64,000 nt of DNA from an uncultured Pelagibacteraceae bacterium. GTDB lineage: Bacteria; Pseudomonadota; Alphaproteobacteria; Pelagibacterales; Pelagibacteraceae. The stretch is from contig CACFQM010000001.1 in assembly GCA_902568425.1 (NCBI GenBank), forward strand, positions 967 to 64,966, read 5' to 3'. A program made the position numbers and the translations under genes. Positions 1 to 64,000 of this stretch are shown piece by piece. The notes beneath the pieces were generated by a model. It saw nothing but the letters and a program-made list of their open reading frames with translations. It was not told the DNA's origin and did not search any database. The number at the start of each line of letters is the position of its first letter. The stretch's first letter is position 1.

Positions 1-288
1 TTACCATCTGATACGTTGATTTACTGTGGGCATGAATACACAGAAAAAAACGGAGAATTTGCAATTAGTATTGATGACCAGAATAAAATTTTAAAGGAAA
101 GAATTAAAAATGTAGCTAGTAAAATTAAACAAGGTCTTCCCTCTATACCTGTAAGTTTAAAAGATGAATTAGATACTAATATTTTTTTGAGATGTGAAAA
201 TCAAAAAATTAAAAGTAAACTACAAATGCATAATTCCTCTAAATTAGAAGTTTTTACAAAATTAAGGAATTTAAAAGATCAATTCTAG
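1..288 (+). CDS. gloB: hydroxyacylglutathione hydrolase (glyoxalase II), C-terminal fragment; 5' end lies outside the window
   Basis: The frame is open from base 1 (LPSDTLIYCGHEYTEKNGEFA...). The HEYT..N..FA block and the helical tail are typical of the C-terminal part of glyoxalase II. Confidence 0.75.
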   Translation, partial: LPSDTLIYCGHEYTEKNGEFAISIDDQNKILKERIKNVASKIKQGLPSIPVSLKDELDTNIFLRCENQKIKSKLQMHNSSKLEVFTKLRNLKDQF

Positions 289-299
289 CACCATATATC

Positions 300-327
300 T
301 TGACTTGTTTAGTTACGGGGTTATATT
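300..327 (+). promoter_or_regulatory. candidate sigma70-type promoter for rplU-rpmA
   Basis: TTGACT (300-305), 16 nt, then TATATT (322-327), in the 66-nt spacer upstream of rplU. This is a motif match only, and -10-like hexamers are common in AT-rich DNA. Confidence 0.3.
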
Positions 328-354
328 GCCATAAATTTTAACAAGGTTTATTTT

Positions 355-801
355 ATGTCTTTTGCAATTATAGAAACAGGTGGAAAACAGTACAAAGTCT
401 CTGCGAGTAATATTCTTAAAGTCGAAAAACTTGATATCAAAAAAGGCAATAAAGTTGAGTTTAAGAAAGTTCTATTAGTAAACGATGACAAGACAGTTGA
501 AATTGGTGATCCAACAGTAAGCGGTGCCATTGTTGAGGGTATGTTGTTGGATAATATTAAGGACAGGAAAGTAATAGTTTTTAAAAAAAGACGAAGACAG
601 AATTCTAGAAAACGTTACGGGCATAGGCAGCCTTTATCCAGGGTTCAGATTACTAAGATAATGTCTAAAAATGGTAAAGTTGTTGCTGAAATTAAAGAAA
701 ATCAAATTAAATTATCTTCTGGAAAAGAAGTAGAAAAGAAATTATCTTCTAAAAAAGTTAAGAATGTTAAAAAAATAGTAAAAAATAAAGAGAAAAAATA
801 A
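355..801 (+). CDS. rplU: 50S ribosomal protein L21 with a Lys-rich C-terminal extension
   Basis: The N-terminus FAIIETGGKQYKV is the L21 signature. It lies directly upstream of rpmA, as in the conserved rplU-rpmA-obg cluster. Confidence 0.9.
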   Translation: MSFAIIETGGKQYKVSASNILKVEKLDIKKGNKVEFKKVLLVNDDKTVEIGDPTVSGAIVEGMLLDNIKDRKVIVFKKRRRQNSRKRYGHRQPLSRVQITKIMSKNGKVVAEIKENQIKLSSGKEVEKKLSSKKVKNVKKIVKNKEKK

Positions 802-807
802 AATACT

Positions 808-1062
808 ATGGCAACAAAAAAAGCAGGTGGATCATCCAAAAACGGCCGAGATAGTGCTGGTCGTCGGTTAGGTGTAAAAAGATATGGCGATCAGATGGTA
901 CAACCTGGAAATATAATAGTTCGTCAAAGAGGTACTAGAATACACCCAGGATCAAATGTGGGTATGGGAAAAGATCATTCAATTTTTTCATTAATTAGCG
1001 GGAAAGTAAAATTTAAAAAGTCTAAATCTAACAGAACTCTTGTATCTGTATTCCCTAAATAA
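808..1062 (+). CDS. rpmA: 50S ribosomal protein L27
   Basis: [21 protein letters not shown]... is the conserved L27 N-terminus. Length is 84 aa. Confidence 0.95.
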
Positions 1063-1073
1063 ATTAAATTTAA

Positions 1074-3159
<2,086 letters not shown>

Positions 3160-3160
<1 letters not shown>

Positions 3161-4407
3161 TGAAAAATTATTTAAATAATATTGGAAAAAAATCTAAAGA
3201 TGCTTTTAAAAATTTAGGTAATGTAAGTCTTAAGAAAAGGAATAAAGTACTAGAGACTTATATAAAATCTTTAAAAAATAATAAAAATAAGATTATTAAA
3301 GAAAATTTAAAAGACATAAAACTTTGTAAGCGTAAAGAATTAATAGATAGACTAATCCTTGATAGTAAGAAAATTGAAAGTATAAGGAGTTCAATTTATG
3401 AAATCATAAGATTTAAAGATCCTTTAGGAAAAGTAATTGAAAAGTGGAAGAGACCAAATAACTTAATAATAAAGAAAGTTTCTGTTCCAATTGGTGTAAT
3501 AGGAATTATTTATGAAAGTAGACCAAATGTAACTAGTGACGTATCTTCTTTGTGTTTAAAATCTGGTAATGTTGCTATTTTGAGAGGTGGTTCTGAGTCA
3601 TTGAATTCAAATAAAATTCTAGCAAATCTTTTTAGAAACTCTCTTTCAAATAATTATGTTGATAAAAACTGTATTCAATTTATCGATAAAAAAAATAGAA
3701 AAATTGTAGATTTTCTTTTATCGCAAATGTCAGATTATATTGATGTTATAGTTCCAAGAGGAGGTAAGAGCTTAGTTAAAAAAGTACAAAAAATCTCGAA
3801 TGTAAACGTAATTGGACATTTGGAAGGTAATTGTCATGTATATGTTGATAAAGATGCTGATCTAAACATGGCAAAAAAAGTAGTTTTAAATTCAAAAATG
3901 CGAAGAACATCAATTTGTGGTGCAGCAGAAACTTTGCTAATTCATGATAAATGTTTGAGGTCTCATTCACTTCCAATTATTAGAGAGTTAATCCTAAAAG
4001 GATGTGAAGTGCTTGTAGATAAAAAAATAAACAAATATTTTAATAATAAACTTAAGTTAGCTAACGAAAGTGATTGGAGAACTGAGTATTTATCACCTAA
4101 AATATCTATAAAGAGCGTAAATGGAGTAAATGAAGCTATTAAACATATATTAAAATATGGAACAATGCATACTGATGCTATCATTACTCGAAATACAAAA
4201 ACGGCAAATATATTTTTGAACGGAATAAATAGTTCAATAGCTGTTCATAATGCGTCGACACAATTCGCAGATGGGGGTGAATTTGGATTTGGTGGAGAAA
4301 TTGGTATATCAACAAATAAGTTGCCACCTAGAGGTCCTGTAGGCATAAATCAGCTTACTTCATATAAATATATGGTCTTTGGAAAAGGTACTATAAGACC
4401 AATATAA
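3160..4407 (+). CDS. proA: gamma-glutamyl phosphate reductase
   Basis: IYESRPNVT, MHTDAIIT and ASTQFADGGEFGFG blocks typical of ProA. Its start overlaps the proB stop (TAATG). Confidence 0.95.
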
Positions 4408-4409
4408 TA

Positions 4410-4949
4410 ATGAAGAAAAAAAGAATTGGAAAAAAAATTGGTATATTTGGAGGAAGCTTTGATCCACCACATAAGGGACATGTTCAAATAGCAAAACTCT
4501 CTTTAAAAAAACTAAACTTGAACTATCTTTTTTGGGCAATTACAAAAAGAAATCCACTTAAAAAAAGACCCCTACTAACTCTTAATGATCGAATTTTACT
4601 TTCAAAAAAATTATTAAGAAAAAATAAAAGAATTAAAATTAAGAGCTTCGATAAATATTTAAGAACCAGTAAAACAATTGAATTACTTAAATTTATAAAA
4701 AATAAATTTAAGAATTCACAAATATATTTCATTATGGGCTCTGATAATATTATAAAATTACATAGATGGCACAATTGGAAAAAGTTTCAAAAATATTGTA
4801 CTATTGTAATATTTCCACGAAGAGGATATTTAAAAAATATGATGGTTTCCAAGGCTTACAGCTACTTTAAAAAAGAAAAAATAATATTATTTAAGTCAAA
4901 AATAGCAGATATTTCGTCTTCCAATATAAGAAAAAATTATCTATTATAA
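4410..4949 (+). CDS. nadD: nicotinate-nucleotide adenylyltransferase
   Basis: GIFGGSFDPPHKGH nucleotidyltransferase (H/T)xGH motif and a C-terminal ISSSNIR motif. It sits in the conserved proA-nadD-rsfS position. Confidence 0.85.
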   Translation: MKKKRIGKKIGIFGGSFDPPHKGHVQIAKLSLKKLNLNYLFWAITKRNPLKKRPLLTLNDRILLSKKLLRKNKRIKIKSFDKYLRTSKTIELLKFIKNKFKNSQIYFIMGSDNIIKLHRWHNWKKFQKYCTIVIFPRRGYLKNMMVSKAYSYFKKEKIILFKSKIADISSSNIRKNYLL

Positions 4950-4954
4950 TAATA

Positions 4955-5302
4955 GTGCAAATTCCTAAAATTAAAAAAATTGTAGAAAAAACTTTAAATC
5001 AAAACAAAGCTGTTAATATAGTTTCAATTAATTTGAAAGGTAAGACTTCCATAGCAGATTATATGGTAATTGCCTCAGGTACATCATCAAGACATATTCA
5101 ATCAATGTCAGAGATCTTATTAAAAGAGTTACAAAAAAATGGAGTTTATAAATGTAAAATGGAAGGTAGAACAAGTCCTGATTGGAAACTGATTGATGCA
5201 ATAGATATTATAATTCATATTTTTCATCCAGAAAAAAGAAAGTTTTATGACTTAGAAAAAATGTGGTCAGAACCAATAGCTAAGGATCGATTAAGTATAT
5301 GA
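4955..5302 (+). CDS. rsfS: ribosomal silencing factor RsfS (iojap family)
   Basis: ADYMVIASGTSSRHIQSM ... DIIIHIFHPEKRKFYDLEKMW is the RsfS pattern. It has a GTG start. Confidence 0.85.
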   Translation: MQIPKIKKIVEKTLNQNKAVNIVSINLKGKTSIADYMVIASGTSSRHIQSMSEILLKELQKNGVYKCKMEGRTSPDWKLIDAIDIIIHIFHPEKRKFYDLEKMWSEPIAKDRLSI

Positions 5303-6435
5303 AAAAAATATTATATAAATTTATAATTACTTTATTTTTTGCCTCAAATCTTTTAGCAAATACTAATAATGAGGAGCTTTACAAAAAAATTGATTTATTT
5401 GCCGAAGTTCTAGACAAAATTAAAAAAGAGTATGTTGATAAGGTTGACCAATCTGAGCTTATTGATGATGCTATTAACGGAGCTCTTCAATCTTTAGATC
5501 CGTATTCCGCCTACATGAACCCAGAATTTTTCGATAGTATGCAGACTGATACAAGGGGGGAATTTGGTGGTTTAGGTATTGAGGTTGGTATGGAAGCTGG
5601 AGTAGTAAAAGTAATATCTCCAATTGATGGAACACCAGCATCTAAAGCAGGTATCAAAGCTGGCGATTACATTATAAAAATTGATGGAACACAAGTTCAA
5701 GGTAAGTCATTAATGGAAGCTGTAAAATTAATGAGAGGTCCGGTTGGATCTGAGATAAATTTAACTATAAGACGAAAAGGTAAAAAAAAGGCATTTATCA
5801 AAACTATTAAAAGAGAAATTATTGAGATTAAATCTGTTGAAGCAAAAATCATAAAAAATAAAATTGGTTATCTAAGATTGAAGGCGTTTAATGAGAACAG
5901 TAGCAAACAACTTATTAAAATAATCTCAGGTTTTGAAAAAAGTGAAAAACCAGTTGGATACATTCTTGATTTAAGAAATAATCCTGGGGGTCTATTAACC
6001 CAAGCAATTCAGGTTACTGATTTTTTTCTTGATGAAGGGGAGATTTTATCTACACGTGGCAGAAAGGTAACTGAAAATAGAAGATTTTTTGCAAAGAAAG
6101 GCGATAAAGTAAATGGTAAGCCACTAATAGTTTTAATTAACAACGGGTCTGCTTCTGCATCAGAAATAGTTGCTGGAGCACTTAAGGATCACAAAAGAGC
6201 AATTATCTTAGGCAGTTCAACTTATGGTAAAGGTTCTGTTCAATCAATTATTCCTCTAAATAATGGTGGAGGGATAAGAATTACGATTTCAAAATATTAC
6301 TTACCGTCTGGAAAATCTATCTCAGAGGTAGGAGTGAAGCCAGATATTTTTATTGATGATGAGGCAGATGATTTTCAGATAGATACCAAATCTGATAATC
6401 AACTCAATTACGCATTAAAACTTCTAACTACTTAA
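5299..6435 (+). CDS. ctpA: carboxy-terminal processing protease (S41 family)
   Basis: Signal peptide, PDZ region (GEFGGLGIEV...GIKAGDYIIKIDG) and S41 catalytic blocks NNGSASASEIVAGALKD and YGKGSVQ. Confidence 0.85.
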   Translation: MKKILYKFIITLFFASNLLANTNNEELYKKIDLFAEVLDKIKKEYVDKVDQSELIDDAINGALQSLDPYSAYMNPEFFDSMQTDTRGEFGGLGIEVGMEAGVVKVISPIDGTPASKAGIKAGDYIIKIDGTQVQGKSLMEAVKLMRGPVGSEINLTIRRKGKKKAFIKTIKREIIEIKSVEAKIIKNKIGYLRLKAFNENSSKQLIKIISGFEKSEKPVGYILDLRNNPGGLLTQAIQVTDFFLDEGEILSTRGRKVTENRRFFAKKGDKVNGKPLIVLINNGSASASEIVAGALKDHKRAIILGSSTYGKGSVQSIIPLNNGGGIRITISKYYLPSGKSISEVGVKPDIFIDDEADDFQIDTKSDNQLNYALKLLTT

Positions 6436-6906
6436 ATGACTGAAAAAATATTGCCGATGAGAAATGGTGTTGGGGCAGTTGTTTTAAATAAAAATAACAA
6501 AGTTTTTGTTGGTAAAAGAATAGATAATCCAGGTAAATTTTGGCAAATGCCCCAAGGTGGTGTTGATGAAGGTGAAAAATATTTTGATGCGATGAAAAGA
6601 GAGCTTTTTGAGGAGACTGGTATTAAAAATTTTGAAGTGATCAAAGAAATTGAAGGCATGACAGAATATGAGTTGCCGGATTATCTATTAGGAAAAATTT
6701 GGAAAGGCAAATATAGAGGTCAGAAGCAAAAATGGTTTGTTATTAGATTTTTAGGGGATGATAAAGAGATAAACTTGAACACCAGTAAACCAGAATTTAA
6801 TGAGTGGAAATGGGCAAATCTTGATGATCTTCCAAGTATAATAGTAGGTTTTAAAAAAAAACTTTATATGAAATTGGTTCCGAAAATTAAGCTAATTATT
6901 GGTTAA
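6436..6906 (+). CDS. rppH: RNA pyrophosphohydrolase (Nudix)
   Basis: Nudix box GGVDEGEKYFDAMKRELFEETG preceded by WQMPQGG, typical of RppH/NudH. Confidence 0.85.
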   Translation: MTEKILPMRNGVGAVVLNKNNKVFVGKRIDNPGKFWQMPQGGVDEGEKYFDAMKRELFEETGIKNFEVIKEIEGMTEYELPDYLLGKIWKGKYRGQKQKWFVIRFLGDDKEINLNTSKPEFNEWKWANLDDLPSIIVGFKKKLYMKLVPKIKLIIG

Positions 6907-7285
6907 TTTTCAAAAGCGTATCAATTTTATGTGACACAATATATTTTGCTTTGTCACTCAAATTGTCTTGTGTTAGTTTGCTTTTGCTTTCTTCAATTAT
7001 TTTATTTATATTTTGATTTTTGATACTTTCTAGAGATGTAATAGTTGATGAAAGTATTATAAGAGTATTATTTGAAAATTCCACAGTTCCCTCCTCAACA
7101 AAAAATTGACTTTGCTTGCTTCCTTCAACTTTCGTTATACCCGGCCTTAAAAAAGTTATCAGTGGTATATGATCTGCAAGAATGGTCATCTCGCCTTCAA
7201 AGGATGGTATTGTTACTGAATTAACTTTTTCAGAAAGTAGAATGCTTTCTGGAGAAATTATTTCGAGATTGAAATTTTTTTCCAT
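6896..7285 (-). CDS. atpC: F0F1 ATP synthase subunit epsilon
   Basis: 129 aa. It is the last gene of the atpHAGDC order, with the N-terminal beta-sandwich pattern (LEIISPE...VTIPSFEGEMTILADHIPLIT). Confidence 0.9.
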   Translation of the reverse strand: MEKNFNLEIISPESILLSEKVNSVTIPSFEGEMTILADHIPLITFLRPGITKVEGSKQSQFFVEEGTVEFSNNTLIILSSTITSLESIKNQNINKIIEESKSKLTQDNLSDKAKYIVSHKIDTLLKINQ

Positions 7286-9586
<2,301 letters not shown>

Positions 9587-9587
<1 letters not shown>

Positions 9588-11128
9588 TATTTTTTTTCAA
9601 AATTAGATTTTTTATAATTTGTTATAACCTCTGTTAAAAGCTTTTCAGTGTTCTCTTCGATCTTTCCGGTATTTTGAATTGACTCTAATATTTCAGGTTT
9701 TTCATTCTTAATTAAATCTAATAAACCCTTTTCGAATGATCGGATTTGATTGTTTTCAATAGTATCTAAATAACCTTTTACACCACAATAAACTGTTACA
9801 ACCTGTTCTGCTACTGTCATTGGGCTGTACTGATCCTGCTTTAATAACTCCGTTAGCTTAGAACCCCTGTTTAATAATTTTTGAGTTGATGCATCTAAGT
9901 CAGATCCAAATTGAGCAAAAGCTGCCATCTCTCTATATTGTGCTAATTCTAATTTTATTGAACCTGCAACTTTTTTCATTGCTTTGGTTTGAGCTGCAGA
10001 ACCAACTCTAGAAACAGACAGACCTACATTTACTGCAGGTCGTATTCCTTGATTAAAAAGTTCTGTTTCTAAAAAGATCTGGCCATCAGTTATTGAAATA
10101 ACATTAGTGGGAATATAAGCGGATACGTCACCTGCTTGAGTTTCAATTATTGGTAAAGCAGTCAGTGAACCTCCACCATTATCATCATTTAGCTTTGCTG
10201 CACGTTCAAGTAATCTACTATGCAAATAAAATACGTCGCCTGGGTATGCCTCTCTACCTGGTGGACGTCTTAATAAAAGTGACATTTGTCTGTAAGCAAC
10301 TGCTTGTTTGGATAAATCATCATAAATTATTAAGGCATGCATTCCATTATCCCGAAAGAATTCACCAAATGTGCATCCTGTGTATGGTGCTAAAAATTGT
10401 AACGGGGCAGGATCAGATGCTGTTGCTGAAACAACAATTGTGTAATCCATCGCTCCAGCGTCTTGTAAAGTTTTGACAATTTGAGCAACTGTTGATCTTT
10501 TTTGACCAATTGCAACGTAAATACAATAAAGTTTCTTTTTTTCATCATCTGACTCATTTATTTTTTTTTGGTTAATTATTGTATCAACTGCAACTGCAGT
10601 TTTTCCGGTTTGTCTATCTCCAATTATTAATTCTCTTTGTCCTCTTCCTACTGGAATTAAACTATCAATTGCTTTTAAACCTGTTTGCATAGGTTCACCA
10701 ACAGACTTTCTTGGTATAATTCCTGGAGCCTTAACTTCAACCCTTTTTCTTTTAATGTTTTTATCTAAATTTTCTTTACCATCAATTGGATTTCCTAATG
10801 CATCAACTACTCTACCAAGTAACTCTTTACCAACAGGTACATCAACTATAGCCCCAGTTCTTTTTACTGTATCACCTTCTTTAATTGATCTATCATCTCC
10901 AAAAATAACAATACCAACATTATCGTTTTCTAGGTTAAGAGCCATACCCTTTGAATTATCCTGGAACACAACCATTTCGCCAGCTTGAACATTGTCTAAG
11001 CCGTAAACTCTAGCAATACCATCTCCTACGGAAAGAACTTTTCCAATTTCAGAAACTTCGGCTTTATCTCCTAAATTCTTTATTTGCTCTTTTAAAATTT
11101 TTGTAATTTCTGAAGGATTTATATCCAT
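9587..11128 (-). CDS. atpA: F0F1 ATP synthase subunit alpha
   Basis: Walker A GDRQTGKT and the [27 protein letters not shown] block. Confidence 0.98.
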
Positions 11129-11686
11129 TTAACTCTCCAATAATACTTTTTTGTAATTTGCTAATTTATTTTTGATAGAGGTATCAATCATAAGACTACC
11201 AATTTGTAAAACAACTCCTCCAATTAAACTTTCATCTATTTCTGATTTAAGCTTGATAGTTCCTTTTACATTTTCAGAAATCTCTTTTTCAATTTCAGAA
11301 ATAGTTTTATTATCTATCTGCTTTGATGAAAATAAATTTGCACTTATTTCACCTTTCTTGTGAGAGACCAGTTTTAAAAATTCTTCAATAATTTCGCTTA
11401 CAAAAAAAATTCTTTTTTTATTTATTAAGATAAAGAAAAAGTTTTTTATGATTTTATCAGCGTTCAGTGCATTTAATATTTTCTCAAATACTTCTTTTTG
11501 ACTTTGGTTTGTATTGGTTGGATTTTTAATATAGTTTTTTAAATTATTGTCTGAATGATAGATTTTCAAAAAGTTGCTTAAACTAGAAACGTATTCGTCA
11601 GTTTTGTTTGCTTCGTTGGAAAGCTCCAATAAAGCTAGAGCGTATCTTTGTGATATTCCGCCTGAAAATGATTTATTACTGCTCAA
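11129..11686 (-). CDS. atpH: F0F1 ATP synthase subunit delta (OSCP)
   Basis: 185 aa, first gene of the atpHAGDC cluster. It has the OSCP-like N-terminus (RYALALLELS) and a C-terminal GGVVLQIG motif. Confidence 0.85.
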   Translation of the reverse strand: MSSNKSFSGGISQRYALALLELSNEANKTDEYVSSLSNFLKIYHSDNNLKNYIKNPTNTNQSQKEVFEKILNALNADKIIKNFFFILINKKRIFFVSEIIEEFLKLVSHKKGEISANLFSSKQIDNKTISEIEKEISENVKGTIKLKSEIDESLIGGVVLQIGSLMIDTSIKNKLANYKKVLLES

Positions 11687-11770
11687 AGTAGTTCCTATAT
11701 GATTGAGTTAAAATTAATGAGATTTCGTATCATAGGAAATTGCTCTGTTCAAGTGTGATTGAAACGCATA

Positions 11771-13723
11771 TTAACTAAAATTTAGAGGGTCTACATCAAC
11801 TGTAAGTTTAATTTTTTTAGATAAATTAATTTTTTTTAGTATTTTAGCTATATCTTTTTGTATAAAAAGATTGTTTCTGGATCTTAAAAGCAATCTGGTT
11901 CTATAATTATTTTTAATTTTAAATATTGGAGAACTCACTGGTCCCATTACTTCTGCATATTTTAGAATAGATAAATTTTTTTTAATTTTTTTAGCTTCTA
12001 AAATTCCATCTTTTTCATTTTTTGATGATATTATTAGAGCTATAAGTCTTGTAAATGGTGGAAGATTTTTTTCTTTTCTCAAATTTATCTCATCTTCTAA
12101 AAACTGAGCAGAGTCATTTTCTAATATATTCTTTAGAGTCTCATCCGAAGGATTAAAAGTTTGATATATAACAAGAGAGTCTTTGCTAAATCTACCTGCC
12201 CTTCCACTTAATTGATTGTATAATTGAATATTTTTTTCAGTCGATCTTAGGTCAAAACCCATTCCTGAAAAATCAGCATCTACAACTACAATACAGTTAA
12301 GATTAGGAAAGTTAAATCCTTTTGAAATTAGTTGAGTTCCAACAAGAATATCAATTTTATTGTTTTCTATATCTGAAAGTAAGTTTTTAGTTTCCTTTTT
12401 TTTATTAAGAAAATCACTAGATAATATTTTAATATTTTTTTCAGGAAATATTTGCTTCAGTTCGGCATAAATTTTTTCAACGCCTGGACCGTACATTTGA
12501 TAATCACAATTATTTTCTGTTTTTTTACAACGCGAGTTTAGACTAGATTTATATCCACAATGATGACACATAGCTTTATTTATATGCTTGTGAAAAGTTA
12601 AATAAATTGAGCAATTAGGACAATCAAGTTTTGAGCCACAAGTCTTACAAATTATAAATGGTGCGTAACCTCTTCTATTCAGGAAAAAAAGAACTTGATC
12701 TTTTTTTTCAAGATATTTTTTTACGAAATTAATTGTTTTTGGATCTAACCAAATATTTTTTTTCTTTCGGTCTAATTTAAGATCAACTACCTCAGCATTT
12801 GGAAGGGAGAAGTTTTTATATCTTTTTTCTAGCTTGGTGAAATTATATTTCTTATTTTTAACATTATTGAATGTCTCTAATGAGGGAATAGAGGTAGAAA
12901 GTAAAACTGGAATATTTTCTATTGATGCTCTTGAGATTGCCATATCTCTTGCATTATATCTGATACCTTCGTCTTGTTTATAAGAAGAGTCATGTTCTTC
13001 ATCAACAACTATTAATCCTAGATTTTTAAATGGTAAAAATAATGATGATCTTGCTCCTACAACTAATTTAATTTCACCATTAATAATATTTTTCCAAATA
13101 ATTCTTTTGTTTTTTTTTGTTATTTTTGAATGCCAAACTGCCGGTTTAAAGCCAAAGTAATCTTCGAATCTTTGATTAAATTGATTTGTCAAAAAGATTT
13201 CGGGTAGTAAAACTAAAGATTGTTTTCCTTTTGAAATATTTTCTTTTATTTTTTCAAAATATACAAGTGTTTTACCTGATCCAGTAATACCTTGTAAGAG
13301 CGTTGTGCTAAATTTATTACCCAAATTATTTATATCTTTAAGACATTTTTTTTGCTCGTCATTTAAAACAAATTTTTTTTTAATTTTTAGACTGTTGTGA
13401 AAAGTTTCTTTTTTTTTTGAAAAAAAAGACTCATCGCCTAGACACATCTTTAGAACCATTCCTTTTGGTGCTAAATTATATAAAGAGAACCAATTAATGA
13501 ATTTTATCAAATTGCCGCTCAATGATACTGATTTTTTTTCTTTTATATCCTTTAATTTAAAATTTTTATTTGTATTTTCTTCTTTGTCCCACACAACCCC
13601 GATTTCTTCCTCTTTTCCAAAGGGAACTGAAACAATAGATCCAGTTTTTAATTTTCCAAATTTTTTAGAAAGATAGGTATGCGGATGATCAAAAATTCTT
13701 GGTAAAAGAACTGGTACTTTCAT
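11771..13723 (-). CDS. priA: primosomal replication-restart helicase PriA
   Basis: Walker A GITGSGKT, DEEH box (VVDEEHD), a Cys-rich zinc insertion (CKTCGSKLDCPNCS...CHHCG) and the GRAGR motif. Confidence 0.9.
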   Translation of the reverse strand: MKVPVLLPRIFDHPHTYLSKKFGKLKTGSIVSVPFGKEEEIGVVWDKEENTNKNFKLKDIKEKKSVSLSGNLIKFINWFSLYNLAPKGMVLKMCLGDESFFSKKKETFHNSLKIKKKFVLNDEQKKCLKDINNLGNKFSTTLLQGITGSGKTLVYFEKIKENISKGKQSLVLLPEIFLTNQFNQRFEDYFGFKPAVWHSKITKKNKRIIWKNIINGEIKLVVGARSSLFLPFKNLGLIVVDEEHDSSYKQDEGIRYNARDMAISRASIENIPVLLSTSIPSLETFNNVKNKKYNFTKLEKRYKNFSLPNAEVVDLKLDRKKKNIWLDPKTINFVKKYLEKKDQVLFFLNRRGYAPFIICKTCGSKLDCPNCSIYLTFHKHINKAMCHHCGYKSSLNSRCKKTENNCDYQMYGPGVEKIYAELKQIFPEKNIKILSSDFLNKKKETKNLLSDIENNKIDILVGTQLISKGFNFPNLNCIVVVDADFSGMGFDLRSTEKNIQLYNQLSGRAGRFSKDSLVIYQTFNPSDETLKNILENDSAQFLEDEINLRKEKNLPPFTRLIALIISSKNEKDGILEAKKIKKNLSILKYAEVMGPVSSPIFKIKNNYRTRLLLRSRNNLFIQKDIAKILKKINLSKKIKLTVDVDPLNFS

Positions 13724-13744
13724 TATTTTAAAAAATAAATTTGC

Positions 13745-15148
13745 TTAAAAATGAATAGGTCTTTTTTCAACTGCTAAAGCAGCCTCTTTAATTGCTTCAG
13801 TATGAGTTGGATGAGCATGGCATGTTCTAGCGATATCTTCTGAGCTTGCCCCAAATTCCATCGCTATTGCCATTTCAGCAATCATATCTCCACTATGCGG
13901 ACCTATTATGTGTACACCCAAAACTTTATCGGTTTTTGAGTCAGCTAATATTTTCACAAATCCTTCCGTTTCATTGTTAACTTTAGCTCTAGAGTTTGCC
14001 ATAAAAGGAAATTTTCCAATTTTATAATTTATGTTCAGCTTTTTTAATTCTTCCTCAGTTTTTCCAACAGCAGCGACTTCTGGTGTAGTGTAAATTACTC
14101 CTGGAATCACATCATAATTTACGTGCCCAGATTGACCTGCGAGAATTTCTGCAACAGCTATTCCCTCTTCTTCTGCTTTGTGAGCCAACATTGGTCCTTT
14201 AATTACATCTCCAATTGCAAAAATATTTTTAATTGAAGTCCTAAATTCTTTATCAACATCAATTCTGCCCTTTTTATCCTTGTTTATACCAATCTTTGAA
14301 AGATTTAGACCGTCTGTGTAAGGCTTTCTACCAACAGAGACTAAAACTTTTTCACATTCAATTTTGTTTTTTGTTTTGGTATTCTTATCTTCAAATTCCA
14401 CAATAACTTTACTGTTTTCGTCCTTTACATTTGTAACTTTGTTGTTTAGTAAAAATTTTATACCTTGTTTAGTTAAAATCTTTTGAAACTCTTTTGAAAC
14501 TTCTCTGTCCATACCTGGTGTAATATGATCCAAATATTCAATTACTGTTACATCAGAGCCTAATCTCGACCATACAGAACCCATCTCTAGACCGATATAA
14601 CCACCGCCGATAACAACCATGCTTTTTGGAACTTTCTCCAAAGATATAGCACCTGTCGAAGAAACTATATTTTTTTCATTAATTTCAATACCTGGAACAG
14701 AACTTGATGATGAACCAGTAGCAATGACAATATTTTTTGATTTGTAAGAGGTTTTTTTGCCATTTTCATATACGACTACATCATTTTTTGAAAATAAAAC
14801 TCCTTTGCCCTTTATGTAAGCGACTTTATTTTTTTTAAATAAAAACTCAACACCTTTTGTTAATACTTGAACTGACTTACTTTTATTCATCATTATTTTT
14901 TTCAAGTTTAATTTCACTTCCCCAACCTCTATACCAAGATTATTATAATCTTTTTGTGCTTTTTTATACATATCTGATAGATTCAAAAGACTTTTAGAAG
15001 GAATACATCCAACATTTAAACATGTGCCTCCAAGAGTTCCTCTTGACTCGATGCAGCCTGTCTTTAGACCAAGTTGCGCCGCCCGGATCGCACAAACATA
15101 ACCTCCAGGTCCACCACCAATAACTAATAAATCAAATTGTTCACTCAT
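13745..15148 (-). CDS. lpdA: dihydrolipoyl dehydrogenase (E3)
   Basis: GGGPGGY FAD motif, redox-active CLNVGCIPSK, and the C-terminal HAHPT interface motif. Confidence 0.95.
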   Translation of the reverse strand: MSEQFDLLVIGGGPGGYVCAIRAAQLGLKTGCIESRGTLGGTCLNVGCIPSKSLLNLSDMYKKAQKDYNNLGIEVGEVKLNLKKIMMNKSKSVQVLTKGVEFLFKKNKVAYIKGKGVLFSKNDVVVYENGKKTSYKSKNIVIATGSSSSSVPGIEINEKNIVSSTGAISLEKVPKSMVVIGGGYIGLEMGSVWSRLGSDVTVIEYLDHITPGMDREVSKEFQKILTKQGIKFLLNNKVTNVKDENSKVIVEFEDKNTKTKNKIECEKVLVSVGRKPYTDGLNLSKIGINKDKKGRIDVDKEFRTSIKNIFAIGDVIKGPMLAHKAEEEGIAVAEILAGQSGHVNYDVIPGVIYTTPEVAAVGKTEEELKKLNINYKIGKFPFMANSRAKVNNETEGFVKILADSKTDKVLGVHIIGPHSGDMIAEMAIAMEFGASSEDIARTCHAHPTHTEAIKEAALAVEKRPIHF

Positions 15149-15154
15149 TTTTTT

Positions 15155-16444
15155 TTATACATTTAAGAAAAGCCTTTGTGGCTCTTCTAATGAATCTTTT
15201 ACATTTTTTAAAAACGAAACTGCCTCTTTGCCATCAACAATTCTATGATCATAAGATAAAGCTAGATACATCATGGGCCTAATTATTATTTCCCCATCTT
15301 TAACAACTGCTCTTTCAATAATATTATGCATACCTAAAACTCCTGACTGTGGAGGATTTAATATCGGGGTTGAAAGCATAGAACCATAAATTCCCCCGTT
15401 TGTAATGGTAAAAGTTCCTCCCTGTAAATCTTCAATAGTTATTTTTCCATCTCTAGCCTTTTCACCTAAAGATAAAATATTTTTTTCAATTTCCGCAAAA
15501 GACATTTCATCTGGACTTCTGAGAACAGGTACCACTAAACCTCTATCTGTTCCTACTGCAAAACTGATATTATAATAATTTTTATAAACTATTATGTCTC
15601 CCTGTATTTCAGCATTTATAGCTGGAAAATTTTTCAATGCCGCAACGCAAGCTTTTACAAAAAAAGACATAAAACCAAGTTTTGTTGAAAATTTTTTAAT
15701 AAACTCGTTTTTATAATCATTTTTCATTTGTATTACTTTTGACATATCTACTTCATTAAAAGTCGTAAGCATCGCCGCATTATTTTGTGCCTCTTTTAAT
15801 CTTTTTGCTATCGTCATTCTTAATCTTGTCATTTTAATTTTTTCTTCAGGACCATGAGTTATTTTTCGTTTATTAGGAGCGGGTTTAGATCCCATTAAGT
15901 TTAATAAATCTTCTTTGAGTATAACTCCATTTTTTCCTGTACCTGCGATTTTGCTTAAATCAATATTCTTTTCGTTTGCAATTTTTCTTGCTGAAGGAGA
16001 AACAATTTTTTCTTGAACATAATTATCACTTTTAACCTCTTCAGACAGAATTAGTGTAGGTTCTTCTTTAACCTCCTCTAGAATTAAATTTTTTTCCACT
16101 TTTTTAGTTTTTTGTTTTATCGGTTTTTCAAAAATTTTAGGTATATCTTCCTCTTTTTTAGGTGGAGGAGTATATTTTTTTTCCTCTTTCTCAACTTTTT
16201 GTTCTTTTTTTTCACCTATACTTCCAAGTAAAGCTCCCACTTCTACTGTATCACCTTCTTTAACAGAAATATTTTCTAATACACCTTCTGATGGTGAAGG
16301 TACTTCTACATTTACTTTATCTGTCTCAAGCTCAACAATGGGCTCGTCGGAGTCAACTTTTTCTCCAACACTTTTAAGCCATTTTGAAACCGTTGCCTCT
16401 GTTACTGACTCGCCTAAAGCTGGAACAACTATTTTTTCTGACAT
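15155..16444 (-). CDS. sucB: 2-oxoglutarate dehydrogenase E2, dihydrolipoamide succinyltransferase
   Basis: N-terminal lipoyl domain (ELETDKV), an E3-binding segment (SPSARKIA) and the catalytic DHRIVDG. Confidence 0.95.
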
Positions 16445-16448
16445 TTGA

Positions 16449-19352
16449 TTAATTTAACCTACCTACTACCTTTTCTAATATTTCTTTTTGTTCTGCAAGA
16501 TGTTTGTTCAAGTTTCCTGTGGCTGGTGATGCCGCAGCATTTCTTCCAACATATTTTACTTTTTCACCTTTGATTTTAACGATTTCTAATGTTCTTTCGA
16601 TAAAATATTTAACAGTATTCCATGCTCCCATGTTCATCGGTTCTTCTTGGCACCAAATAAATTCTGCATTTTTGTACTTTTGAAGCTCCCTTCCTAAATG
16701 TTTTACAGGGAAAGGATATAGTTGCTCTACTCTTATAAAGACTATTTCATCATTTTTACTTTTTTCTCTAGCCTCTAATAGATCAAAATATATTTTACCT
16801 GAACACATAACAACTTTTTTTATTTTTTTATTTGTTTTTAGTTTTATAAGTTTACTATTTTCAAGGTAAGCATGGTCTTCTAAAATTCTGTGAAATCTTG
16901 TTTTTTTTGTGAAGTCTTCAAGATAAGAAATACATCTTTTATGTCTCAATAAAGATTTGGGAGTCATAACTATTAATGGCTTTCTAAAATCTCTTCTCAT
17001 TTGTCTTCTAAGTACGTGAAAATAATTAGCTGGAGTTGTGCAATTGACAACCTGTAAATTTTCTTGTGCACACAATTGTAAAAATCTCTCTAATCTTGCT
17101 GAAGAGTGTTCTGGTCCTTGTCCTTCGTAACCATGAGGAAGAAGCATCACCAGGCCACTTGCTCGTGACCATTTAGATTCACCAGAAGAGATAAATTGAT
17201 CTATAACTACTTGGGCTCCATTTGAAAAATCTCCAAATTGTGCTTCCCAAAGAACTAAAGTTTCAGGCTCCGAAAGAGAATATCCAAACTCAAAACCTAG
17301 GACACCAAGCTCTGACAATAAACTATCAATGACCTCAAAACTTTTTTGTTTCTTAGATAAATTATGCAAAGGTATATACCTATCGTGACTATCTTGATTT
17401 CTTAATACTGCATGTCTTTGACTAAAAGTTCCTCGACCAGAGTCTTGTCCAGAAAGTCTTACTGAAAAACCTTCATTTAGTAAAGTACCAAACGCCAAAA
17501 GCTCAGCTGTTGCCCAATCTATAGGTTTATTTTCAGTAAACATTTTTCTTTTATTTTCTAAAATTTTTAAAAGTGTTTTGTGAATATTAAAGTTATTTGG
17601 TACCTCTGTAATTTTTTTACCTACATTAATTAGATCTTTTTTCTCTACACCAGTTTTTCCTCTTTTATCTTTTCCTATTTCAGGTTTAAATCTAGACCAA
17701 ACTCCATCAAACCATGTCATTTTCTGTTTATAACTTTTTGCATTTTTAAATTCAGAGTTTAAAAAGTCTTTAAGCTTATTTTTTTCTTCATCAAAATCTT
17801 TTTGTGAAATTAAACCTTGGCTTATTAATTTTTTACCATAAATTTCTAGCGTAGTAGGATGGCTTCGTATTTTTTTGTACATAAGTGGCTGTGTAAAAGA
17901 TGGTTCATCACCCTCGTTATGTCCAAAACGTCTATAGCAGACCATATCAATAACAACATCGCTTTTAAATTTTTGTCTGAATTCTGTAGCAATCTTTGCA
18001 CAATGAACCACTGCTTCGGGATCGTCACCGTTAACATGAAGTATCGGAGCTTCTACCATTTTTGCAAGGTCTGAGGGATACGGTGAAGATCTAGCAAACC
18101 TTGGGGCTGTAGTAAAACCAATTTGATTGTTTACAATTATATGAATTGTACCGCCTGTATTATGTCCAGGTAATCCCGACATTGCAAAACACTCCGCTAC
18201 AACACCTTGCCCAGCGAATGCAGCATCTCCATGTATAAGAACTGGAATAACTTTTCTTCTCTCTTTGTCTTTATGAAAATATTGTTTTGCTCTTACCTGC
18301 CCTAAAACTATTGGATTTACTGCCTCGAGGTGTGAAGGATTATCTGTGAGACTGATGTGGACTAAATTTCCATCAAATTCTCTATTTGCAGATGCTCCTA
18401 AATGATATTTTACATCTCCCTCAAAATCTTTTTTGGAATCAATTTTTTCTCCAAAAAATTCTTTAAATATAAGTTTAAAAGGTTTTTGCATCATATTTGC
18501 AAGGACATTGAGCCTTCCTCTGTGAGGCATTCCAATTTTTACTTCTTTGACACCTAAATGGCCTCCTCTCTTTATGATTTGTTCTAATGCAGGTATAAGA
18601 GACTCCGCTCCATCAAGCCCAAACCTTTTTGTACCAACAAACTTTACATGTAGAAATTTTTCAAAACCTTCTGCCTCAATAAGTTTATTAAGTATTGCTT
18701 TTTTTCCATTTTCGGTAAATTTAATCCCTTTTTCTTTTCCTTCAATTCTCTCTCTAATCCATGTCCGCTCCACTGGATCAGACATATGCATGTACTCGTA
18801 ACCGATATTTCCACAATAAATATCTTTAGCCCTACTTATAAGAGTATCAATATCTGCAGACTCTAGTCCCAATGTACCGTCAAGAAATATTTTTCTTTTT
18901 TTACTTTGGTCATTAAATCCATATGTTGTTGGTTTAAGTTCGGGATGTTCTTTACTTACTTGTAAACCCAATGGATCTAGAGTTGCAAGTAAATGTCCTC
19001 TAATTCTGTAAGCACGCATTAAAGTACTGGCCCTAATTGAGTCCTTTGAATTTTGTTTAAAGGTTGATCCGTCAATATTTGATTCCTTAATTTCTTTACC
19101 GTTTGTTTCTGGTTCATCTCCGTTTTTATAATTAACCCTTTTGATTTTTTTTCTAGACCAACTTGGTCCATTTACAGTATTGATGATTTCTGATTTATTA
19201 TCTTTTAATCCATCAAAAAATTCTCTCCATTCACTAGAAATACTTCCAGGATTTTGGACGTATTGAGCATATAGTTCTTCAATAAATTCAGAGCTGTTTC
19301 CACCTAAAAATGAGGTTTTTTCAAATATGTTGTTATTTTTTACTGTAGACAT
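16449..19352 (-). CDS. sucA: 2-oxoglutarate dehydrogenase E1 component
   Basis: 967 aa. It has ThDP-binding blocks ([28 protein letters not shown]) and sits in the sucA-sucB-lpd context. Confidence 0.97.
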
Positions 19353-19389
19353 TATTTTTAAATCTCATATTAACATAAAAAATTTAAAT

Positions 19390-20265
19390 TTAACTATTTA
19401 GTTTGTCAAATAATGTTTTCCCTATATCTGCGGGTGACTCTGAAATAGTAATACCAGCTGACTTCATTAGCTCAATTTTATTTTCTGCTCCACCTTGTCC
19501 TCCAGAAATTATCGCTCCTGCATGACCCATTCGTCTTCCAGGAGGCGCAGTAAGCCCAGCAATAAAACCAACGATAGGTTTATTAATCTTAGATTTTTTG
19601 ATAAAATCTGAAGCTTCTTCCTCAGCAGAGCCCCCTATTTCACCAATCATGATTATTGACTCTGTCTCAGGGTCTTTTAAAAATAATTCAAGACAATCAA
19701 TAAAGTTTGTTCCATTAATAGGGTCGCCACCAATACCTATACATGTCGACTGTCCCATGCCGTTTTCGGTTGTTTGTGCAACAGCCTCATACGTTAAAGT
19801 TCCTGATCTTGAAACAATACCAACTTTCCCCTTTTTATGTATATCTCCAGGCATAATTCCAATTTTACATTCACCAGGAGTAATTATTCCAGGACAATTA
19901 GGTCCAATCAATCTACTTTTACTTTTTTTAAGAAGGTTTTTTACTTTCACCATGTCCAGAACTGGAACGCCCTCAGTTATACAAACTATAAGATCTATTT
20001 CTGCTTCCATTGCTTCAATAATTGCAGATGCAGCAAATTTTGCAGGCACATATATCATTGTTGCTGTTGCTCCAGTTTTATTAACTGCATCTTTTACTGT
20101 ATCAAATACTGGAAGATTTAAATGTTTCTGCCCTCCTTTTTTAGGAGTGACACCACCAACTAACTGTGTTCCATATTTTATTGCTTGTTCTGAATGAAAT
20201 GTTCCATGCTTTCCTGTAAAGCCTTGGCAAATAACTTTTGTGTTTTTATCTATTAGAATAGACAT
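19390..20265 (-). CDS. sucD: succinyl-CoA synthetase subunit alpha
   Basis: [21 protein letters not shown] and the phosphohistidine loop GHAGAI. Confidence 0.97.
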
Positions 20266-20269
20266 TTAT

Positions 20270-21427
20270 TTATTTTATAGCCTTTACTATTTTTTTTGCT
20301 GCATCGTTAAGATTATCTGCTGATAGTATTTTTAAACCTGATGCATCAAGAATTTTTTTTCCTTCTTTAAAATTAGTGCCAGCTAAACGTACAACTAAAG
20401 GAACTTTTAATTTTACATTTTTTGCAGCCTCAACAACACCCTGAGCAAGAACATCACACTGCATAATTCCACCAAATATATTTATCAATACTCCTTTTAC
20501 GTTTTTGTCTGAGAGTAAAATTTTAAAAGCAGCTGTAACTTTTTCTTTACTTGCTCCACCGCCAACATCTAAAAAATTTGCAGGTTCCTCACCGTAAAGT
20601 TTTATTATATCCATGGTAGCCATTGCTAAGCCTGCACCGTTAACCATACACCCTATAGATCCATCTAATTTAATATAAGCTAAATCATGTTTACTGGCTT
20701 CAATCTCAGATGGATTTTCTTCATTTAAATCTCTGAGTTTTGAAATTTCTGGATGTTTAAAAATAGCATTATCATCAAAATTCATTTTTGCATCTAGGCA
20801 GAGTATTTTATTATTTTGTGTTATTACCAATGGATTTATTTCAATTAAAGATGCATCTTTTTTAATTAACGCGCTATACATCGCTTTAACTAATTTTGTT
20901 GCGCTGTTCATTTGGTTTTTGTCTAATTGATAAATTTGTAATATATTTTTTATTTCTTCAGGGCTTAAATTGGGTCTAAGATCTACTTTTGTTGTTATAA
21001 TTTTTTCAGGATTTTTTTTTGCTACAGCTTCTATATCCACACCACCCTCAGTACTACTTATGAAAGCAATTTTAGAACTTTGTCTATCTATAAGACATGA
21101 TAGATATAATTCTTTTTTAATATCATAAGCCTTTTGAATATATATTCTTTTTATAACTCGTCCCTCAGGACCGGTTTGGGGTGTTACTAAAACTTTACCA
21201 AACAACTGTTTTGCAACATCTACTATATCTTTTTTTTTAACTAACTTTACCCCTCCCGCTTTTCCTCTACCACCAGCATGTATTTGAGCTTTTAAAACAA
21301 ATTGGTCGGTATTTAGATCTTTAATTTTTTCAGTAATATCATCAGAATTGAATATAATCACCCCCTCTGTTACGGGGGCTCCAAAATCTTTTAAAATATC
21401 TTTTGCTTGATGTTCATGAATATTCAT
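20270..21427 (-). CDS. sucC: succinyl-CoA synthetase subunit beta
   Basis: MNIHEHQAKDIL is the canonical SucC start, at ATG 21425-21427. The tracked ORF extends 14 codons further, to 21469. It has an ATP-grasp N-domain and a GGIMQCD block. Confidence 0.95.
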   Translation of the reverse strand: MNIHEHQAKDILKDFGAPVTEGVIIFNSDDITEKIKDLNTDQFVLKAQIHAGGRGKAGGVKLVKKKDIVDVAKQLFGKVLVTPQTGPEGRVIKRIYIQKAYDIKKELYLSCLIDRQSSKIAFISSTEGGVDIEAVAKKNPEKIITTKVDLRPNLSPEEIKNILQIYQLDKNQMNSATKLVKAMYSALIKKDASLIEINPLVITQNNKILCLDAKMNFDDNAIFKHPEISKLRDLNEENPSEIEASKHDLAYIKLDGSIGCMVNGAGLAMATMDIIKLYGEEPANFLDVGGGASKEKVTAAFKILLSDKNVKGVLINIFGGIMQCDVLAQGVVEAAKNVKLKVPLVVRLAGTNFKEGKKILDASGLKILSADNLNDAAKKIVKAIK

Positions 21428-21447
21428 AAGAAATTTATCTATATTTT

Positions 21448-22998
21448 TTAATTTTTCTGACTGAAACAATTTGAAATATCATGTTCAGATAAAATAATGT
21501 TTATTTCTTTTGTTATTATACATTTTTTGGACAAAAGGAAATCAAATGTTTTTATATCTAGAGGTTTAATTGTATATATTTTTTTAACTTTATTTTTAAT
21601 TAATTTTTTTTGATAAAAGTCTTTATAATACTCATGAAATTTATTCTCTTTAGTTGGATAACTCACACCATCTGATGTATACCACCTATTAGGAGAATAT
21701 ATATCGTGTTCAAGTTCAGATAAAATAAATTGATAGTTTGTTATAATTATTGAGCCTTTTTTATCTCTCAAAAAATCAATGCTCTGTTTAATTAAAGCTA
21801 CTTCGTCAAAATTATCTTTGTTTGTATATTTTGTAACCCATCTTAAACCATTTATTTTTGATGAGATAATATTTCCATCAATAAAATTTGTTTTACTAAC
21901 GTATTCTATATCAATGAATTTCCTATCAACATTAAATCTTAGGTGATACTTAGATACAACAAATATATTTAATAATACAATTGTATAAATTAAAAATTTT
22001 TTATTTGTTTTTATTTGAGAATGTAACAATCCAACTAAGATTGGTAATAAAAAAAAAATGATTATTTGATTTTTCATTAACATCTGGTTTAGAATTAGTA
22101 TGACAGTGGATGATAATAAAATAAATGTAGTTTCAAAGATTATATTTTTTTTGTTACGAAATTTTCTTCTTTCTTGGAAAAAAGTTATTAAAAGAGATAA
22201 GCAAATAATTGAAAAAAATTTTAATTCATTAATCATAAGATATAAAAGACTTAACAAATTTAAGGTATTTGATCGTGAATTTCCTATAGATAATGGAAAT
22301 AACAGGTATTGAATAACAAAATCTTTAAATCCAATATTTAGAAAACTTAAAAATAGAAAAAATATTAGAAGAACTGTAATAGTTGATAAAAAACCCCAAA
22401 ATAAAACTTTATAGTTTCTGGAAATAAAGGAAAAAAATATGTAATAAAATGATATAAAAATTATGAAGAAAGCAGCTGGTATTTGTTTAGAAATAAAAGC
22501 GATTAATAATAAAGGTGGAATTAAATACCAATAATAATCCCTATTATTTTTTAAAGCAAATATCAAAAAATAAACCGCGATTAAGGATATTAATATTGAG
22601 TGATGATCTGGAAAAGGTACGCCTGAAGAGGGATAGGCTAAAATCGAAACTGATATACTATAAAATAAGGATAAATAAGAACTTAGTCCTTCCTCTATAA
22701 AAAATTTATAAGTAATTGCTGCAAAAATAAAATTAATTATTGAGGGATGCAATAAATATACAAACCAATTTACACCAAATAGCTTAAAAAAAACTCCTTG
22801 TAGAATATCTACAAAAAAACCATTTGAAGTCCAAAAATCTCTGATTGGTACAAATTGTTTTGTAAAATAATAGGAAGAGTCAAAAAAAGCAAATGTATCG
22901 ATAGGAAAAACACCAATTGATCCAAAATAGAAATTTACAAAAAACGATGATAAAAAAATTAGGGATAAATTTATTAAATCAGTTTTTTTTGTTTTCAT
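21448..22998 (-). CDS. polytopic membrane protein, GT-C (ArnT/PMT-like) glycosyltransferase-like architecture; function unproven
   Basis: 516 aa. The first roughly 340 aa form about 10 or more hydrophobic helices, with acidic residues in the first loop (PIDTFAFFDSS), followed by a soluble C-terminal domain of about 170 aa. This is an architectural call only. The stop of the upstream ORF overlaps its start by 4 nt. Confidence 0.5.
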   Translation of the reverse strand: MKTKKTDLINLSLIFLSSFFVNFYFGSIGVFPIDTFAFFDSSYYFTKQFVPIRDFWTSNGFFVDILQGVFFKLFGVNWFVYLLHPSIINFIFAAITYKFFIEEGLSSYLSLFYSISVSILAYPSSGVPFPDHHSILISLIAVYFLIFALKNNRDYYWYLIPPLLLIAFISKQIPAAFFIIFISFYYIFFSFISRNYKVLFWGFLSTITVLLIFFLFLSFLNIGFKDFVIQYLLFPLSIGNSRSNTLNLLSLLYLMINELKFFSIICLSLLITFFQERRKFRNKKNIIFETTFILLSSTVILILNQMLMKNQIIIFFLLPILVGLLHSQIKTNKKFLIYTIVLLNIFVVSKYHLRFNVDRKFIDIEYVSKTNFIDGNIISSKINGLRWVTKYTNKDNFDEVALIKQSIDFLRDKKGSIIITNYQFILSELEHDIYSPNRWYTSDGVSYPTKENKFHEYYKDFYQKKLIKNKVKKIYTIKPLDIKTFDFLLSKKCIITKEINIILSEHDISNCFSQKN

Positions 22999-24257
22999 CT
23001 AAAATTTTCAAAACTTACCTTGTATAGGCCTTCACCATCTGCAGAAATAATAAAGCTATTTTTTTTTTGGAATAATTTATTATCAATATTTAACCCAAAA
23101 TGTCTTAGTCTTTGTTCTATTTTAAATTTTTCAATATTAATTAAGTTTAATTTTTTTTTGTCAATTAGAATTACAAAAAGAGACATTTCTCTAAGGCTGA
23201 GTGAAATTAGACAATAATTTTCTTTGTAATAATTTTTTAAATTTTCGGGGCAATTATTTAAGGAAGAAGGTGCAACAGATGGTAAAAATGTAAACAATGG
23301 TTTTTCAAATTTATCATCATATTTTTTATAACTTTTTCCATTATTATATTTTGTTCCATATGAGATAATAGGCCACCCATAATTTCTACCTTCTAAAATC
23401 AAATTTATTTCATCTCCACCTTGTGGACCATGCTCAACAGAAAAGATTATATTTTCATTTAATACCAAGCCTTGCGGGTTTTTATGACCTAAAGAAAATA
23501 TTTTATAATCCTCTGGGTTAATTTCATCTTGTAAAAATGATTTAGATTTAAATTTTATTATTTTTCCATAAAATGATTTTTCTTCTTGCGCTAAAGAGCT
23601 AATTTTTTCTGAATTCCACTCTGGTGCACCAAGAGTTAAAAATATATCCCTATTGTTTTCAATATATGCACCTCCAATTCCATTAAAATCGATATTTTCA
23701 ATATCATCTATGCAATCAGTTGAAAAAATTTTTTTTCCGGTATTCAAATTTATCAAGGACGCATTAAAACAGTTTAAGTTTTGAGTTGAAATCAATGCAA
23801 AGTAATTTTTTTTGTACCTTATTATAGATTTTACACCACCATTCTTACTAAAGTATGAATCAACTGGTATATTTATTTCTTTTACCTTTTTGTTGTCAAA
23901 TATAAGTAATCCATTTTGTAAAAATACATTAAGATTAATTTTTTTAAAGTCATTTCCATCAATAAATACTCCTGCAGTTTTTCCATCAAACGATAGAATT
24001 TTTTCTAATTTTAAATCGTAAGAATTTCCCTCAATTAATTTTGCGGTATCAAGTGGATTTTTTGAATTTTCATTTTCTTGAGTTTTTATTACTTGTTTTG
24101 AATGAATAAAAGACTCAGTAAACCCAGTTTTTTTTAGATAGAATTTTAAGTACTTTTTGGGCTTTTCAATTATTATTGGATATTCGTACCCAATAAATAT
24201 AAAGATAGCAGCTAAAGGAACATATATGAGTTTTTTAAGAAATTTATAATTCAACAT
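22995..24257 (-). CDS. membrane-anchored PQQ-type glucose/sorbosone dehydrogenase-like beta-propeller protein
   Basis: N-terminal TM anchor (LIYVPLAAIFIFIGY). The C-terminal block HGPQGGDEINLILEGRNYGWPIISYG matches the conserved soluble quinoprotein glucose/sorbosone dehydrogenase (GSDH) motif. Confidence 0.65.
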   Translation of the reverse strand: MLNYKFLKKLIYVPLAAIFIFIGYEYPIIIEKPKKYLKFYLKKTGFTESFIHSKQVIKTQENENSKNPLDTAKLIEGNSYDLKLEKILSFDGKTAGVFIDGNDFKKINLNVFLQNGLLIFDNKKVKEINIPVDSYFSKNGGVKSIIRYKKNYFALISTQNLNCFNASLINLNTGKKIFSTDCIDDIENIDFNGIGGAYIENNRDIFLTLGAPEWNSEKISSLAQEEKSFYGKIIKFKSKSFLQDEINPEDYKIFSLGHKNPQGLVLNENIIFSVEHGPQGGDEINLILEGRNYGWPIISYGTKYNNGKSYKKYDDKFEKPLFTFLPSVAPSSLNNCPENLKNYYKENYCLISLSLREMSLFVILIDKKKLNLINIEKFKIEQRLRHFGLNIDNKLFQKKNSFIISADGEGLYKVSFENFR

Positions 24258-24290
24258 TTTTAATATTTACATGATTTTAAAATTAATTAA

Positions 24291-24971
24291 ATGAAATATC
24301 CAGGACAAGAATTAGAAAATTTTGATAAAGCAACGGTTTGGAGGAAATATGTATATTTTGAGATAAAAAAATTTATAATTGGTAATACCCTAGAGGTAGG
24401 TGCAGGAATTGGAAGTTTTACAAATAATTATAAACACCTAGTAAAAAATTTAACATTAAGTGAATTGGATGAAGAAAATTTTCAATATATTAAAAAAAAA
24501 TTTGAAAGTGAAAACATTAAAATTACTAATAGTTTAACTGAAAATATTAATGAAAGTTTCGATACTATTATGTACCTTAATGTCTTGGAACACATTAAAG
24601 ATGACATTGAAGAAATAAACCAAGCTTTTAAAAAATTAAATAAAAATGGCCATTTAATTATTTTAGTTCCAGCTCATAACAAATTATATTCAAAATTTGA
24701 CAAAGAAATCGGCCACCATAAGAGGTATGAGATGGAATTTTTTAAAAATATTAATATTAATAGCAGCGAAATCTCTAAAATTATTTATCTAGATGCTACA
24801 GGATATTTTTTGTACTATTTGAACAGGATTTTTTTTAAAGAGGAAGTATATCCTTCAAAACTTAAGATTTTCTTGTGGGATAAGTTTTTTACACCAATTA
24901 CATTTTTTTTGGATAAAATTCTTTTAAATAGGGTTGGAAAAAATATAATTTATATTTTGAAAAAGTTATAA
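24291..24971 (+). CDS. class I SAM-dependent methyltransferase
   Basis: Motif [12 protein letters not shown], then [13 protein letters not shown] and [12 protein letters not shown] (Methyltransf_11/23-like). It is divergent from the GSDH-like gene (33-nt spacer) and overlaps the mdh 3' end by 6 nt. Confidence 0.75.
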
Positions 24972-25928
24972 GGATAAATCTTTATCAATCTTTTTGGCTG
25001 AATTAAAAAGTTCTTCAACAGCTTTGATTGATTTTTTAAAATTTGTTTTTTCCTCTTCATCTAATTCAATTTCAATAATTTTTTTAACTCCTTCACTACC
25101 TATTATTACAGGTACTCCAGCATATAAATTTGAAACTCCATACTCCCCATTTAAAAAAGCTGCGCAAGGTAATTGTTTATTTAAATTTTTTAAATAACTT
25201 TCTGCCATTTCAACTCCAGATGAAGCTGGGGCATAAAAAGCTGAGCCCTTTTCAAGGTATTTGACAATCTCTGCACCACCTTTTTTTGTTCTATTTATTA
25301 TAGAGTCAATTTTTTCTTGTGAAATTAATCCTTTCTTAATTAGATTTTTTAAGTTTTGTCCATCAACTTTAGTATGATTAGTCATTGCAACCATTGTGTC
25401 TCCATGTCCTCCTAGAACAAATGACTGGATTTTATTTGTTGAAATCTGCAATTCTTGCGAAAGAAAAAAAATAAATCTCGATGTATCTAAAATACCTGCC
25501 ATACCAACTACTTTAGTCTTTGGTAATCCTGAATATTTTTGTAAAGCCATTACTATAACATCTAAAGGATTGGTTATACATATTACAAAGGCATTTGGTG
25601 AATTATTTTTTATTCCTTCAGCAACTTGTTTAATAATTTTAAGATTAATTCCAAGCAAATCATCTCTGGTCATTCCTGGTTTTCTAGGTACCCCAGCTGT
25701 TATTATAACTACGTCTGAGTCTTTGATATCTTTATAATTATTTGTACCAGAAATTTTTACATTAAAATTTTCGATAGGAGAAGACTGCGATATATCTAAC
25801 GCTTTTCCTTTTGCTAAACCCTCTGCCACATCAAAAAGAACTATGTCTGCAAGTTCTTTCAAAGCTATAAGATGTGCTAAGGTTCCACCAATTTGACCAG
25901 CACCTATGAGAGATATTTTTTTAGTCAT
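24966..25928 (-). CDS. mdh: malate dehydrogenase (LDH-like, 320 aa)
   Basis: [12 protein letters not shown] Rossmann motif, [13 protein letters not shown], and the catalytic GGHGDTMV. Confidence 0.97.
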
Positions 25929-25932
25929 TTTT

Positions 25933-27426
25933 TTATTTCATTGTAGGCATCACAAATTCTGGATCTGATTTAATTCCTGATGGCCATCTTGATGTGATTG
26001 TTTTTAATTTAGTATAAAATCTTACTCCTTCGGGTCCATGTATACTTTGATCTCCAAATAAAGATCTTTTCCATCCTCCAAAACTATGAAAAGCCATTGG
26101 AACAGGTATTGGTATATTAATTCCTACCATTCCAATTTTAACTTTACTTGCAAAAGATCTGCCTGTATCTCCGTCTCTTGTAAATATACTTGTTCCATTT
26201 CCAAATTCATGGTCATTAACTAAAGATAATGCTTCTTCGTAATCTTTAGCTCTCACAACAGAAAGAACTGGCCCAAATATTTCCTCTTTATAAATTCTCA
26301 TATCTTTTTTAACATTGTCGAATAGACATCCACCCATATAAAAACCATTTTCATAACCCTGGAGTTTTAAATTCCTTCCATCAACAACTAACTTTGCTCC
26401 CTCTTTTACACCAATATCAACATATCCCTTAACTTTTTCTAAGTGCTCTTTAGTGACCAGTGGTCCCATTTGAGATTTCTTATCTAGTCCAGGACCAATC
26501 TTAAGTGACTCGACTTTTTTTGATAAACTTTCAACCAATGGAGCAGCAATTTTTCCAACAGCCACCGCAACTGATTGAGCCATACATCTCTCCCCAGCTG
26601 ATCCATATGCTGCTCCCATCAAACCATTTACCGCTTGATCTAAATCACAATCTGGCATGACTACACAATGATTTTTTGCACCTCCCAATGCTTGAACTCT
26701 TTTTTCATTTTTTGCACAGTTTTCATAAATATATTTTGCTATAGGTGTCGAACCCACAAAACTAACTGCGGCGATATCTTTATTATTAATAATCGCATCT
26801 ACTGCCTCTTTATCTCCATTAACAACATTAAAAACACCAGGAGGAAGACCAGCTTCTAAAAATAATTCTGCTAATTTCATTGAACATGATGGGTCTTTTT
26901 CAGATGGTTTAAGAATAAAAGTATTTCCACAGGCTATTGCAATAGGAAACATCCACATGGGAACCATTGCCGGAAAGTTAAAAGGTGTAATACCAGCACA
27001 AACTCCAAGAGGCTGTCTCATTGACCAACTATCTACATTTGTACCAACATTCTCAGTAAATTCTCCCTTAAGTAATTGTGGTATACCACAAGCAAACTCA
27101 ACAACCTCTAAACCTCTTGTCAAAGAACCCTTGGCATCCTCATAAACTTTTCCATGTTCAGAAACAATAATCTTTGTTAGTTCATCATAATTTTTTTCAA
27201 TCAACTCTTTAAATTTAAAAAGTACTCGTGCTCTAAAAAGTGGAGTTTTTTCTGACCAACTAGGAAAAGCTTTTTTTGCTGCTTCGACAGCTTTATTTAA
27301 ATCAGTAGTGTTAGCTAAATTAACGTTAGAACTTACCTCTCCTGAAGCTGGGTTAAATACTTTTCCTGTTCTTTTAGATGAACCTTTTACAGTTTTACCG
27401 TTAATAAAATGCTCAATTGAATTCAT
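25933..27426 (-). CDS. mmsA: methylmalonate-semialdehyde dehydrogenase (CoA-acylating)
   Basis: 497-aa ALDH-superfamily protein. It has [17 protein letters not shown] and the catalytic Cys context GSAGERCMA, typical of the MMSDH subfamily. Confidence 0.88.
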
Positions 27427-27452
27427 TTTGTTATTAATGATTAATTAAGCTT

Positions 27453-28229
27453 TTAGCTTGATGCAAGCATTTTTTTAATAGATCCAATTGCTTTTGCAGG
27501 ATTTAAACCTTTTGGGCAAGAATTAGTGCAATTCATAATCGTATGACATCTATACAGCTTGAGTTCATCTGCAACTTTTTTTAATCTCTCTTTTCTTTCC
27601 TCATCTCTACTATCCGTAATCCAACGATAAGCTTGTAATAAAACTGCCGGTCCTAGATATTTATCTCCGTTCCACCAATAACTTGGGCAAGAAGTTGAAC
27701 AACAGGCACAAAGTATACACTCGTAATATCCATCAAGTTTTGCTCTGTCTTCTTGTGACTGTTTAATTTCTGTAGATGTTTTTTCTCCAACTTTAGCCTT
27801 GAGCCAGGGTTCGACAGACTCATATTGTTTATATAGTGTAGTTAAATCACCAACTAAATCCTTAATTACTTTCAAATGAGGTAATGGATAAATATTTAAT
27901 TCACCTTTGATATCTGAGTGAGACTTAATACAAGACAAAGTGTTTACTCCATCTACATTCATTGCACATGAACCACATACACCGTGTGCACAAGATCTTC
28001 TAAAAGTTAAAGTAGGATCAATTTCATTTTTAATTTTAAATAGAATATCTAATACTTTGGGTCCACACTCATTAAGATCTACTTCAAATGTATCAATTCT
28101 TGGATTTTCGTTACTAGATGGACTCCATCTATAAACATTAACTTTTTTTAAATTATTCGATCCAATTTTATCTTTGTGGTATTTGCCTTTCAAAATTTTA
28201 GAGTTTTGCGGAAGGCTAAATTGAACCAT
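27453..28229 (-). CDS. sdhB: succinate dehydrogenase iron-sulfur subunit
   Basis: Cys clusters [23 protein letters not shown] and [17 protein letters not shown]. Confidence 0.97.
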
Positions 28230-30004
28230 TAATAAACTCTTTCTCTTGGAGGAAAGTATTGCACATCGTTTGTTAATGTTTTTGCGTGAACAGGTCTGTA
28301 AGCTACTTTAACTTCGTTTCCTTTTTGCCAAGCTAAAGTATGTGTCATATATTTCTTATCATCTCTAGTTTTGAAGTCTTCTCTTGCATGAGCTCCTCTA
28401 CTCTCTTTTCTGTGATAAGCTGAGTCTATTGTCGTCATCGCCTGTCTAATAAGATTATCAAATTCTAAAGTTTCGACAAGATCAGTATTAAATAATAAAG
28501 ACTTGTCTGAAACTGATATGTCAGACATTCCTTCAAAAGGTTTTCTGATTTGATCCATTCCTTCTTTTAATGTTTTTTCGGTTCTAAAAACTGCACATTT
28601 TGATTGCATAGTTCTTTGCATAGATAATCTTAGTTCAGAAGTTTTTGTAGCACCTGAAGCATTACGAAGTTTATCAAATCTATCTAAACATTTATCTGTT
28701 TCACTTTGAGGTATTTCTTCGTGAGGTTTTCCAGGTTTAACAAGTTCTGCAGCTCTATTTGCAGCAGATTTTCCAAAAACTACTAAATCTATTAATGAGT
28801 TTGAACCTAATCTATTTGCGCCGTGGACAGAGACACAAGCTGCCTCTCCTATGGCCATTAACCCTGGCACAGTGGACTCTTTTCCATTTAATGTTAAAAC
28901 TTCAGCTTTGTAATTAGTTGGTATCCCACCCATGTTATAATGAACTGTTGGAACTACCGGTATTGGATCTTTTCTTACGTCAACTTCACAAAATGTTTTT
29001 GCTGACTCTGCAATTCCAGGTAATCTTTCCTCTATAACTTTTGGATCAAGATGGTCTAAATGTAAATTGACATAATCTTTATTTTTACCAACTCCTCTGC
29101 CTTCATTGATCTCAACTGCTATTGATCTACTTACAACATCTCTTGAAGCTAAATCTTTAGCTTTAGGAGCATATTTTTCCATAAATCTCTCACCCTTGGA
29201 GTTTAAAAGATAACCACCTTCTCCTCTTACACCTTCTGATATAAGAGTTCCTACTCCATAAATTCCAGTTGGATGAAATTGAACAAATTCCATGTCCTGT
29301 AATGGTAATCCTGCTCTAAGTGCCATACCATTACCATCTCCAGTACATGTATGAGCTGAAGTAGCTGTATAATAAACTTTACCGTAACCACCTGTAGCTA
29401 AAATAGTTATGTGTGATCTAAATCTGTGTATTGTTCCATCATTTAAATTCCAAGCGATCAAACCTTTACACTGACCATCTTTCATTAAAAGATCTAAAGC
29501 AAAGTATTCTATAAAAAATTCTGTATTATGTTTTAAAGCTTGACCATATAAAGTGTGAAGTATTGCATGGCCAGTTCTATCCGCGGCTGCACAAGTTCTT
29601 TGTACAGACTCATTTCCATAATTTTTTGTCATTCCACCAAATGCTCTCTGGTAAATTTTTCCCTCTTTAGTTCTACTAAATGGAACACCGTATTTTTCTA
29701 ATTCAATTACAGCTTTAGGAGCTTCTTTACATAAATGCTCGATTGCATCTTGATCTCCTAACCAATCAGATCCTTTAACTGTATCGTACATATGCCATCT
29801 CCAATCATCTTCACCCATATTTCCTAAAGCTGCTGAAATTCCACCTTGTGCAGCTGACGTATGACTTCTTGTTGGAAAAACTTTTGATATACAAGCTGTT
29901 TTAAGACCAGCTTCTGAGAGTCCCACAGCAGCTCTTAATCCTGAACCACCTGCTCCTAAGACTACAACATCGTATTCGTGATCTATAATTTTATATGCTT
30001 TCAT
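28229..30004 (-). CDS. sdhA: succinate dehydrogenase flavoprotein subunit
   Basis: [14 protein letters not shown], the covalent-FAD His context [10 protein letters not shown], and [11 protein letters not shown]. Confidence 0.98.
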
Positions 30005-30007
30005 AAT

Positions 30008-30331
30008 TTAAATTTTAAATAAAAAAGTAATTAATATTAATGTGACTATTATACTAAAAAAAACAAGTAATCTGTTTGCGGCATTTTTGAGTTTAAAATT
30101 GCTTATATAGTCTTCAAAAACCTCACTAATCGTTAATGTATAAAAAATTGATGTAAATATTAAGAATAAAGTAAAAATTATTTTAGTTGAAAAACTTTCT
30201 AAGAATAAAACAAATTGAGAATTGTTAGCATCTAATATTCCTACTAAATTTAAAATAAACCAAACCATAAAAGGAATTAGTATTCCTGACGTAATTTTGA
30301 TTGATAACCATTTTTTTGTTGCTCTAATCAT
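30008..30331 (-). CDS. sdhD: succinate dehydrogenase membrane anchor subunit
   Basis: 107-aa protein with three hydrophobic helices, located between sdhC and sdhA in the sdhCDAB order. Confidence 0.7.
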   Translation of the reverse strand: MIRATKKWLSIKITSGILIPFMVWFILNLVGILDANNSQFVLFLESFSTKIIFTLFLIFTSIFYTLTISEVFEDYISNFKLKNAANRLLVFFSIIVTLILITFLFKI

Positions 30332-30700
30332 TTAAAATAAATTTTTTCCTATTAAGTAAAACAAAATTGTCAAAACGAATGATCCAATTATAGTAAGTAT
30401 CCCTGTAATTTGTGATATCTTTAGATCAAAACCATATCCCATATCCCATGCTAAATGCCTAATTTCATTTAAGATTTGAAAACTAAATGACCAACATAAA
30501 CTAACTATTAAAAACTTTCCTATTAAAGATTTTGAAAAAATTTGTATATCTGTACCTAAAAAAATTAATATTGAAGAAATTAAAATAATAAAAATAAAAT
30601 TGATTATCCCGACTATTCTATGTGAGATAGATAAAAGAGATGATATATGCCATTTATAAACCTGTAGATGAGGAGATAATGGGTTATTTTTATTAGACAT
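30332..30700 (-). CDS. sdhC: succinate dehydrogenase cytochrome b556 subunit
   Basis: PLSPHLQVYKW...SISHRIVG is the SdhC N-terminal pattern. It is the first gene of sdhCDAB. Confidence 0.8.
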   Translation of the reverse strand: MSNKNNPLSPHLQVYKWHISSLLSISHRIVGIINFIFIILISSILIFLGTDIQIFSKSLIGKFLIVSLCWSFSFQILNEIRHLAWDMGYGFDLKISQITGILTIIGSFVLTILFYLIGKNLF

Positions 30701-31694
30701 TTTTTTTAATTAATTGCTCTGCTATTTGTACAGTATTCAATGCAGCCCCTTTGAGTAAATTGTCAGAAACGACCCACATGTTAATAGCTTTGTTGTTTGA
30801 ACTGTCTTTTCGTATCCTAGAAATAAATGTTAAATAACTATTTTCGGCTTCTAAAGGAGTTATATAGCCTCCGTCTTTTCTTTCGTCTATAACTTTACAA
30901 CCATTAGATTGATTTAAAATATTTTTAATACTTTTAATATCAAAGGGCTTTTCAAATTCCACATTGATAGACTCTGAATGAGAAACCATCACAGGAACCC
31001 TAACACAAGTTGCAGATATTTGGATATTTGGGTCAAGAATTTTTTTTGTCTCATTAATCATTTTCCACTCTTCTTTTGTATAGCCTTCATCAACAAATTC
31101 ATCGATATGAGGTATCAAATTAAATGCAATTTGCTTTGTAAAATTTTTTGAAGAAATTTTTTTTCCTTCTAGAAAATCCTTTGATTGAGTTACTAATTCA
31201 TCCATTGGAGCTTTTCCTGCACCAGATACTGATTGATAAGTAGAAACTATAACTCTTTTAATGTTAAAATGATCATGCAAAGGTTTTAAAGCAACAACCA
31301 TTTGTATAGTAGAGCAGTTTGCATTGGCAATAATGTTCTTTTTTTTATAATTCTGTAATTGATCTAAATTAACTTCTGGTACTATTAATGGAACATCATT
31401 ATCCATTCTAAAAAATTTAGAATTATCAATTACTATAGTTTTTTTGCTAGCTTTTGTAGCCCATTGCTCTGCTATTTTACTTCCAGCTGCAAAAAAAGTT
31501 ATTTTAGCATTTGAAAAATCATATTTTTCAAGATCTTGAATCTCTATTTCTTTTCCTTTGAATTTAATTTTTTTTCCTGCACTTTTTGCAGACGCCACTA
31601 AGAATAAATTGGATATTTCAATTTTAGATTTTTCTAAAATCTCAATAGTTTTTCTTCCGACATTGCCGGTGGCACCGATTATAGCTAAGTTCAT
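30693..31694 (-). CDS. asd: aspartate-semialdehyde dehydrogenase
   Basis: IIGATGNVGR, the active-site NCSTIQ, and SVSGAG. Confidence 0.93.
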   Translation of the reverse strand: MNLAIIGATGNVGRKTIEILEKSKIEISNLFLVASAKSAGKKIKFKGKEIEIQDLEKYDFSNAKITFFAAGSKIAEQWATKASKKTIVIDNSKFFRMDNDVPLIVPEVNLDQLQNYKKKNIIANANCSTIQMVVALKPLHDHFNIKRVIVSTYQSVSGAGKAPMDELVTQSKDFLEGKKISSKNFTKQIAFNLIPHIDEFVDEGYTKEEWKMINETKKILDPNIQISATCVRVPVMVSHSESINVEFEKPFDIKSIKNILNQSNGCKVIDERKDGGYITPLEAENSYLTFISRIRKDSSNNKAINMWVVSDNLLKGAALNTVQIAEQLIKKNV

Positions 31695-31705
31695 TAAAAA
31701 GTATT

Positions 31706-32806
31706 TTAATTTAAATTTGATATAATTGCATCACCCATCTCTGAGGTTGATACCTTTTTCTTACCTTTTGACATTATATCTGGAGTTCTTAAACCGTCTT
31801 CTAGTGTTTTTTCAACAGCCTTATCTAACATTGTAGACTCTTTTTGCATTCCTAAAGAATATTTCAATGCCATTGAAAAACTTAATATTGTTGCAATTGG
31901 GTTTGATATATTTTTACCAGCAATATCTGGTGCTGAACCGTGGACAGGTTCATACAAAGATCTTGTTCTTCCATTTTTATCTTTATCACCTAATGATGCA
32001 GATGGCAGCAAACCTAATGAACCTGTTAACATTGCAGCTTCATCTGATAACATGTCCCCAAATAAATTATCAGCTAAAATAACATCAAACTGTTTTGGAT
32101 TTCTCAATAATTGCATTGCACAGTTATCTGCTAACATATGGTTAAGCTCGATTTTTTTGTAATCTTTATCCTTTAAAGACTGAACTTCCTCTCTCCAAAG
32201 AACACCTGCCTCCATAACATTTGATTTTTCACAAGATGTTACTTTATTATTTCTTTTAGCAGCTAGTTCAAATGCTACTTTCGCAATTCTTTTTATTTCC
32301 TTTGTTGTATAAACGTGTGTATTCACTCCTCTTCGTTCACCGTTTTCTATTGGTTTTACACCTCTTGGCTCACCAAAATATATGCCTCCTGTTAATTCTC
32401 TTACAATTAAAATATCGAGACCTGAAACTATTTCTGGTTTTAACGTTGAAGAATCTACAAGTTGTTTAAAACAAATGGCTGGTCTTAAATTTGCAAATAA
32501 CTTTAATTCTTTTCTTAATTTTAAAAGAGCTCTTTCGGGTTTTTTTGAAAACTCTAATTTATCATACTGTGGTCCACCACATGCTCCAACTATTACTGCA
32601 TCACTTTCTAGAGCTTTATAAAATACTTCATCAGTTATTGGTACACCATGTTTGTCTATTGCAGCTCCACCAATAAGATCTTGATCAATTTTAAAATCTA
32701 AGGATTTTTTTTTATTAAACCAATCAATAACTTTTCTGGTTTCTCCAACAACCTCTGGACCTATACCATCGCCAGGTAAAAGAAATATTTTTTTATTTTT
32801 AGTCAT
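31706..32806 (-). CDS. leuB: 3-isopropylmalate dehydrogenase
   Basis: The likely start is [19 protein letters not shown], at ATG 32804-32806, 1 nt after the leuD stop. The tracked ORF runs 16 codons further. It has the [19 protein letters not shown] block. Confidence 0.95.
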
Positions 32807-32807
32807 T

Positions 32808-33404
32808 TTATAACCAAGGTCTATTTTGTGACATTTTATTCTCAAAACTTTCAATATTTTTAGTTTTTTTAAGAGATAAAGCTATATCGTCTAGTCCCTC
32901 CAATAAACATTTCTTCTTGAAAGAGTCTAATTCAAATTTAAAAGTTTTATTTCCATAAACAATTTCTTGCTCCTCAAGTTTAACCTCGATACTTTCTTTT
33001 CTTACAGAATAGTCTTTAAGCTCATTAATTGTTTCATTTTTTGCAACAATTGGAAGTATCCCGTTTTTGAAACAATTATTATAAAATATATCAGCAAAAC
33101 TTTCACTGATGATAACTCTAATTCCAAAATCTAATAAAGCCCAAGGAGCGTGTTCTCTTGATGAACCACAACCAAAATTTTTTCCTGTTATTAAGATTTT
33201 TGAACTATTGTAAGGTTCCTGGTCTAAAATGAACCCCTTAATTGGATTTCCTTTTTCATCAAACCTCATTTCATAAAATAAACTTTTGCCTAAACCTGAT
33301 CTCTTGATTGTTTTTAAGAATTGTTTAGGAATAATTTTATCGGTATCTATATTCATTAAGGGAATATATGCGGGTATACTTTTTATTTTTGTAAATTTTT
33401 CCAT
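32808..33404 (-). CDS. leuD: 3-isopropylmalate dehydratase small subunit
   Basis: The likely start is MEKFTKI, at ATG 33402-33404, 1 nt after the leuC stop. It has the [12 protein letters not shown] and [17 protein letters not shown] blocks. Confidence 0.93.
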
Positions 33405-33405
33405 A

Positions 33406-34809
33406 TTAATTATTAAATTTTCTAACATCTGATAAGTGTCCTTCAATAGCTGCTACTGCTGCCATTGCTGGGCTTACTAGATGTGTTCTTCCCCCACGAC
33501 CTTGTCTTCCTTCAAAGTTTCTATTTGATGTTGATGCACATCTTTCTCTTGGTTTCAACTGATCTTCATTCATACCAAGACACATTGAGCAACCTGGTTC
33601 TCTCCACTCAAAACCAGAGTCTTTAAATACTTTATCTAAACCTTCTTGTTCAGCTTGAATTTTTACAAGACCTGATCCTGGAACAACCATTGCATTTACA
33701 TGTCCTGCTATTTTTTTATCCTTAAGAAGTTTAGCTGCTTCTCTTAAGTCCTGGATTCTTCCATTAGTGCAACTTCCAATAAACACTTTGTCTATTTTGA
33801 TGTCTGTCATTTTAGTATTTGGTTTTAAACCCATATAATCTAATGATCTTTCCATAGCCACACGTCTGTCATTATCTTTTTCTTTTTTTGGATCTGGAAC
33901 TGATCCATTAACTGGAACAACATCTTGTGGGGATGTGCCCCAAGTAACTTGTGGTACGACATCTTCACCATTTAAAACTATTTCTTTATCAAATTTACAA
34001 TCTTTGTCAGATTTTAAATTGCTCCAATAATCTAAAGCTTTTTTCCAATTATCTTTTTTCGGAGACAAAGGTCTGTTCTCCAAATATTTGAAAGTTTTCT
34101 CGTCAGGTTGTATTAATCCTGCTCTAGCTCCACCTTCAATAGTCATATTACAAACAGTCATTCTCTCTTCCATACTAAAGCTTCTGATAACGTCTCCGGA
34201 ATACTCAATTACAAATCCAGTTCCACCAGCTGTTCCTATAGTACCGATAATCTTTAAAATAACATCTTTAGCAGTTACCCCTAATGGAATTTTTCCATCT
34301 ACTTTAAGTAAAAAGTTTTTAGATTTTTTTTGTAATAGAGTTTGAGTAGCTAAAACATGTTCTACCTCAGATGTTCCAATCCCGAAAGCTAGTGCACCAA
34401 AAGCCCCATGGGTAGCAGTGTGACTGTCTCCACAGACAATAATTGTTCCTGGTTGAGTAAAACCTTGTTCAGGTCCAATAATATGGACAATACCTTGTCT
34501 CTTATCATTCATGTCAAATAAAGGAACTCCAAATTCTTTACAATTTTTTCTAAGTGTATCAACTTGAATTTTCGACTGTTGATCGTGAATTCCTTTTGTT
34601 CTATCTGTTGTAGGCACGTTATGATCAGCTACTGCTAAAGTAAAATTAGGTTTTCTCACTTTTCTTTTATTTAACCTAAGACCTTCAAAGGCTTGCGGGC
34701 TAGTTACTTCATGTACTAAGTGTCTATCCACATATAATAATGAGGTACCGTCATCTTGTTGAAAGACAAGATGGTCATCCCAAATTTTATCGTATAAAGT
34801 TTTTGGCAT
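33406..34809 (-). CDS. leuC: 3-isopropylmalate dehydratase large subunit
   Basis: LYDKIWDDH start, VCGDSHT, and the [11 protein letters not shown] aconitase-family cluster ligands. Confidence 0.97.
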
Positions 34810-34814
34810 TAGAT

Positions 34815-35348
34815 TTATTTTTTTAAATTTTCTGGTTTTTTATTTTCTTTTTTATCTGTCTCTTTTTTAGACTGGTTGGATATATCTTTTTTCGGCTCAG
34901 CTGTGCTTGTTTTTGAACTATCAGAAGATGGATTTTCATTAGTTTTTATTTCAACGTCACTTTTAACTTCGACTTCAATTCCAATATTTTTTTTCATTTT
35001 TTCTGCAATTCTTGCAGATTTACCTTTTCTATCTCTCAAATAATAAAGTTTTGCTCTTTTAACTTTCCCAGATCTGATAACTTTTATTGAGCTAATTACA
35101 GGACTGTATAAAGCAAAAGTCCTTTCCACACCTTCACCAAAGGAAATCTTCCTAACTTTAAATGACGAGTTTATATCCCTATTTTTTTTTGCAATACAAA
35201 CACCTTCGAAATTTTGAACCCTTTCTCTTTTACCCTCTACAATTCTCACACCAACACGAATTGTATCTCCAGGAAAAAACTCAGGAATTTTTTTTCCAGC
35301 AATCAGTTTTTGTAAATTTGCTTTGTTTATATCTTCAATATTTTTCAT
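34815..35348 (-). CDS. rplS: 50S ribosomal protein L19 with a roughly 60-aa charged C-terminal extension
   Basis: [33 protein letters not shown] is the L19 core. It lies downstream of trmD as in the conserved operon. Length is 177 aa versus 115 aa in E. coli. Confidence 0.93.
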
Positions 35349-36039
35349 TTTTTTTGTTATTTAAATATTTTTCCCAAAGATCGGGTCTCTGGCGACGTGT
35401 TATATCCTTAGATTGTGATAAACGCCAGTCCTTAATTTTTGCGTGATCTCCCGATAATAGTACTTCTGGAACGCTTTTTTTTTCCCAAATTTGAGGTTTT
35501 GTATATTGGGGATATTCAAGCAAACCGTTTTCAAAGCTTTCATCATCTTTGGATTTTTCATTACCTAGAACACCTGGAAGTAATCTTAAAACAGAGTCTA
35601 AAACAACAAATGATGCGGGCTCACCTCCAGATAAAATATAATCACCAATACTAATTTCCTCGATATTTCTTGTGCTTAAAATACGTGCATCAATTCCTTC
35701 AAAATGACCACAAATTAAATTTATTGTTTTCTCTTTGGTTAGATCTTTTGCAAATTTTTGGTCAAATTTTTTACCTTTAGGAGAAAGATAAAAAACTCTC
35801 TCATCCTTTTTTAACCTACTGTCTAGAGATTTTCCCAAAACATTTGGTTTCAATAACATTCCACTACCTCCTCCAAAAGGTGTGTCGTCTACTGTCTTAT
35901 GTTTGTCTTCAGCGGAGTCTCGAATATCAATAACTTCTAAATCCCAAATTTTTTTTTGTAAAGCTTTTCCGTAAAGACCCTTGCTTAATGGTCCAGGAAA
36001 AATTTCAGGATATAGGGTAAATACTCGAGCCTTCCACAT
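35335..36039 (-). CDS. trmD: tRNA (guanine37-N1)-methyltransferase
   Basis: [22 protein letters not shown], and [12 protein letters not shown] (SPOUT knot). Confidence 0.95.
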
Positions 36040-36051
36040 TTTCTTCTTTCT

Positions 36052-36372
36052 TTATTTAGGTAACTTAGTTGCGCCAGTTTCTTGATGTACTATTTTTCCA
36101 TCTTTAAATTTGTAATAAGACATAACTGCTTCTTTGTTGCCATCCGCAAAACTTGCTAAAGCGTGCATGAATCCTACTTCGTTGTTTTCAAAAAGAATTC
36201 TCTCTTTTTCAAGTTTGACATCTTTCATACCCACCCATTTAACGACATCGTCTTTCGACAATGTTTTTCCAGATGCATGCATTATAAATTTAAAATCATC
36301 ATGCATAACTTCCCTCGCACCGTTTTCATCACCTGCGTTTATTACTTTTACTAATTTCTGTATTATAGACAT
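36052..36372 (-). CDS. small NTF2/SnoaL-like fold protein (hypothetical)
   Basis: 106 aa and soluble. The pattern (INAGDENGAREVMHDDFKF ... YKFKDGKIVH) resembles SnoaL/NTF2-like cone proteins. It occupies the rimM position between rpsP and trmD, and the rpsP stop overlaps its start by 1 nt. Confidence 0.5.
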   Translation of the reverse strand: MSIIQKLVKVINAGDENGAREVMHDDFKFIMHASGKTLSKDDVVKWVGMKDVKLEKERILFENNEVGFMHALASFADGNKEAVMSYYKFKDGKIVHQETGATKLPK

Positions 36373-36797
36373 TATTTTTTATCCCCTTTCTTTGGTTCTT
36401 CTTTCTTAGCTTCCTGTTTAGGAGCTTCTTTCTTTGGTTCTTCTTTCTTAGCTTCCTGTTTAGGAGCTTCTTTCTTTGGTTCTTTTCCGTCTTTTTTTCT
36501 ATCTTTTTTAGGAATTGCTTTGTTAGGATTATTTCCTGGTTTAGGCATCGGCATAATTTGAGCTTCACCAAGAATTCTAGATACTCTTAAAGTTGGTTTT
36601 GCACCTTTACTTATCCAATGTTTAACCCTCTCAGCCTCAATTGTAATTCTTTCCTTTTTTTCTTTAGGCAACAGTGGATTGAATAATCCAACCTTTTCAA
36701 TAAATCTCCCGTCTCGTGGAAATCTACTGTCAGCGATTACAATTTTATAAATTGGTCTTTTTTTTGCACCAATCATTGATAGTCTTATTTTTAACAT
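36372..36797 (-). CDS. rpsP: 30S ribosomal protein S16 with a repeat-containing Lys/Glu/Pro-rich C-terminal extension
   Basis: MLKIRLSMIGAKKRPIYKIVIADSRFPRDGRFIEKVG is the S16 core. Length is 141 aa versus 82 aa in E. coli. Confidence 0.93.
   Translation of the reverse strand: MLKIRLSMIGAKKRPIYKIVIADSRFPRDGRFIEKVGLFNPLLPKEKKERITIEAERVKHWISKGAKPTLRVSRILGEAQIMPMPKPGNNPNKAIPKKDRKKDGKEPKKEAPKQEAKKEEPKKEAPKQEAKKEEPKKGDKK
36386..36484. repeat. perfect 42-bp direct tandem repeat, about 2.3 copies, inside the rpsP tail
   Basis: The unit tttggttcttctttcttagcttcctgtttaggagcttctttc occurs at 36391-36432 and 36433-36474 with no mismatch. Partial copies flank them. The repeat encodes 2 x KKEAPKQEAKKEEP. 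Confidence 0.9.
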
Positions 36798-36809
36798 TCT
36801 TCCCTTTCT

Positions 36810-38159
36810 TTATTTCAGTTGATTAAAAAGTTCAGGTGGCATTCCATTTTGTGGTCCGCCTCCTTTTGACATCTTTTTCATCATTTTAGACATCATCTTA
36901 AACTGTTTAAGCAATCTATTTATCGTTTGCACATCAGTTCCGGATCCTAAGGAAATTCTCTTTCTTCTTGATCCACTTATAATATCAGGATTTGATCTTT
37001 CCTTTTTTGTCATTGATAAAATTATTGCCTCATTAGAAGATAATAATTTTTCATCAATATTTGCATTTTGCATTTGCTCTTTTACTTTACCAACACCAGG
37101 TAAAAGAGAAAGCACACCTTCCATACCACCCATTTTTTTCATTTGCCTTAATTGAAGTAGGTAGTCATCAAAGGTAAAATTTCCTTTTTTAATTTTTTCT
37201 TCAGTTAATTTTATTTTTTCTTCATCAAGGTCTTGAGAAGCTTTTTCTACAAGAGAAACGATATCTCCCATTCCAAGAATTCTGTTTGCCAACCTGTCAG
37301 GATGAAAAGACTCAAGATCAGCTATCTTTTCACCAACACCAAGAAATTTTATGGGTTTTCCAGTAGTTTGCTTCATGCTTAAAGCAGCACCACCACGACC
37401 ATCTCCGTCGACTCTAGTTAAAATTATACTCGTTAAACTTACTGCTTTATCAAATTCTGAAGCAAGATTTACAGCGATTTGACCTGTTAAAGAGTCTGCT
37501 ACAAGCATTGTTTCAACAGGTTTAACTGCGTCTTTGATATTTTTAATTTCTGACATCATGCTTAAGTCTATTTGAGTACGACCTGCTGTATCAAAAATTA
37601 TGACATCTGTTCCAGCAAGATTAGCTGCGTTTAAAGCTCTTTGGGCAATATCAAGTGGTAATTGATCTTTTATTATAGGAAGTACATTTAAACTATTTTT
37701 TTCACAAAGGACTTTTAATTGTTCTTGTGCAGCTGGCCTATAAATATCCAAGCTTACAAGTAGAATTTTTTTATTTAGACTTTTTTCAAGATTTTTTGCT
37801 AATTTAACTGCTGTCGTAGTTTTACCAGACCCTTGTAAACCAACTAAAAGAATAGAAGCTGGGGGTACAGCCTTTAAATTTATTTCTTCTGTTTTACTGC
37901 CTAATACCTCTACTAATTGATCATAAACTATCTTTACTAACATTTGGCCAGGTGATGTTGATCTAATAATTTCTTGGCCAATTGCTTTTGGTTTAATATC
38001 TTCAATAAATTTTTTAACTACAGGTAAAGCTACATCGGCAGCCAGTAAAGCCTGTCTAATTTCTTTAAGGCCAGTTTCAACCTGCGCCTCACTAAGTGAA
38101 GGAGCATTCTTTAATTTTTTAAAGATCCCCTCTAATTTATTTGTTAAATTTTCAAACAT
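36810..38159 (-). CDS. ffh: signal recognition particle protein Ffh
   Basis: MFENLTNKL start (ATG 38157-38159; the tracked GTG at 38177 is less likely). It has GLQGSGKTTT, DTAGR, TRVDGD, and a Met-rich M domain (MKKMGGMEGVLSLLPG). Confidence 0.97.
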   Translation of the reverse strand: MFENLTNKLEGIFKKLKNAPSLSEAQVETGLKEIRQALLAADVALPVVKKFIEDIKPKAIGQEIIRSTSPGQMLVKIVYDQLVEVLGSKTEEINLKAVPPASILLVGLQGSGKTTTAVKLAKNLEKSLNKKILLVSLDIYRPAAQEQLKVLCEKNSLNVLPIIKDQLPLDIAQRALNAANLAGTDVIIFDTAGRTQIDLSMMSEIKNIKDAVKPVETMLVADSLTGQIAVNLASEFDKAVSLTSIILTRVDGDGRGGAALSMKQTTGKPIKFLGVGEKIADLESFHPDRLANRILGMGDIVSLVEKASQDLDEEKIKLTEEKIKKGNFTFDDYLLQLRQMKKMGGMEGVLSLLPGVGKVKEQMQNANIDEKLLSSNEAIILSMTKKERSNPDIISGSRRKRISLGSGTDVQTINRLLKQFKMMSKMMKKMSKGGGPQNGMPPELFNQLK

Positions 38160-38181
38160 TTTTCTTTTTTCCAACACCTAT

Positions 38182-38259
38182 GGCACTAGTGGGCGAACCC
38201 TCGCTGACTAGTGTCGATCCCTTTATTTCTAAAGGCACCGCAAAATCTACCATTTGCGG
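38182..38259. ncRNA. candidate structured RNA or leader element: three consecutive hairpins, class unknown
   Basis: H1 is CACTAGT(38184-38190)/ACTAGTG(38207-38213), extendable by G-C and G-U pairs, with an inner GCGA/TCGC stem. H2 is CCTTTA-TTTC-TAAAGG (38220-38235). H3 is CCGCAAA(38238-38244)/TTTGCGG(38253-38259). The region is much more GC-rich than its surroundings. It lies in an unusually long spacer between divergent ffh and dapF. Confidence 0.3.
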
Positions 38260-38297
38260 AAGTGACGAGAAGCTACAATTAAGGGTTTTAAAAGTCA

Positions 38298-39134
38298 ATG
38301 AATAAAGATACTAATCAATTTATGGCACAAATTAACGCTTACAGAATGGATGGTCTAGGAAATAATTTTATAATTATTGATAGAAGATTGGATAATTTTG
38401 AATTAGATAAAAATAAAATCACTAACCTGTCAAATAAAAAGGCTATCCCGTTTGACCAATTAATTACTATTGAAAAAAATGATGGTAAAGAATACCCAAT
38501 AAAAATTTTTAATTCTGATGGAATTGAAGTTTCTGCTTGCGGTAATGGAGTTAGATGTATTGCATATTTGATTTACCAAGAAAAAAAAGACAAAAGTATT
38601 GCCATAAAAACTAATGAAAGAGTTTTGTTTGCTGAAATAGTGGGTGAAAAAAATGTTAAAATTAACATGGGTAAACCTAAATTTAGTTGGAATGAAATTC
38701 CTTTAAGTCAAAAAGTGAATACACAGGAAATTCTTATTGATTTTTTAGAAAAAGATTATGGGTTAGGTTTCTGTGTAAATGTGGGAAATCCACATATCAT
38801 TTATTTTGTAGATGAATGTACAAGAATAGATATTAAAGAACTAGGTAGTAGAGTGGAAAATTATAAACTTTTTCCAGAAAGAATAAATGTAACTTTTGCA
38901 CAGATTCTGGATAAAAAAAATATTAAAGTTAATGTTTGGGAAAGAGGAGCTGGACTTACAAAGGCATGTGGTACAGCCGCTTGTGCTACAGCAGTTGCGG
39001 CATTTAAAAAAGGGCTGGTTGGCGAAAATTCGATAATCCATTTTAAAGATGGTGATCTTCAAATTGATTATAAAGATGAAATATTTATGACGGGGCCAGT
39101 TTCTGATATTAAAAAAATCGATCTAAAAATTTAA
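38298..39134 (+). CDS. dapF: diaminopimelate epimerase
   Basis: MDGLGNNFIIID, the active-site Cys contexts SACGNGVRC and TKACGTAACA, and GNPH. An alternative start at 38322 (MAQINAY) is possible. Confidence 0.92.
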   Translation: MNKDTNQFMAQINAYRMDGLGNNFIIIDRRLDNFELDKNKITNLSNKKAIPFDQLITIEKNDGKEYPIKIFNSDGIEVSACGNGVRCIAYLIYQEKKDKSIAIKTNERVLFAEIVGEKNVKINMGKPKFSWNEIPLSQKVNTQEILIDFLEKDYGLGFCVNVGNPHIIYFVDECTRIDIKELGSRVENYKLFPERINVTFAQILDKKNIKVNVWERGAGLTKACGTAACATAVAAFKKGLVGENSIIHFKDGDLQIDYKDEIFMTGPVSDIKKIDLKI

Positions 39135-40012
39135 TGAAATTTTTTGAAAATTTAAATTTTAGTGAATTATTCAGTAAAAAAAAGATTGATAATAACTTAC
39201 TTGATAAATTTGAAGAACTATTAATTGAGTCAGATGTTGGAACAGAAATAGCTTCCGAGTTGAAGGAGAAATTCAAAAAAGAAAAAATTGGTAAAGAAAT
39301 TAAAGATGAAAAAGAAATATTTGAATTTTTAGGAAATCAAATATCTAAAATATTAGAACCACACGAAAGAAAATTTGATGATCTTAATAAGAATTCACCG
39401 ACAATAATTGTTGTTGCTGGAGTAAATGGGGTTGGAAAGACTACTACGATTGGTAAATTAGGCAGACTATTTAAAAATAGTGGAAAAAAAATAGTTTTTG
39501 GTGCTGCAGATACTTTCAGGGCTGCAGCGATTGATCAACTAGAGCTTTGGTCAAAAAAAATTGGGGCAGAATTTATTAAATCTGATTTAGGGACAGATCC
39601 TGCATCTGTTGGATATAAAACTGCAAAATTTGCAGAAGAAAATAAATTAGATATAGCATTTATTGATACGGCAGGAAGATTACAAAATAAAAAAAATCTT
39701 ATGGAAGAATATAAGAAAATATTTACAGTTTTAAAAAAAATAAATCCCGAATATCCACATGAAACTATTTTAGTTTTAGATGCAACAACAGGTCAAAATG
39801 CAATTAATCAGGTTGAGGAATTTAAAAAAATTTCTAACTTAACTGGTTTAATTATTACCAAGATGGATACTTCTGCAAAGGGAGGAATTTTATTGGCGAT
39901 AAGTAAAAAGTTTGGTCTACCAATTATTGCAATTGGAATGGGAGAAAAAGACACTGACCTTTATCCATTTAGTTCAAATAATTTTTCAAAAATATTAGTT
40001 AACAATAAATGA
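39134..40012 (+). CDS. ftsY: signal recognition particle receptor FtsY (short form)
   Basis: GVNGVGKTTTIGKL, DTAGRLQN, and TKMDTSAKGG. Confidence 0.95.
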   Translation: MKFFENLNFSELFSKKKIDNNLLDKFEELLIESDVGTEIASELKEKFKKEKIGKEIKDEKEIFEFLGNQISKILEPHERKFDDLNKNSPTIIVVAGVNGVGKTTTIGKLGRLFKNSGKKIVFGAADTFRAAAIDQLELWSKKIGAEFIKSDLGTDPASVGYKTAKFAEENKLDIAFIDTAGRLQNKKNLMEEYKKIFTVLKKINPEYPHETILVLDATTGQNAINQVEEFKKISNLTGLIITKMDTSAKGGILLAISKKFGLPIIAIGMGEKDTDLYPFSSNNFSKILVNNK

Positions 40013-40488
40013 AAATAAAAAGTAATTTAGAACCTTTAATATCTGGAATATCTGCAGCAATAGTTATAGGTATTCTCGCTTTTCTAACTTTAAGAACTTC
40101 AGCTGGAGTATGGTTAATGTTTTCATTTGGAGCAACTGTTTTTCTTGTTTTTGCTCTTTACAATTTAGATACAGCTCAACCAAAGAATATTTTTTGGGGC
40201 CATTTAGTTTCAGTTTTAGTCGGAATTATTTTTAATGAGACTATAGGATTTTCATTTTATTCACTTGGTTTATCGGTTGGTGTTGCTGTAGCACTGATGG
40301 TCTACTTAAAAATTATGCATCCTCCAGCTGCGTCAAATCCAATAGTAGTTTTATTTACTGACGTATCTTTCGAGTACATATTGTTTCCGGTTATATTTGG
40401 CACAATAGCCATAATTCTAATGTCGATTTTTATAAACAGAATAATTTTAAAAAGAAAATATCCAAAAAAGAAGGATTGGTTATATTGA
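40009..40488 (+). CDS. HPP family membrane protein
   Basis: 159 aa with four hydrophobic helices and the eponymous MHPPAASNP motif. Confidence 0.75.
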   Translation: MKIKSNLEPLISGISAAIVIGILAFLTLRTSAGVWLMFSFGATVFLVFALYNLDTAQPKNIFWGHLVSVLVGIIFNETIGFSFYSLGLSVGVAVALMVYLKIMHPPAASNPIVVLFTDVSFEYILFPVIFGTIAIILMSIFINRIILKRKYPKKKDWLY

Positions 40489-41271
40489 TTTTAAGAATTT
40501 ATTTAAAGCCTCTAATAAGTTTTCATTGTACTCCATCATATGATCATCTTCTTTAGGAAAATAAGAGTGTTTAGGCTCATTAGCTTCTAAAAAAACTTTT
40601 TTACCCATTTTAAATGGGACTATTTTATCTTTCTCTCCGTGCATAATTAAAATTGGAACTTTAATATTTTTTAATTTTTTTACAGTTTCGTATCTATCTT
40701 TAAGTAAAAAAGAAACTGGTAAATAGAAATAATAATGTTTGCCTGCGTCAACCATTGATGTGAAAGGAGACTCTAAAATAATTCCGGCAAAATTTTTATT
40801 TTGTGCTACTTCAGCAGAAACACCAGTACCAAGCGACTCTCCGTAAATAATAATTTGTTTATCCTCGACACCTTGTTTGTTTAACCATTTTAAAGCGTCT
40901 CTGGCATCCTGGTATAATCCTGCTTCTGTTGGGTTACCCTCATTTCCGCTGAAGCCTCTATATGCTACGATTAAAAAATTTATCTCAAAATTTTTAATTA
41001 AATTTAGTTTATATATTCTATTACTTAAATTACCTGCATTTCCATGAAAAAATATCATAGTTTTTTTTTGTTTAAGATTCTTTTTGTGAAACCAAGCTTT
41101 TAATTTTTTACCTTCAGATGTAGGAATATAAATTTCCTCGTATGCAAAATTTATTTTGTCTGATGTGTAATTATTTTCAGATGGATGATAAAGTAGATTT
41201 CTTTGGTAAAAAAATACAAAAATTACTATCAGTAAGTAACATAAAATAATTATAGTTGCTGTAGTAAGCAT
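40480..41271 (-). CDS. alpha/beta hydrolase (BEM46/serine aminopeptidase S33-like)
   Basis: N-terminal TM anchor, an HGNAGN oxyanion region, the nucleophile elbow GESLGTG, and a late HGEKD...DDH. The likely start is MLTTATI (ATG 41269-41271). The tracked ORF extends to 41301. Confidence 0.75.
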   Translation of the reverse strand: MLTTATIIILCYLLIVIFVFFYQRNLLYHPSENNYTSDKINFAYEEIYIPTSEGKKLKAWFHKKNLKQKKTMIFFHGNAGNLSNRIYKLNLIKNFEINFLIVAYRGFSGNEGNPTEAGLYQDARDALKWLNKQGVEDKQIIIYGESLGTGVSAEVAQNKNFAGIILESPFTSMVDAGKHYYFYLPVSFLLKDRYETVKKLKNIKVPILIMHGEKDKIVPFKMGKKVFLEANEPKHSYFPKEDDHMMEYNENLLEALNKFLKSI

Positions 41272-41275
41272 ATAT

Positions 41276-42178
41276 TTAAGTTTTTTTTGCAAAATACACA
41301 CCTATTAACACTAATGAAGCACCTAAATAATGAAAACTTTGGAGCTGTTCACCAAAAAAAATTATCCCATAAATCGCCGCATAAATAGTATATAGATAAA
41401 GAGTAAAGCCAGTGAGAGACGCACCTAAATATTTTTGAACCTTTGCATACAAAGTAAAGGCAATTACACCAGGAGAAATTGCTCCAAATAAAACCCAGAA
41501 TGTAAAGTAAATATCAAAGTTGGTTTGACTGATAAAAATTTCTTCCATTATATAAAACGGTAATAGGTATAATGCTCCGAAAAAAGAAATAAGAGTAAAT
41601 CTAATAAAAAAATTAAATTTAAATTTCCAATGAATTAAATATACAGAGTACAAAGCCCACCCTAATGCAGCTCCTAGCATCCATATATCACCAGCTGTAA
41701 ATTTTGTATTTATTAGAAAATTAATATTTCCCTTACATATAATCGCTAAAACTCCAATTATACAAATCACAAGACCAAAAATTTGTTTTGATTTTATCAG
41801 TTCCCTGAGAATAAAAGTGGAAAGTAAAATTATAAAAACAGGTGAAGATGTATATATTATACCCATGTTTGCCATAGTAGTTGTTTGACCGGCAATAAAA
41901 GGGAATGCACCACAAATTCCACAACCCATTAAACCTAAAAAAAATAACTTTGTAAACTCTGGCTTAATTTTTTTAAAATTTTTAAGTATTGGCTTATAAA
42001 AAAAAGGAATTAACAGAAGGAAAGTAGCTACCCATCTCCAGAATGCAAGGGATATAGGGGGAACAAATTCAACCCCGCCTCTAGCAATAATTAAATTACT
42101 AGACATAAAAATTGGTTGTAAAAATAACAAAAAATATGGAAAAATTTTACTATTACTTATTTTTGATGAAGGCTTCAT
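41276..42178 (-). CDS. EamA/DMT superfamily transporter
   Basis: 300 aa with about 10 TM helices in two similar halves, the typical EamA duplication. Confidence 0.8.
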   Translation of the reverse strand: MKPSSKISNSKIFPYFLLFLQPIFMSSNLIIARGGVEFVPPISLAFWRWVATFLLLIPFFYKPILKNFKKIKPEFTKLFFLGLMGCGICGAFPFIAGQTTTMANMGIIYTSSPVFIILLSTFILRELIKSKQIFGLVICIIGVLAIICKGNINFLINTKFTAGDIWMLGAALGWALYSVYLIHWKFKFNFFIRFTLISFFGALYLLPFYIMEEIFISQTNFDIYFTFWVLFGAISPGVIAFTLYAKVQKYLGASLTGFTLYLYTIYAAIYGIIFFGEQLQSFHYLGASLVLIGVYFAKKT

Positions 42179-42332
42179 AAATCATCATAAAAATTACCAA
42201 GCCCATAAGAATGTAAACTGGAAGAACATCAGTAAAACTGATCATCATTGATCTAGTCAATGTAGTTGCTAGCCCTACTAGGAAGGCTATTGCAAGAGAG
42301 CACCCAACTATACTTGTTAATTTATTCATCAT
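42153..42332 (-). CDS. small two-TM membrane protein, not on the ORF track (59 aa, just under the shortest tracked ORFs)
   Basis: Manual translation gives MMNKLTSIVGCSLAIAFLVGLATTLTRSMMISFTDVLPVYILMGLVIFMMIYEAFIKNK*. Tandem ATGs at 42330-42332 and 42327-42329 overlap the amidase stop, and its own stop at 42153-42155 overlaps the EamA start by 26 nt. It fills an otherwise empty 143-nt spacer. Confidence 0.35.
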   Translation of the reverse strand: MMNKLTSIVGCSLAIAFLVGLATTLTRSMMISFTDVLPVYILMGLVIFMMIYEAFIKNK

Positions 42333-43656
42333 CCCTACACTTTTTTTCTAACCAATTTGCAACACCCAGAAATCTTAAATCATCAAGTTTGTTACCAACC
42401 AATTGAACACCTAATGGTAAGTTATTTTCTCCAGTAAGTAAAGGTAGTGATATAGATGGCAAACCCATGTAGGTCCAGACTGTGCAGAACTCAGGGCTGC
42501 CAGTAAATTTTAATCCTTTGTCAGCCACACCTGTGGATGCGGGTGTAATTACTCCATGATAATCCTCGAAAACTTCACTATACGATCTATAGCTCTGTTC
42601 CATAAAATCTTTAGCTTCAGTGTACTGGCTAGCAGAATATTTCATCCCACGTTCAATTGCTTCAATTAATTTTTTCCCAAGCTTGTTTTTTGAATTTTTG
42701 TAGTATTTTTGAAAACTATTTGCCATGTCAGTCTCATGTAAAACCTGCTGGTGTTTGTGTATGTCTTTAAAATAGGATGGCTCATCAAAAACTTCTATAT
42801 GTTTTTTTAATTTTTTTATTAAAAATTGAAATGCTTTTTGAGAGTCTTTGTCGATATTTTTCCAATTTGAAGTTTTGTAAAATATGAATTTAGGATCAAA
42901 ATGAGGGCCTTTTCTACATTCCTCTAACATTCTTTCAGCTGAATAATGGACTGTATCTTTATCGTATAAATCTTTTTTTATGAGACATTTAGTTAATAAA
43001 GCAACGTCTTCTACATTCTTTCCAAAAACTCCGACATGATCAAGTTTCGATGACTGTTTAAGTACACCATTTCTCGATATTAAACCAAACGAAGGTTTAT
43101 AACCAACGACTCCACAGTAAGAAGCAGGTCGGATAATTGAGCCTTTAGTTTGAGTTCCCAAAGACAAAGGAGCCATGTGAGCTGCAACTACAGCTGCTGA
43201 TCCGCTTGAAGAACCACCTGGCGTTCTGGTTTTATCATGTGGGTTAGTTGTTTTTCCTGGATCAAAGTAAGCAAGTTCAGTTGTAACTGTTTTACCCATA
43301 ATTATTGCTCCTGAAATTTTTAATAAATTTACTACCTCAGCATCTGCACTCTCTGACATACCTTTTCGAAGTACCGTTCCACATTCCGTCGGCATATCTT
43401 GCGTTCCAATAATATCTTTTATTCCAATTGGCAATCCATGAAGTGGTCCAAGTGGTTTACCTGATTTTCTATACTCATCTTTTTCTTCGGCTTTTTCTAA
43501 AAGAAGTTTTTTATCAAAGTAGGCCCACGCTTTTACATCTTTTTCAAATTTATTAATTCTGACAATATATTCTTTGCAAGCATCGACACATGAAATCTCA
43601 CCACTTTTTAATTTTTCAGCTAACTCAATAGCTGTCATTGAAAAGATTTTACTCAT
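42322..43656 (-). CDS. amidase-signature (AS) family amidase
   Basis: GGSSSGSAAVVAA Gly/Ser-rich AS motif and an upstream GIKD Lys context. The substrate cannot be determined from sequence. Confidence 0.85.
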   Translation of the reverse strand: MSKIFSMTAIELAEKLKSGEISCVDACKEYIVRINKFEKDVKAWAYFDKKLLLEKAEEKDEYRKSGKPLGPLHGLPIGIKDIIGTQDMPTECGTVLRKGMSESADAEVVNLLKISGAIIMGKTVTTELAYFDPGKTTNPHDKTRTPGGSSSGSAAVVAAHMAPLSLGTQTKGSIIRPASYCGVVGYKPSFGLISRNGVLKQSSKLDHVGVFGKNVEDVALLTKCLIKKDLYDKDTVHYSAERMLEECRKGPHFDPKFIFYKTSNWKNIDKDSQKAFQFLIKKLKKHIEVFDEPSYFKDIHKHQQVLHETDMANSFQKYYKNSKNKLGKKLIEAIERGMKYSASQYTEAKDFMEQSYRSYSEVFEDYHGVITPASTGVADKGLKFTGSPEFCTVWTYMGLPSISLPLLTGENNLPLGVQLVGNKLDDLRFLGVANWLEKKCRDDE

Positions 43657-43665
43657 AATTTAAAT

Positions 43666-45027
43666 TTAATTTGCAAAAAGTAAGTCGGGCAACCAAAGCG
43701 CAATACCAGGAAACATATACATCAGAAACATCGCAAAGATAACAATTAACAAGAATGGCATAATACCGCTAAAAATTTCTAGTAGTTCTACATTTTTAGT
43801 TTGTACACCTTTTAGATAATAAGCGGACATGGCCATGGGCGGTGTTAAAAATGAAGTTTGAAGGTTTAATGCTATAAGCATTGCAAAAAAATATGGGTTC
43901 ACTCCAAAAAATTCCACCAATGGTAAGAATATTGGCACAAATATAATTAATATCTCAGTCCATTCCAAAGGCCATCCTAAAAGAAAGATAATTATTTGAG
44001 TAATAATTAAAAATTGCCAAGGTTGTAAATTCATAGATTTAAAAAAGTGCTCAAATACTTCATGACCGCCTAAATAAGAGAAGACAGATGCAAAGGTCCA
44101 TGAGCCTATAAACAACCACATAATCATTGCTGTAGTTTTTGCTGTTAAAAAAACTGACTCTTTAAAATTTTTCCATTTTAAGGTTTTATAAAAATAAGAT
44201 AGCACTAAAGCACCGAATGCTCCTACAGCTGCTGCCTCGGCTGGTGTTGCAAGACCTCCTAGAATGGTCCCAAGCACTAATATTATTAATGAAAATAATG
44301 GTAGAAATGAAACCAAAACCTCTTTTAAAATTACTGAACGAGGTGGAATATCTTCTGCAGGTGGTTTAGGCGCAATTGAAGGATTTAAATACGCTCTGGT
44401 AACTGCATATAAAATATATAATCCAGCAAGCATTATTCCTGGTAATATTGCAGCAGCAAATAATCTTAAAGGTGATAATTGAGCAATAACTGAATAAACT
44501 ATAAGCATAATGCTTGGAGGAATTAATATTCCAAGACATCCCCCAGAACAAATGACACCAGATGCAAATTTTTTGTCATAGCCTGCTTTTATCATTGCTG
44601 GCCATGCTAAAAGTCCCATTAACGTTACTACAGCTCCAATAATTCCAGTGGCTGTAGAAAATAAAGCGCAGGTTATTAAAGCTGCAACTGCCATAGATGC
44701 AGGCAATCCATGAGATGCTAAACGAATAGCAAAGAACAATCTTGAAACAATTCCGGCTCTTTCAACAAGATAACCCATAAATAAAAATAAAGGTACGGCG
44801 GTTAGAACGGTGTTGTCCATTACAGTGTAGGTGTTTTGTACAAATAATTGAAATATCCTATTATCTAATAGATGTTCCATTCTTGTTGGATCATAGTACG
44901 CGTAATAACCAAACCCCACACCCATCGCCATTAAAGTAAATGCAATAGGAAATCCTAAAAGGACAGCAAAAAGAAATATTGCCATCATTAGAATTGCTAT
45001 TTCTGGATTTGTTAAACTAAATAACAT
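43666..45027 (-). CDS. dctM: TRAP transporter large permease subunit
   Basis: 453 aa and polytopic. It shows the DctM-like pattern and overlaps dctQ by 11 nt. Confidence 0.9.
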   Translation of the reverse strand: MLFSLTNPEIAILMMAIFLFAVLLGFPIAFTLMAMGVGFGYYAYYDPTRMEHLLDNRIFQLFVQNTYTVMDNTVLTAVPLFLFMGYLVERAGIVSRLFFAIRLASHGLPASMAVAALITCALFSTATGIIGAVVTLMGLLAWPAMIKAGYDKKFASGVICSGGCLGILIPPSIMLIVYSVIAQLSPLRLFAAAILPGIMLAGLYILYAVTRAYLNPSIAPKPPAEDIPPRSVILKEVLVSFLPLFSLIILVLGTILGGLATPAEAAAVGAFGALVLSYFYKTLKWKNFKESVFLTAKTTAMIMWLFIGSWTFASVFSYLGGHEVFEHFFKSMNLQPWQFLIITQIIIFLLGWPLEWTEILIIFVPIFLPLVEFFGVNPYFFAMLIALNLQTSFLTPPMAMSAYYLKGVQTKNVELLEIFSGIMPFLLIVIFAMFLMYMFPGIALWLPDLLFAN

Positions 45028-45601
45028 CTTTTTGATCCTCGTCTTGTGAAGTTCTCATTAATATTTTTTCTGTTTCTTCTGCAACAACCATTCTTGCTGG
45101 CCAGTGACCAGTTTTAATACAAATTATTGATCTACATACTTCGCTAATTCCTTGAATAATTAATAGAACACCAGCTGCAGGTATTAAAGATTTTGCCATA
45201 TAAATTTGTATTTGCGCAGGACTATTCCAGCTTGTTTCTTTTATTTTCCAAGCTAAGGCTGCATATTCATATCCATAAAATGCTAAAGCAAATACACCTG
45301 GAAAGAAAAAGATAAAATATAAAACTAGATCTATATATCCTTGAGTTCTGGGTTTAAATAATCTGTAAAGTACGTCACCTCTTACATGAGCTTCGGTAGA
45401 TAATGTGTAAGCTCCTGCCATCATAAATATCGCACCGTACATTTGTAAACTAAAATCAAAATTCCATAATGTTGGTGCATTAAAAGCATATGCCATTACA
45501 ACTTCGTAACAAGTTCCTCCCATCAAAATAACTATGCACCAAGAGAAGGCCTTGCCGACTGAAGTGCTAAGATGATCTGCAAAAACGATAAATTCCCTCA
45601 T
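45017..45601 (-). CDS. dctQ: TRAP transporter small permease subunit
   Basis: 194 aa with four TM helices, located between the TRAP binding-protein and DctM genes. Confidence 0.8.
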   Translation of the reverse strand: MREFIVFADHLSTSVGKAFSWCIVILMGGTCYEVVMAYAFNAPTLWNFDFSLQMYGAIFMMAGAYTLSTEAHVRGDVLYRLFKPRTQGYIDLVLYFIFFFPGVFALAFYGYEYAALAWKIKETSWNSPAQIQIYMAKSLIPAAGVLLIIQGISEVCRSIICIKTGHWPARMVVAEETEKILMRTSQDEDQKDVI

Positions 45602-45636
45602 AATTTATGTTAGTCCAATTAAATTATAATTTCCAT

Positions 45637-45666
45637 AAAAAAAGGGGGCTTCAAAAAGCCCCCTTT
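45637..45666 (-). terminator. Rho-independent terminator between dctP and dctQM
   Basis: The minus-strand RNA reads GGGGGCUU-UUUG-AAGCCCCC followed by UUUUUUU. The stem is 45644-45651 / 45656-45663, and it starts 17 nt after the dctP stop. Confidence 0.75.
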
Positions 45667-45682
45667 AATTTTTAAAAAGCTA

Positions 45683-46840
45683 CTAAATTTTAACTTTAGC
45701 TATAGCACCGAACTCATTTTCGTATGCCAATTTATAATTTGGCTGATTCATGAGTAAGTACTTCATTACTCTTTTAGCATAAGCTTTTTGTGAAGCTACA
45801 ATTTTTGCAAAGAATGCGTCTTTTTTAACAAAGTCTCCTATAACTTTGTCCCATCCTTTTAATTGTTGAGCTAAGATTTCATCTGAAGTTTGATAAACGT
45901 TTACTTTGTGTTGGTTCATCAATTTAGATAAGTCAGCTGAGTATCTTACTAATGCTTTAAAGTAGTTGTCTGTATTCGCAGCGTACGCAGCATTTTTTAG
46001 AATAGCCTGATGTTGTGGGCTTAATCCATTAAATGTTTTTGTGTTCACAGGAATTTCAAACATCTCTTGAGATTGGTGGAAGCTACCTAAGTGATAATGC
46101 TTAGATACATCTTGCATACCAAACTGTGAGTCTGAAGTTGGGTTATTAAATTCCGCAGCTTCGATCAAACCAGTTTTCATTGCTGGCTGAATTTCTCCAC
46201 CTGGAAGTTGTCTTACAACCATTCCCATAGCTGTTAATACGTTAGTCGCTAGACCAACTGTTCTATATTTCATACCTTTAACATCAGACACTTTAGTTAC
46301 GTTCTTTTTGAACCAACCAAATGGCTGTGCTGGCATTGGCATATGGAAAAGACCAACGTAGTTGAAGCCAACTTTAGAAAGAGTTTCTTCGTAAAGTTTT
46401 CTTCCTCCACCGTACTCCATCCACCCCATAACTTCTTGAGATGACATTCCGTACGAAGGTCCTGTTCCGAACAATGATGCTGCTGGATTTTTTCCGTACC
46501 AGTATGCAGTTACCCAGTGTCCCATATCTAGAACTCCTGAACTTACCGCTTGACCGATTTCAGATGTTTTAACAACAGCTCCAACTGGTTGAAGATCAAT
46601 CTTCAATTCGCCAGCTGACATGTCGCCTACCATTTTTGCAAAGTCGCCAGCCATTTCGAAGAATATATTAGCTCCAGAAGGCCAAGCTGCTTGCATCTTT
46701 AAAGTTTTAGGAGCACCAAATGCTACATTCGGCATTGCAATAGTTGCTGCCGCTGCTGCACCAGTTGCTGCTGCTGCTTTAAAGAACTTACGTCTAGAAG
46801 GAGTTTTAACTCTCTTCAGCGTTTTTTCTTTTTTTGACAT
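45683..46840 (-). CDS. dctP: TRAP transporter substrate-binding protein with a twin-arginine signal peptide
   Basis: 385 aa. It has the N-terminal SRRKFFKAAAATGAAAAATIAMPNVAFG Tat-type signal and a DctP-family body. A GGGAGA Shine-Dalgarno sequence lies 4 nt upstream of the ATG. Confidence 0.88.
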   Translation of the reverse strand: MSKKEKTLKRVKTPSRRKFFKAAAATGAAAAATIAMPNVAFGAPKTLKMQAAWPSGANIFFEMAGDFAKMVGDMSAGELKIDLQPVGAVVKTSEIGQAVSSGVLDMGHWVTAYWYGKNPAASLFGTGPSYGMSSQEVMGWMEYGGGRKLYEETLSKVGFNYVGLFHMPMPAQPFGWFKKNVTKVSDVKGMKYRTVGLATNVLTAMGMVVRQLPGGEIQPAMKTGLIEAAEFNNPTSDSQFGMQDVSKHYHLGSFHQSQEMFEIPVNTKTFNGLSPQHQAILKNAAYAANTDNYFKALVRYSADLSKLMNQHKVNVYQTSDEILAQQLKGWDKVIGDFVKKDAFFAKIVASQKAYAKRVMKYLLMNQPNYKLAYENEFGAIAKVKI

Positions 46841-46852
46841 ATTTGTCTCCCT

Positions 46853-46866
46853 TAGTTAATTAACTA
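46853..46866. promoter_or_regulatory. perfect 14-bp palindrome next to the dctP ribosome-binding site (candidate operator)
   Basis: TAGTTAATTAACTA is self-complementary. It ends 2 nt from the GGGAGA SD, in the 107-nt spacer upstream of dctP. Confidence 0.25.
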
Positions 46867-46947
46867 GTCGAATTATTTAAGCACAAATATATTTGAGAGT
46901 CTCGGTCAGAATTAATAAAGTTTTGATAGATTCAATTCTAGATTGTG

Positions 46948-47901
46948 CTAATTAACTTTATTTTTAGCCATTCCTGTTTTGAAAAATTCATCAATGTTAT
47001 CAATTGCAAGATCTGCCATGGCAGTTCTTGTTTTTTTTGTAGCACTACCAAGATGTGGTAAAATAAATGCTGTCGGTTGCTTTAAATATTCCGGGTGAAT
47101 TTTTGGCTCACCTTTATAGACGTCTAATCCTATAGCGTAAATTTTACGACTTACCAAAGCTTGTACCATAGCTTCATCATCTATCATATCTCCTCTTGCA
47201 ACATTTGTTATAATTGCACCGGTTGGAAAATATTCTAAGGTTTCTTTATTAATTATGTCTTTAGTTTCTTTTGTGGCTGGACAACAAATTGATAATACAT
47301 CTGAAACAGAGAATAGACTTTTTATATTTTCGTGAAAAATTGCGCCCATCTCTTTGTCGTTGCTTAATTTAGTTCTATTTCTATAATGTATTTCCATTCC
47401 AAAACTTTTTGCTATTTTTGCTAAAGCTCTTCCAATTCTACCCATACCTAAAATACCAAGTCTTGATCCTGTGAGTTGCTTGCCAATTAAAAAATCTGCT
47501 GACCATTTCCAATTTTCTTTTTTTACCCAATCCATTCCCTCACTTGCTCTTCTACATGCGCCAAGAATTAATAACATAGCAATTTCTGCAGTGGCATCGG
47601 TTAAAACATCAGGTGTATTAGTAACTATTATATTTCTTTTTTTTGCTGCCTCGATATCGATATTCCCAAAACCAACAGCAAAATTAGATATTATTTTTAC
47701 AGTTTCAGGAAGTTTCTCAATTGTTTCTTTATCTATTTTATCTGTAAGTGATGACAGAATACCATCACAGCCTTTTGATAATTCAATTAGTTTTTTTTGA
47801 GAATATAATTCATCATTTGAGTTAAAATGCGGATTAAATAATTTAGAAGCTTTATCCTCGCAAGATCTCAATAATTTTCTAGTTACAAGGACTTTTTTCA
47901 T
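46948..47901 (-). CDS. D-isomer-specific 2-hydroxyacid dehydrogenase (glyoxylate/hydroxypyruvate reductase-like)
   Basis: NAD motif GILGMGRIGRALA and the family blocks (ITNVARGDMIDDEA, LPHLGSAT). Confidence 0.88.
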   Translation of the reverse strand: MKKVLVTRKLLRSCEDKASKLFNPHFNSNDELYSQKKLIELSKGCDGILSSLTDKIDKETIEKLPETVKIISNFAVGFGNIDIEAAKKRNIIVTNTPDVLTDATAEIAMLLILGACRRASEGMDWVKKENWKWSADFLIGKQLTGSRLGILGMGRIGRALAKIAKSFGMEIHYRNRTKLSNDKEMGAIFHENIKSLFSVSDVLSICCPATKETKDIINKETLEYFPTGAIITNVARGDMIDDEAMVQALVSRKIYAIGLDVYKGEPKIHPEYLKQPTAFILPHLGSATKKTRTAMADLAIDNIDEFFKTGMAKNKVN

Positions 47902-47908
47902 TTTGATT

Positions 47909-49282
47909 TTAATTCAAATCGAAAATTTTACCTGGGTTCATTATATTGTTTGGGTCAAGTGTTCTTTTTATAGATTTCATAATTGGAATATTATCTCCAT
48001 GTTCTTTTATAAGATATTCTTTTTTATGAAGTCCTACTCCATGTTCTCCAGTGATTGTTCCATTTAATTCCAAAGTTTTTTTAATCAGTAAATCACTAAA
48101 CTCTCTTATCTTCTTATAGGTTTCTTTTTTTTGGGGATCATAAGGCAAAACTACATGAAAATTTCCATCACCTAGGTGACCAACCATTGGAGCTCTGAGA
48201 CCAAATTTTTTTGTGACGTCCTCTGCAAACTTCACGCACTCAACTATTTTAGAAATTGGAAGACATACATCTGTAGAATAAACTCTGCCGTTTTTAATTA
48301 ATGCTTTCACAGAATAATATATATCCCAACGAGCTTGCCATAACTTATTTCTTTCTTCTAAATCTTTTGCCCATTTAAAAGCACTTCCTTTATTCTCTTT
48401 AGATATTTCTTCAACTATTTTGATATTTTCTTTATTAGAGGACTCCGATCCATGAAATTCGAAAAATAAAGTCGGTAAAACTTTCATATCTTTTAACTTT
48501 GAATAATTAATGCTTATATCCATTTGTTCTTTATTAAGCATTTCAATTCTGGCTATCGGCACGCCATACTGAATCACTTGTTGTGCTGCTTGAACCGCAT
48601 CTTCCAAAGATGGAAAATGACAAACTGCACTCATTATACTTTCTGGGATTGGAGAGAGTCTTAATTGTATTTCCGTAATTATTCCAAGTGTTCCCTCGGA
48701 TCCAATAAATAAATTAGTTAAGTTATATCCAGCAGAAGTTTTTTTTGTTCTACTTCCAGTCTTAATAATATCACCATTAGGAAGTACTACTGTAAGACCA
48801 GTGATTACAGTCTTCATGGTTCCATATTTTACAGCCATAGTTCCTGATGCAGATGTTGATGCCATACCGCCTATTGCAGCGTTTGCTCCAGGATCGATTG
48901 GAAAGAAAACACCATCTTCTCTTAAATAATCATTCAATTGCTCTTTAGTAACGCAAGCTTGAACTCTGCAATCAAAATCCTCAGCGTTTACACTTAAAAC
49001 CTTGTTCATTTTTTCTAAGGAAATTGTTATTCCCTTATCATTACCTACAACATTACCCTCTAAAGAGGTCCCGGTACCAAATGGAACTACAGGAACCTTG
49101 TGATCATTACAAAGTTTAAGAATTTTTGAAACTTCCTCATTAGTTTCTGGAAAAACTACAGCTTTTGATAATACTGGATCATATGTATCTTCACCTCTAG
49201 CATAGTTTGTTCTTGTAGAAACTGAGGTGGAAAATCTACCGTTAAAAATTTTTTTTAATTCTGATTGTATTTGTTCGTTCAT
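47909..49282 (-). CDS. FAD-linked oxidase (GlcD / D-lactate dehydrogenase-like)
   Basis: 457 aa. It has the FAD_binding_4 N-domain (VVPFGTGTSLEG), a C-terminal FAD-oxidase domain (GHLGDGNFH, GEHGVG), and ends with the typical NPGKIF. Confidence 0.85.
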   Translation of the reverse strand: MNEQIQSELKKIFNGRFSTSVSTRTNYARGEDTYDPVLSKAVVFPETNEEVSKILKLCNDHKVPVVPFGTGTSLEGNVVGNDKGITISLEKMNKVLSVNAEDFDCRVQACVTKEQLNDYLREDGVFFPIDPGANAAIGGMASTSASGTMAVKYGTMKTVITGLTVVLPNGDIIKTGSRTKKTSAGYNLTNLFIGSEGTLGIITEIQLRLSPIPESIMSAVCHFPSLEDAVQAAQQVIQYGVPIARIEMLNKEQMDISINYSKLKDMKVLPTLFFEFHGSESSNKENIKIVEEISKENKGSAFKWAKDLEERNKLWQARWDIYYSVKALIKNGRVYSTDVCLPISKIVECVKFAEDVTKKFGLRAPMVGHLGDGNFHVVLPYDPQKKETYKKIREFSDLLIKKTLELNGTITGEHGVGLHKKEYLIKEHGDNIPIMKSIKRTLDPNNIMNPGKIFDLN

Positions 49283-49328
49283 TTTTTTCTATAATGTTAT
49301 TAAATTATATAGAAAAAATATACCTTAA

Positions 49329-51644
49329 TTAACCAAGCATCTTTTTGATTTTTTCTAAGGCTTGTGAGATATTATCGCTAGAAGCTGCAAAACTAAATCT
49401 AACATAATCTTTAGCTGTTTTTCCAAATGCTGTTCCCGGTACAATAGCTACGCCTGCTTCATGCATACATTTTTTAGCAAATTCAGCACCATTCATTCCT
49501 GTTCCTACGACTTTAGGAAAAGCATAAAATGCACCTCCAGGTAAACTACATTCTACACCTGGTAAATTGTTTAAGCCTTCGTGAATAAGTTTTCTTCTTA
49601 TTGTAAATTTTCTCATCATTTCAATAATAGAATCATCTGGACCGTCTAAAGCGGCAATGCCTGCAAACTGAGCAGCTGCATTTACACATGAAACGCTATT
49701 TATTACCAATTTATTTACATGTTCTACAAGATTTTTTGGCCAGAAACTCCAACCTAATCTCCATCCTGTCATTGAATAGGCTTTACTCCAACCTTCAAGA
49801 ACAATTAGTCTCTCTCTTAATTCTGGATAATTAAAAAAAGTAGGCATTTCTTTTCCATCAAAGATTTGTCTACTATAAATTTCATCACTTAAAATTGTCA
49901 CATGAGGATGTTTTTTTAATCCCTCTGCTAGAACATCGATATCTGATTTATCAACAAAACTGCCAGTTGGATTATTTGGATTAATTAAAACTAGTAATTT
50001 TGTTTTATCAGTTATTAAGGATAAAATTTCCTCAGGATTAAATTTTAAATCTTTATCTTTAGTCAAATCGTATGGAACTGCTTTAGCTCCAGTAAAATTG
50101 ATCATAGACTCATAGATTGGAAATGCAGGTGTTGGGTGAATTATTTCTACACCCGGTTCACCAAAGCATTGAATTGCATAACTCATTGTAGGTTTTCCAC
50201 CTGGCATAATAATTATTCTTTCGGGATCAATGTCTTGATTGTATAGTTTTTTAATTTTTCTTGTGACTGATTGCCTGCATTCAAGAATTCCGTTTGATAA
50301 AACATAACCATGATGACCATCGTCCAAAGCTTTTTTTGCAGCGTCAACAATATGTTTTGGAGTTTTAAAATCTGGCTGACCTAATCCCAGATGTATCATT
50401 GGTTTGCCTTTGGCTTCTAATTTTTTTGCTTCAGCAAGAACGCTAAAAGCTGTCTCTGTTCCTAACCTATCTAAACTTTTTGCAAGTTTCATAATTACCT
50501 GTATGCGATATTTGTTTTTTTTTAAATCTTTTATTGTTTTACATCCTAATAATATCATGTCACGTCTAATCTCATCATGCATTCTTTGCAGCAAAGCTTC
50601 AACACCTTTTTGACCCCCCGCGCCTAGGGCAAATAAGTAACCTTTCCCAAAACTACACGCAGTAGCACCTAAAGATAAAGCTTTTAACACATGGGTTCCT
50701 CTTCTTATCCCGCCGTCTAAAATTATTTCAAGTTTGCCACCTACAGCATCAGCTATAGCTGGTAATTGATCAAAGGGAGATCTTGAACCATCTAATTGCC
50801 TTCCTCCATGATTAGATAACATTATTGCCGAGGCTCCGATCTCAACTGCTCTTTTTGCATCTGCAACAGACATAACTCCTTTTATTGCAAATGGTCCTCC
50901 CCATCTTTTAATACAATACTCAGCATCTGCCCAGTTCATCTTCGGATCATATTGTTCGTTAATATATTCCATCACACCTTTAGCAATACTACTTCCTTTT
51001 TTTGTAAAATGAGAAACGTTTGCTAACTGAAACTTTTCATGAGTTAAATAATTTATTGACCACATTGGATGAGTAGCAAAACTTAAAAGGCTTTTTAAAG
51101 TTAATTTAGGTGGTGTAGTAAATCCCCATCTATGATCTCTCTCTCTGTTACCTGCCACAACTGTATCCACCGTTAAACACATTGCCTTGAAGCCTGATCT
51201 TTTACAACGATCAATTAAATTATCGGTTAAACCTTTGTCTTTATGAATGTAAAGTTGAAACATCTTTGGGCCACCTGATATATTTGAAATTTCCTCTATT
51301 GAAGTGGTAGACATAGTTGACATGCTATAAATTGTTCCAAGTTTTTCAGCAGCTCTTGCACTCGCTTTATCTCCATCATGATGATAAAGCCTTTGCATTG
51401 CAGTTGGAGATAGAAATAGCGGCATTTTAATTTTTTGACCAAATACTTCAGTGCTCATATCTGGTTCTCCAACACTTGTAAGAATACTTGGTACTAAATC
51501 ACATTTTGAAAATGCTTCTGTATTTCTTTTCAGAGTGGCTTCATCATCTGAGCCACCATCAATATAATGAAAAATGGGTGCGGGAAGATTTTTTTTTGCT
51601 AATTTTCTAAAGTCATCAAAATTATAACAATCTTTTAAACTCAT
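49329..51644 (-). CDS. fusion ORF: FMN-dependent alpha-hydroxyacid dehydrogenase/oxidase domain (aa 1-384, nt 50493-51644) joined to a class I/II PLP aminotransferase domain (aa 385-771, nt 49329-50492)
   Basis: The N-domain has SNHGGRQLDG and LDGGIRRGTHVLKAL (LldD/glycolate-oxidase family). The C-domain starts at Met385 (ATG 50490-50492) as MKLAKSLDRLGTETAF...GLGQPDF...NPNNPTG...SKAYSMTGWRLGW. No in-frame stop separates them. A T9/A9 run at 50515-50523 is a caveat. Confidence 0.7.
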   Translation of the reverse strand: MSLKDCYNFDDFRKLAKKNLPAPIFHYIDGGSDDEATLKRNTEAFSKCDLVPSILTSVGEPDMSTEVFGQKIKMPLFLSPTAMQRLYHHDGDKASARAAEKLGTIYSMSTMSTTSIEEISNISGGPKMFQLYIHKDKGLTDNLIDRCKRSGFKAMCLTVDTVVAGNRERDHRWGFTTPPKLTLKSLLSFATHPMWSINYLTHEKFQLANVSHFTKKGSSIAKGVMEYINEQYDPKMNWADAEYCIKRWGGPFAIKGVMSVADAKRAVEIGASAIMLSNHGGRQLDGSRSPFDQLPAIADAVGGKLEIILDGGIRRGTHVLKALSLGATACSFGKGYLFALGAGGQKGVEALLQRMHDEIRRDMILLGCKTIKDLKKNKYRIQVIMKLAKSLDRLGTETAFSVLAEAKKLEAKGKPMIHLGLGQPDFKTPKHIVDAAKKALDDGHHGYVLSNGILECRQSVTRKIKKLYNQDIDPERIIIMPGGKPTMSYAIQCFGEPGVEIIHPTPAFPIYESMINFTGAKAVPYDLTKDKDLKFNPEEILSLITDKTKLLVLINPNNPTGSFVDKSDIDVLAEGLKKHPHVTILSDEIYSRQIFDGKEMPTFFNYPELRERLIVLEGWSKAYSMTGWRLGWSFWPKNLVEHVNKLVINSVSCVNAAAQFAGIAALDGPDDSIIEMMRKFTIRRKLIHEGLNNLPGVECSLPGGAFYAFPKVVGTGMNGAEFAKKCMHEAGVAIVPGTAFGKTAKDYVRFSFAASSDNISQALEKIKKMLG

Positions 51645-52795
51645 ACTTTTCTAAATCTCAAATTTTTTCTGCTTAGATCACTTATCTTAGTACATCCCAT
51701 GAGCTTCATATCTCTCTCTAATTCTACACGATACTGGTTAAGAGCTCTTTCAACGCCAGCTTGGCCAGCTGCTGCAAGGGCGTAAAGATATAATCTCCCG
51801 CCTGCACAGGCTTTAGCTCCCATTGATAAAGCTTTGAGCATATGTGTTCCTCTTTGAATACCGCCTTCACAAATTACATCTATTTTGTCTCCAACAGCGT
51901 CGATAATTTCTGCTAATTGATCAAAAGGAGATCTAGCCCCATCTAGTTGTCTTCCTCCATGATTTGAAACCATAATTCCAGAACATCCAATATCAACTGC
52001 TCTTTTTGCATCTTCAACACTCATAACTCCTTTTAGAGCAAAATGTCCTCCCCACTTAGAACAAAGATTTTCAGCATCCTTCCAGTTCATTGATTGATCT
52101 AGCATTGTTGAAAAATAATTTCCGACGGATGTAGCAGTACTAGTTCCCTCCTTTACATGATCTTGAAGATGAGGTAATTCGAATTTTCCTCTAGTAACGT
52201 AATTTATTCCCCACATTGGTTTCATTGCAAAACTAATCAAACTTGAAAGTGTAAGTTTAGGTGGTGATGTAAACCCAGTTCTTAGATCTCTTTCTCTATT
52301 ACCTCCAGTTATCGTATCGACGGTTAGTGCCATAACATCAAATTTTGCAGCTTTAACTCTTTCTACAATTGCATTGTTTAGACCTTTATCTTTATGATAA
52401 TAAAACTGAAATAATTTTGGAGTATTTACAAGGGATGAGATTTCCTCAACACTTACAGTTGCCAATGATGAAACGCCAAACATTGTGTTAAACTTTTGTG
52501 CTGCTTGTCCAACAGCTCTTTCTCCTTGATAATGAAATAGTCTCTGTAAAGCTGTAGGTGAACAATAAAAAGGTAAATCTAATTTTTTTCCAAATATTGT
52601 TGTAGATAGATCAACTTGTTCCACACCTCTTAAAACATTTGGCACTAAATCGACTTCATTAAATGCCTCTGTGTTTCTTTTATAAGTAACTTCATCATCA
52701 GCTGCACCATCTATGTAATGAAAAATTGGAGATGGTAACTTTCTTTTTGCAAGTTTTCTAAAGTCACTAAAGTTGTGGCAATCTTTTAATCCCAT
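51641..52795 (-). CDS. FMN-dependent alpha-hydroxyacid dehydrogenase/oxidase (LldD/glycolate-oxidase family), paralog 2
   Basis: 384 aa with SNHGGRQLDG and EGGIQRGTHMLKAL. It aligns without gaps to the N-domain of the downstream ORF, and its stop overlaps that ORF's start (ATGA). Confidence 0.9.
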   Translation of the reverse strand: MGLKDCHNFSDFRKLAKRKLPSPIFHYIDGAADDEVTYKRNTEAFNEVDLVPNVLRGVEQVDLSTTIFGKKLDLPFYCSPTALQRLFHYQGERAVGQAAQKFNTMFGVSSLATVSVEEISSLVNTPKLFQFYYHKDKGLNNAIVERVKAAKFDVMALTVDTITGGNRERDLRTGFTSPPKLTLSSLISFAMKPMWGINYVTRGKFELPHLQDHVKEGTSTATSVGNYFSTMLDQSMNWKDAENLCSKWGGHFALKGVMSVEDAKRAVDIGCSGIMVSNHGGRQLDGARSPFDQLAEIIDAVGDKIDVICEGGIQRGTHMLKALSMGAKACAGGRLYLYALAAAGQAGVERALNQYRVELERDMKLMGCTKISDLSRKNLRFRKV

Positions 52796-52806
52796 GTGAT
52801 TAAATA

Positions 52807-53307
52807 TTAGAACTTTTTTAGAAAATTAAACATGTAACTATTGGCCCCAGGATTTTTATCCCCTAAACTAGCGTTTGATACATGGTTATACGACATTCCA
52901 AAGTTTGTAGTTTCTCCTAAATCCATTGACATTTGAACTTCACTTTTAAATTCTAAAGGGTGTCCTAGATCCTTTCCATCGCCTTGGCTGTAAATACCTG
53001 GTGCAAAACTTGGTGTAATTTTAAATGGTCCTAAATCATAATTTGCTTCGATACCTGTGTAAATATAGGCTGCAGAGTCTTGTGTAACCATCAGACCTGT
53101 AATCGGAGAAACTCTTCCGATTAATGTATCTTTATATAAATTTTCATTTTGATGTTCTATCCCAAAAAGTTGTGAACTTTTTTTGTCATCACTAAAATCA
53201 AACATACCAGTATAGAAATTAAAACCCGATCTTGCTTCATCAGCAAATGAATTATTAATTCCACAAGATAAAAGCACAAACGTTGCAATAGAAATTTTAA
53301 GTCTCAT
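52807..53307 (-). CDS. small outer-membrane beta-barrel protein, PagL/acyloxyacyl-hydrolase-like
   Basis: Signal peptide (ends ...NSFA-DE), alternating beta-strand pattern, C-terminal aromatic residue (KKF), and an HVSNASLG motif resembling the His-x-Ser-Asn site of lipid A deacylases. Confidence 0.5.
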   Translation of the reverse strand: MRLKISIATFVLLSCGINNSFADEARSGFNFYTGMFDFSDDKKSSQLFGIEHQNENLYKDTLIGRVSPITGLMVTQDSAAYIYTGIEANYDLGPFKITPSFAPGIYSQGDGKDLGHPLEFKSEVQMSMDLGETTNFGMSYNHVSNASLGDKNPGANSYMFNFLKKF

Positions 53308-53356
53308 ATTTATATAAAGTTACAATTTAAAAAAAGAATTGTATACAGTTTTATTT

Positions 53357-53722
53357 TTAAGGTCTAATTTTTGGTTTTTTTATCAAGAAAAATAAAAAAA
53401 TAATACCCAAAAAAAATAGTAAATAGGGCAAAAACCATAACAGAAAGCTATTTTTCTTAAGTGGCGGATTTAATAATATCCAATCTCCATACTTTTCAGA
53501 TAAAAATGTATAAATTTCTCTTTCATTATTTCCCTCTTCAATTTTATCTTTCACAACATTCTTGATTGTCAAAGCAAAATCAGAATTAGAATCATGTACA
53601 GTCTGACCTTGACAAACTAAACATCGAAGATTTTTTAAAATTTTGTTACTTAAATTTTCATCACCATAGCTTTGCGAAAAGATTAATAAAAATAGAATTA
53701 GAGCTTTTATTATATTTTTCAT
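53357..53722 (-). CDS. ccmH: cytochrome c-type biogenesis protein CcmH
   Basis: LRCLVCQGQTVHDSNSDFA (the LRCxxCQ motif) plus a C-terminal TM helix. Confidence 0.85.
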   Translation of the reverse strand: MKNIIKALILFLLIFSQSYGDENLSNKILKNLRCLVCQGQTVHDSNSDFALTIKNVVKDKIEEGNNEREIYTFLSEKYGDWILLNPPLKKNSFLLWFLPYLLFFLGIIFLFFLIKKPKIRP

Positions 53723-54237
53723 TTTTTTACTATTTTTCTAATTTCGTTTACATCGTTAATATTGAGTGGACCGATATATTTTTTCAAAATTTTTAATTCA
53801 GAGTCGATTAATATTGTTTCTGGTATTCCATAAACACCAAAATTTACAGAATTTTTTCCATTTTTATCTTCTGCAAGAATATCAAAAGGGTTCCCGTTTT
53901 CTCTTAAAAAATTTCTTGCATTATCTTTTTCATCTTTGAAATTAACACCAATTAATTTTAAGTTTTTAATTTTACTCAATCTAACTAAATTTGGATGTTC
54001 TTTTCTACAAGGACCACACCATGATGCCCAAAAATTCAAAATTGTAAATTCATTATTTGTTAACTCTTTAGTATTAAAAGATTCATTAGACTGGAATAAA
54101 TTTATCTCTACCTCAGATATTTTTTTTCCAACTAAATCTTGAGTATTATAAATTTTTTCATTTCCTAAACTAAGATAAAGAACAATAAATAGTAATGAAA
54201 ATAATACAGATATAATTATGTAATTAATTTTTTTCAT
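53719..54237 (-). CDS. ccmG: thiol:disulfide oxidoreductase CcmG/DsbE
   Basis: TM anchor, thioredoxin motif WASWCGPCRKE, and GVYGIPET. Confidence 0.9.
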   Translation of the reverse strand: MKKINYIIISVLFSLLFIVLYLSLGNEKIYNTQDLVGKKISEVEINLFQSNESFNTKELTNNEFTILNFWASWCGPCRKEHPNLVRLSKIKNLKLIGVNFKDEKDNARNFLRENGNPFDILAEDKNGKNSVNFGVYGIPETILIDSELKILKKYIGPLNINDVNEIRKIVKK

Positions 54238-56108
54238 ATTTTTTTTCTTTTAAAAAAATTTAATACTCCTCCTAAAGATAGCAGTAAAACTGATAACCAA
54301 ATCAAATTCATAAATGGTTTTACTTGAAATTTAATATTGAACACATCTGTGTCAGATATATTGCTCATGGTCAGGTAGGTATCTGAAAATAAATTAGAAT
54401 TTATTGAAGCCTCGTAGGTAATAGTAAAAGGTTTGTCGTATACTCTTATTTCAGGTTTAAGTTCTTTTGAAGTGAAGTTTTTTTTGTTTGTGACATTAAA
54501 ATAGCCAATAATAGATTTATAATTTTTTATTGATTGTTCCTCTAAATTGACGAATTTTATTGAGTAATATTCTGTTTTTTTGGTTTCTCCCAATTTTAAA
54601 TTAAAATTATTTTCTACTGAAAATATATGGTTTATGTAAATAAAGAATATAAGTAATCCAAATCCTAAATGAGATATTATTCTTGAAATATTTATATTCT
54701 TTTTTTTGAAGCTTTCATAAAAATCAAAAAGTGTTTGCGTAATAAGGTAAATAGAAAAAAATAATATTAAATTTATTAAAAAGTTTTTCTCTTTAATAAA
54801 AAAAAAGGTAATTAAAAATAAAGTAACTGATAAAACTAAAACTAGGTTAAATAACGACCTTATTTCATTTGAAATCCATTTATAATTTGGTCCTGATGTC
54901 ATTAAAAATAAGAGCGGTATCAAAAAAGGTGCTAAAATAAGATTATAGTATGGTGGCCCAACTGATATCTTGGATCCTGTAATAGTATCAAGAAGAACCG
55001 GATAAAGTGTTCCAATTAAAACCACTCCTAAAAAAAAGATCATAAACCAGTTGTTTGCAATAATAAAAGCTTCTTTTGAAAAGATGGAGTATTTTTTATC
55101 TTCTTTTGGAGAAAATTTGAAAAAAATAAATATCGAGGAGAAAACCATAAGTACTAAAAAACTTAAAATAAAAAGACCTCTAGAGGGATCACTAGCAAAC
55201 GTATGAACAGAATTCAAAATGCCTGATCTAACTAAAAATGTTCCTGTCACACTCATAGTAAAAGTTAAAATACTTAATACTATCACCCAAGAGAAAAGTC
55301 CTATTCTTCTCTCCAACACTAGTATTGAATGAAGAAGAGCCGTCATAACAAACCAAGGCATCAAAGATGAATTTTCAACTGGATCCCAAAACCAATATCC
55401 GCCCCAACCCAATTCATAGTATGCCCAGATAGAACCAACTAATATTCCGACGGTTTGAAAAAACCAAGAAACTAAAACCCAAGATTTAATAGAGACTGCA
55501 AATGATTGTGAGTCAATTTTTGAAATTAAAGCTGCTAAGGCTGCTGAAAAGTAAATAGATGAACCAACAAAACCAACATAAAGTAAAGGGGGGTGAATTG
55601 CTAAAGCTGGATCTTGTAAAATTGGATTCAAACCTAAACCTTCTAAAGGGACTGGAAATAGTCCAGAAAATGGATTTGAATTGGTCAATAAAAAAATAAG
55701 AAAAGTAGCAATCAATAAATTTTGGAACAATAGAGTTAAAATTTTAAAACTTTTATCATTATTTTTAGTTAAAAATAAAAACAGAGAAGAAAATAAAACT
55801 AAAATATTTATCCATAATAATAAACTTCCTTCATGATTCCCCCAGGTGCCTGAAATTTTATAAAATAAAGGTTTGTTTGAATGAGAATTTTCATAAACAT
55901 TTACTAAAGAAAAATCTGATAAAATATAAGCTAATAGAAGAACGAAAAAGCTTGAGATAGAAAAAAATAGTTGAAATAAAGTAAATTTATAAATTTTTGA
56001 AGGGATTAAATTATTTACTACTTTAAATTCCTTAAATGTGAAAAAAATTATAAAAAGACTTGTAAATAATGTTCCAATTGTAAATAATATACCTAAATTA
56101 CTTAGCAT
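54234..56108 (-). CDS. ccmF: cytochrome c heme lyase subunit CcmF
   Basis: 624 aa and polytopic, with the WWD-type region WGGYWFWDPVEN. Confidence 0.93.
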   Translation of the reverse strand: MLSNLGILFTIGTLFTSLFIIFFTFKEFKVVNNLIPSKIYKFTLFQLFFSISSFFVLLLAYILSDFSLVNVYENSHSNKPLFYKISGTWGNHEGSLLLWINILVLFSSLFLFLTKNNDKSFKILTLLFQNLLIATFLIFLLTNSNPFSGLFPVPLEGLGLNPILQDPALAIHPPLLYVGFVGSSIYFSAALAALISKIDSQSFAVSIKSWVLVSWFFQTVGILVGSIWAYYELGWGGYWFWDPVENSSLMPWFVMTALLHSILVLERRIGLFSWVIVLSILTFTMSVTGTFLVRSGILNSVHTFASDPSRGLFILSFLVLMVFSSIFIFFKFSPKEDKKYSIFSKEAFIIANNWFMIFFLGVVLIGTLYPVLLDTITGSKISVGPPYYNLILAPFLIPLLFLMTSGPNYKWISNEIRSLFNLVLVLSVTLFLITFFFIKEKNFLINLILFFSIYLITQTLFDFYESFKKKNINISRIISHLGFGLLIFFIYINHIFSVENNFNLKLGETKKTEYYSIKFVNLEEQSIKNYKSIIGYFNVTNKKNFTSKELKPEIRVYDKPFTITYEASINSNLFSDTYLTMSNISDTDVFNIKFQVKPFMNLIWLSVLLLSLGGVLNFFKRKKI

Positions 56109-56526
56109 CTTTATTTGAATTTCCCCTTAATTCTGGTGGCATATAATTTTCATCATGTTTTGCTAAAATTCTTTTTGCTATAAAAAATTTTTTATCTCGT
56201 AATTTTCCTTCTGCAACTACACCTTTTCCTTCTGCAAAAAGAGCTGGAACAGTTCCAGAATAACTAACAATTATTTCATTGCTTAAATCTGTAACTACAA
56301 ATTTTATCTCAGTTTCGTTGCTTTGAATGGACCCTTTTTTTACCATACCACCAACTCTTATTTTTTTATTTAAATCTATGTCATTAGTATTTTTTATTTC
56401 TGAAGGAGAATAAAAATATAAAACATTATCTTCTAAAACTTTAAATACTAAAAAAATTAAAAATACACTGATAGCTGATAAAGTTAGTAAGATTGATAAT
56501 CTAATTTTTACCTTTTTTAAAAGCAT
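56098..56526 (-). CDS. ccmE: cytochrome c maturation heme chaperone CcmE
   Basis: TM anchor, an OB-fold, and the heme-binding AKHDENYMPPE motif. Confidence 0.9.
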   Translation of the reverse strand: MLLKKVKIRLSILLTLSAISVFLIFLVFKVLEDNVLYFYSPSEIKNTNDIDLNKKIRVGGMVKKGSIQSNETEIKFVVTDLSNEIIVSYSGTVPALFAEGKGVVAEGKLRDKKFFIAKRILAKHDENYMPPELRGNSNKDAK

Positions 56527-56541
56527 TTCAGAAATGCTGGA

Positions 56542-56769
56542 TTAACTTCTTGAGTGTGAAATTAAAATTTCCTTGGCAATTTTTTGTTTTCTTATGTCTT
56601 TAAATTGTTCCTCAGGAAGATTTTGTGCTTCTTTTATGAAATCTTTTTCTAATTTTTTAAGAGTTTTTTTTGTTCGTATATACAAAAATAGACAAACTAA
56701 GAATGTAAATCCAAATGAAGACCACACGTATACACCGTATCCATCCATTAAAAAAATTTCAAAACTCAT
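56542..56769 (-). CDS. ccmD: heme exporter protein CcmD
   Basis: 75 aa with a single TM helix (YVWSSFGFTFLVCLFLYI), located between ccmC and ccmE. It overlaps ccmC by 4 nt. Confidence 0.7.
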   Translation of the reverse strand: MSFEIFLMDGYGVYVWSSFGFTFLVCLFLYIRTKKTLKKLEKDFIKEAQNLPEEQFKDIRKQKIAKEILISHSRS

Positions 56770-57473
56770 AATTTTCTTATACCTTTTCTCTTAATTCTAA
56801 TTGTTTCTATTCTATATTTCATTAGAAAAATTACCGCAACATACATAATAAGCGCGAATAACATAAGCCCCAGTGGAATTAGCATTGAAAAATGCACTGT
56901 TGTTTCCCTAGTAAGACTAATGCTTGAGGGTTGATGTAAAGTTGACCACCACTCAACAGAGTATTTTATAATAATTAGATTTATTAAACCTAGTACGGAT
57001 ATTAAAGTACAAGCTTTAATTGACCTATCTGGATTATTTATAAATTTATATGAAAATATAAAAGTAATGTAAAAAAACATTAAAACTAACATTGAGGTTA
57101 ATCTTGCATCCCATGCCCACCAAGTACCCCATGTTGGTTGTCCCCAAATAGATCCTGTAACTATTGCTATAATATTAAAAGTAAGACCTATAGGCGCAAG
57201 ACTTTTATAAATTAATGTAACATTCTTTAATTTAAATAAAAAATTAAGAATGCAGAAAAAACTTATCGCTGCAAAACTTAATAAAGAAATCCAAGCTGAA
57301 GGAACATGAATATACATAATTCTTACCGTATCACCCTGAATGTAATCTTCAGGAGATAAAAATAGTGAAAAAATTAGTCCAACAACTACAATTGGAAGTA
57401 GGAAGGCTTTAAAAAGATTCAAAAGCTTTCCTGAAAGTTTAAAAACATAACTAGGATTTAAAAATTTAATCAT
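56766..57473 (-). CDS. ccmC: heme exporter protein CcmC
   Basis: The WWD motif WGTWWAWDARLTS within a six-TM protein. Confidence 0.93.
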   Translation of the reverse strand: MIKFLNPSYVFKLSGKLLNLFKAFLLPIVVVGLIFSLFLSPEDYIQGDTVRIMYIHVPSAWISLLSFAAISFFCILNFLFKLKNVTLIYKSLAPIGLTFNIIAIVTGSIWGQPTWGTWWAWDARLTSMLVLMFFYITFIFSYKFINNPDRSIKACTLISVLGLINLIIIKYSVEWWSTLHQPSSISLTRETTVHFSMLIPLGLMLFALIMYVAVIFLMKYRIETIRIKRKGIRKL

Positions 57474-57524
57474 CCTTTTTTATTTATCTGATTTTAATTA
57501 ATTTGAGAATGGTACATTTTGTTG

Positions 57525-57577
57525 GTCTAGTTGAAGTCTGAGGGAGATAAGGAAGTAAGAATTGACCCCAACTAGAC
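57525..57577. ncRNA. candidate structured RNA: 9-bp GC-containing stem enclosing a purine-rich (plus strand) or pyrimidine-rich (minus strand) loop; class unknown
   Basis: GTCTAGTTG (57525-57533) pairs with CAACTAGAC (57569-57577), and an inner GTC/GAC stem pairs 57536-57538 with 57564-57566. The loop is TGAGGGAGATAAGGAAGTAAGAATT. It lies in a 178-nt spacer with no credible ORF. Confidence 0.25.
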
Positions 57578-57651
57578 ACTAACACTATTAAATTATTCGT
57601 GATTTTAGTCGGAGTTTTGAGTGAATCTTGTTAAATTTGTGGCAAAACAAA

Positions 57652-57972
57652 TTAATTAGACGGTTTATAATAAACCGATCCCCGTTTTTCTGAAAAGAAC
57701 TCATCTACTAAAGGGTGTCTGATTGGTTCTTTCGAGTTATCAGTTATTAAATTTTGTTCAGAAACATATGCTTCATAAGTAATTTCATTATTCTCGGCCA
57801 ATAAATGATAGAAGGGCTGATCTTTTCTCGGTCTAACATCTTTTGGGATTGATTGATACCATTCCTCAGAATTATTAAATTCAAAGTCAACGTCATAAAT
57901 TACACCCCTAAAATTAAAGTGTCTATGTTTAACAACATTTCCAATTGAAAATTTAGCTTTTTTTGAATCCAT
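57652..57972 (-). CDS. hspQ: heat shock protein HspQ / hemimethylated-DNA-binding YccV family
   Basis: FSIGNVVKHRHFNFRGVIYDVD...PFYHLL is the YccV-domain pattern. Length is 106 aa. Confidence 0.8.
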   Translation of the reverse strand: MDSKKAKFSIGNVVKHRHFNFRGVIYDVDFEFNNSEEWYQSIPKDVRPRKDQPFYHLLAENNEITYEAYVSEQNLITDNSKEPIRHPLVDEFFSEKRGSVYYKPSN

Positions 57973-58050
57973 TATGTAAACATAGTAACATTTTTGATAA
58001 AATCAATATATTAAATTTAAATTAAATTTCTTTTATGATAGCTTTTTCTT

Positions 58051-58602
58051 GTGAATAAATCTTTTGTCAAACTACTAACAGATTTCGGTCCACTACTAAT
58101 TTTTTTTATTGTATATTATCGAGGGGGTAAAAACTTGCAGGTAGCTATACCGCCGCTGATAATTGCAACAATTGTTGCGGTAATTATCGTTTATTACTTG
58201 GAAAAAAAAATACCTTATGTTCCTCTTTTAGGAGCAATACTGGTAACTATATTCGGAGGGCTCACCATTTTTTTTAAAAATCCGATTTTTATATATTTAA
58301 AACCTACAATTATAAATATTTTGTTTGCAGTAGGTTTATTAATAGGAAAATTATTTTTTAAAAGAAATTTTCTTCAATTATTTTTAGGTGGTTCTATTAA
58401 ATTGGAGGATATAGGTTGGGATAAACTAATGTTTAGATGGGCTTCTTTTTTTGTTTTTTTAGCAATTCTAAATGAATTTGTATGGAGAACACAAACGGAA
58501 GAGTTTTGGATTAATTTTAAGGTGTGGGGCATCTTGCCAATTACTTTATTATTTACTATTTTTCAGTTACCATTAATTAAAAGGCACAAAGTAGATGACT
58601 AA
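58051..58602 (+). CDS. yciB: intracellular septation protein A (YciB/IspZ)
   Basis: LLTDFGPLLIFFIVYY N-terminus, five TM helices, and a typical length (183 aa). It has a GTG start. Confidence 0.85.
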   Translation: MNKSFVKLLTDFGPLLIFFIVYYRGGKNLQVAIPPLIIATIVAVIIVYYLEKKIPYVPLLGAILVTIFGGLTIFFKNPIFIYLKPTIINILFAVGLLIGKLFFKRNFLQLFLGGSIKLEDIGWDKLMFRWASFFVFLAILNEFVWRTQTEEFWINFKVWGILPITLLFTIFQLPLIKRHKVDD

Positions 58603-58939
58603 TAAGTTACGTCTTGTAATAAATAATAATTTTGACAAAAGGGAAGTTTTTTTTATCAAAAAAGAACTTAGGTCTATATTAAATCTTTATGCTCAAAAAG
58701 TTTCTTCCGGAGACTGGAAGGATTATGGGTTATCAATAAATAAAAAAGAAGTTACATTTGATATTTATCAAAGATCATCTGAAAAACCTGTTTACAGAAT
58801 ATCAAAAAATTTAGATCCAAAACGAAAAGATGAAAAATTTTATATTTTGGATAGAAACGGTTTAATAGTTAAAAAATCAGAAAACCTTGAGAGATTAATA
58901 AAAAAAGTAGAGTGGAATAGATTAAGATTAATTAAATAG
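58595..58939 (+). CDS. conserved hypothetical protein (possibly the alphaproteobacterial DUF2794 family; not verifiable here)
   Basis: 114 aa, basic and soluble. It overlaps yciB by 8 nt. The family assignment is from memory of the pattern only. Confidence 0.45.
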   Translation: MTNKLRLVINNNFDKREVFFIKKELRSILNLYAQKVSSGDWKDYGLSINKKEVTFDIYQRSSEKPVYRISKNLDPKRKDEKFYILDRNGLIVKKSENLERLIKKVEWNRLRLIK

Positions 58940-58943
58940 ATTG

Positions 58944-59708
58944 TTATCTTCTTTGCCCAAATAATCTCAAGAGAAATATAAATAAATTAATGAAATCTAA
59001 GTATAACTTTAAAGCTCCCATAATTGCTTTAGTTCCCATAACTTGGCCACTGTCTGTAGCTAAATACATATTTTTAATTTTTTGGGTATCGTAAGCAGTA
59101 AATCCAACAAAAACCAAAACACCTATAATAGAAACAATAAAATACATCATACTTGATTGTACAAACCAATTTACAACTGATGCAATTATGATGCCGAATA
59201 AACCCATCATTAAAAAAGATCCTAATTTTGTCAAATCTCTTTTTGTTGTATAACCATAAATACTCATTACTCCGAAGGTACCAGCTGTTATAAAAAATAC
59301 TCTAGCAATACTCATTCCAGTAAATTCTACAAGTAAAGTGCTCAAAGAAGCTCCAAATAAAGAACTAAATATCCAAAAAGCAGCCTGACACTTTGCTACG
59401 TTCATTTTTTTTGCAGCGGAGAAAAAATAAAACATAACAGCCAATGGAGACAGTGCAACAACCCATTTTAAACCTGTATTAAAAAGAAGGTTACCAAAGC
59501 TTGTAACACCAACAAATCCCGATGAACTACTAAAAGTTATGTTGTAACCACCCGCAGCTTGAAAAACAATTAAAGATACTATGCCAGTTAAAAAAAGACC
59601 TGAACCCATATAATTGTAAACTCTAAGCATGTAAGCTCTTAAACCCTGGTCAATTAAAGCTTCGGATGCTGATGATCTTGCTGTTGTAGTTTGTTTATTT
59701 ATATCCAT
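58944..59708 (-). CDS. Bax inhibitor-1/YccA family membrane protein
   Basis: 254 aa with seven TM helices and the BI-1 pattern (YMLRVYNYMGSGL..., C-terminal DFINLFIFLLRLFG). Confidence 0.85.
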   Translation of the reverse strand: MDINKQTTTARSSASEALIDQGLRAYMLRVYNYMGSGLFLTGIVSLIVFQAAGGYNITFSSSSGFVGVTSFGNLLFNTGLKWVVALSPLAVMFYFFSAAKKMNVAKCQAAFWIFSSLFGASLSTLLVEFTGMSIARVFFITAGTFGVMSIYGYTTKRDLTKLGSFLMMGLFGIIIASVVNWFVQSSMMYFIVSIIGVLVFVGFTAYDTQKIKNMYLATDSGQVMGTKAIMGALKLYLDFINLFIFLLRLFGQRR

Positions 59709-59785
59709 AAAATTAATATATGATTTTTTAATGACTTTTCAATAGTCAATAATTGCTTTAAAAAAATCAATAAATAAAGGAATTA

Positions 59786-60826
59786 ATGAAGTTTAAAAAA
59801 CTTGGAAATACTAATTTAAAAGTTAGCCTCATTTGTTTAGGCACAATGACTTGGGGAGAACAAAATACTCAAGAAGAAGGTTTTGAACAAATGGATTACG
59901 CTCTAGATAGAGGGGTAAATTTTTTCGATACAGCAGAGCTTTATGCTATTCCACCTAAAGCAAAAACTTATGGCAAAACAGAAGAAATAATTGGCAACTG
60001 GTTTAAACTTAGAAAAAATAGAAAAAAAATAATTTTAGCAAGTAAAATTGCTGGTCCAGGTTTAAAATGGATCAGAGGTGGGGGTTCACAATATTCTCCA
60101 GAAAGTATTGAGGATGCATTACATAAAAGTCTTAAAAGATTACAAACAGACTATATTGATTTGTATCAGCTTCATTGGCCTGAAAGGAATACTAATTATT
60201 TTGGTGATTTAGATTATGAACACAACATTAATGAAAAATCATGGAATAGTTTTGAAAGTATCTTAAAAACTTTAAAAAAATTTATTGATCAAGGAAAAAT
60301 TAAATATATAGGTTTATCAAACGAGACCCCATGGGGTTTTTCAAAATTTTTAGAGATAGCTAAAGAGCAGAAATTACCAAGAGTAGTTTCAGTCCAAAAT
60401 CCATATAGTTTAATAAATAGATCTTACGAGATTGGAATGTCAGAAATTTCAATGAGAGAGAAAGCTGGTCTTTTGGCATATTCTCCATTAGCGGTTGGTT
60501 ATCTGACTGGAAAATATAGAAACAAAGAAATCCCAAAAAATTCAAGATTAGATCTGTTTTACGAAAATTATCCAAGGTATCATAATGAAAGAACCTATGA
60601 AGCGGTTGATGAATATTTCAAAATTGCTCAAAAATATAAAATATCTTTATCACAACTCTCTCTTGCCTTTGTAAATTCAAGAGATTTCGTAACTAGCAAT
60701 ATTATTGGGGCAACCACAATGAAGCAATTAAAAGAAAATATAGATAGTATAGATATAGGCTTGGAAGAAAATATTATGCATGAAATAAACTTAATTCATG
60801 AAAAAATTCCAAATCCCGCACCTTAA
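59786..60826 (+). CDS. aldo/keto reductase (Tas-like)
   Basis: LGTMTWG, FFDTAELY, DLYQLHWP, and GLSNETPWG. Confidence 0.88.
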   Translation: MKFKKLGNTNLKVSLICLGTMTWGEQNTQEEGFEQMDYALDRGVNFFDTAELYAIPPKAKTYGKTEEIIGNWFKLRKNRKKIILASKIAGPGLKWIRGGGSQYSPESIEDALHKSLKRLQTDYIDLYQLHWPERNTNYFGDLDYEHNINEKSWNSFESILKTLKKFIDQGKIKYIGLSNETPWGFSKFLEIAKEQKLPRVVSVQNPYSLINRSYEIGMSEISMREKAGLLAYSPLAVGYLTGKYRNKEIPKNSRLDLFYENYPRYHNERTYEAVDEYFKIAQKYKISLSQLSLAFVNSRDFVTSNIIGATTMKQLKENIDSIDIGLEENIMHEINLIHEKIPNPAP

Positions 60827-60889
60827 TTAAACAACTATTGAAAAGATCAAAAATTTGTATAAATTGAATTATCAGTCTAAATTTAAAAA

Positions 60890-61390
60890 ATGAAAAAAAT
60901 TTCGGTTCTATTAACATTATTTACTTTTTTATTTTCATCAAATGTTTTTAGTGATCAACCAAAAAGTATCGGTAAATATAAAAGCTGGGAGGCTTTTACA
61001 TATAATGGTAGTAACGGGAAAATTTGTTTTGCACAAACTATTCCTTTAGATAGAGCTCCAAAAAATTTAAAAAGAGATCCATCAAGACTTTTTGTGACTT
61101 TCAGAAAGAATGAAAAGATCAAGAATGAGCTTAGTGTAACTAGCGGCCACATGTATAAAAAATCTTCAGTAATGGCAAAATCAGGAAAAAATGAATTTTT
61201 GTTTTTTTCACAAGGAAATTTTGCTTGGTTGATAGATGGAGAAGAGGAATTCAATCTTATAAAAACTATGAAGAGAGCTTCAAAATTATCTGTAACAGCG
61301 AGAACAAGCACAGGTACGGAAACAAAAGACATGTATTCCATGATGGGTTTCACTAAAGCTTATAATACCGCTAGAAAAAGTTGTGCCTAA
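60890..61390 (+). CDS. secreted IalB-like (invasion-associated locus B family) protein
   Basis: Signal peptide ([21 protein letters not shown]), then KSWEAFTY...KICFAQ and a C-terminal conserved Cys, a pattern typical of alphaproteobacterial IalB-family proteins. Confidence 0.55.
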
Positions 61391-62573
61391 AAAAAAGAAT
61401 AAAATTGTTTTAGCTTACTCTGGAGGGCTAGACACCTCTATAATTTTAAAATGGCTTCAAGAAAATTATAACTCAGAGATTATTGCTTACACTGCAGACA
61501 TCGGACAAGAAATTAACAAAAGCAAAATTATAAAAAATGCAAAAAGATTGGGTGTAAAAAACATAATTATTGAGGATTTGAAAAATACTTTCGTAAAAGA
61601 TTATGTTTACCCAATGATTAGAGGTCACGCATTATATGAAGGTGTTTATTTATTAGGAACGTCTATAGCAAGACCTTTGATTGCTAAAAGACAGATTGCT
61701 ATTGCTAAAAAATTTAAAGCATTTGCTGTATCACACGGTTCAACAGGAAAAGGAAACGATCAAGTAAGATTTGAGCTTGGATATTATTACTTTGGACCAA
61801 AGATAAAAGTAATTGCCCCTTGGAGAATTTGGAAATTAAAATCTAGAACTGATTTAATAAAATATGCAAAAAAACATAACATAGCTATACCGAAAGATAA
61901 AAAGGGGGCACCACCTTTTTCTGTTGATGATAATCTCTATCACACCTCAACAGAAGGTAAGGTATTAGAAGATCCAAGAAAACAGGCGCCAGAATATATT
62001 TTTCAAAGAACAGTTTCTCCTGAAAAAGCTCCTAGTAAACCATCTTATGTAAATATAGGATTTAAAAAAGGTGATCCAATATCAGTAAATAATAAAAAAT
62101 TATCTCCAGCCAAACTGCTTCAAAAATTAAATTTAATTGCAGGTAAGAATGGAGTTGGAAGAGTTGATTTAGTTGAAAATAGATTTATTGGAATAAAATC
62201 AAGAGGGGTTTACGAAACTCCAGGGGGAACTCTTTTGATGATAGCACACAGAGCGATGGAGTCCGTAACTTTAGATAAGAAAACTATGCATGAGAAGGAT
62301 GAAATTATGCCGAAGTATGCTGAACTGATTTACAATGGTTTTTGGTTTTCAAAATCAAGACTTAAATTACAGAGAAAAGTCGACCTAAAAAGAAATCAAG
62401 TAAATGGAAATATTAAACTTAAGTTATACAAAGGTAATGTTACAATTTTATCAAGACAAAGTAACAGTAAAGCATACTCTATTGATAAAGTGTCTTTTGA
62501 AGAAAATAAAAGTTTCAAAAAGTCAAAAGTTGAGAGATTTATATTGGGTGCGGCAAGAAAGCTTAGGGTTTAA
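61383..62573 (+). CDS. argG: argininosuccinate synthase
   Basis: [25 protein letters not shown], and [21 protein letters not shown] start overlaps the previous gene by 8 nt. Confidence 0.97.
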
Positions 62574-62600
62574 GTATAATTAAAAATATAAAAAACTTCT

Positions 62601-62996
62601 ATGTCTATGAACATTATAATCAGAAATATTCAGCTAGTTGCTGTAATATTTATTTTGGTCGGAACTGTGTTGGCTTTTGGTTTTGAAATCAACGAAATGT
62701 ATAAAGCTGGTCGTGTAACTTTAGCAGACCTTCTTTTGATGTTTATCTATATTGAAGTTATTGGAATGATCGGAGTTTTCTGGGCTAGTAAAACAATAAG
62801 AATTACTTACCCTGTGTTAATTGCAATCACAGCATTAGCAAGACTAATAATTTTGCAAGACAAAGATAGTGCCTCAGTAAATTTAATTTATCAGGGTGCT
62901 GCTATTCTATTATTAGCTTTATCAGTTTTTTTCTTAACTTTGAGATACAGCAAAAAACTTGGAATGGATAAAAAAAATCCTGGTGAGGAAGCTTAA
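62601..62996 (+). CDS. small four-TM membrane protein, PsiE-like (tentative)
   Basis: 131 aa. Its hydrophobic pattern and the LLLMFIYIEVIGM segment resemble phosphate-starvation-inducible PsiE proteins. This is a weak call. Confidence 0.4.
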   Translation: MSMNIIIRNIQLVAVIFILVGTVLAFGFEINEMYKAGRVTLADLLLMFIYIEVIGMIGVFWASKTIRITYPVLIAITALARLIILQDKDSASVNLIYQGAAILLLALSVFFLTLRYSKKLGMDKKNPGEEA

Positions 62997-63002
62997 AAAA
63001 AC

Positions 63003-63422
63003 ATGAAACAACTAGTAGCAATTGTTGCATATTACATGTTTGGATATCTTATTTTTTGGACTTTTCTTCATGAGACAGATCTTTTTCCAAAAGTTTGGGT
63101 ACAAGATAATTTTAGTATAGCAATTTATTTATGGGTTTTCTTTTTTATAGTTCCACTTTTTCTAATTGCTCTTGGAACAGAATATATTAAAAGACGAATT
63201 GCTGATTTTAAATCACTAGGACAAGGTTCGAGATGGCCACTTTATATTTTATTATTTGGTGTTTGGGACCTAATGATTGGTTTTGCTTATTTACTGTTCT
63301 CCTATTTCGAAATCACACATGTAACTATGATAATTGCTAACGGATTATTCATTACTGGAACTTATTTAACATTTTTGAGTTTTGGGATAGCAAAGAAATT
63401 GCAATTGAGTAAAGATAATTAA
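63003..63422 (+). CDS. hypothetical four-TM membrane protein
   Basis: 139 aa and hydrophobic, with no recognisable motif. Confidence 0.5.
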   Translation: MKQLVAIVAYYMFGYLIFWTFLHETDLFPKVWVQDNFSIAIYLWVFFFIVPLFLIALGTEYIKRRIADFKSLGQGSRWPLYILLFGVWDLMIGFAYLLFSYFEITHVTMIIANGLFITGTYLTFLSFGIAKKLQLSKDN

Positions 63423-63426
63423 ACAT

Positions 63427-64000
63427 ATGGCTAATAAAATTTTAATATTTGGTGCTACTGGGGCTGTTGGAAGTTCTCTTGCCAAATTAATGCAAAATGG
63501 ATCAACTGAATGTCATCTTATAGGAAAAAATCAGGATGAAGTTTCAAGACTGTCAGATGAAACTGGTCATAGCTTTAGTGTTGCTGATGTATTAGAAGAA
63601 GGTTTTTTAGATAAAATTGATAGTGATCTTGCTGACACTGAGATTAAAGGTATTGCTTATTGCGTAGGATCTATAGACCTTAAACCAATAAATTTGATTT
63701 CAAAAAAAGATGTAATGAAATCATTTTCACTAAATTTATTTCCTATTTACGACATTATAAAAAAATTTCATCAAAGTTTAAAAAATAATAAAGGATCAAT
63801 AGTTTTGTTTTCGACAGTTGCTGCAAATCAAGGTTTTCCTAATCATGGAATTATCTCGCCGGTAAAAGCATCTTTGGAGGGTCTTACTATTTCTTTAGCA
63901 GCAGAATTTTCTCCAAACGTAAGAGTTAATTGTATAGCTCCAAGTATGAGTAACTCAAAAATGGCTAGTAAAATTTTAAAAAATCCAAAAATTGCTGAAG
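63427..64000 (+). CDS. short-chain dehydrogenase/reductase family protein, N-terminal fragment; 3' end lies outside the window
   Basis: Manual translation from ATG 63427 stays open to the window end. It has MANKILIFGATGAVGSSLA (TGxxxGxG) and ...LAAEFSPNVRVNCIAPS. It is not on the ORF track because it has no stop. Confidence 0.7.
   Translation, partial: MANKILIFGATGAVGSSLAKLMQNGSTECHLIGKNQDEVSRLSDETGHSFSVADVLEEGFLDKIDSDLADTEIKGIAYCVGSIDLKPINLISKKDVMKSFSLNLFPIYDIIKKFHQSLKNNKGSIVLFSTVAANQGFPNHGIISPVKASLEGLTISLAAEFSPNVRVNCIAPSMSNSKMASKILKNPKIAE

Follow-up and report, generated by a model that had tools for sequence, protein, structure and literature searches.

The minus-strand gene block at 42153-52795 of the window (the whole 64,000-nucleotide stretch of an uncultured Pelagibacteraceae genome analysed here) is best read, with moderate confidence, as a composite of a variant hydroxy-acid/amino-acid locus (module A, 46948-52795) and an independently inherited TRAP-amidase module (module B, 42153-46947). 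The initial annotation had presented the block as one integrated unit. This is not supported, since the TRAP-amidase module is present in only 54 of 72 SAR11 loci, is preceded by a promoter-like element and a palindrome of its own, and is exchanged separately. A locus of the type of module A has already been proposed in SAR11; module B is a widespread, uncharacterised set of importer and amidase that merits study and is conserved far beyond SAR11. The substrates and fluxes discussed below are all ones that we infer. The genes of module A are as follows.

51641..52795, minus strand: LldD2, second FMN-dependent L-2-hydroxyacid dehydrogenase paralog (384 aa; PF01070, 424.9 bits)
50495..51644, minus strand: LldD1, FMN-dependent L-2-hydroxyacid dehydrogenase (PF01070, 442 bits)
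49329..50492, minus strand: class I aminotransferase, AspC-like, 387 aa (PF00155, 182.8 bits)
47909..49282, minus strand: single-subunit FAD D-2-hydroxyacid (D-lactate) dehydrogenase, LDHD/Dld type (PF01565 and PF02913)
46948..47901, minus strand: NAD(P) D-2-hydroxyacid dehydrogenase (HADH), glyoxylate/hydroxypyruvate reductase type (GhrB / D-glycerate dehydrogenase; PF02826, PF00389)

All minus-strand ORFs lie in the order and at the coordinates first assigned to them, as an ORF check verified, and the family calls agree with Pfam and NCBIfam. The tight co-directional packing that had been remarked on is real but not above chance: gaps and coding density equal the genome baseline (97% coding density in the window, median same-strand gap of 0.5 nt), and close packing is therefore no evidence for an operon. 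The minus-strand run around the block, 19 genes over 17.5 kb, also takes in genes with no relation to it: the ccm operon, PagL and a YccV-like gene (57652-57972). Few same-strand gaps of the window are as large as those of 107 and 81 nt. The block sits in a SAR11 (Pelagibacteraceae) core-genome region flanked by the ccm operon/PagL and FtsY. Using 80 related Pelagibacteraceae loci as the comparison set for synteny and modularity, we find the neighbourhood kept across the family, but not as one unit, given the partial presence of the TRAP-amidase module.

One apparent gene fusion disappears in this comparison. A 771-aa ORF (49329-51644; FMN_dh plus Aminotran_1_2, with LldD1 as its N-terminal half) does exist in the window sequence, as the initial annotation described, but the fusion rests on one extra A in the following run.

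50515..50523, minus strand: A9 homopolymer (T9 on the plus strand), one A above the nearest relatives

The three closest relatives (L077, L078 and L079; 98-100% amino-acid identity) have A8 here, and LldD1 (379-386 aa) and the aminotransferase are two separate genes in all 80 related loci. Deleting one A yields a 382-aa LldD1 ending ...IKDLKKTNIAYR (...KTNIAYR), whose C-terminus agrees with the relatives, with 2 nt separating its stop from the ATG of the aminotransferase. With A9, the last LldD1 codons are shifted, the ancestral TAA stop at 50495-50497 is out of frame and the frame is joined to the aminotransferase. The 'fusion' is a +1 frameshift in the A-run, the extra A having arisen either by sequencing error or by a mutation private to this genome.

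Within module A, the catalytic motifs FHYIDG, FQLYIHKD, GNRERD, IKGV and SNHGGRQLD are readable in LldD1. LldD2 scores below the NCBIfam LldD equivalog cut-offs, keeps the catalytic residues of glycolate oxidase (GOX; Y24, Y129, D157, R164, K230, H254 and R257) and has Leu at the GOX W108 position. The aminotransferase, whose closest solved structures are Pyrococcus and Phormidium Asp/aromatic aminotransferases, is 80-100% identical across the 80 loci (86-91% to those of the glcDEF type), and by sequence comparison is the ortholog of the SAR11 'aspC' adjoining glcDEF in other strains. In HTCC1062, a route from glycolate to glycine with glyoxylate as the intermediate has been proposed for aspC (SAR11_0279)-glcDEF (Smith 2013, PMC3870248, after an earlier proposal; Becker 2019, PMC6775983), with aspC encoding the glyoxylate aminotransferase, and AspC protein is up 2-fold under N limitation (PMC3870248). 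The general chemistry first suggested for the block, in which a 2-hydroxy acid is oxidised to the 2-oxo acid and then converted into an amino acid, fits this SAR11 proposal for the orthologous aminotransferase (PMC3870248). The statement that the gene combination matches no named pathway has to be given up, since the same LldD-like/aminotransferase pair adjoins glcDEF in 28 sister genomes, as in HTCC1062 (the locus type was confirmed by NCBIfam, where GlcF scores 437 bits and the cut-off is 333).

The window shares with the HTCC1062 locus the position between ccm/PagL and FtsY, an LldD-like gene and the GhrB-type dehydrogenase; unlike it, the window is without glcD, glcE and glcF, has the LDHD-type FAD dehydrogenase and an extra LldD, and carries the TRAP-amidase module after HADH, where several glcDEF-type strains hold other transporters. 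The LDHD-like gene takes the place of glcDEF at the locus. LldD2 is restricted to loci with this replacement, occurring together with the LDHD-like gene in 45 of 45 loci and in 0 of 28 glcDEF loci, and 5-8 type switches reconstructed on trees of five marker genes suggest that the exchange took place several times. Strain HTCC7211 is likewise described in the literature as being without glcDEF. The FAD enzyme has the two-domain FAD-oxidase fold with the HxGDGNxH and GEHGVG motifs, and its best solved match is mouse mitochondrial D-lactate dehydrogenase (LDHD; E=7.8e-125, 420 bits). It is placed after the aminotransferase like GlcD, but reaches 348.7 against the GlcD equivalog cut-off of 567.9 and has neither GlcE nor GlcF as partners, and therefore no Fe-S subunit.

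On this reading, module A is the SAR11 small hydroxy-acid/oxo-acid/amino-acid locus made of an LldD-like FMN dehydrogenase, an AspC-like aminotransferase and a GhrB-type reductase, in which, in the window, two enzymes free of Fe-S clusters, the LDHD-type dehydrogenase and LldD2, stand in place of glcDEF. This variant may oxidise D-/L-lactate-type substrates to pyruvate, which would then be aminated to alanine, and the aminotransferase could still aminate glyoxylate. The window FMN enzymes differ from plant glycolate oxidase in having Leu or Met at Trp108 and the longer loop of membrane dehydrogenases; the call of lactate over glycolate would hang on that single residue, which we take to be a specificity position.

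HADH stands at the junction of the two modules, and its closest solved structures are 4g2n, the D-glycerate dehydrogenase 1gdh and glyoxylate reductases. The three 2-hydroxyacid oxidoreductase families had been named correctly, but the NAD enzyme is of the glyoxylate/hydroxypyruvate-reductase type; because it is of this type and travels with TRAP-amidase genes outside SAR11, it is unlikely to act as a third D-hydroxy-acid oxidase. A GhrB-type gene is also present in SAR11 loci without TRAP. Since the gene is tied to both modules, their boundary is not clean, and functional coupling of the two to some degree is possible.

The order HADH-TRAP-amidase is fixed wherever a SAR11 locus has TRAP, and HADH and TRAP are directly adjacent in nearly all 54 TRAP loci (three genes intervene in L014), as would fit a single system spanning the whole block, in which TRAP import, the amidase and the three oxidoreductases supply 2-oxo acids that the aminotransferase turns into an amino acid with the nitrogen kept. 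We consider such a system unlikely, as 18 of the 72 SAR11 loci have no TRAP module although LldD-like gene, aminotransferase and HADH are all kept, and other strains fill the slot after HADH with an ABC system, an MFS transporter or another kind of TRAP. Outside SAR11, the gene most often found beside TRAP-amidase modules is a GhrB-type dehydrogenase (13-14 loci), tartronate-semialdehyde-reductase-type genes also recur, and Hyi-like and glycerate kinase genes are found; these are glyoxylate/glycerate-pathway enzymes and share their area of metabolism with glcDEF and with the aminotransferase proposed to act on glyoxylate, which speaks for a single system, but no LldD-like or LDHD-like gene lies beside the module there, and an aminotransferase does so once. 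In that one locus (L084), the nearest non-SAR11 aminotransferase homolog (53% identity) lies two genes after the TRAP-small-ORF-amidase set, which hints at a link between the aminotransferase and module B; L090 and L091, the nearest relatives of the L084 amidase, are without the aminotransferase.

The features of module B, including the 107-nt spacer and the terminator-like hairpin that the initial annotation had reported, are the following.

46841..46947, minus strand: 107-nt spacer with conserved elements (alignment of 23 distinct loci)
46896-46902, minus strand: conserved AGACTCT in the spacer
46875-46883, minus strand: TGCTTAAAT, resembling an extended -10
46854-46865, minus strand: perfect palindrome AGTTAATTAACT
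45683..46840, minus strand: DctP, Tat-exported TRAP solute-binding protein, TakP (COG4663) group (PF03480 and TAT signal)
45641..45666, minus strand: strong terminator-like hairpin with T-run between DctP and DctQ (11-bp stem, 6 G-C pairs, 4-nt loop; the genome has about 30% G+C)
45017..45601, minus strand: DctQ, TRAP small membrane subunit (PF04290, 84.5 bits)
43666..45027, minus strand: DctM, TRAP large membrane subunit (PF06808, 259 bits; TIGR00786 274.4 against a cut-off of 268.45)
42322..43656, minus strand: amidase-signature amidase, nearest to malonamidase E2 (PF01425, 290 bits)
42153..42332, minus strand: 59-aa protein with two transmembrane helices

The aligned spacers also contain the RBS AAGGGAG. 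The window has a single copy of the palindrome, and 37 SAR11 loci have one each, directly before DctP; a 38th match lies just past HADH in L050, a locus with a different TRAP, and in L014 the palindrome travels with the TRAP genes. Module B thus appears to own a promoter-like element and a putative palindromic operator-like site within one of the largest same-strand spacers of the window, which argues further against a single system, and it may form a self-contained transcription unit for the TakP-like, Tat-exported TRAP importer, the amidase resembling malonamidase E2 and the two-helix protein. The hairpin is probably an attenuator giving a surplus of binding-protein transcript and hence, probably, more binding protein per membrane subunit.

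The closest solved structures to DctP are TakP (2hzk, 2e-41), the ketoacid-binding 7ug8 and the lactate-binding TTHA0766, and the importer can be retained as an organic-acid TRAP system, since its group, that of TakP and TTHA0766, binds 2-oxo/2-hydroxy monocarboxylates through a cation. With Rhodobacter sphaeroides TakPQM (an alpha-keto-acid TRAP) and the Ca2+-lactate-binding TTHA0766 it shares the DctP family and the Tat signal; the carboxylate-binding Arg177 and Tyr100 and the cation ligands Gln156 and Glu214 of TakP are kept. However, DctP is only ~29% identical to TakP, has Gln for Glu240 and differs in the pocket (F40W, I47F, Y99A, T153M, P243E and V245F). These pocket residues are conserved inside a distinct DctP subfamily, the binding-site signature is kept from SAR11 to Rhizobiales, and metagenome protein clusters of this DctP number thousands of members. 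In SAR11, the window-type DctP set is always followed by the amidase and the small two-helix protein, a pairing that to our knowledge is not found with TakP.

The best solved match of the amidase is malonamidase E2 (MAE2) of Bradyrhizobium japonicum (1ock, E=2.4e-58), with which it shares the Lys / cis-Ser / Ser triad and the unusual GTQTxGSxIRPA motif, including an Arg right before the Pro, at the position of MAE2 Arg158, whose role we assume from the known enzyme. The similarity is strong mainly over the core (residues 33-219) and weak in the C-terminal half, and the window amidase, of predicted activity, differs from MAE2 in being linked to a TRAP importer. As MAE2 acts on a carboxylate-bearing amide, this similarity is consistent with the earlier suggestion that the amidase acts on amides of acids. 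The amidase gene lies directly after DctM in 47 of 47 SAR11 loci and in 44 of 51 non-SAR11 metagenome loci. A small hydrophobic ORF follows it in 47 of 47 SAR11 loci and in 46 of 62 non-SAR11 loci; in a Rhizobium operon without the amidase, this ORF comes straight after DctM. The 59-aa protein has no match among Pfam families, but profile-profile comparison links the SAR11 and non-SAR11 small proteins (96.7% probability, E=4.7e-10; reversed and column-shuffled controls, <=3.4%), and on this comparison it belongs to a conserved small-protein family attached to the TRAP subfamily of this DctP. The order DctPQM-amidase-small ORF also occurs on Rhodobacterales plasmids. In L078, the module is 59-82% identical and the flanking genes are 96-99% identical, and it has been exchanged as a unit (allelic replacement).

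The DctM-amidase pairing, extending to phylogenetically remote loci, and the joint exchange are hard to explain without a common substrate, and they weigh against the block being a set of unrelated neighbours in a streamlined genome, with the TRAP system importing plain 2-oxo/2-hydroxy monocarboxylates (pyruvate, lactate, glyoxylate or glycolate, after the precedent of TakP and TTHA0766) and the amidase acting on a cytoplasmic metabolite instead of the import. The closest solved DctP relatives do bind pyruvate, other 2-oxo acids and lactate, SAR11 requires pyruvate or its precursors (PMC6775983), and close packing is uninformative in this genome. The Rhizobium TRAP has the same pocket signature without an amidase in the operon, so the compound taken up does not have to be an amide. 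We nevertheless hold unrelated neighbours to be quite improbable, as the DctP pocket also differs from that of TakP at five lining positions, new polar Gln and Glu included. Under the composite reading, module B probably acts on a small carboxy-amide headed by an alpha-oxo or alpha-hydroxy group; candidates for import would be oxamate-, malonamate- or tartronamate-type compounds, or else a 2-oxo-omega-amide. Amide cleavage would release ammonium, and the carbon skeleton would pass to GhrB-type dehydrogenases.

The block has members of the broad enzyme families that include sulfolactate dehydrogenases and cysteate aminotransferases, so that it could in principle be a sulfonate module, with the TRAP system importing sulfolactate, DHPS or isethionate, the dehydrogenases forming sulfopyruvate and the aminotransferase cysteate. 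The sole characterised SAR11 TRAP binding protein, SAR11_0864, binds isethionate and DHPS and requires Ca2+ (PMC11485210, PMC13335735), but proteins of its type are reported beside hpsNOP-type genes (PMC13335735), and the block holds no hpsN, hpsO or hpsP and no desulfonating enzyme. As glcDEF occupies the same position in sister loci and the amidase would be left without explanation, we regard this as very improbable.

At the family level, the composite block also resembles the mandelamide pathway of Pseudomonas putida, in which mandelamide hydrolase and (S)-mandelate dehydrogenase, encoded in one cluster, lead from an amide to a 2-hydroxy acid and on to a 2-oxo acid. Both sets cluster an amidase-signature amidase with an FMN-dependent 2-hydroxyacid dehydrogenase; mandelamide, however, is aromatic without a second carboxylate, and no TRAP importer is present there. 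The combination of enzyme types (FMN 2-hydroxyacid oxidase family, class I aminotransferase, D-glycerate dehydrogenase-type reductase and carboxy-amide amidase) is further shared with the plant photorespiratory set of glycolate oxidase, glyoxylate aminotransferases and hydroxypyruvate reductase together with the asparagine/glutamine transaminase-omega-amidase route (PMC5485471). This likeness is one of enzyme type: the window amidase is of the amidase-signature and not the nitrilase family, and an uptake system is attached.

Two further genes follow module B.

41276..42178, minus strand: EamA-family (DMT) transporter (PF00892)
40480..41301, minus strand: membrane-anchored alpha/beta hydrolase (Hydrolase_4 and Abhydrolase_1 matches)

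Both appear to be mere neighbours, with no link to the block seen. The EamA gene was not seen beside module B in the non-SAR11 loci examined; among SAR11 loci of the window's type, counting the 28 that reach far enough, it comes after the small ORF in 26. The hydrolase, probably unrelated to the system, is a conserved neighbour of FtsY and stays beside it where EamA is missing (L015, L037).

The block lies on the minus strand and comprises an oxidoreductase-aminotransferase part (module A, 46948-52795) and a transporter-amidase part (module B, 42153-46947), beyond which lie two further genes.

Features of the block and the two genes beyond it
51641-52795, minus strand: FMN-dependent 2-hydroxyacid dehydrogenase (LldD2)
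49329-51644, minus strand: 771-aa ORF with FMN_dh and class I aminotransferase domains
47909-49282, minus strand: two-domain FAD oxidase (LDHD type)
46948-47901, minus strand: D-2-hydroxyacid dehydrogenase (HADH)
46841-46947, minus strand: spacer, 107 nt
45683-46840, minus strand: DctP with Tat signal
45641-45666, minus strand: terminator-like hairpin between DctP and DctQ
45017-45601, minus strand: DctQ
43666-45027, minus strand: DctM
42322-43656, minus strand: amidase-signature amidase
42153-42332, minus strand: 59-aa two-helix ORF
41276-42178, minus strand: EamA transporter
40480-41301, minus strand: alpha/beta hydrolase

The gene families, their order, the 107-nt spacer and the DctP-DctQ hairpin had been described accurately in the initial annotation. 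However, the tight packing it noted is no sign of an operon here, since 97% of the window is coding, the median same-strand gap is 0.5 nt, and the minus-strand run holding the block extends over 19 genes, the ccm operon among them. Against this background, the 107-nt and 81-nt gaps rank among the largest same-strand gaps of the window, and the size of the former argues for a transcription-unit boundary before DctP. Upstream, the block is bordered by ccmC-H and a PagL-like gene; beyond the alpha/beta hydrolase lie convergent HPP, FtsY and DapF genes. The G+C content of the window is about 30%, and its nearest relatives are exclusively Pelagibacteraceae genomes. At Rfam gathering thresholds, no match was obtained within the block, with only sub-threshold sRNA noise around the hairpin. 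As would fit a SAR11 origin, the window also has the ffh sRNA motif (RF01793; 38176-38228, minus strand; 52.2 bits, gathering score 35) immediately before the ffh gene (36810-38177).

The 771-aa ORF, previously read as joining an LldD-like protein to an aminotransferase, results from a one-base frameshift. In all 80 related SAR11 loci, the LldD-like gene (LldD1) stops before the aminotransferase ATG and the two genes are separate. The window carries a run of nine A residues (50515-50523), whereas its three nearest relatives (98-100% amino-acid identity) carry eight and read GATTT-A8-CAAAT...AGG TAA TT ATG. Removal of one A restores a 382-aa protein ending in IKDLKKTNIAYR before the stop codon, and this C-terminus fits the pattern of the other 79 ORFs. 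Among 5.8 billion proteins searched, there was no full-length homolog of the 771-aa ORF; the sole match with both domains, a 572-aa fragment on a 2-kb contig (P0001), pairs the N-terminal part of an LldD-like protein with aminotransferase pieces, lacks two internal stretches present in the window, and is probably an assembly chimera. Together, the separate genes in 80/80 loci, the A9 vs. A8 difference and the single match rule out a fusion conserved among relatives, and the frameshift is not a feature of the lineage but stems either from a sequencing error in the homopolymer or from a private mutation. This result keeps a false fusion enzyme out of annotations. In 75 of 80 loci, the two genes share a frame, their spacer length being divisible by 3, which suggested programmed read-through, but this excess most likely arose from the ranking of the loci: as tblastn can run one alignment across an in-frame stop, the loci listing favored same-frame gene pairs, and three out-of-frame loci with 98-100% identity (L077-L079) were placed last. 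In several lineages (L030, L031, L045, L050, L053-L059 and others), the two genes are separated by a 105-nt spacer, absent in the window, with a conserved, promoter-like ATAGACA...TTTTCGT.TAG.TTT element (TAGACA, 17 nt, TAGGTT); the aminotransferase may thus have its own promoter there.

Both FMN enzymes of module A match PF01070 over nearly the whole profile (LldD1, 442.2 bits, positions 1-346 of 350; LldD2, 424.9 bits, 1-349 of 350). Alignment with spinach glycolate oxidase (GOX) places Tyr24, Tyr129, Asp157, Arg164, Lys230, His254 and Arg257 unchanged in LldD2, and LldD1 shows the same catalytic motifs. However, the position of GOX Trp108, a determinant of small-substrate specificity, is Leu in LldD2 and Met in LldD1, placing both outside the GOX subtype; Leu at this position presumably marks lactate-preferring enzymes. 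Like membrane-bound LldD and mandelate dehydrogenase, the two proteins have about 22 extra residues in loop 4, and they score below the cut-offs for E. coli-type LldD (NF033901/PRK11197; 260.6 and 301 bits vs. 550, and 294.8 and 331.8 bits vs. 376). The FAD enzyme, with FAD_binding_4 and FAD-oxidase_C domains, appears from its sequence to be of the LDHD/Dld type: mouse LDHD matches residues 15-453 (E=7.8e-125), the protein is far nearer to mitochondrial D-lactate dehydrogenase than to glycolate oxidase, and its score against the GlcD equivalog TIGR00387 (348.7) falls below the cut-off of 567.9. Neither GlcE nor GlcF is present in the window; all three GlcDEF subunits are present in sister loci. 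HADH (PF02826 and PF00389) groups with GhrB and D-glycerate dehydrogenase; its top structure match is the uncharacterised 4g2n, followed by 1gdh and glyoxylate reductases, and it stays below equivalog cut-offs (258.6 vs. 455). The aminotransferase is a generic class I enzyme near archaeal aspartate/aromatic aminotransferases. The window cassette would be expected to oxidise L- and D-lactate-type substrates without an iron-sulfur subunit. E. coli GlcDEF also serves D-lactate, and the SAR11 glcDEF cassette presumably serves glycolate (and D-lactate).

Mapping the window proteins onto the 80 SAR11 loci revealed a constant frame (ccm-PagL ... LldD1-aminotransferase ... HADH ... hydrolase-FtsY) into which one of two mutually exclusive cassettes is set. 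In the window type, LldD2 upstream and the single-subunit FAD enzyme downstream co-occur (45/45 loci); the alternative consists of glcD-glcE-glcF without LldD2 (28/28 loci; e.g., 12343-16368 in locus L018, vs. 47909-49282 plus 51641-52795 in the window), and the GlcF of these sister loci exceeds the NCBIfam cut-off. On neighbor-joining trees built from the aminotransferase, LldD1, HADH, PagL and CcmF, both cassette types are intermixed, implying 5-8 switches. Since the LldD2 and LDHD-type pair has no iron-sulfur subunit, it might be an iron-sparing replacement of GlcDEF. The aminotransferase is orthologous to, and occupies the same chromosomal position as, that of the SAR11 aspC-glcDEF locus, and glcDEF, absent from the window, is present in the 28 sister loci; in module A, the window thus carries an allelic variant of that locus, which the SAR11 literature has discussed before. 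The earlier claim that the combination fits no named pathway is not supported, since a named locus corresponds to it. Strain HTCC1062 carries the glcDEF-type cassette where the window has LldD2 and the LDHD-type enzyme; its 'aspC' beside glcDEF has been proposed to aminate glyoxylate to glycine, and nitrogen limitation raises the protein 2-fold (PMC3870248). HTCC7211 reportedly lacks glcDEF, and its glycine requirement is unmet by a glycolate-producing Prochlorococcus strain. The exchange of glcDEF may explain such strain differences in the use of glycolate vs. lactate, e.g., between HTCC1062 and HTCC7211.

Module B follows its own pattern. TRAP genes occur in 54 of the 72 SAR11 loci that extend far enough, together with either cassette type; in 47/47 loci, the amidase directly follows DctM, and in 47/47 it is itself followed by a small hydrophobic ORF. 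Within the spacer before DctP are a promoter-like element conserved among SAR11 loci (AGACTCT...TGCTTAAAT, 46875-46902) and, just upstream of DctP, a perfect 12-nt palindrome, AGTTAATTAACT (46854-46865). The palindrome is found once per locus, directly before DctP, in 37 SAR11 loci, and both elements are kept down to 61% DctP identity; no regulator gene lies near the palindrome. In L014, a locus from the complete genome nBUS_29, the palindrome travels with the TRAP genes despite three inserted genes. These (17452-19632) encode a PVC-type haem-binding protein, a small ORF and a cytochrome-c-like ORF between HADH and TRAP. In L078, flanking genes 96-99% identical to those of the window enclose a DctP, DctQ, DctM and amidase with identities of only 76%, 69%, 82% and 59%, indicating that the module was replaced as a unit; recombination seems to have exchanged the entire TRAP-amidase module for another allele.

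Beyond SAR11, DctP and the amidase have their best plasmid matches in shared records, with the genes in the same order (Qingshengfaniella, Pseudorhodobacter), each with a 52-aa two-helix ORF after the amidase, and a Rhizobium operon combines DctPQM with a 60-aa two-helix ORF, without the amidase. A metagenome scan seeded by non-SAR11 amidases yielded 80 loci: of 51 whose sequence reaches far enough upstream, 44 have a TakP-like DctM immediately before the amidase, and a hydrophobic ORF of 40-85 aa is found at the same place in 46/62. The commonest neighbor is a GhrB-type dehydrogenase (13-14 loci, seven with a protein 43-49% identical to the window HADH), followed by a tartronate-semialdehyde-reductase-like gene (5 loci), a family III CoA-transferase (two cases), and a hydroxypyruvate-isomerase-like gene and a type II glycerate kinase with a GntR regulator (one each). 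LldD-like and LDHD-like genes were never neighbors of module B in the non-SAR11 loci examined, and no conserved neighbors were found for LldD-like (58-62% identity) or aminotransferase (45% identity) homologs. An aminotransferase accompanies module B in one case only, L084, a GC-rich JGI metagenome contig of 9070 bp. It encodes on one strand (12-5760) DctM, a 65-aa two-helix ORF, the amidase, PanB, the aminotransferase (53% identical to that of the window) and a mandelate-racemase-family protein, the small ORF here lying between DctM and the amidase. The neighborhood is thus conserved as a frame in the 80 SAR11 loci and as a DctM-amidase pair beyond them, but not as a whole, with TRAP in 54/72 loci and the LldD- and LDHD-like genes beside module B only within SAR11 in this comparison.

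DctP (PF03480, with the Tat-signal model TIGR01409) has the fold and ligand features of TakP-type proteins (COG4663); its nearest solved structures are TakP, another keto-acid-binding protein and the lactate-binding TTHA0766. TakP residues Arg177, Tyr100, Gln156 and Glu214 are the same in DctP. However, the pocket is changed (E240Q, P243E, V245F, T153M, F40W, I47F and Y99A), so that DctP lacks the hydrophobic pocket and Glu240 on which the aliphatic 2-oxo-acid specificity of TakP is based. The altered signature (Trp, Met, Glu, Phe) is common to a subfamily from SAR11, Rhodobacterales and Rhizobium, and the metagenome protein clusters of DctP have thousands of members; in large protein collections, DctP and the amidase retrieved SAR11-like sequences alone, none with an informative name. 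Identity with SAR11_0266, a binding protein that resisted expression (PMC11485210), is ruled out, as SAR11_0266-0268 form an ABC sugar system. The gene context also differs from that of SAR11_0864, the isethionate/DHPS TRAP binding protein: by the neighbor genes that define HpsKLM and DHPS-isethionate TRAP systems (PMC13335735), neither the block nor the 80 SAR11 loci contain hpsN, hpsO, hpsP or glycyl-radical genes, and the neighbors are HADH and the amidase. HTCC1062, the strain used in a recent survey of SAR11 binding proteins, seems to have a single TRAP binding protein, encoded at a different locus (PMC11485210); the window TRAP is therefore uncharacterised.

The amidase is closest to malonamidase E2 (MAE2). 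Its GIKD, GGSSSGS and GTQTKGSIIRPA segments align with MAE2 Lys62, Ser131, Ser155 and Arg158, predicting an MAE2-like Lys/cis-Ser/Ser triad with an Arg158 equivalent; the GTQTxGSxIRPA motif, whose Arg aligns with Arg158, is common to both enzymes. The 59-aa ORF has no Pfam match. An AtzE-AtzG arrangement, in which the amidase has a soluble GatC-like partner, is ruled out because this ORF encodes a hydrophobic two-helix membrane protein. Profile comparison with 26 non-SAR11 sequences indicates that the SAR11 and non-SAR11 small proteins are homologous (96.7% probability, E=4.7e-10; reversed and shuffled controls, ≤3.4%); the initial comparison, with three non-SAR11 sequences only, was not significant (2.5%).

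Module B is therefore a conserved unit and, as far as the literature searched shows, undescribed: no publication was found there that ties a TRAP transporter to an amidase and the candidate amides. The strict DctM-amidase pairing from SAR11 to soil bacteria points to a defined nitrogen-bearing substrate, probably a small carboxylate with an amide and an alpha-oxo or alpha-hydroxy head. In eukaryotes, the combination of an aminotransferase, a 2-hydroxyacid dehydrogenase and an amidase acting on 2-oxo/2-hydroxy omega-amides is established (PMC5485471), and by analogy this scheme is one candidate for the chemistry encoded in the window. The earlier interpretation of the block as one system for uptake, oxidation and transamination seems to us unlikely. 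Functionally, the GhrB-type gene may be part of both modules, leaving room for such integration, but the block does not behave as one unit; of the original account, the genes and families are confirmed and the interpretation is upheld in part, whereas the fusion and the single unit are not. We also propose, as a speculative reading that taken as a whole we consider improbable, that the DctPQM-amidase-small-protein set, often with a GhrB-type dehydrogenase, would be an unrecognised, widespread uptake-and-deamidation system for oxamate, malonamate, tartronamate or transamination products, for instance 2-oxosuccinamate and 2-oxoglutaramate. In it, the two-helix protein of 52-65 aa would add a fourth, new component to this TRAP subfamily, and LldD2 with the LDHD-type enzyme would be an iron-sulfur-free GlcDEF replacement swapped in and out repeatedly. 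If true, most surface-ocean SAR11 would have a dissolved-organic-nitrogen source missing from current models. SAR11 dominates the surface ocean, where its transporters set which dissolved compounds are consumed, and an uncharacterised TRAP carried by about three in four of the related genomes examined is a concrete target for ligand screening; this abundant TRAP-amidase-small-protein module and the recurrent replacement of glcDEF are the main points of interest.

In the 80 SAR11 loci, housekeeping genes are far less conserved than the metabolic and transport genes beside them, whose median identities to the window are 92% (DctM), 90% (DctP) and 87% (aminotransferase, LldD2 and LDHD-like enzyme); for CcmF, PagL and FtsY, the medians are 53%, 59% and 60%. 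The slot after HADH is variable and holds different uptake genes in different strains (e.g., L055 14900-17521, L018 17335-18552, L045 15794-18573 and L030 17396-18310), its contents including a Zn alcohol dehydrogenase with a 511-aa binding protein, an MFS transporter, a different DctP-type TRAP and a HIBADH/tartronate-semialdehyde-reductase-like gene.
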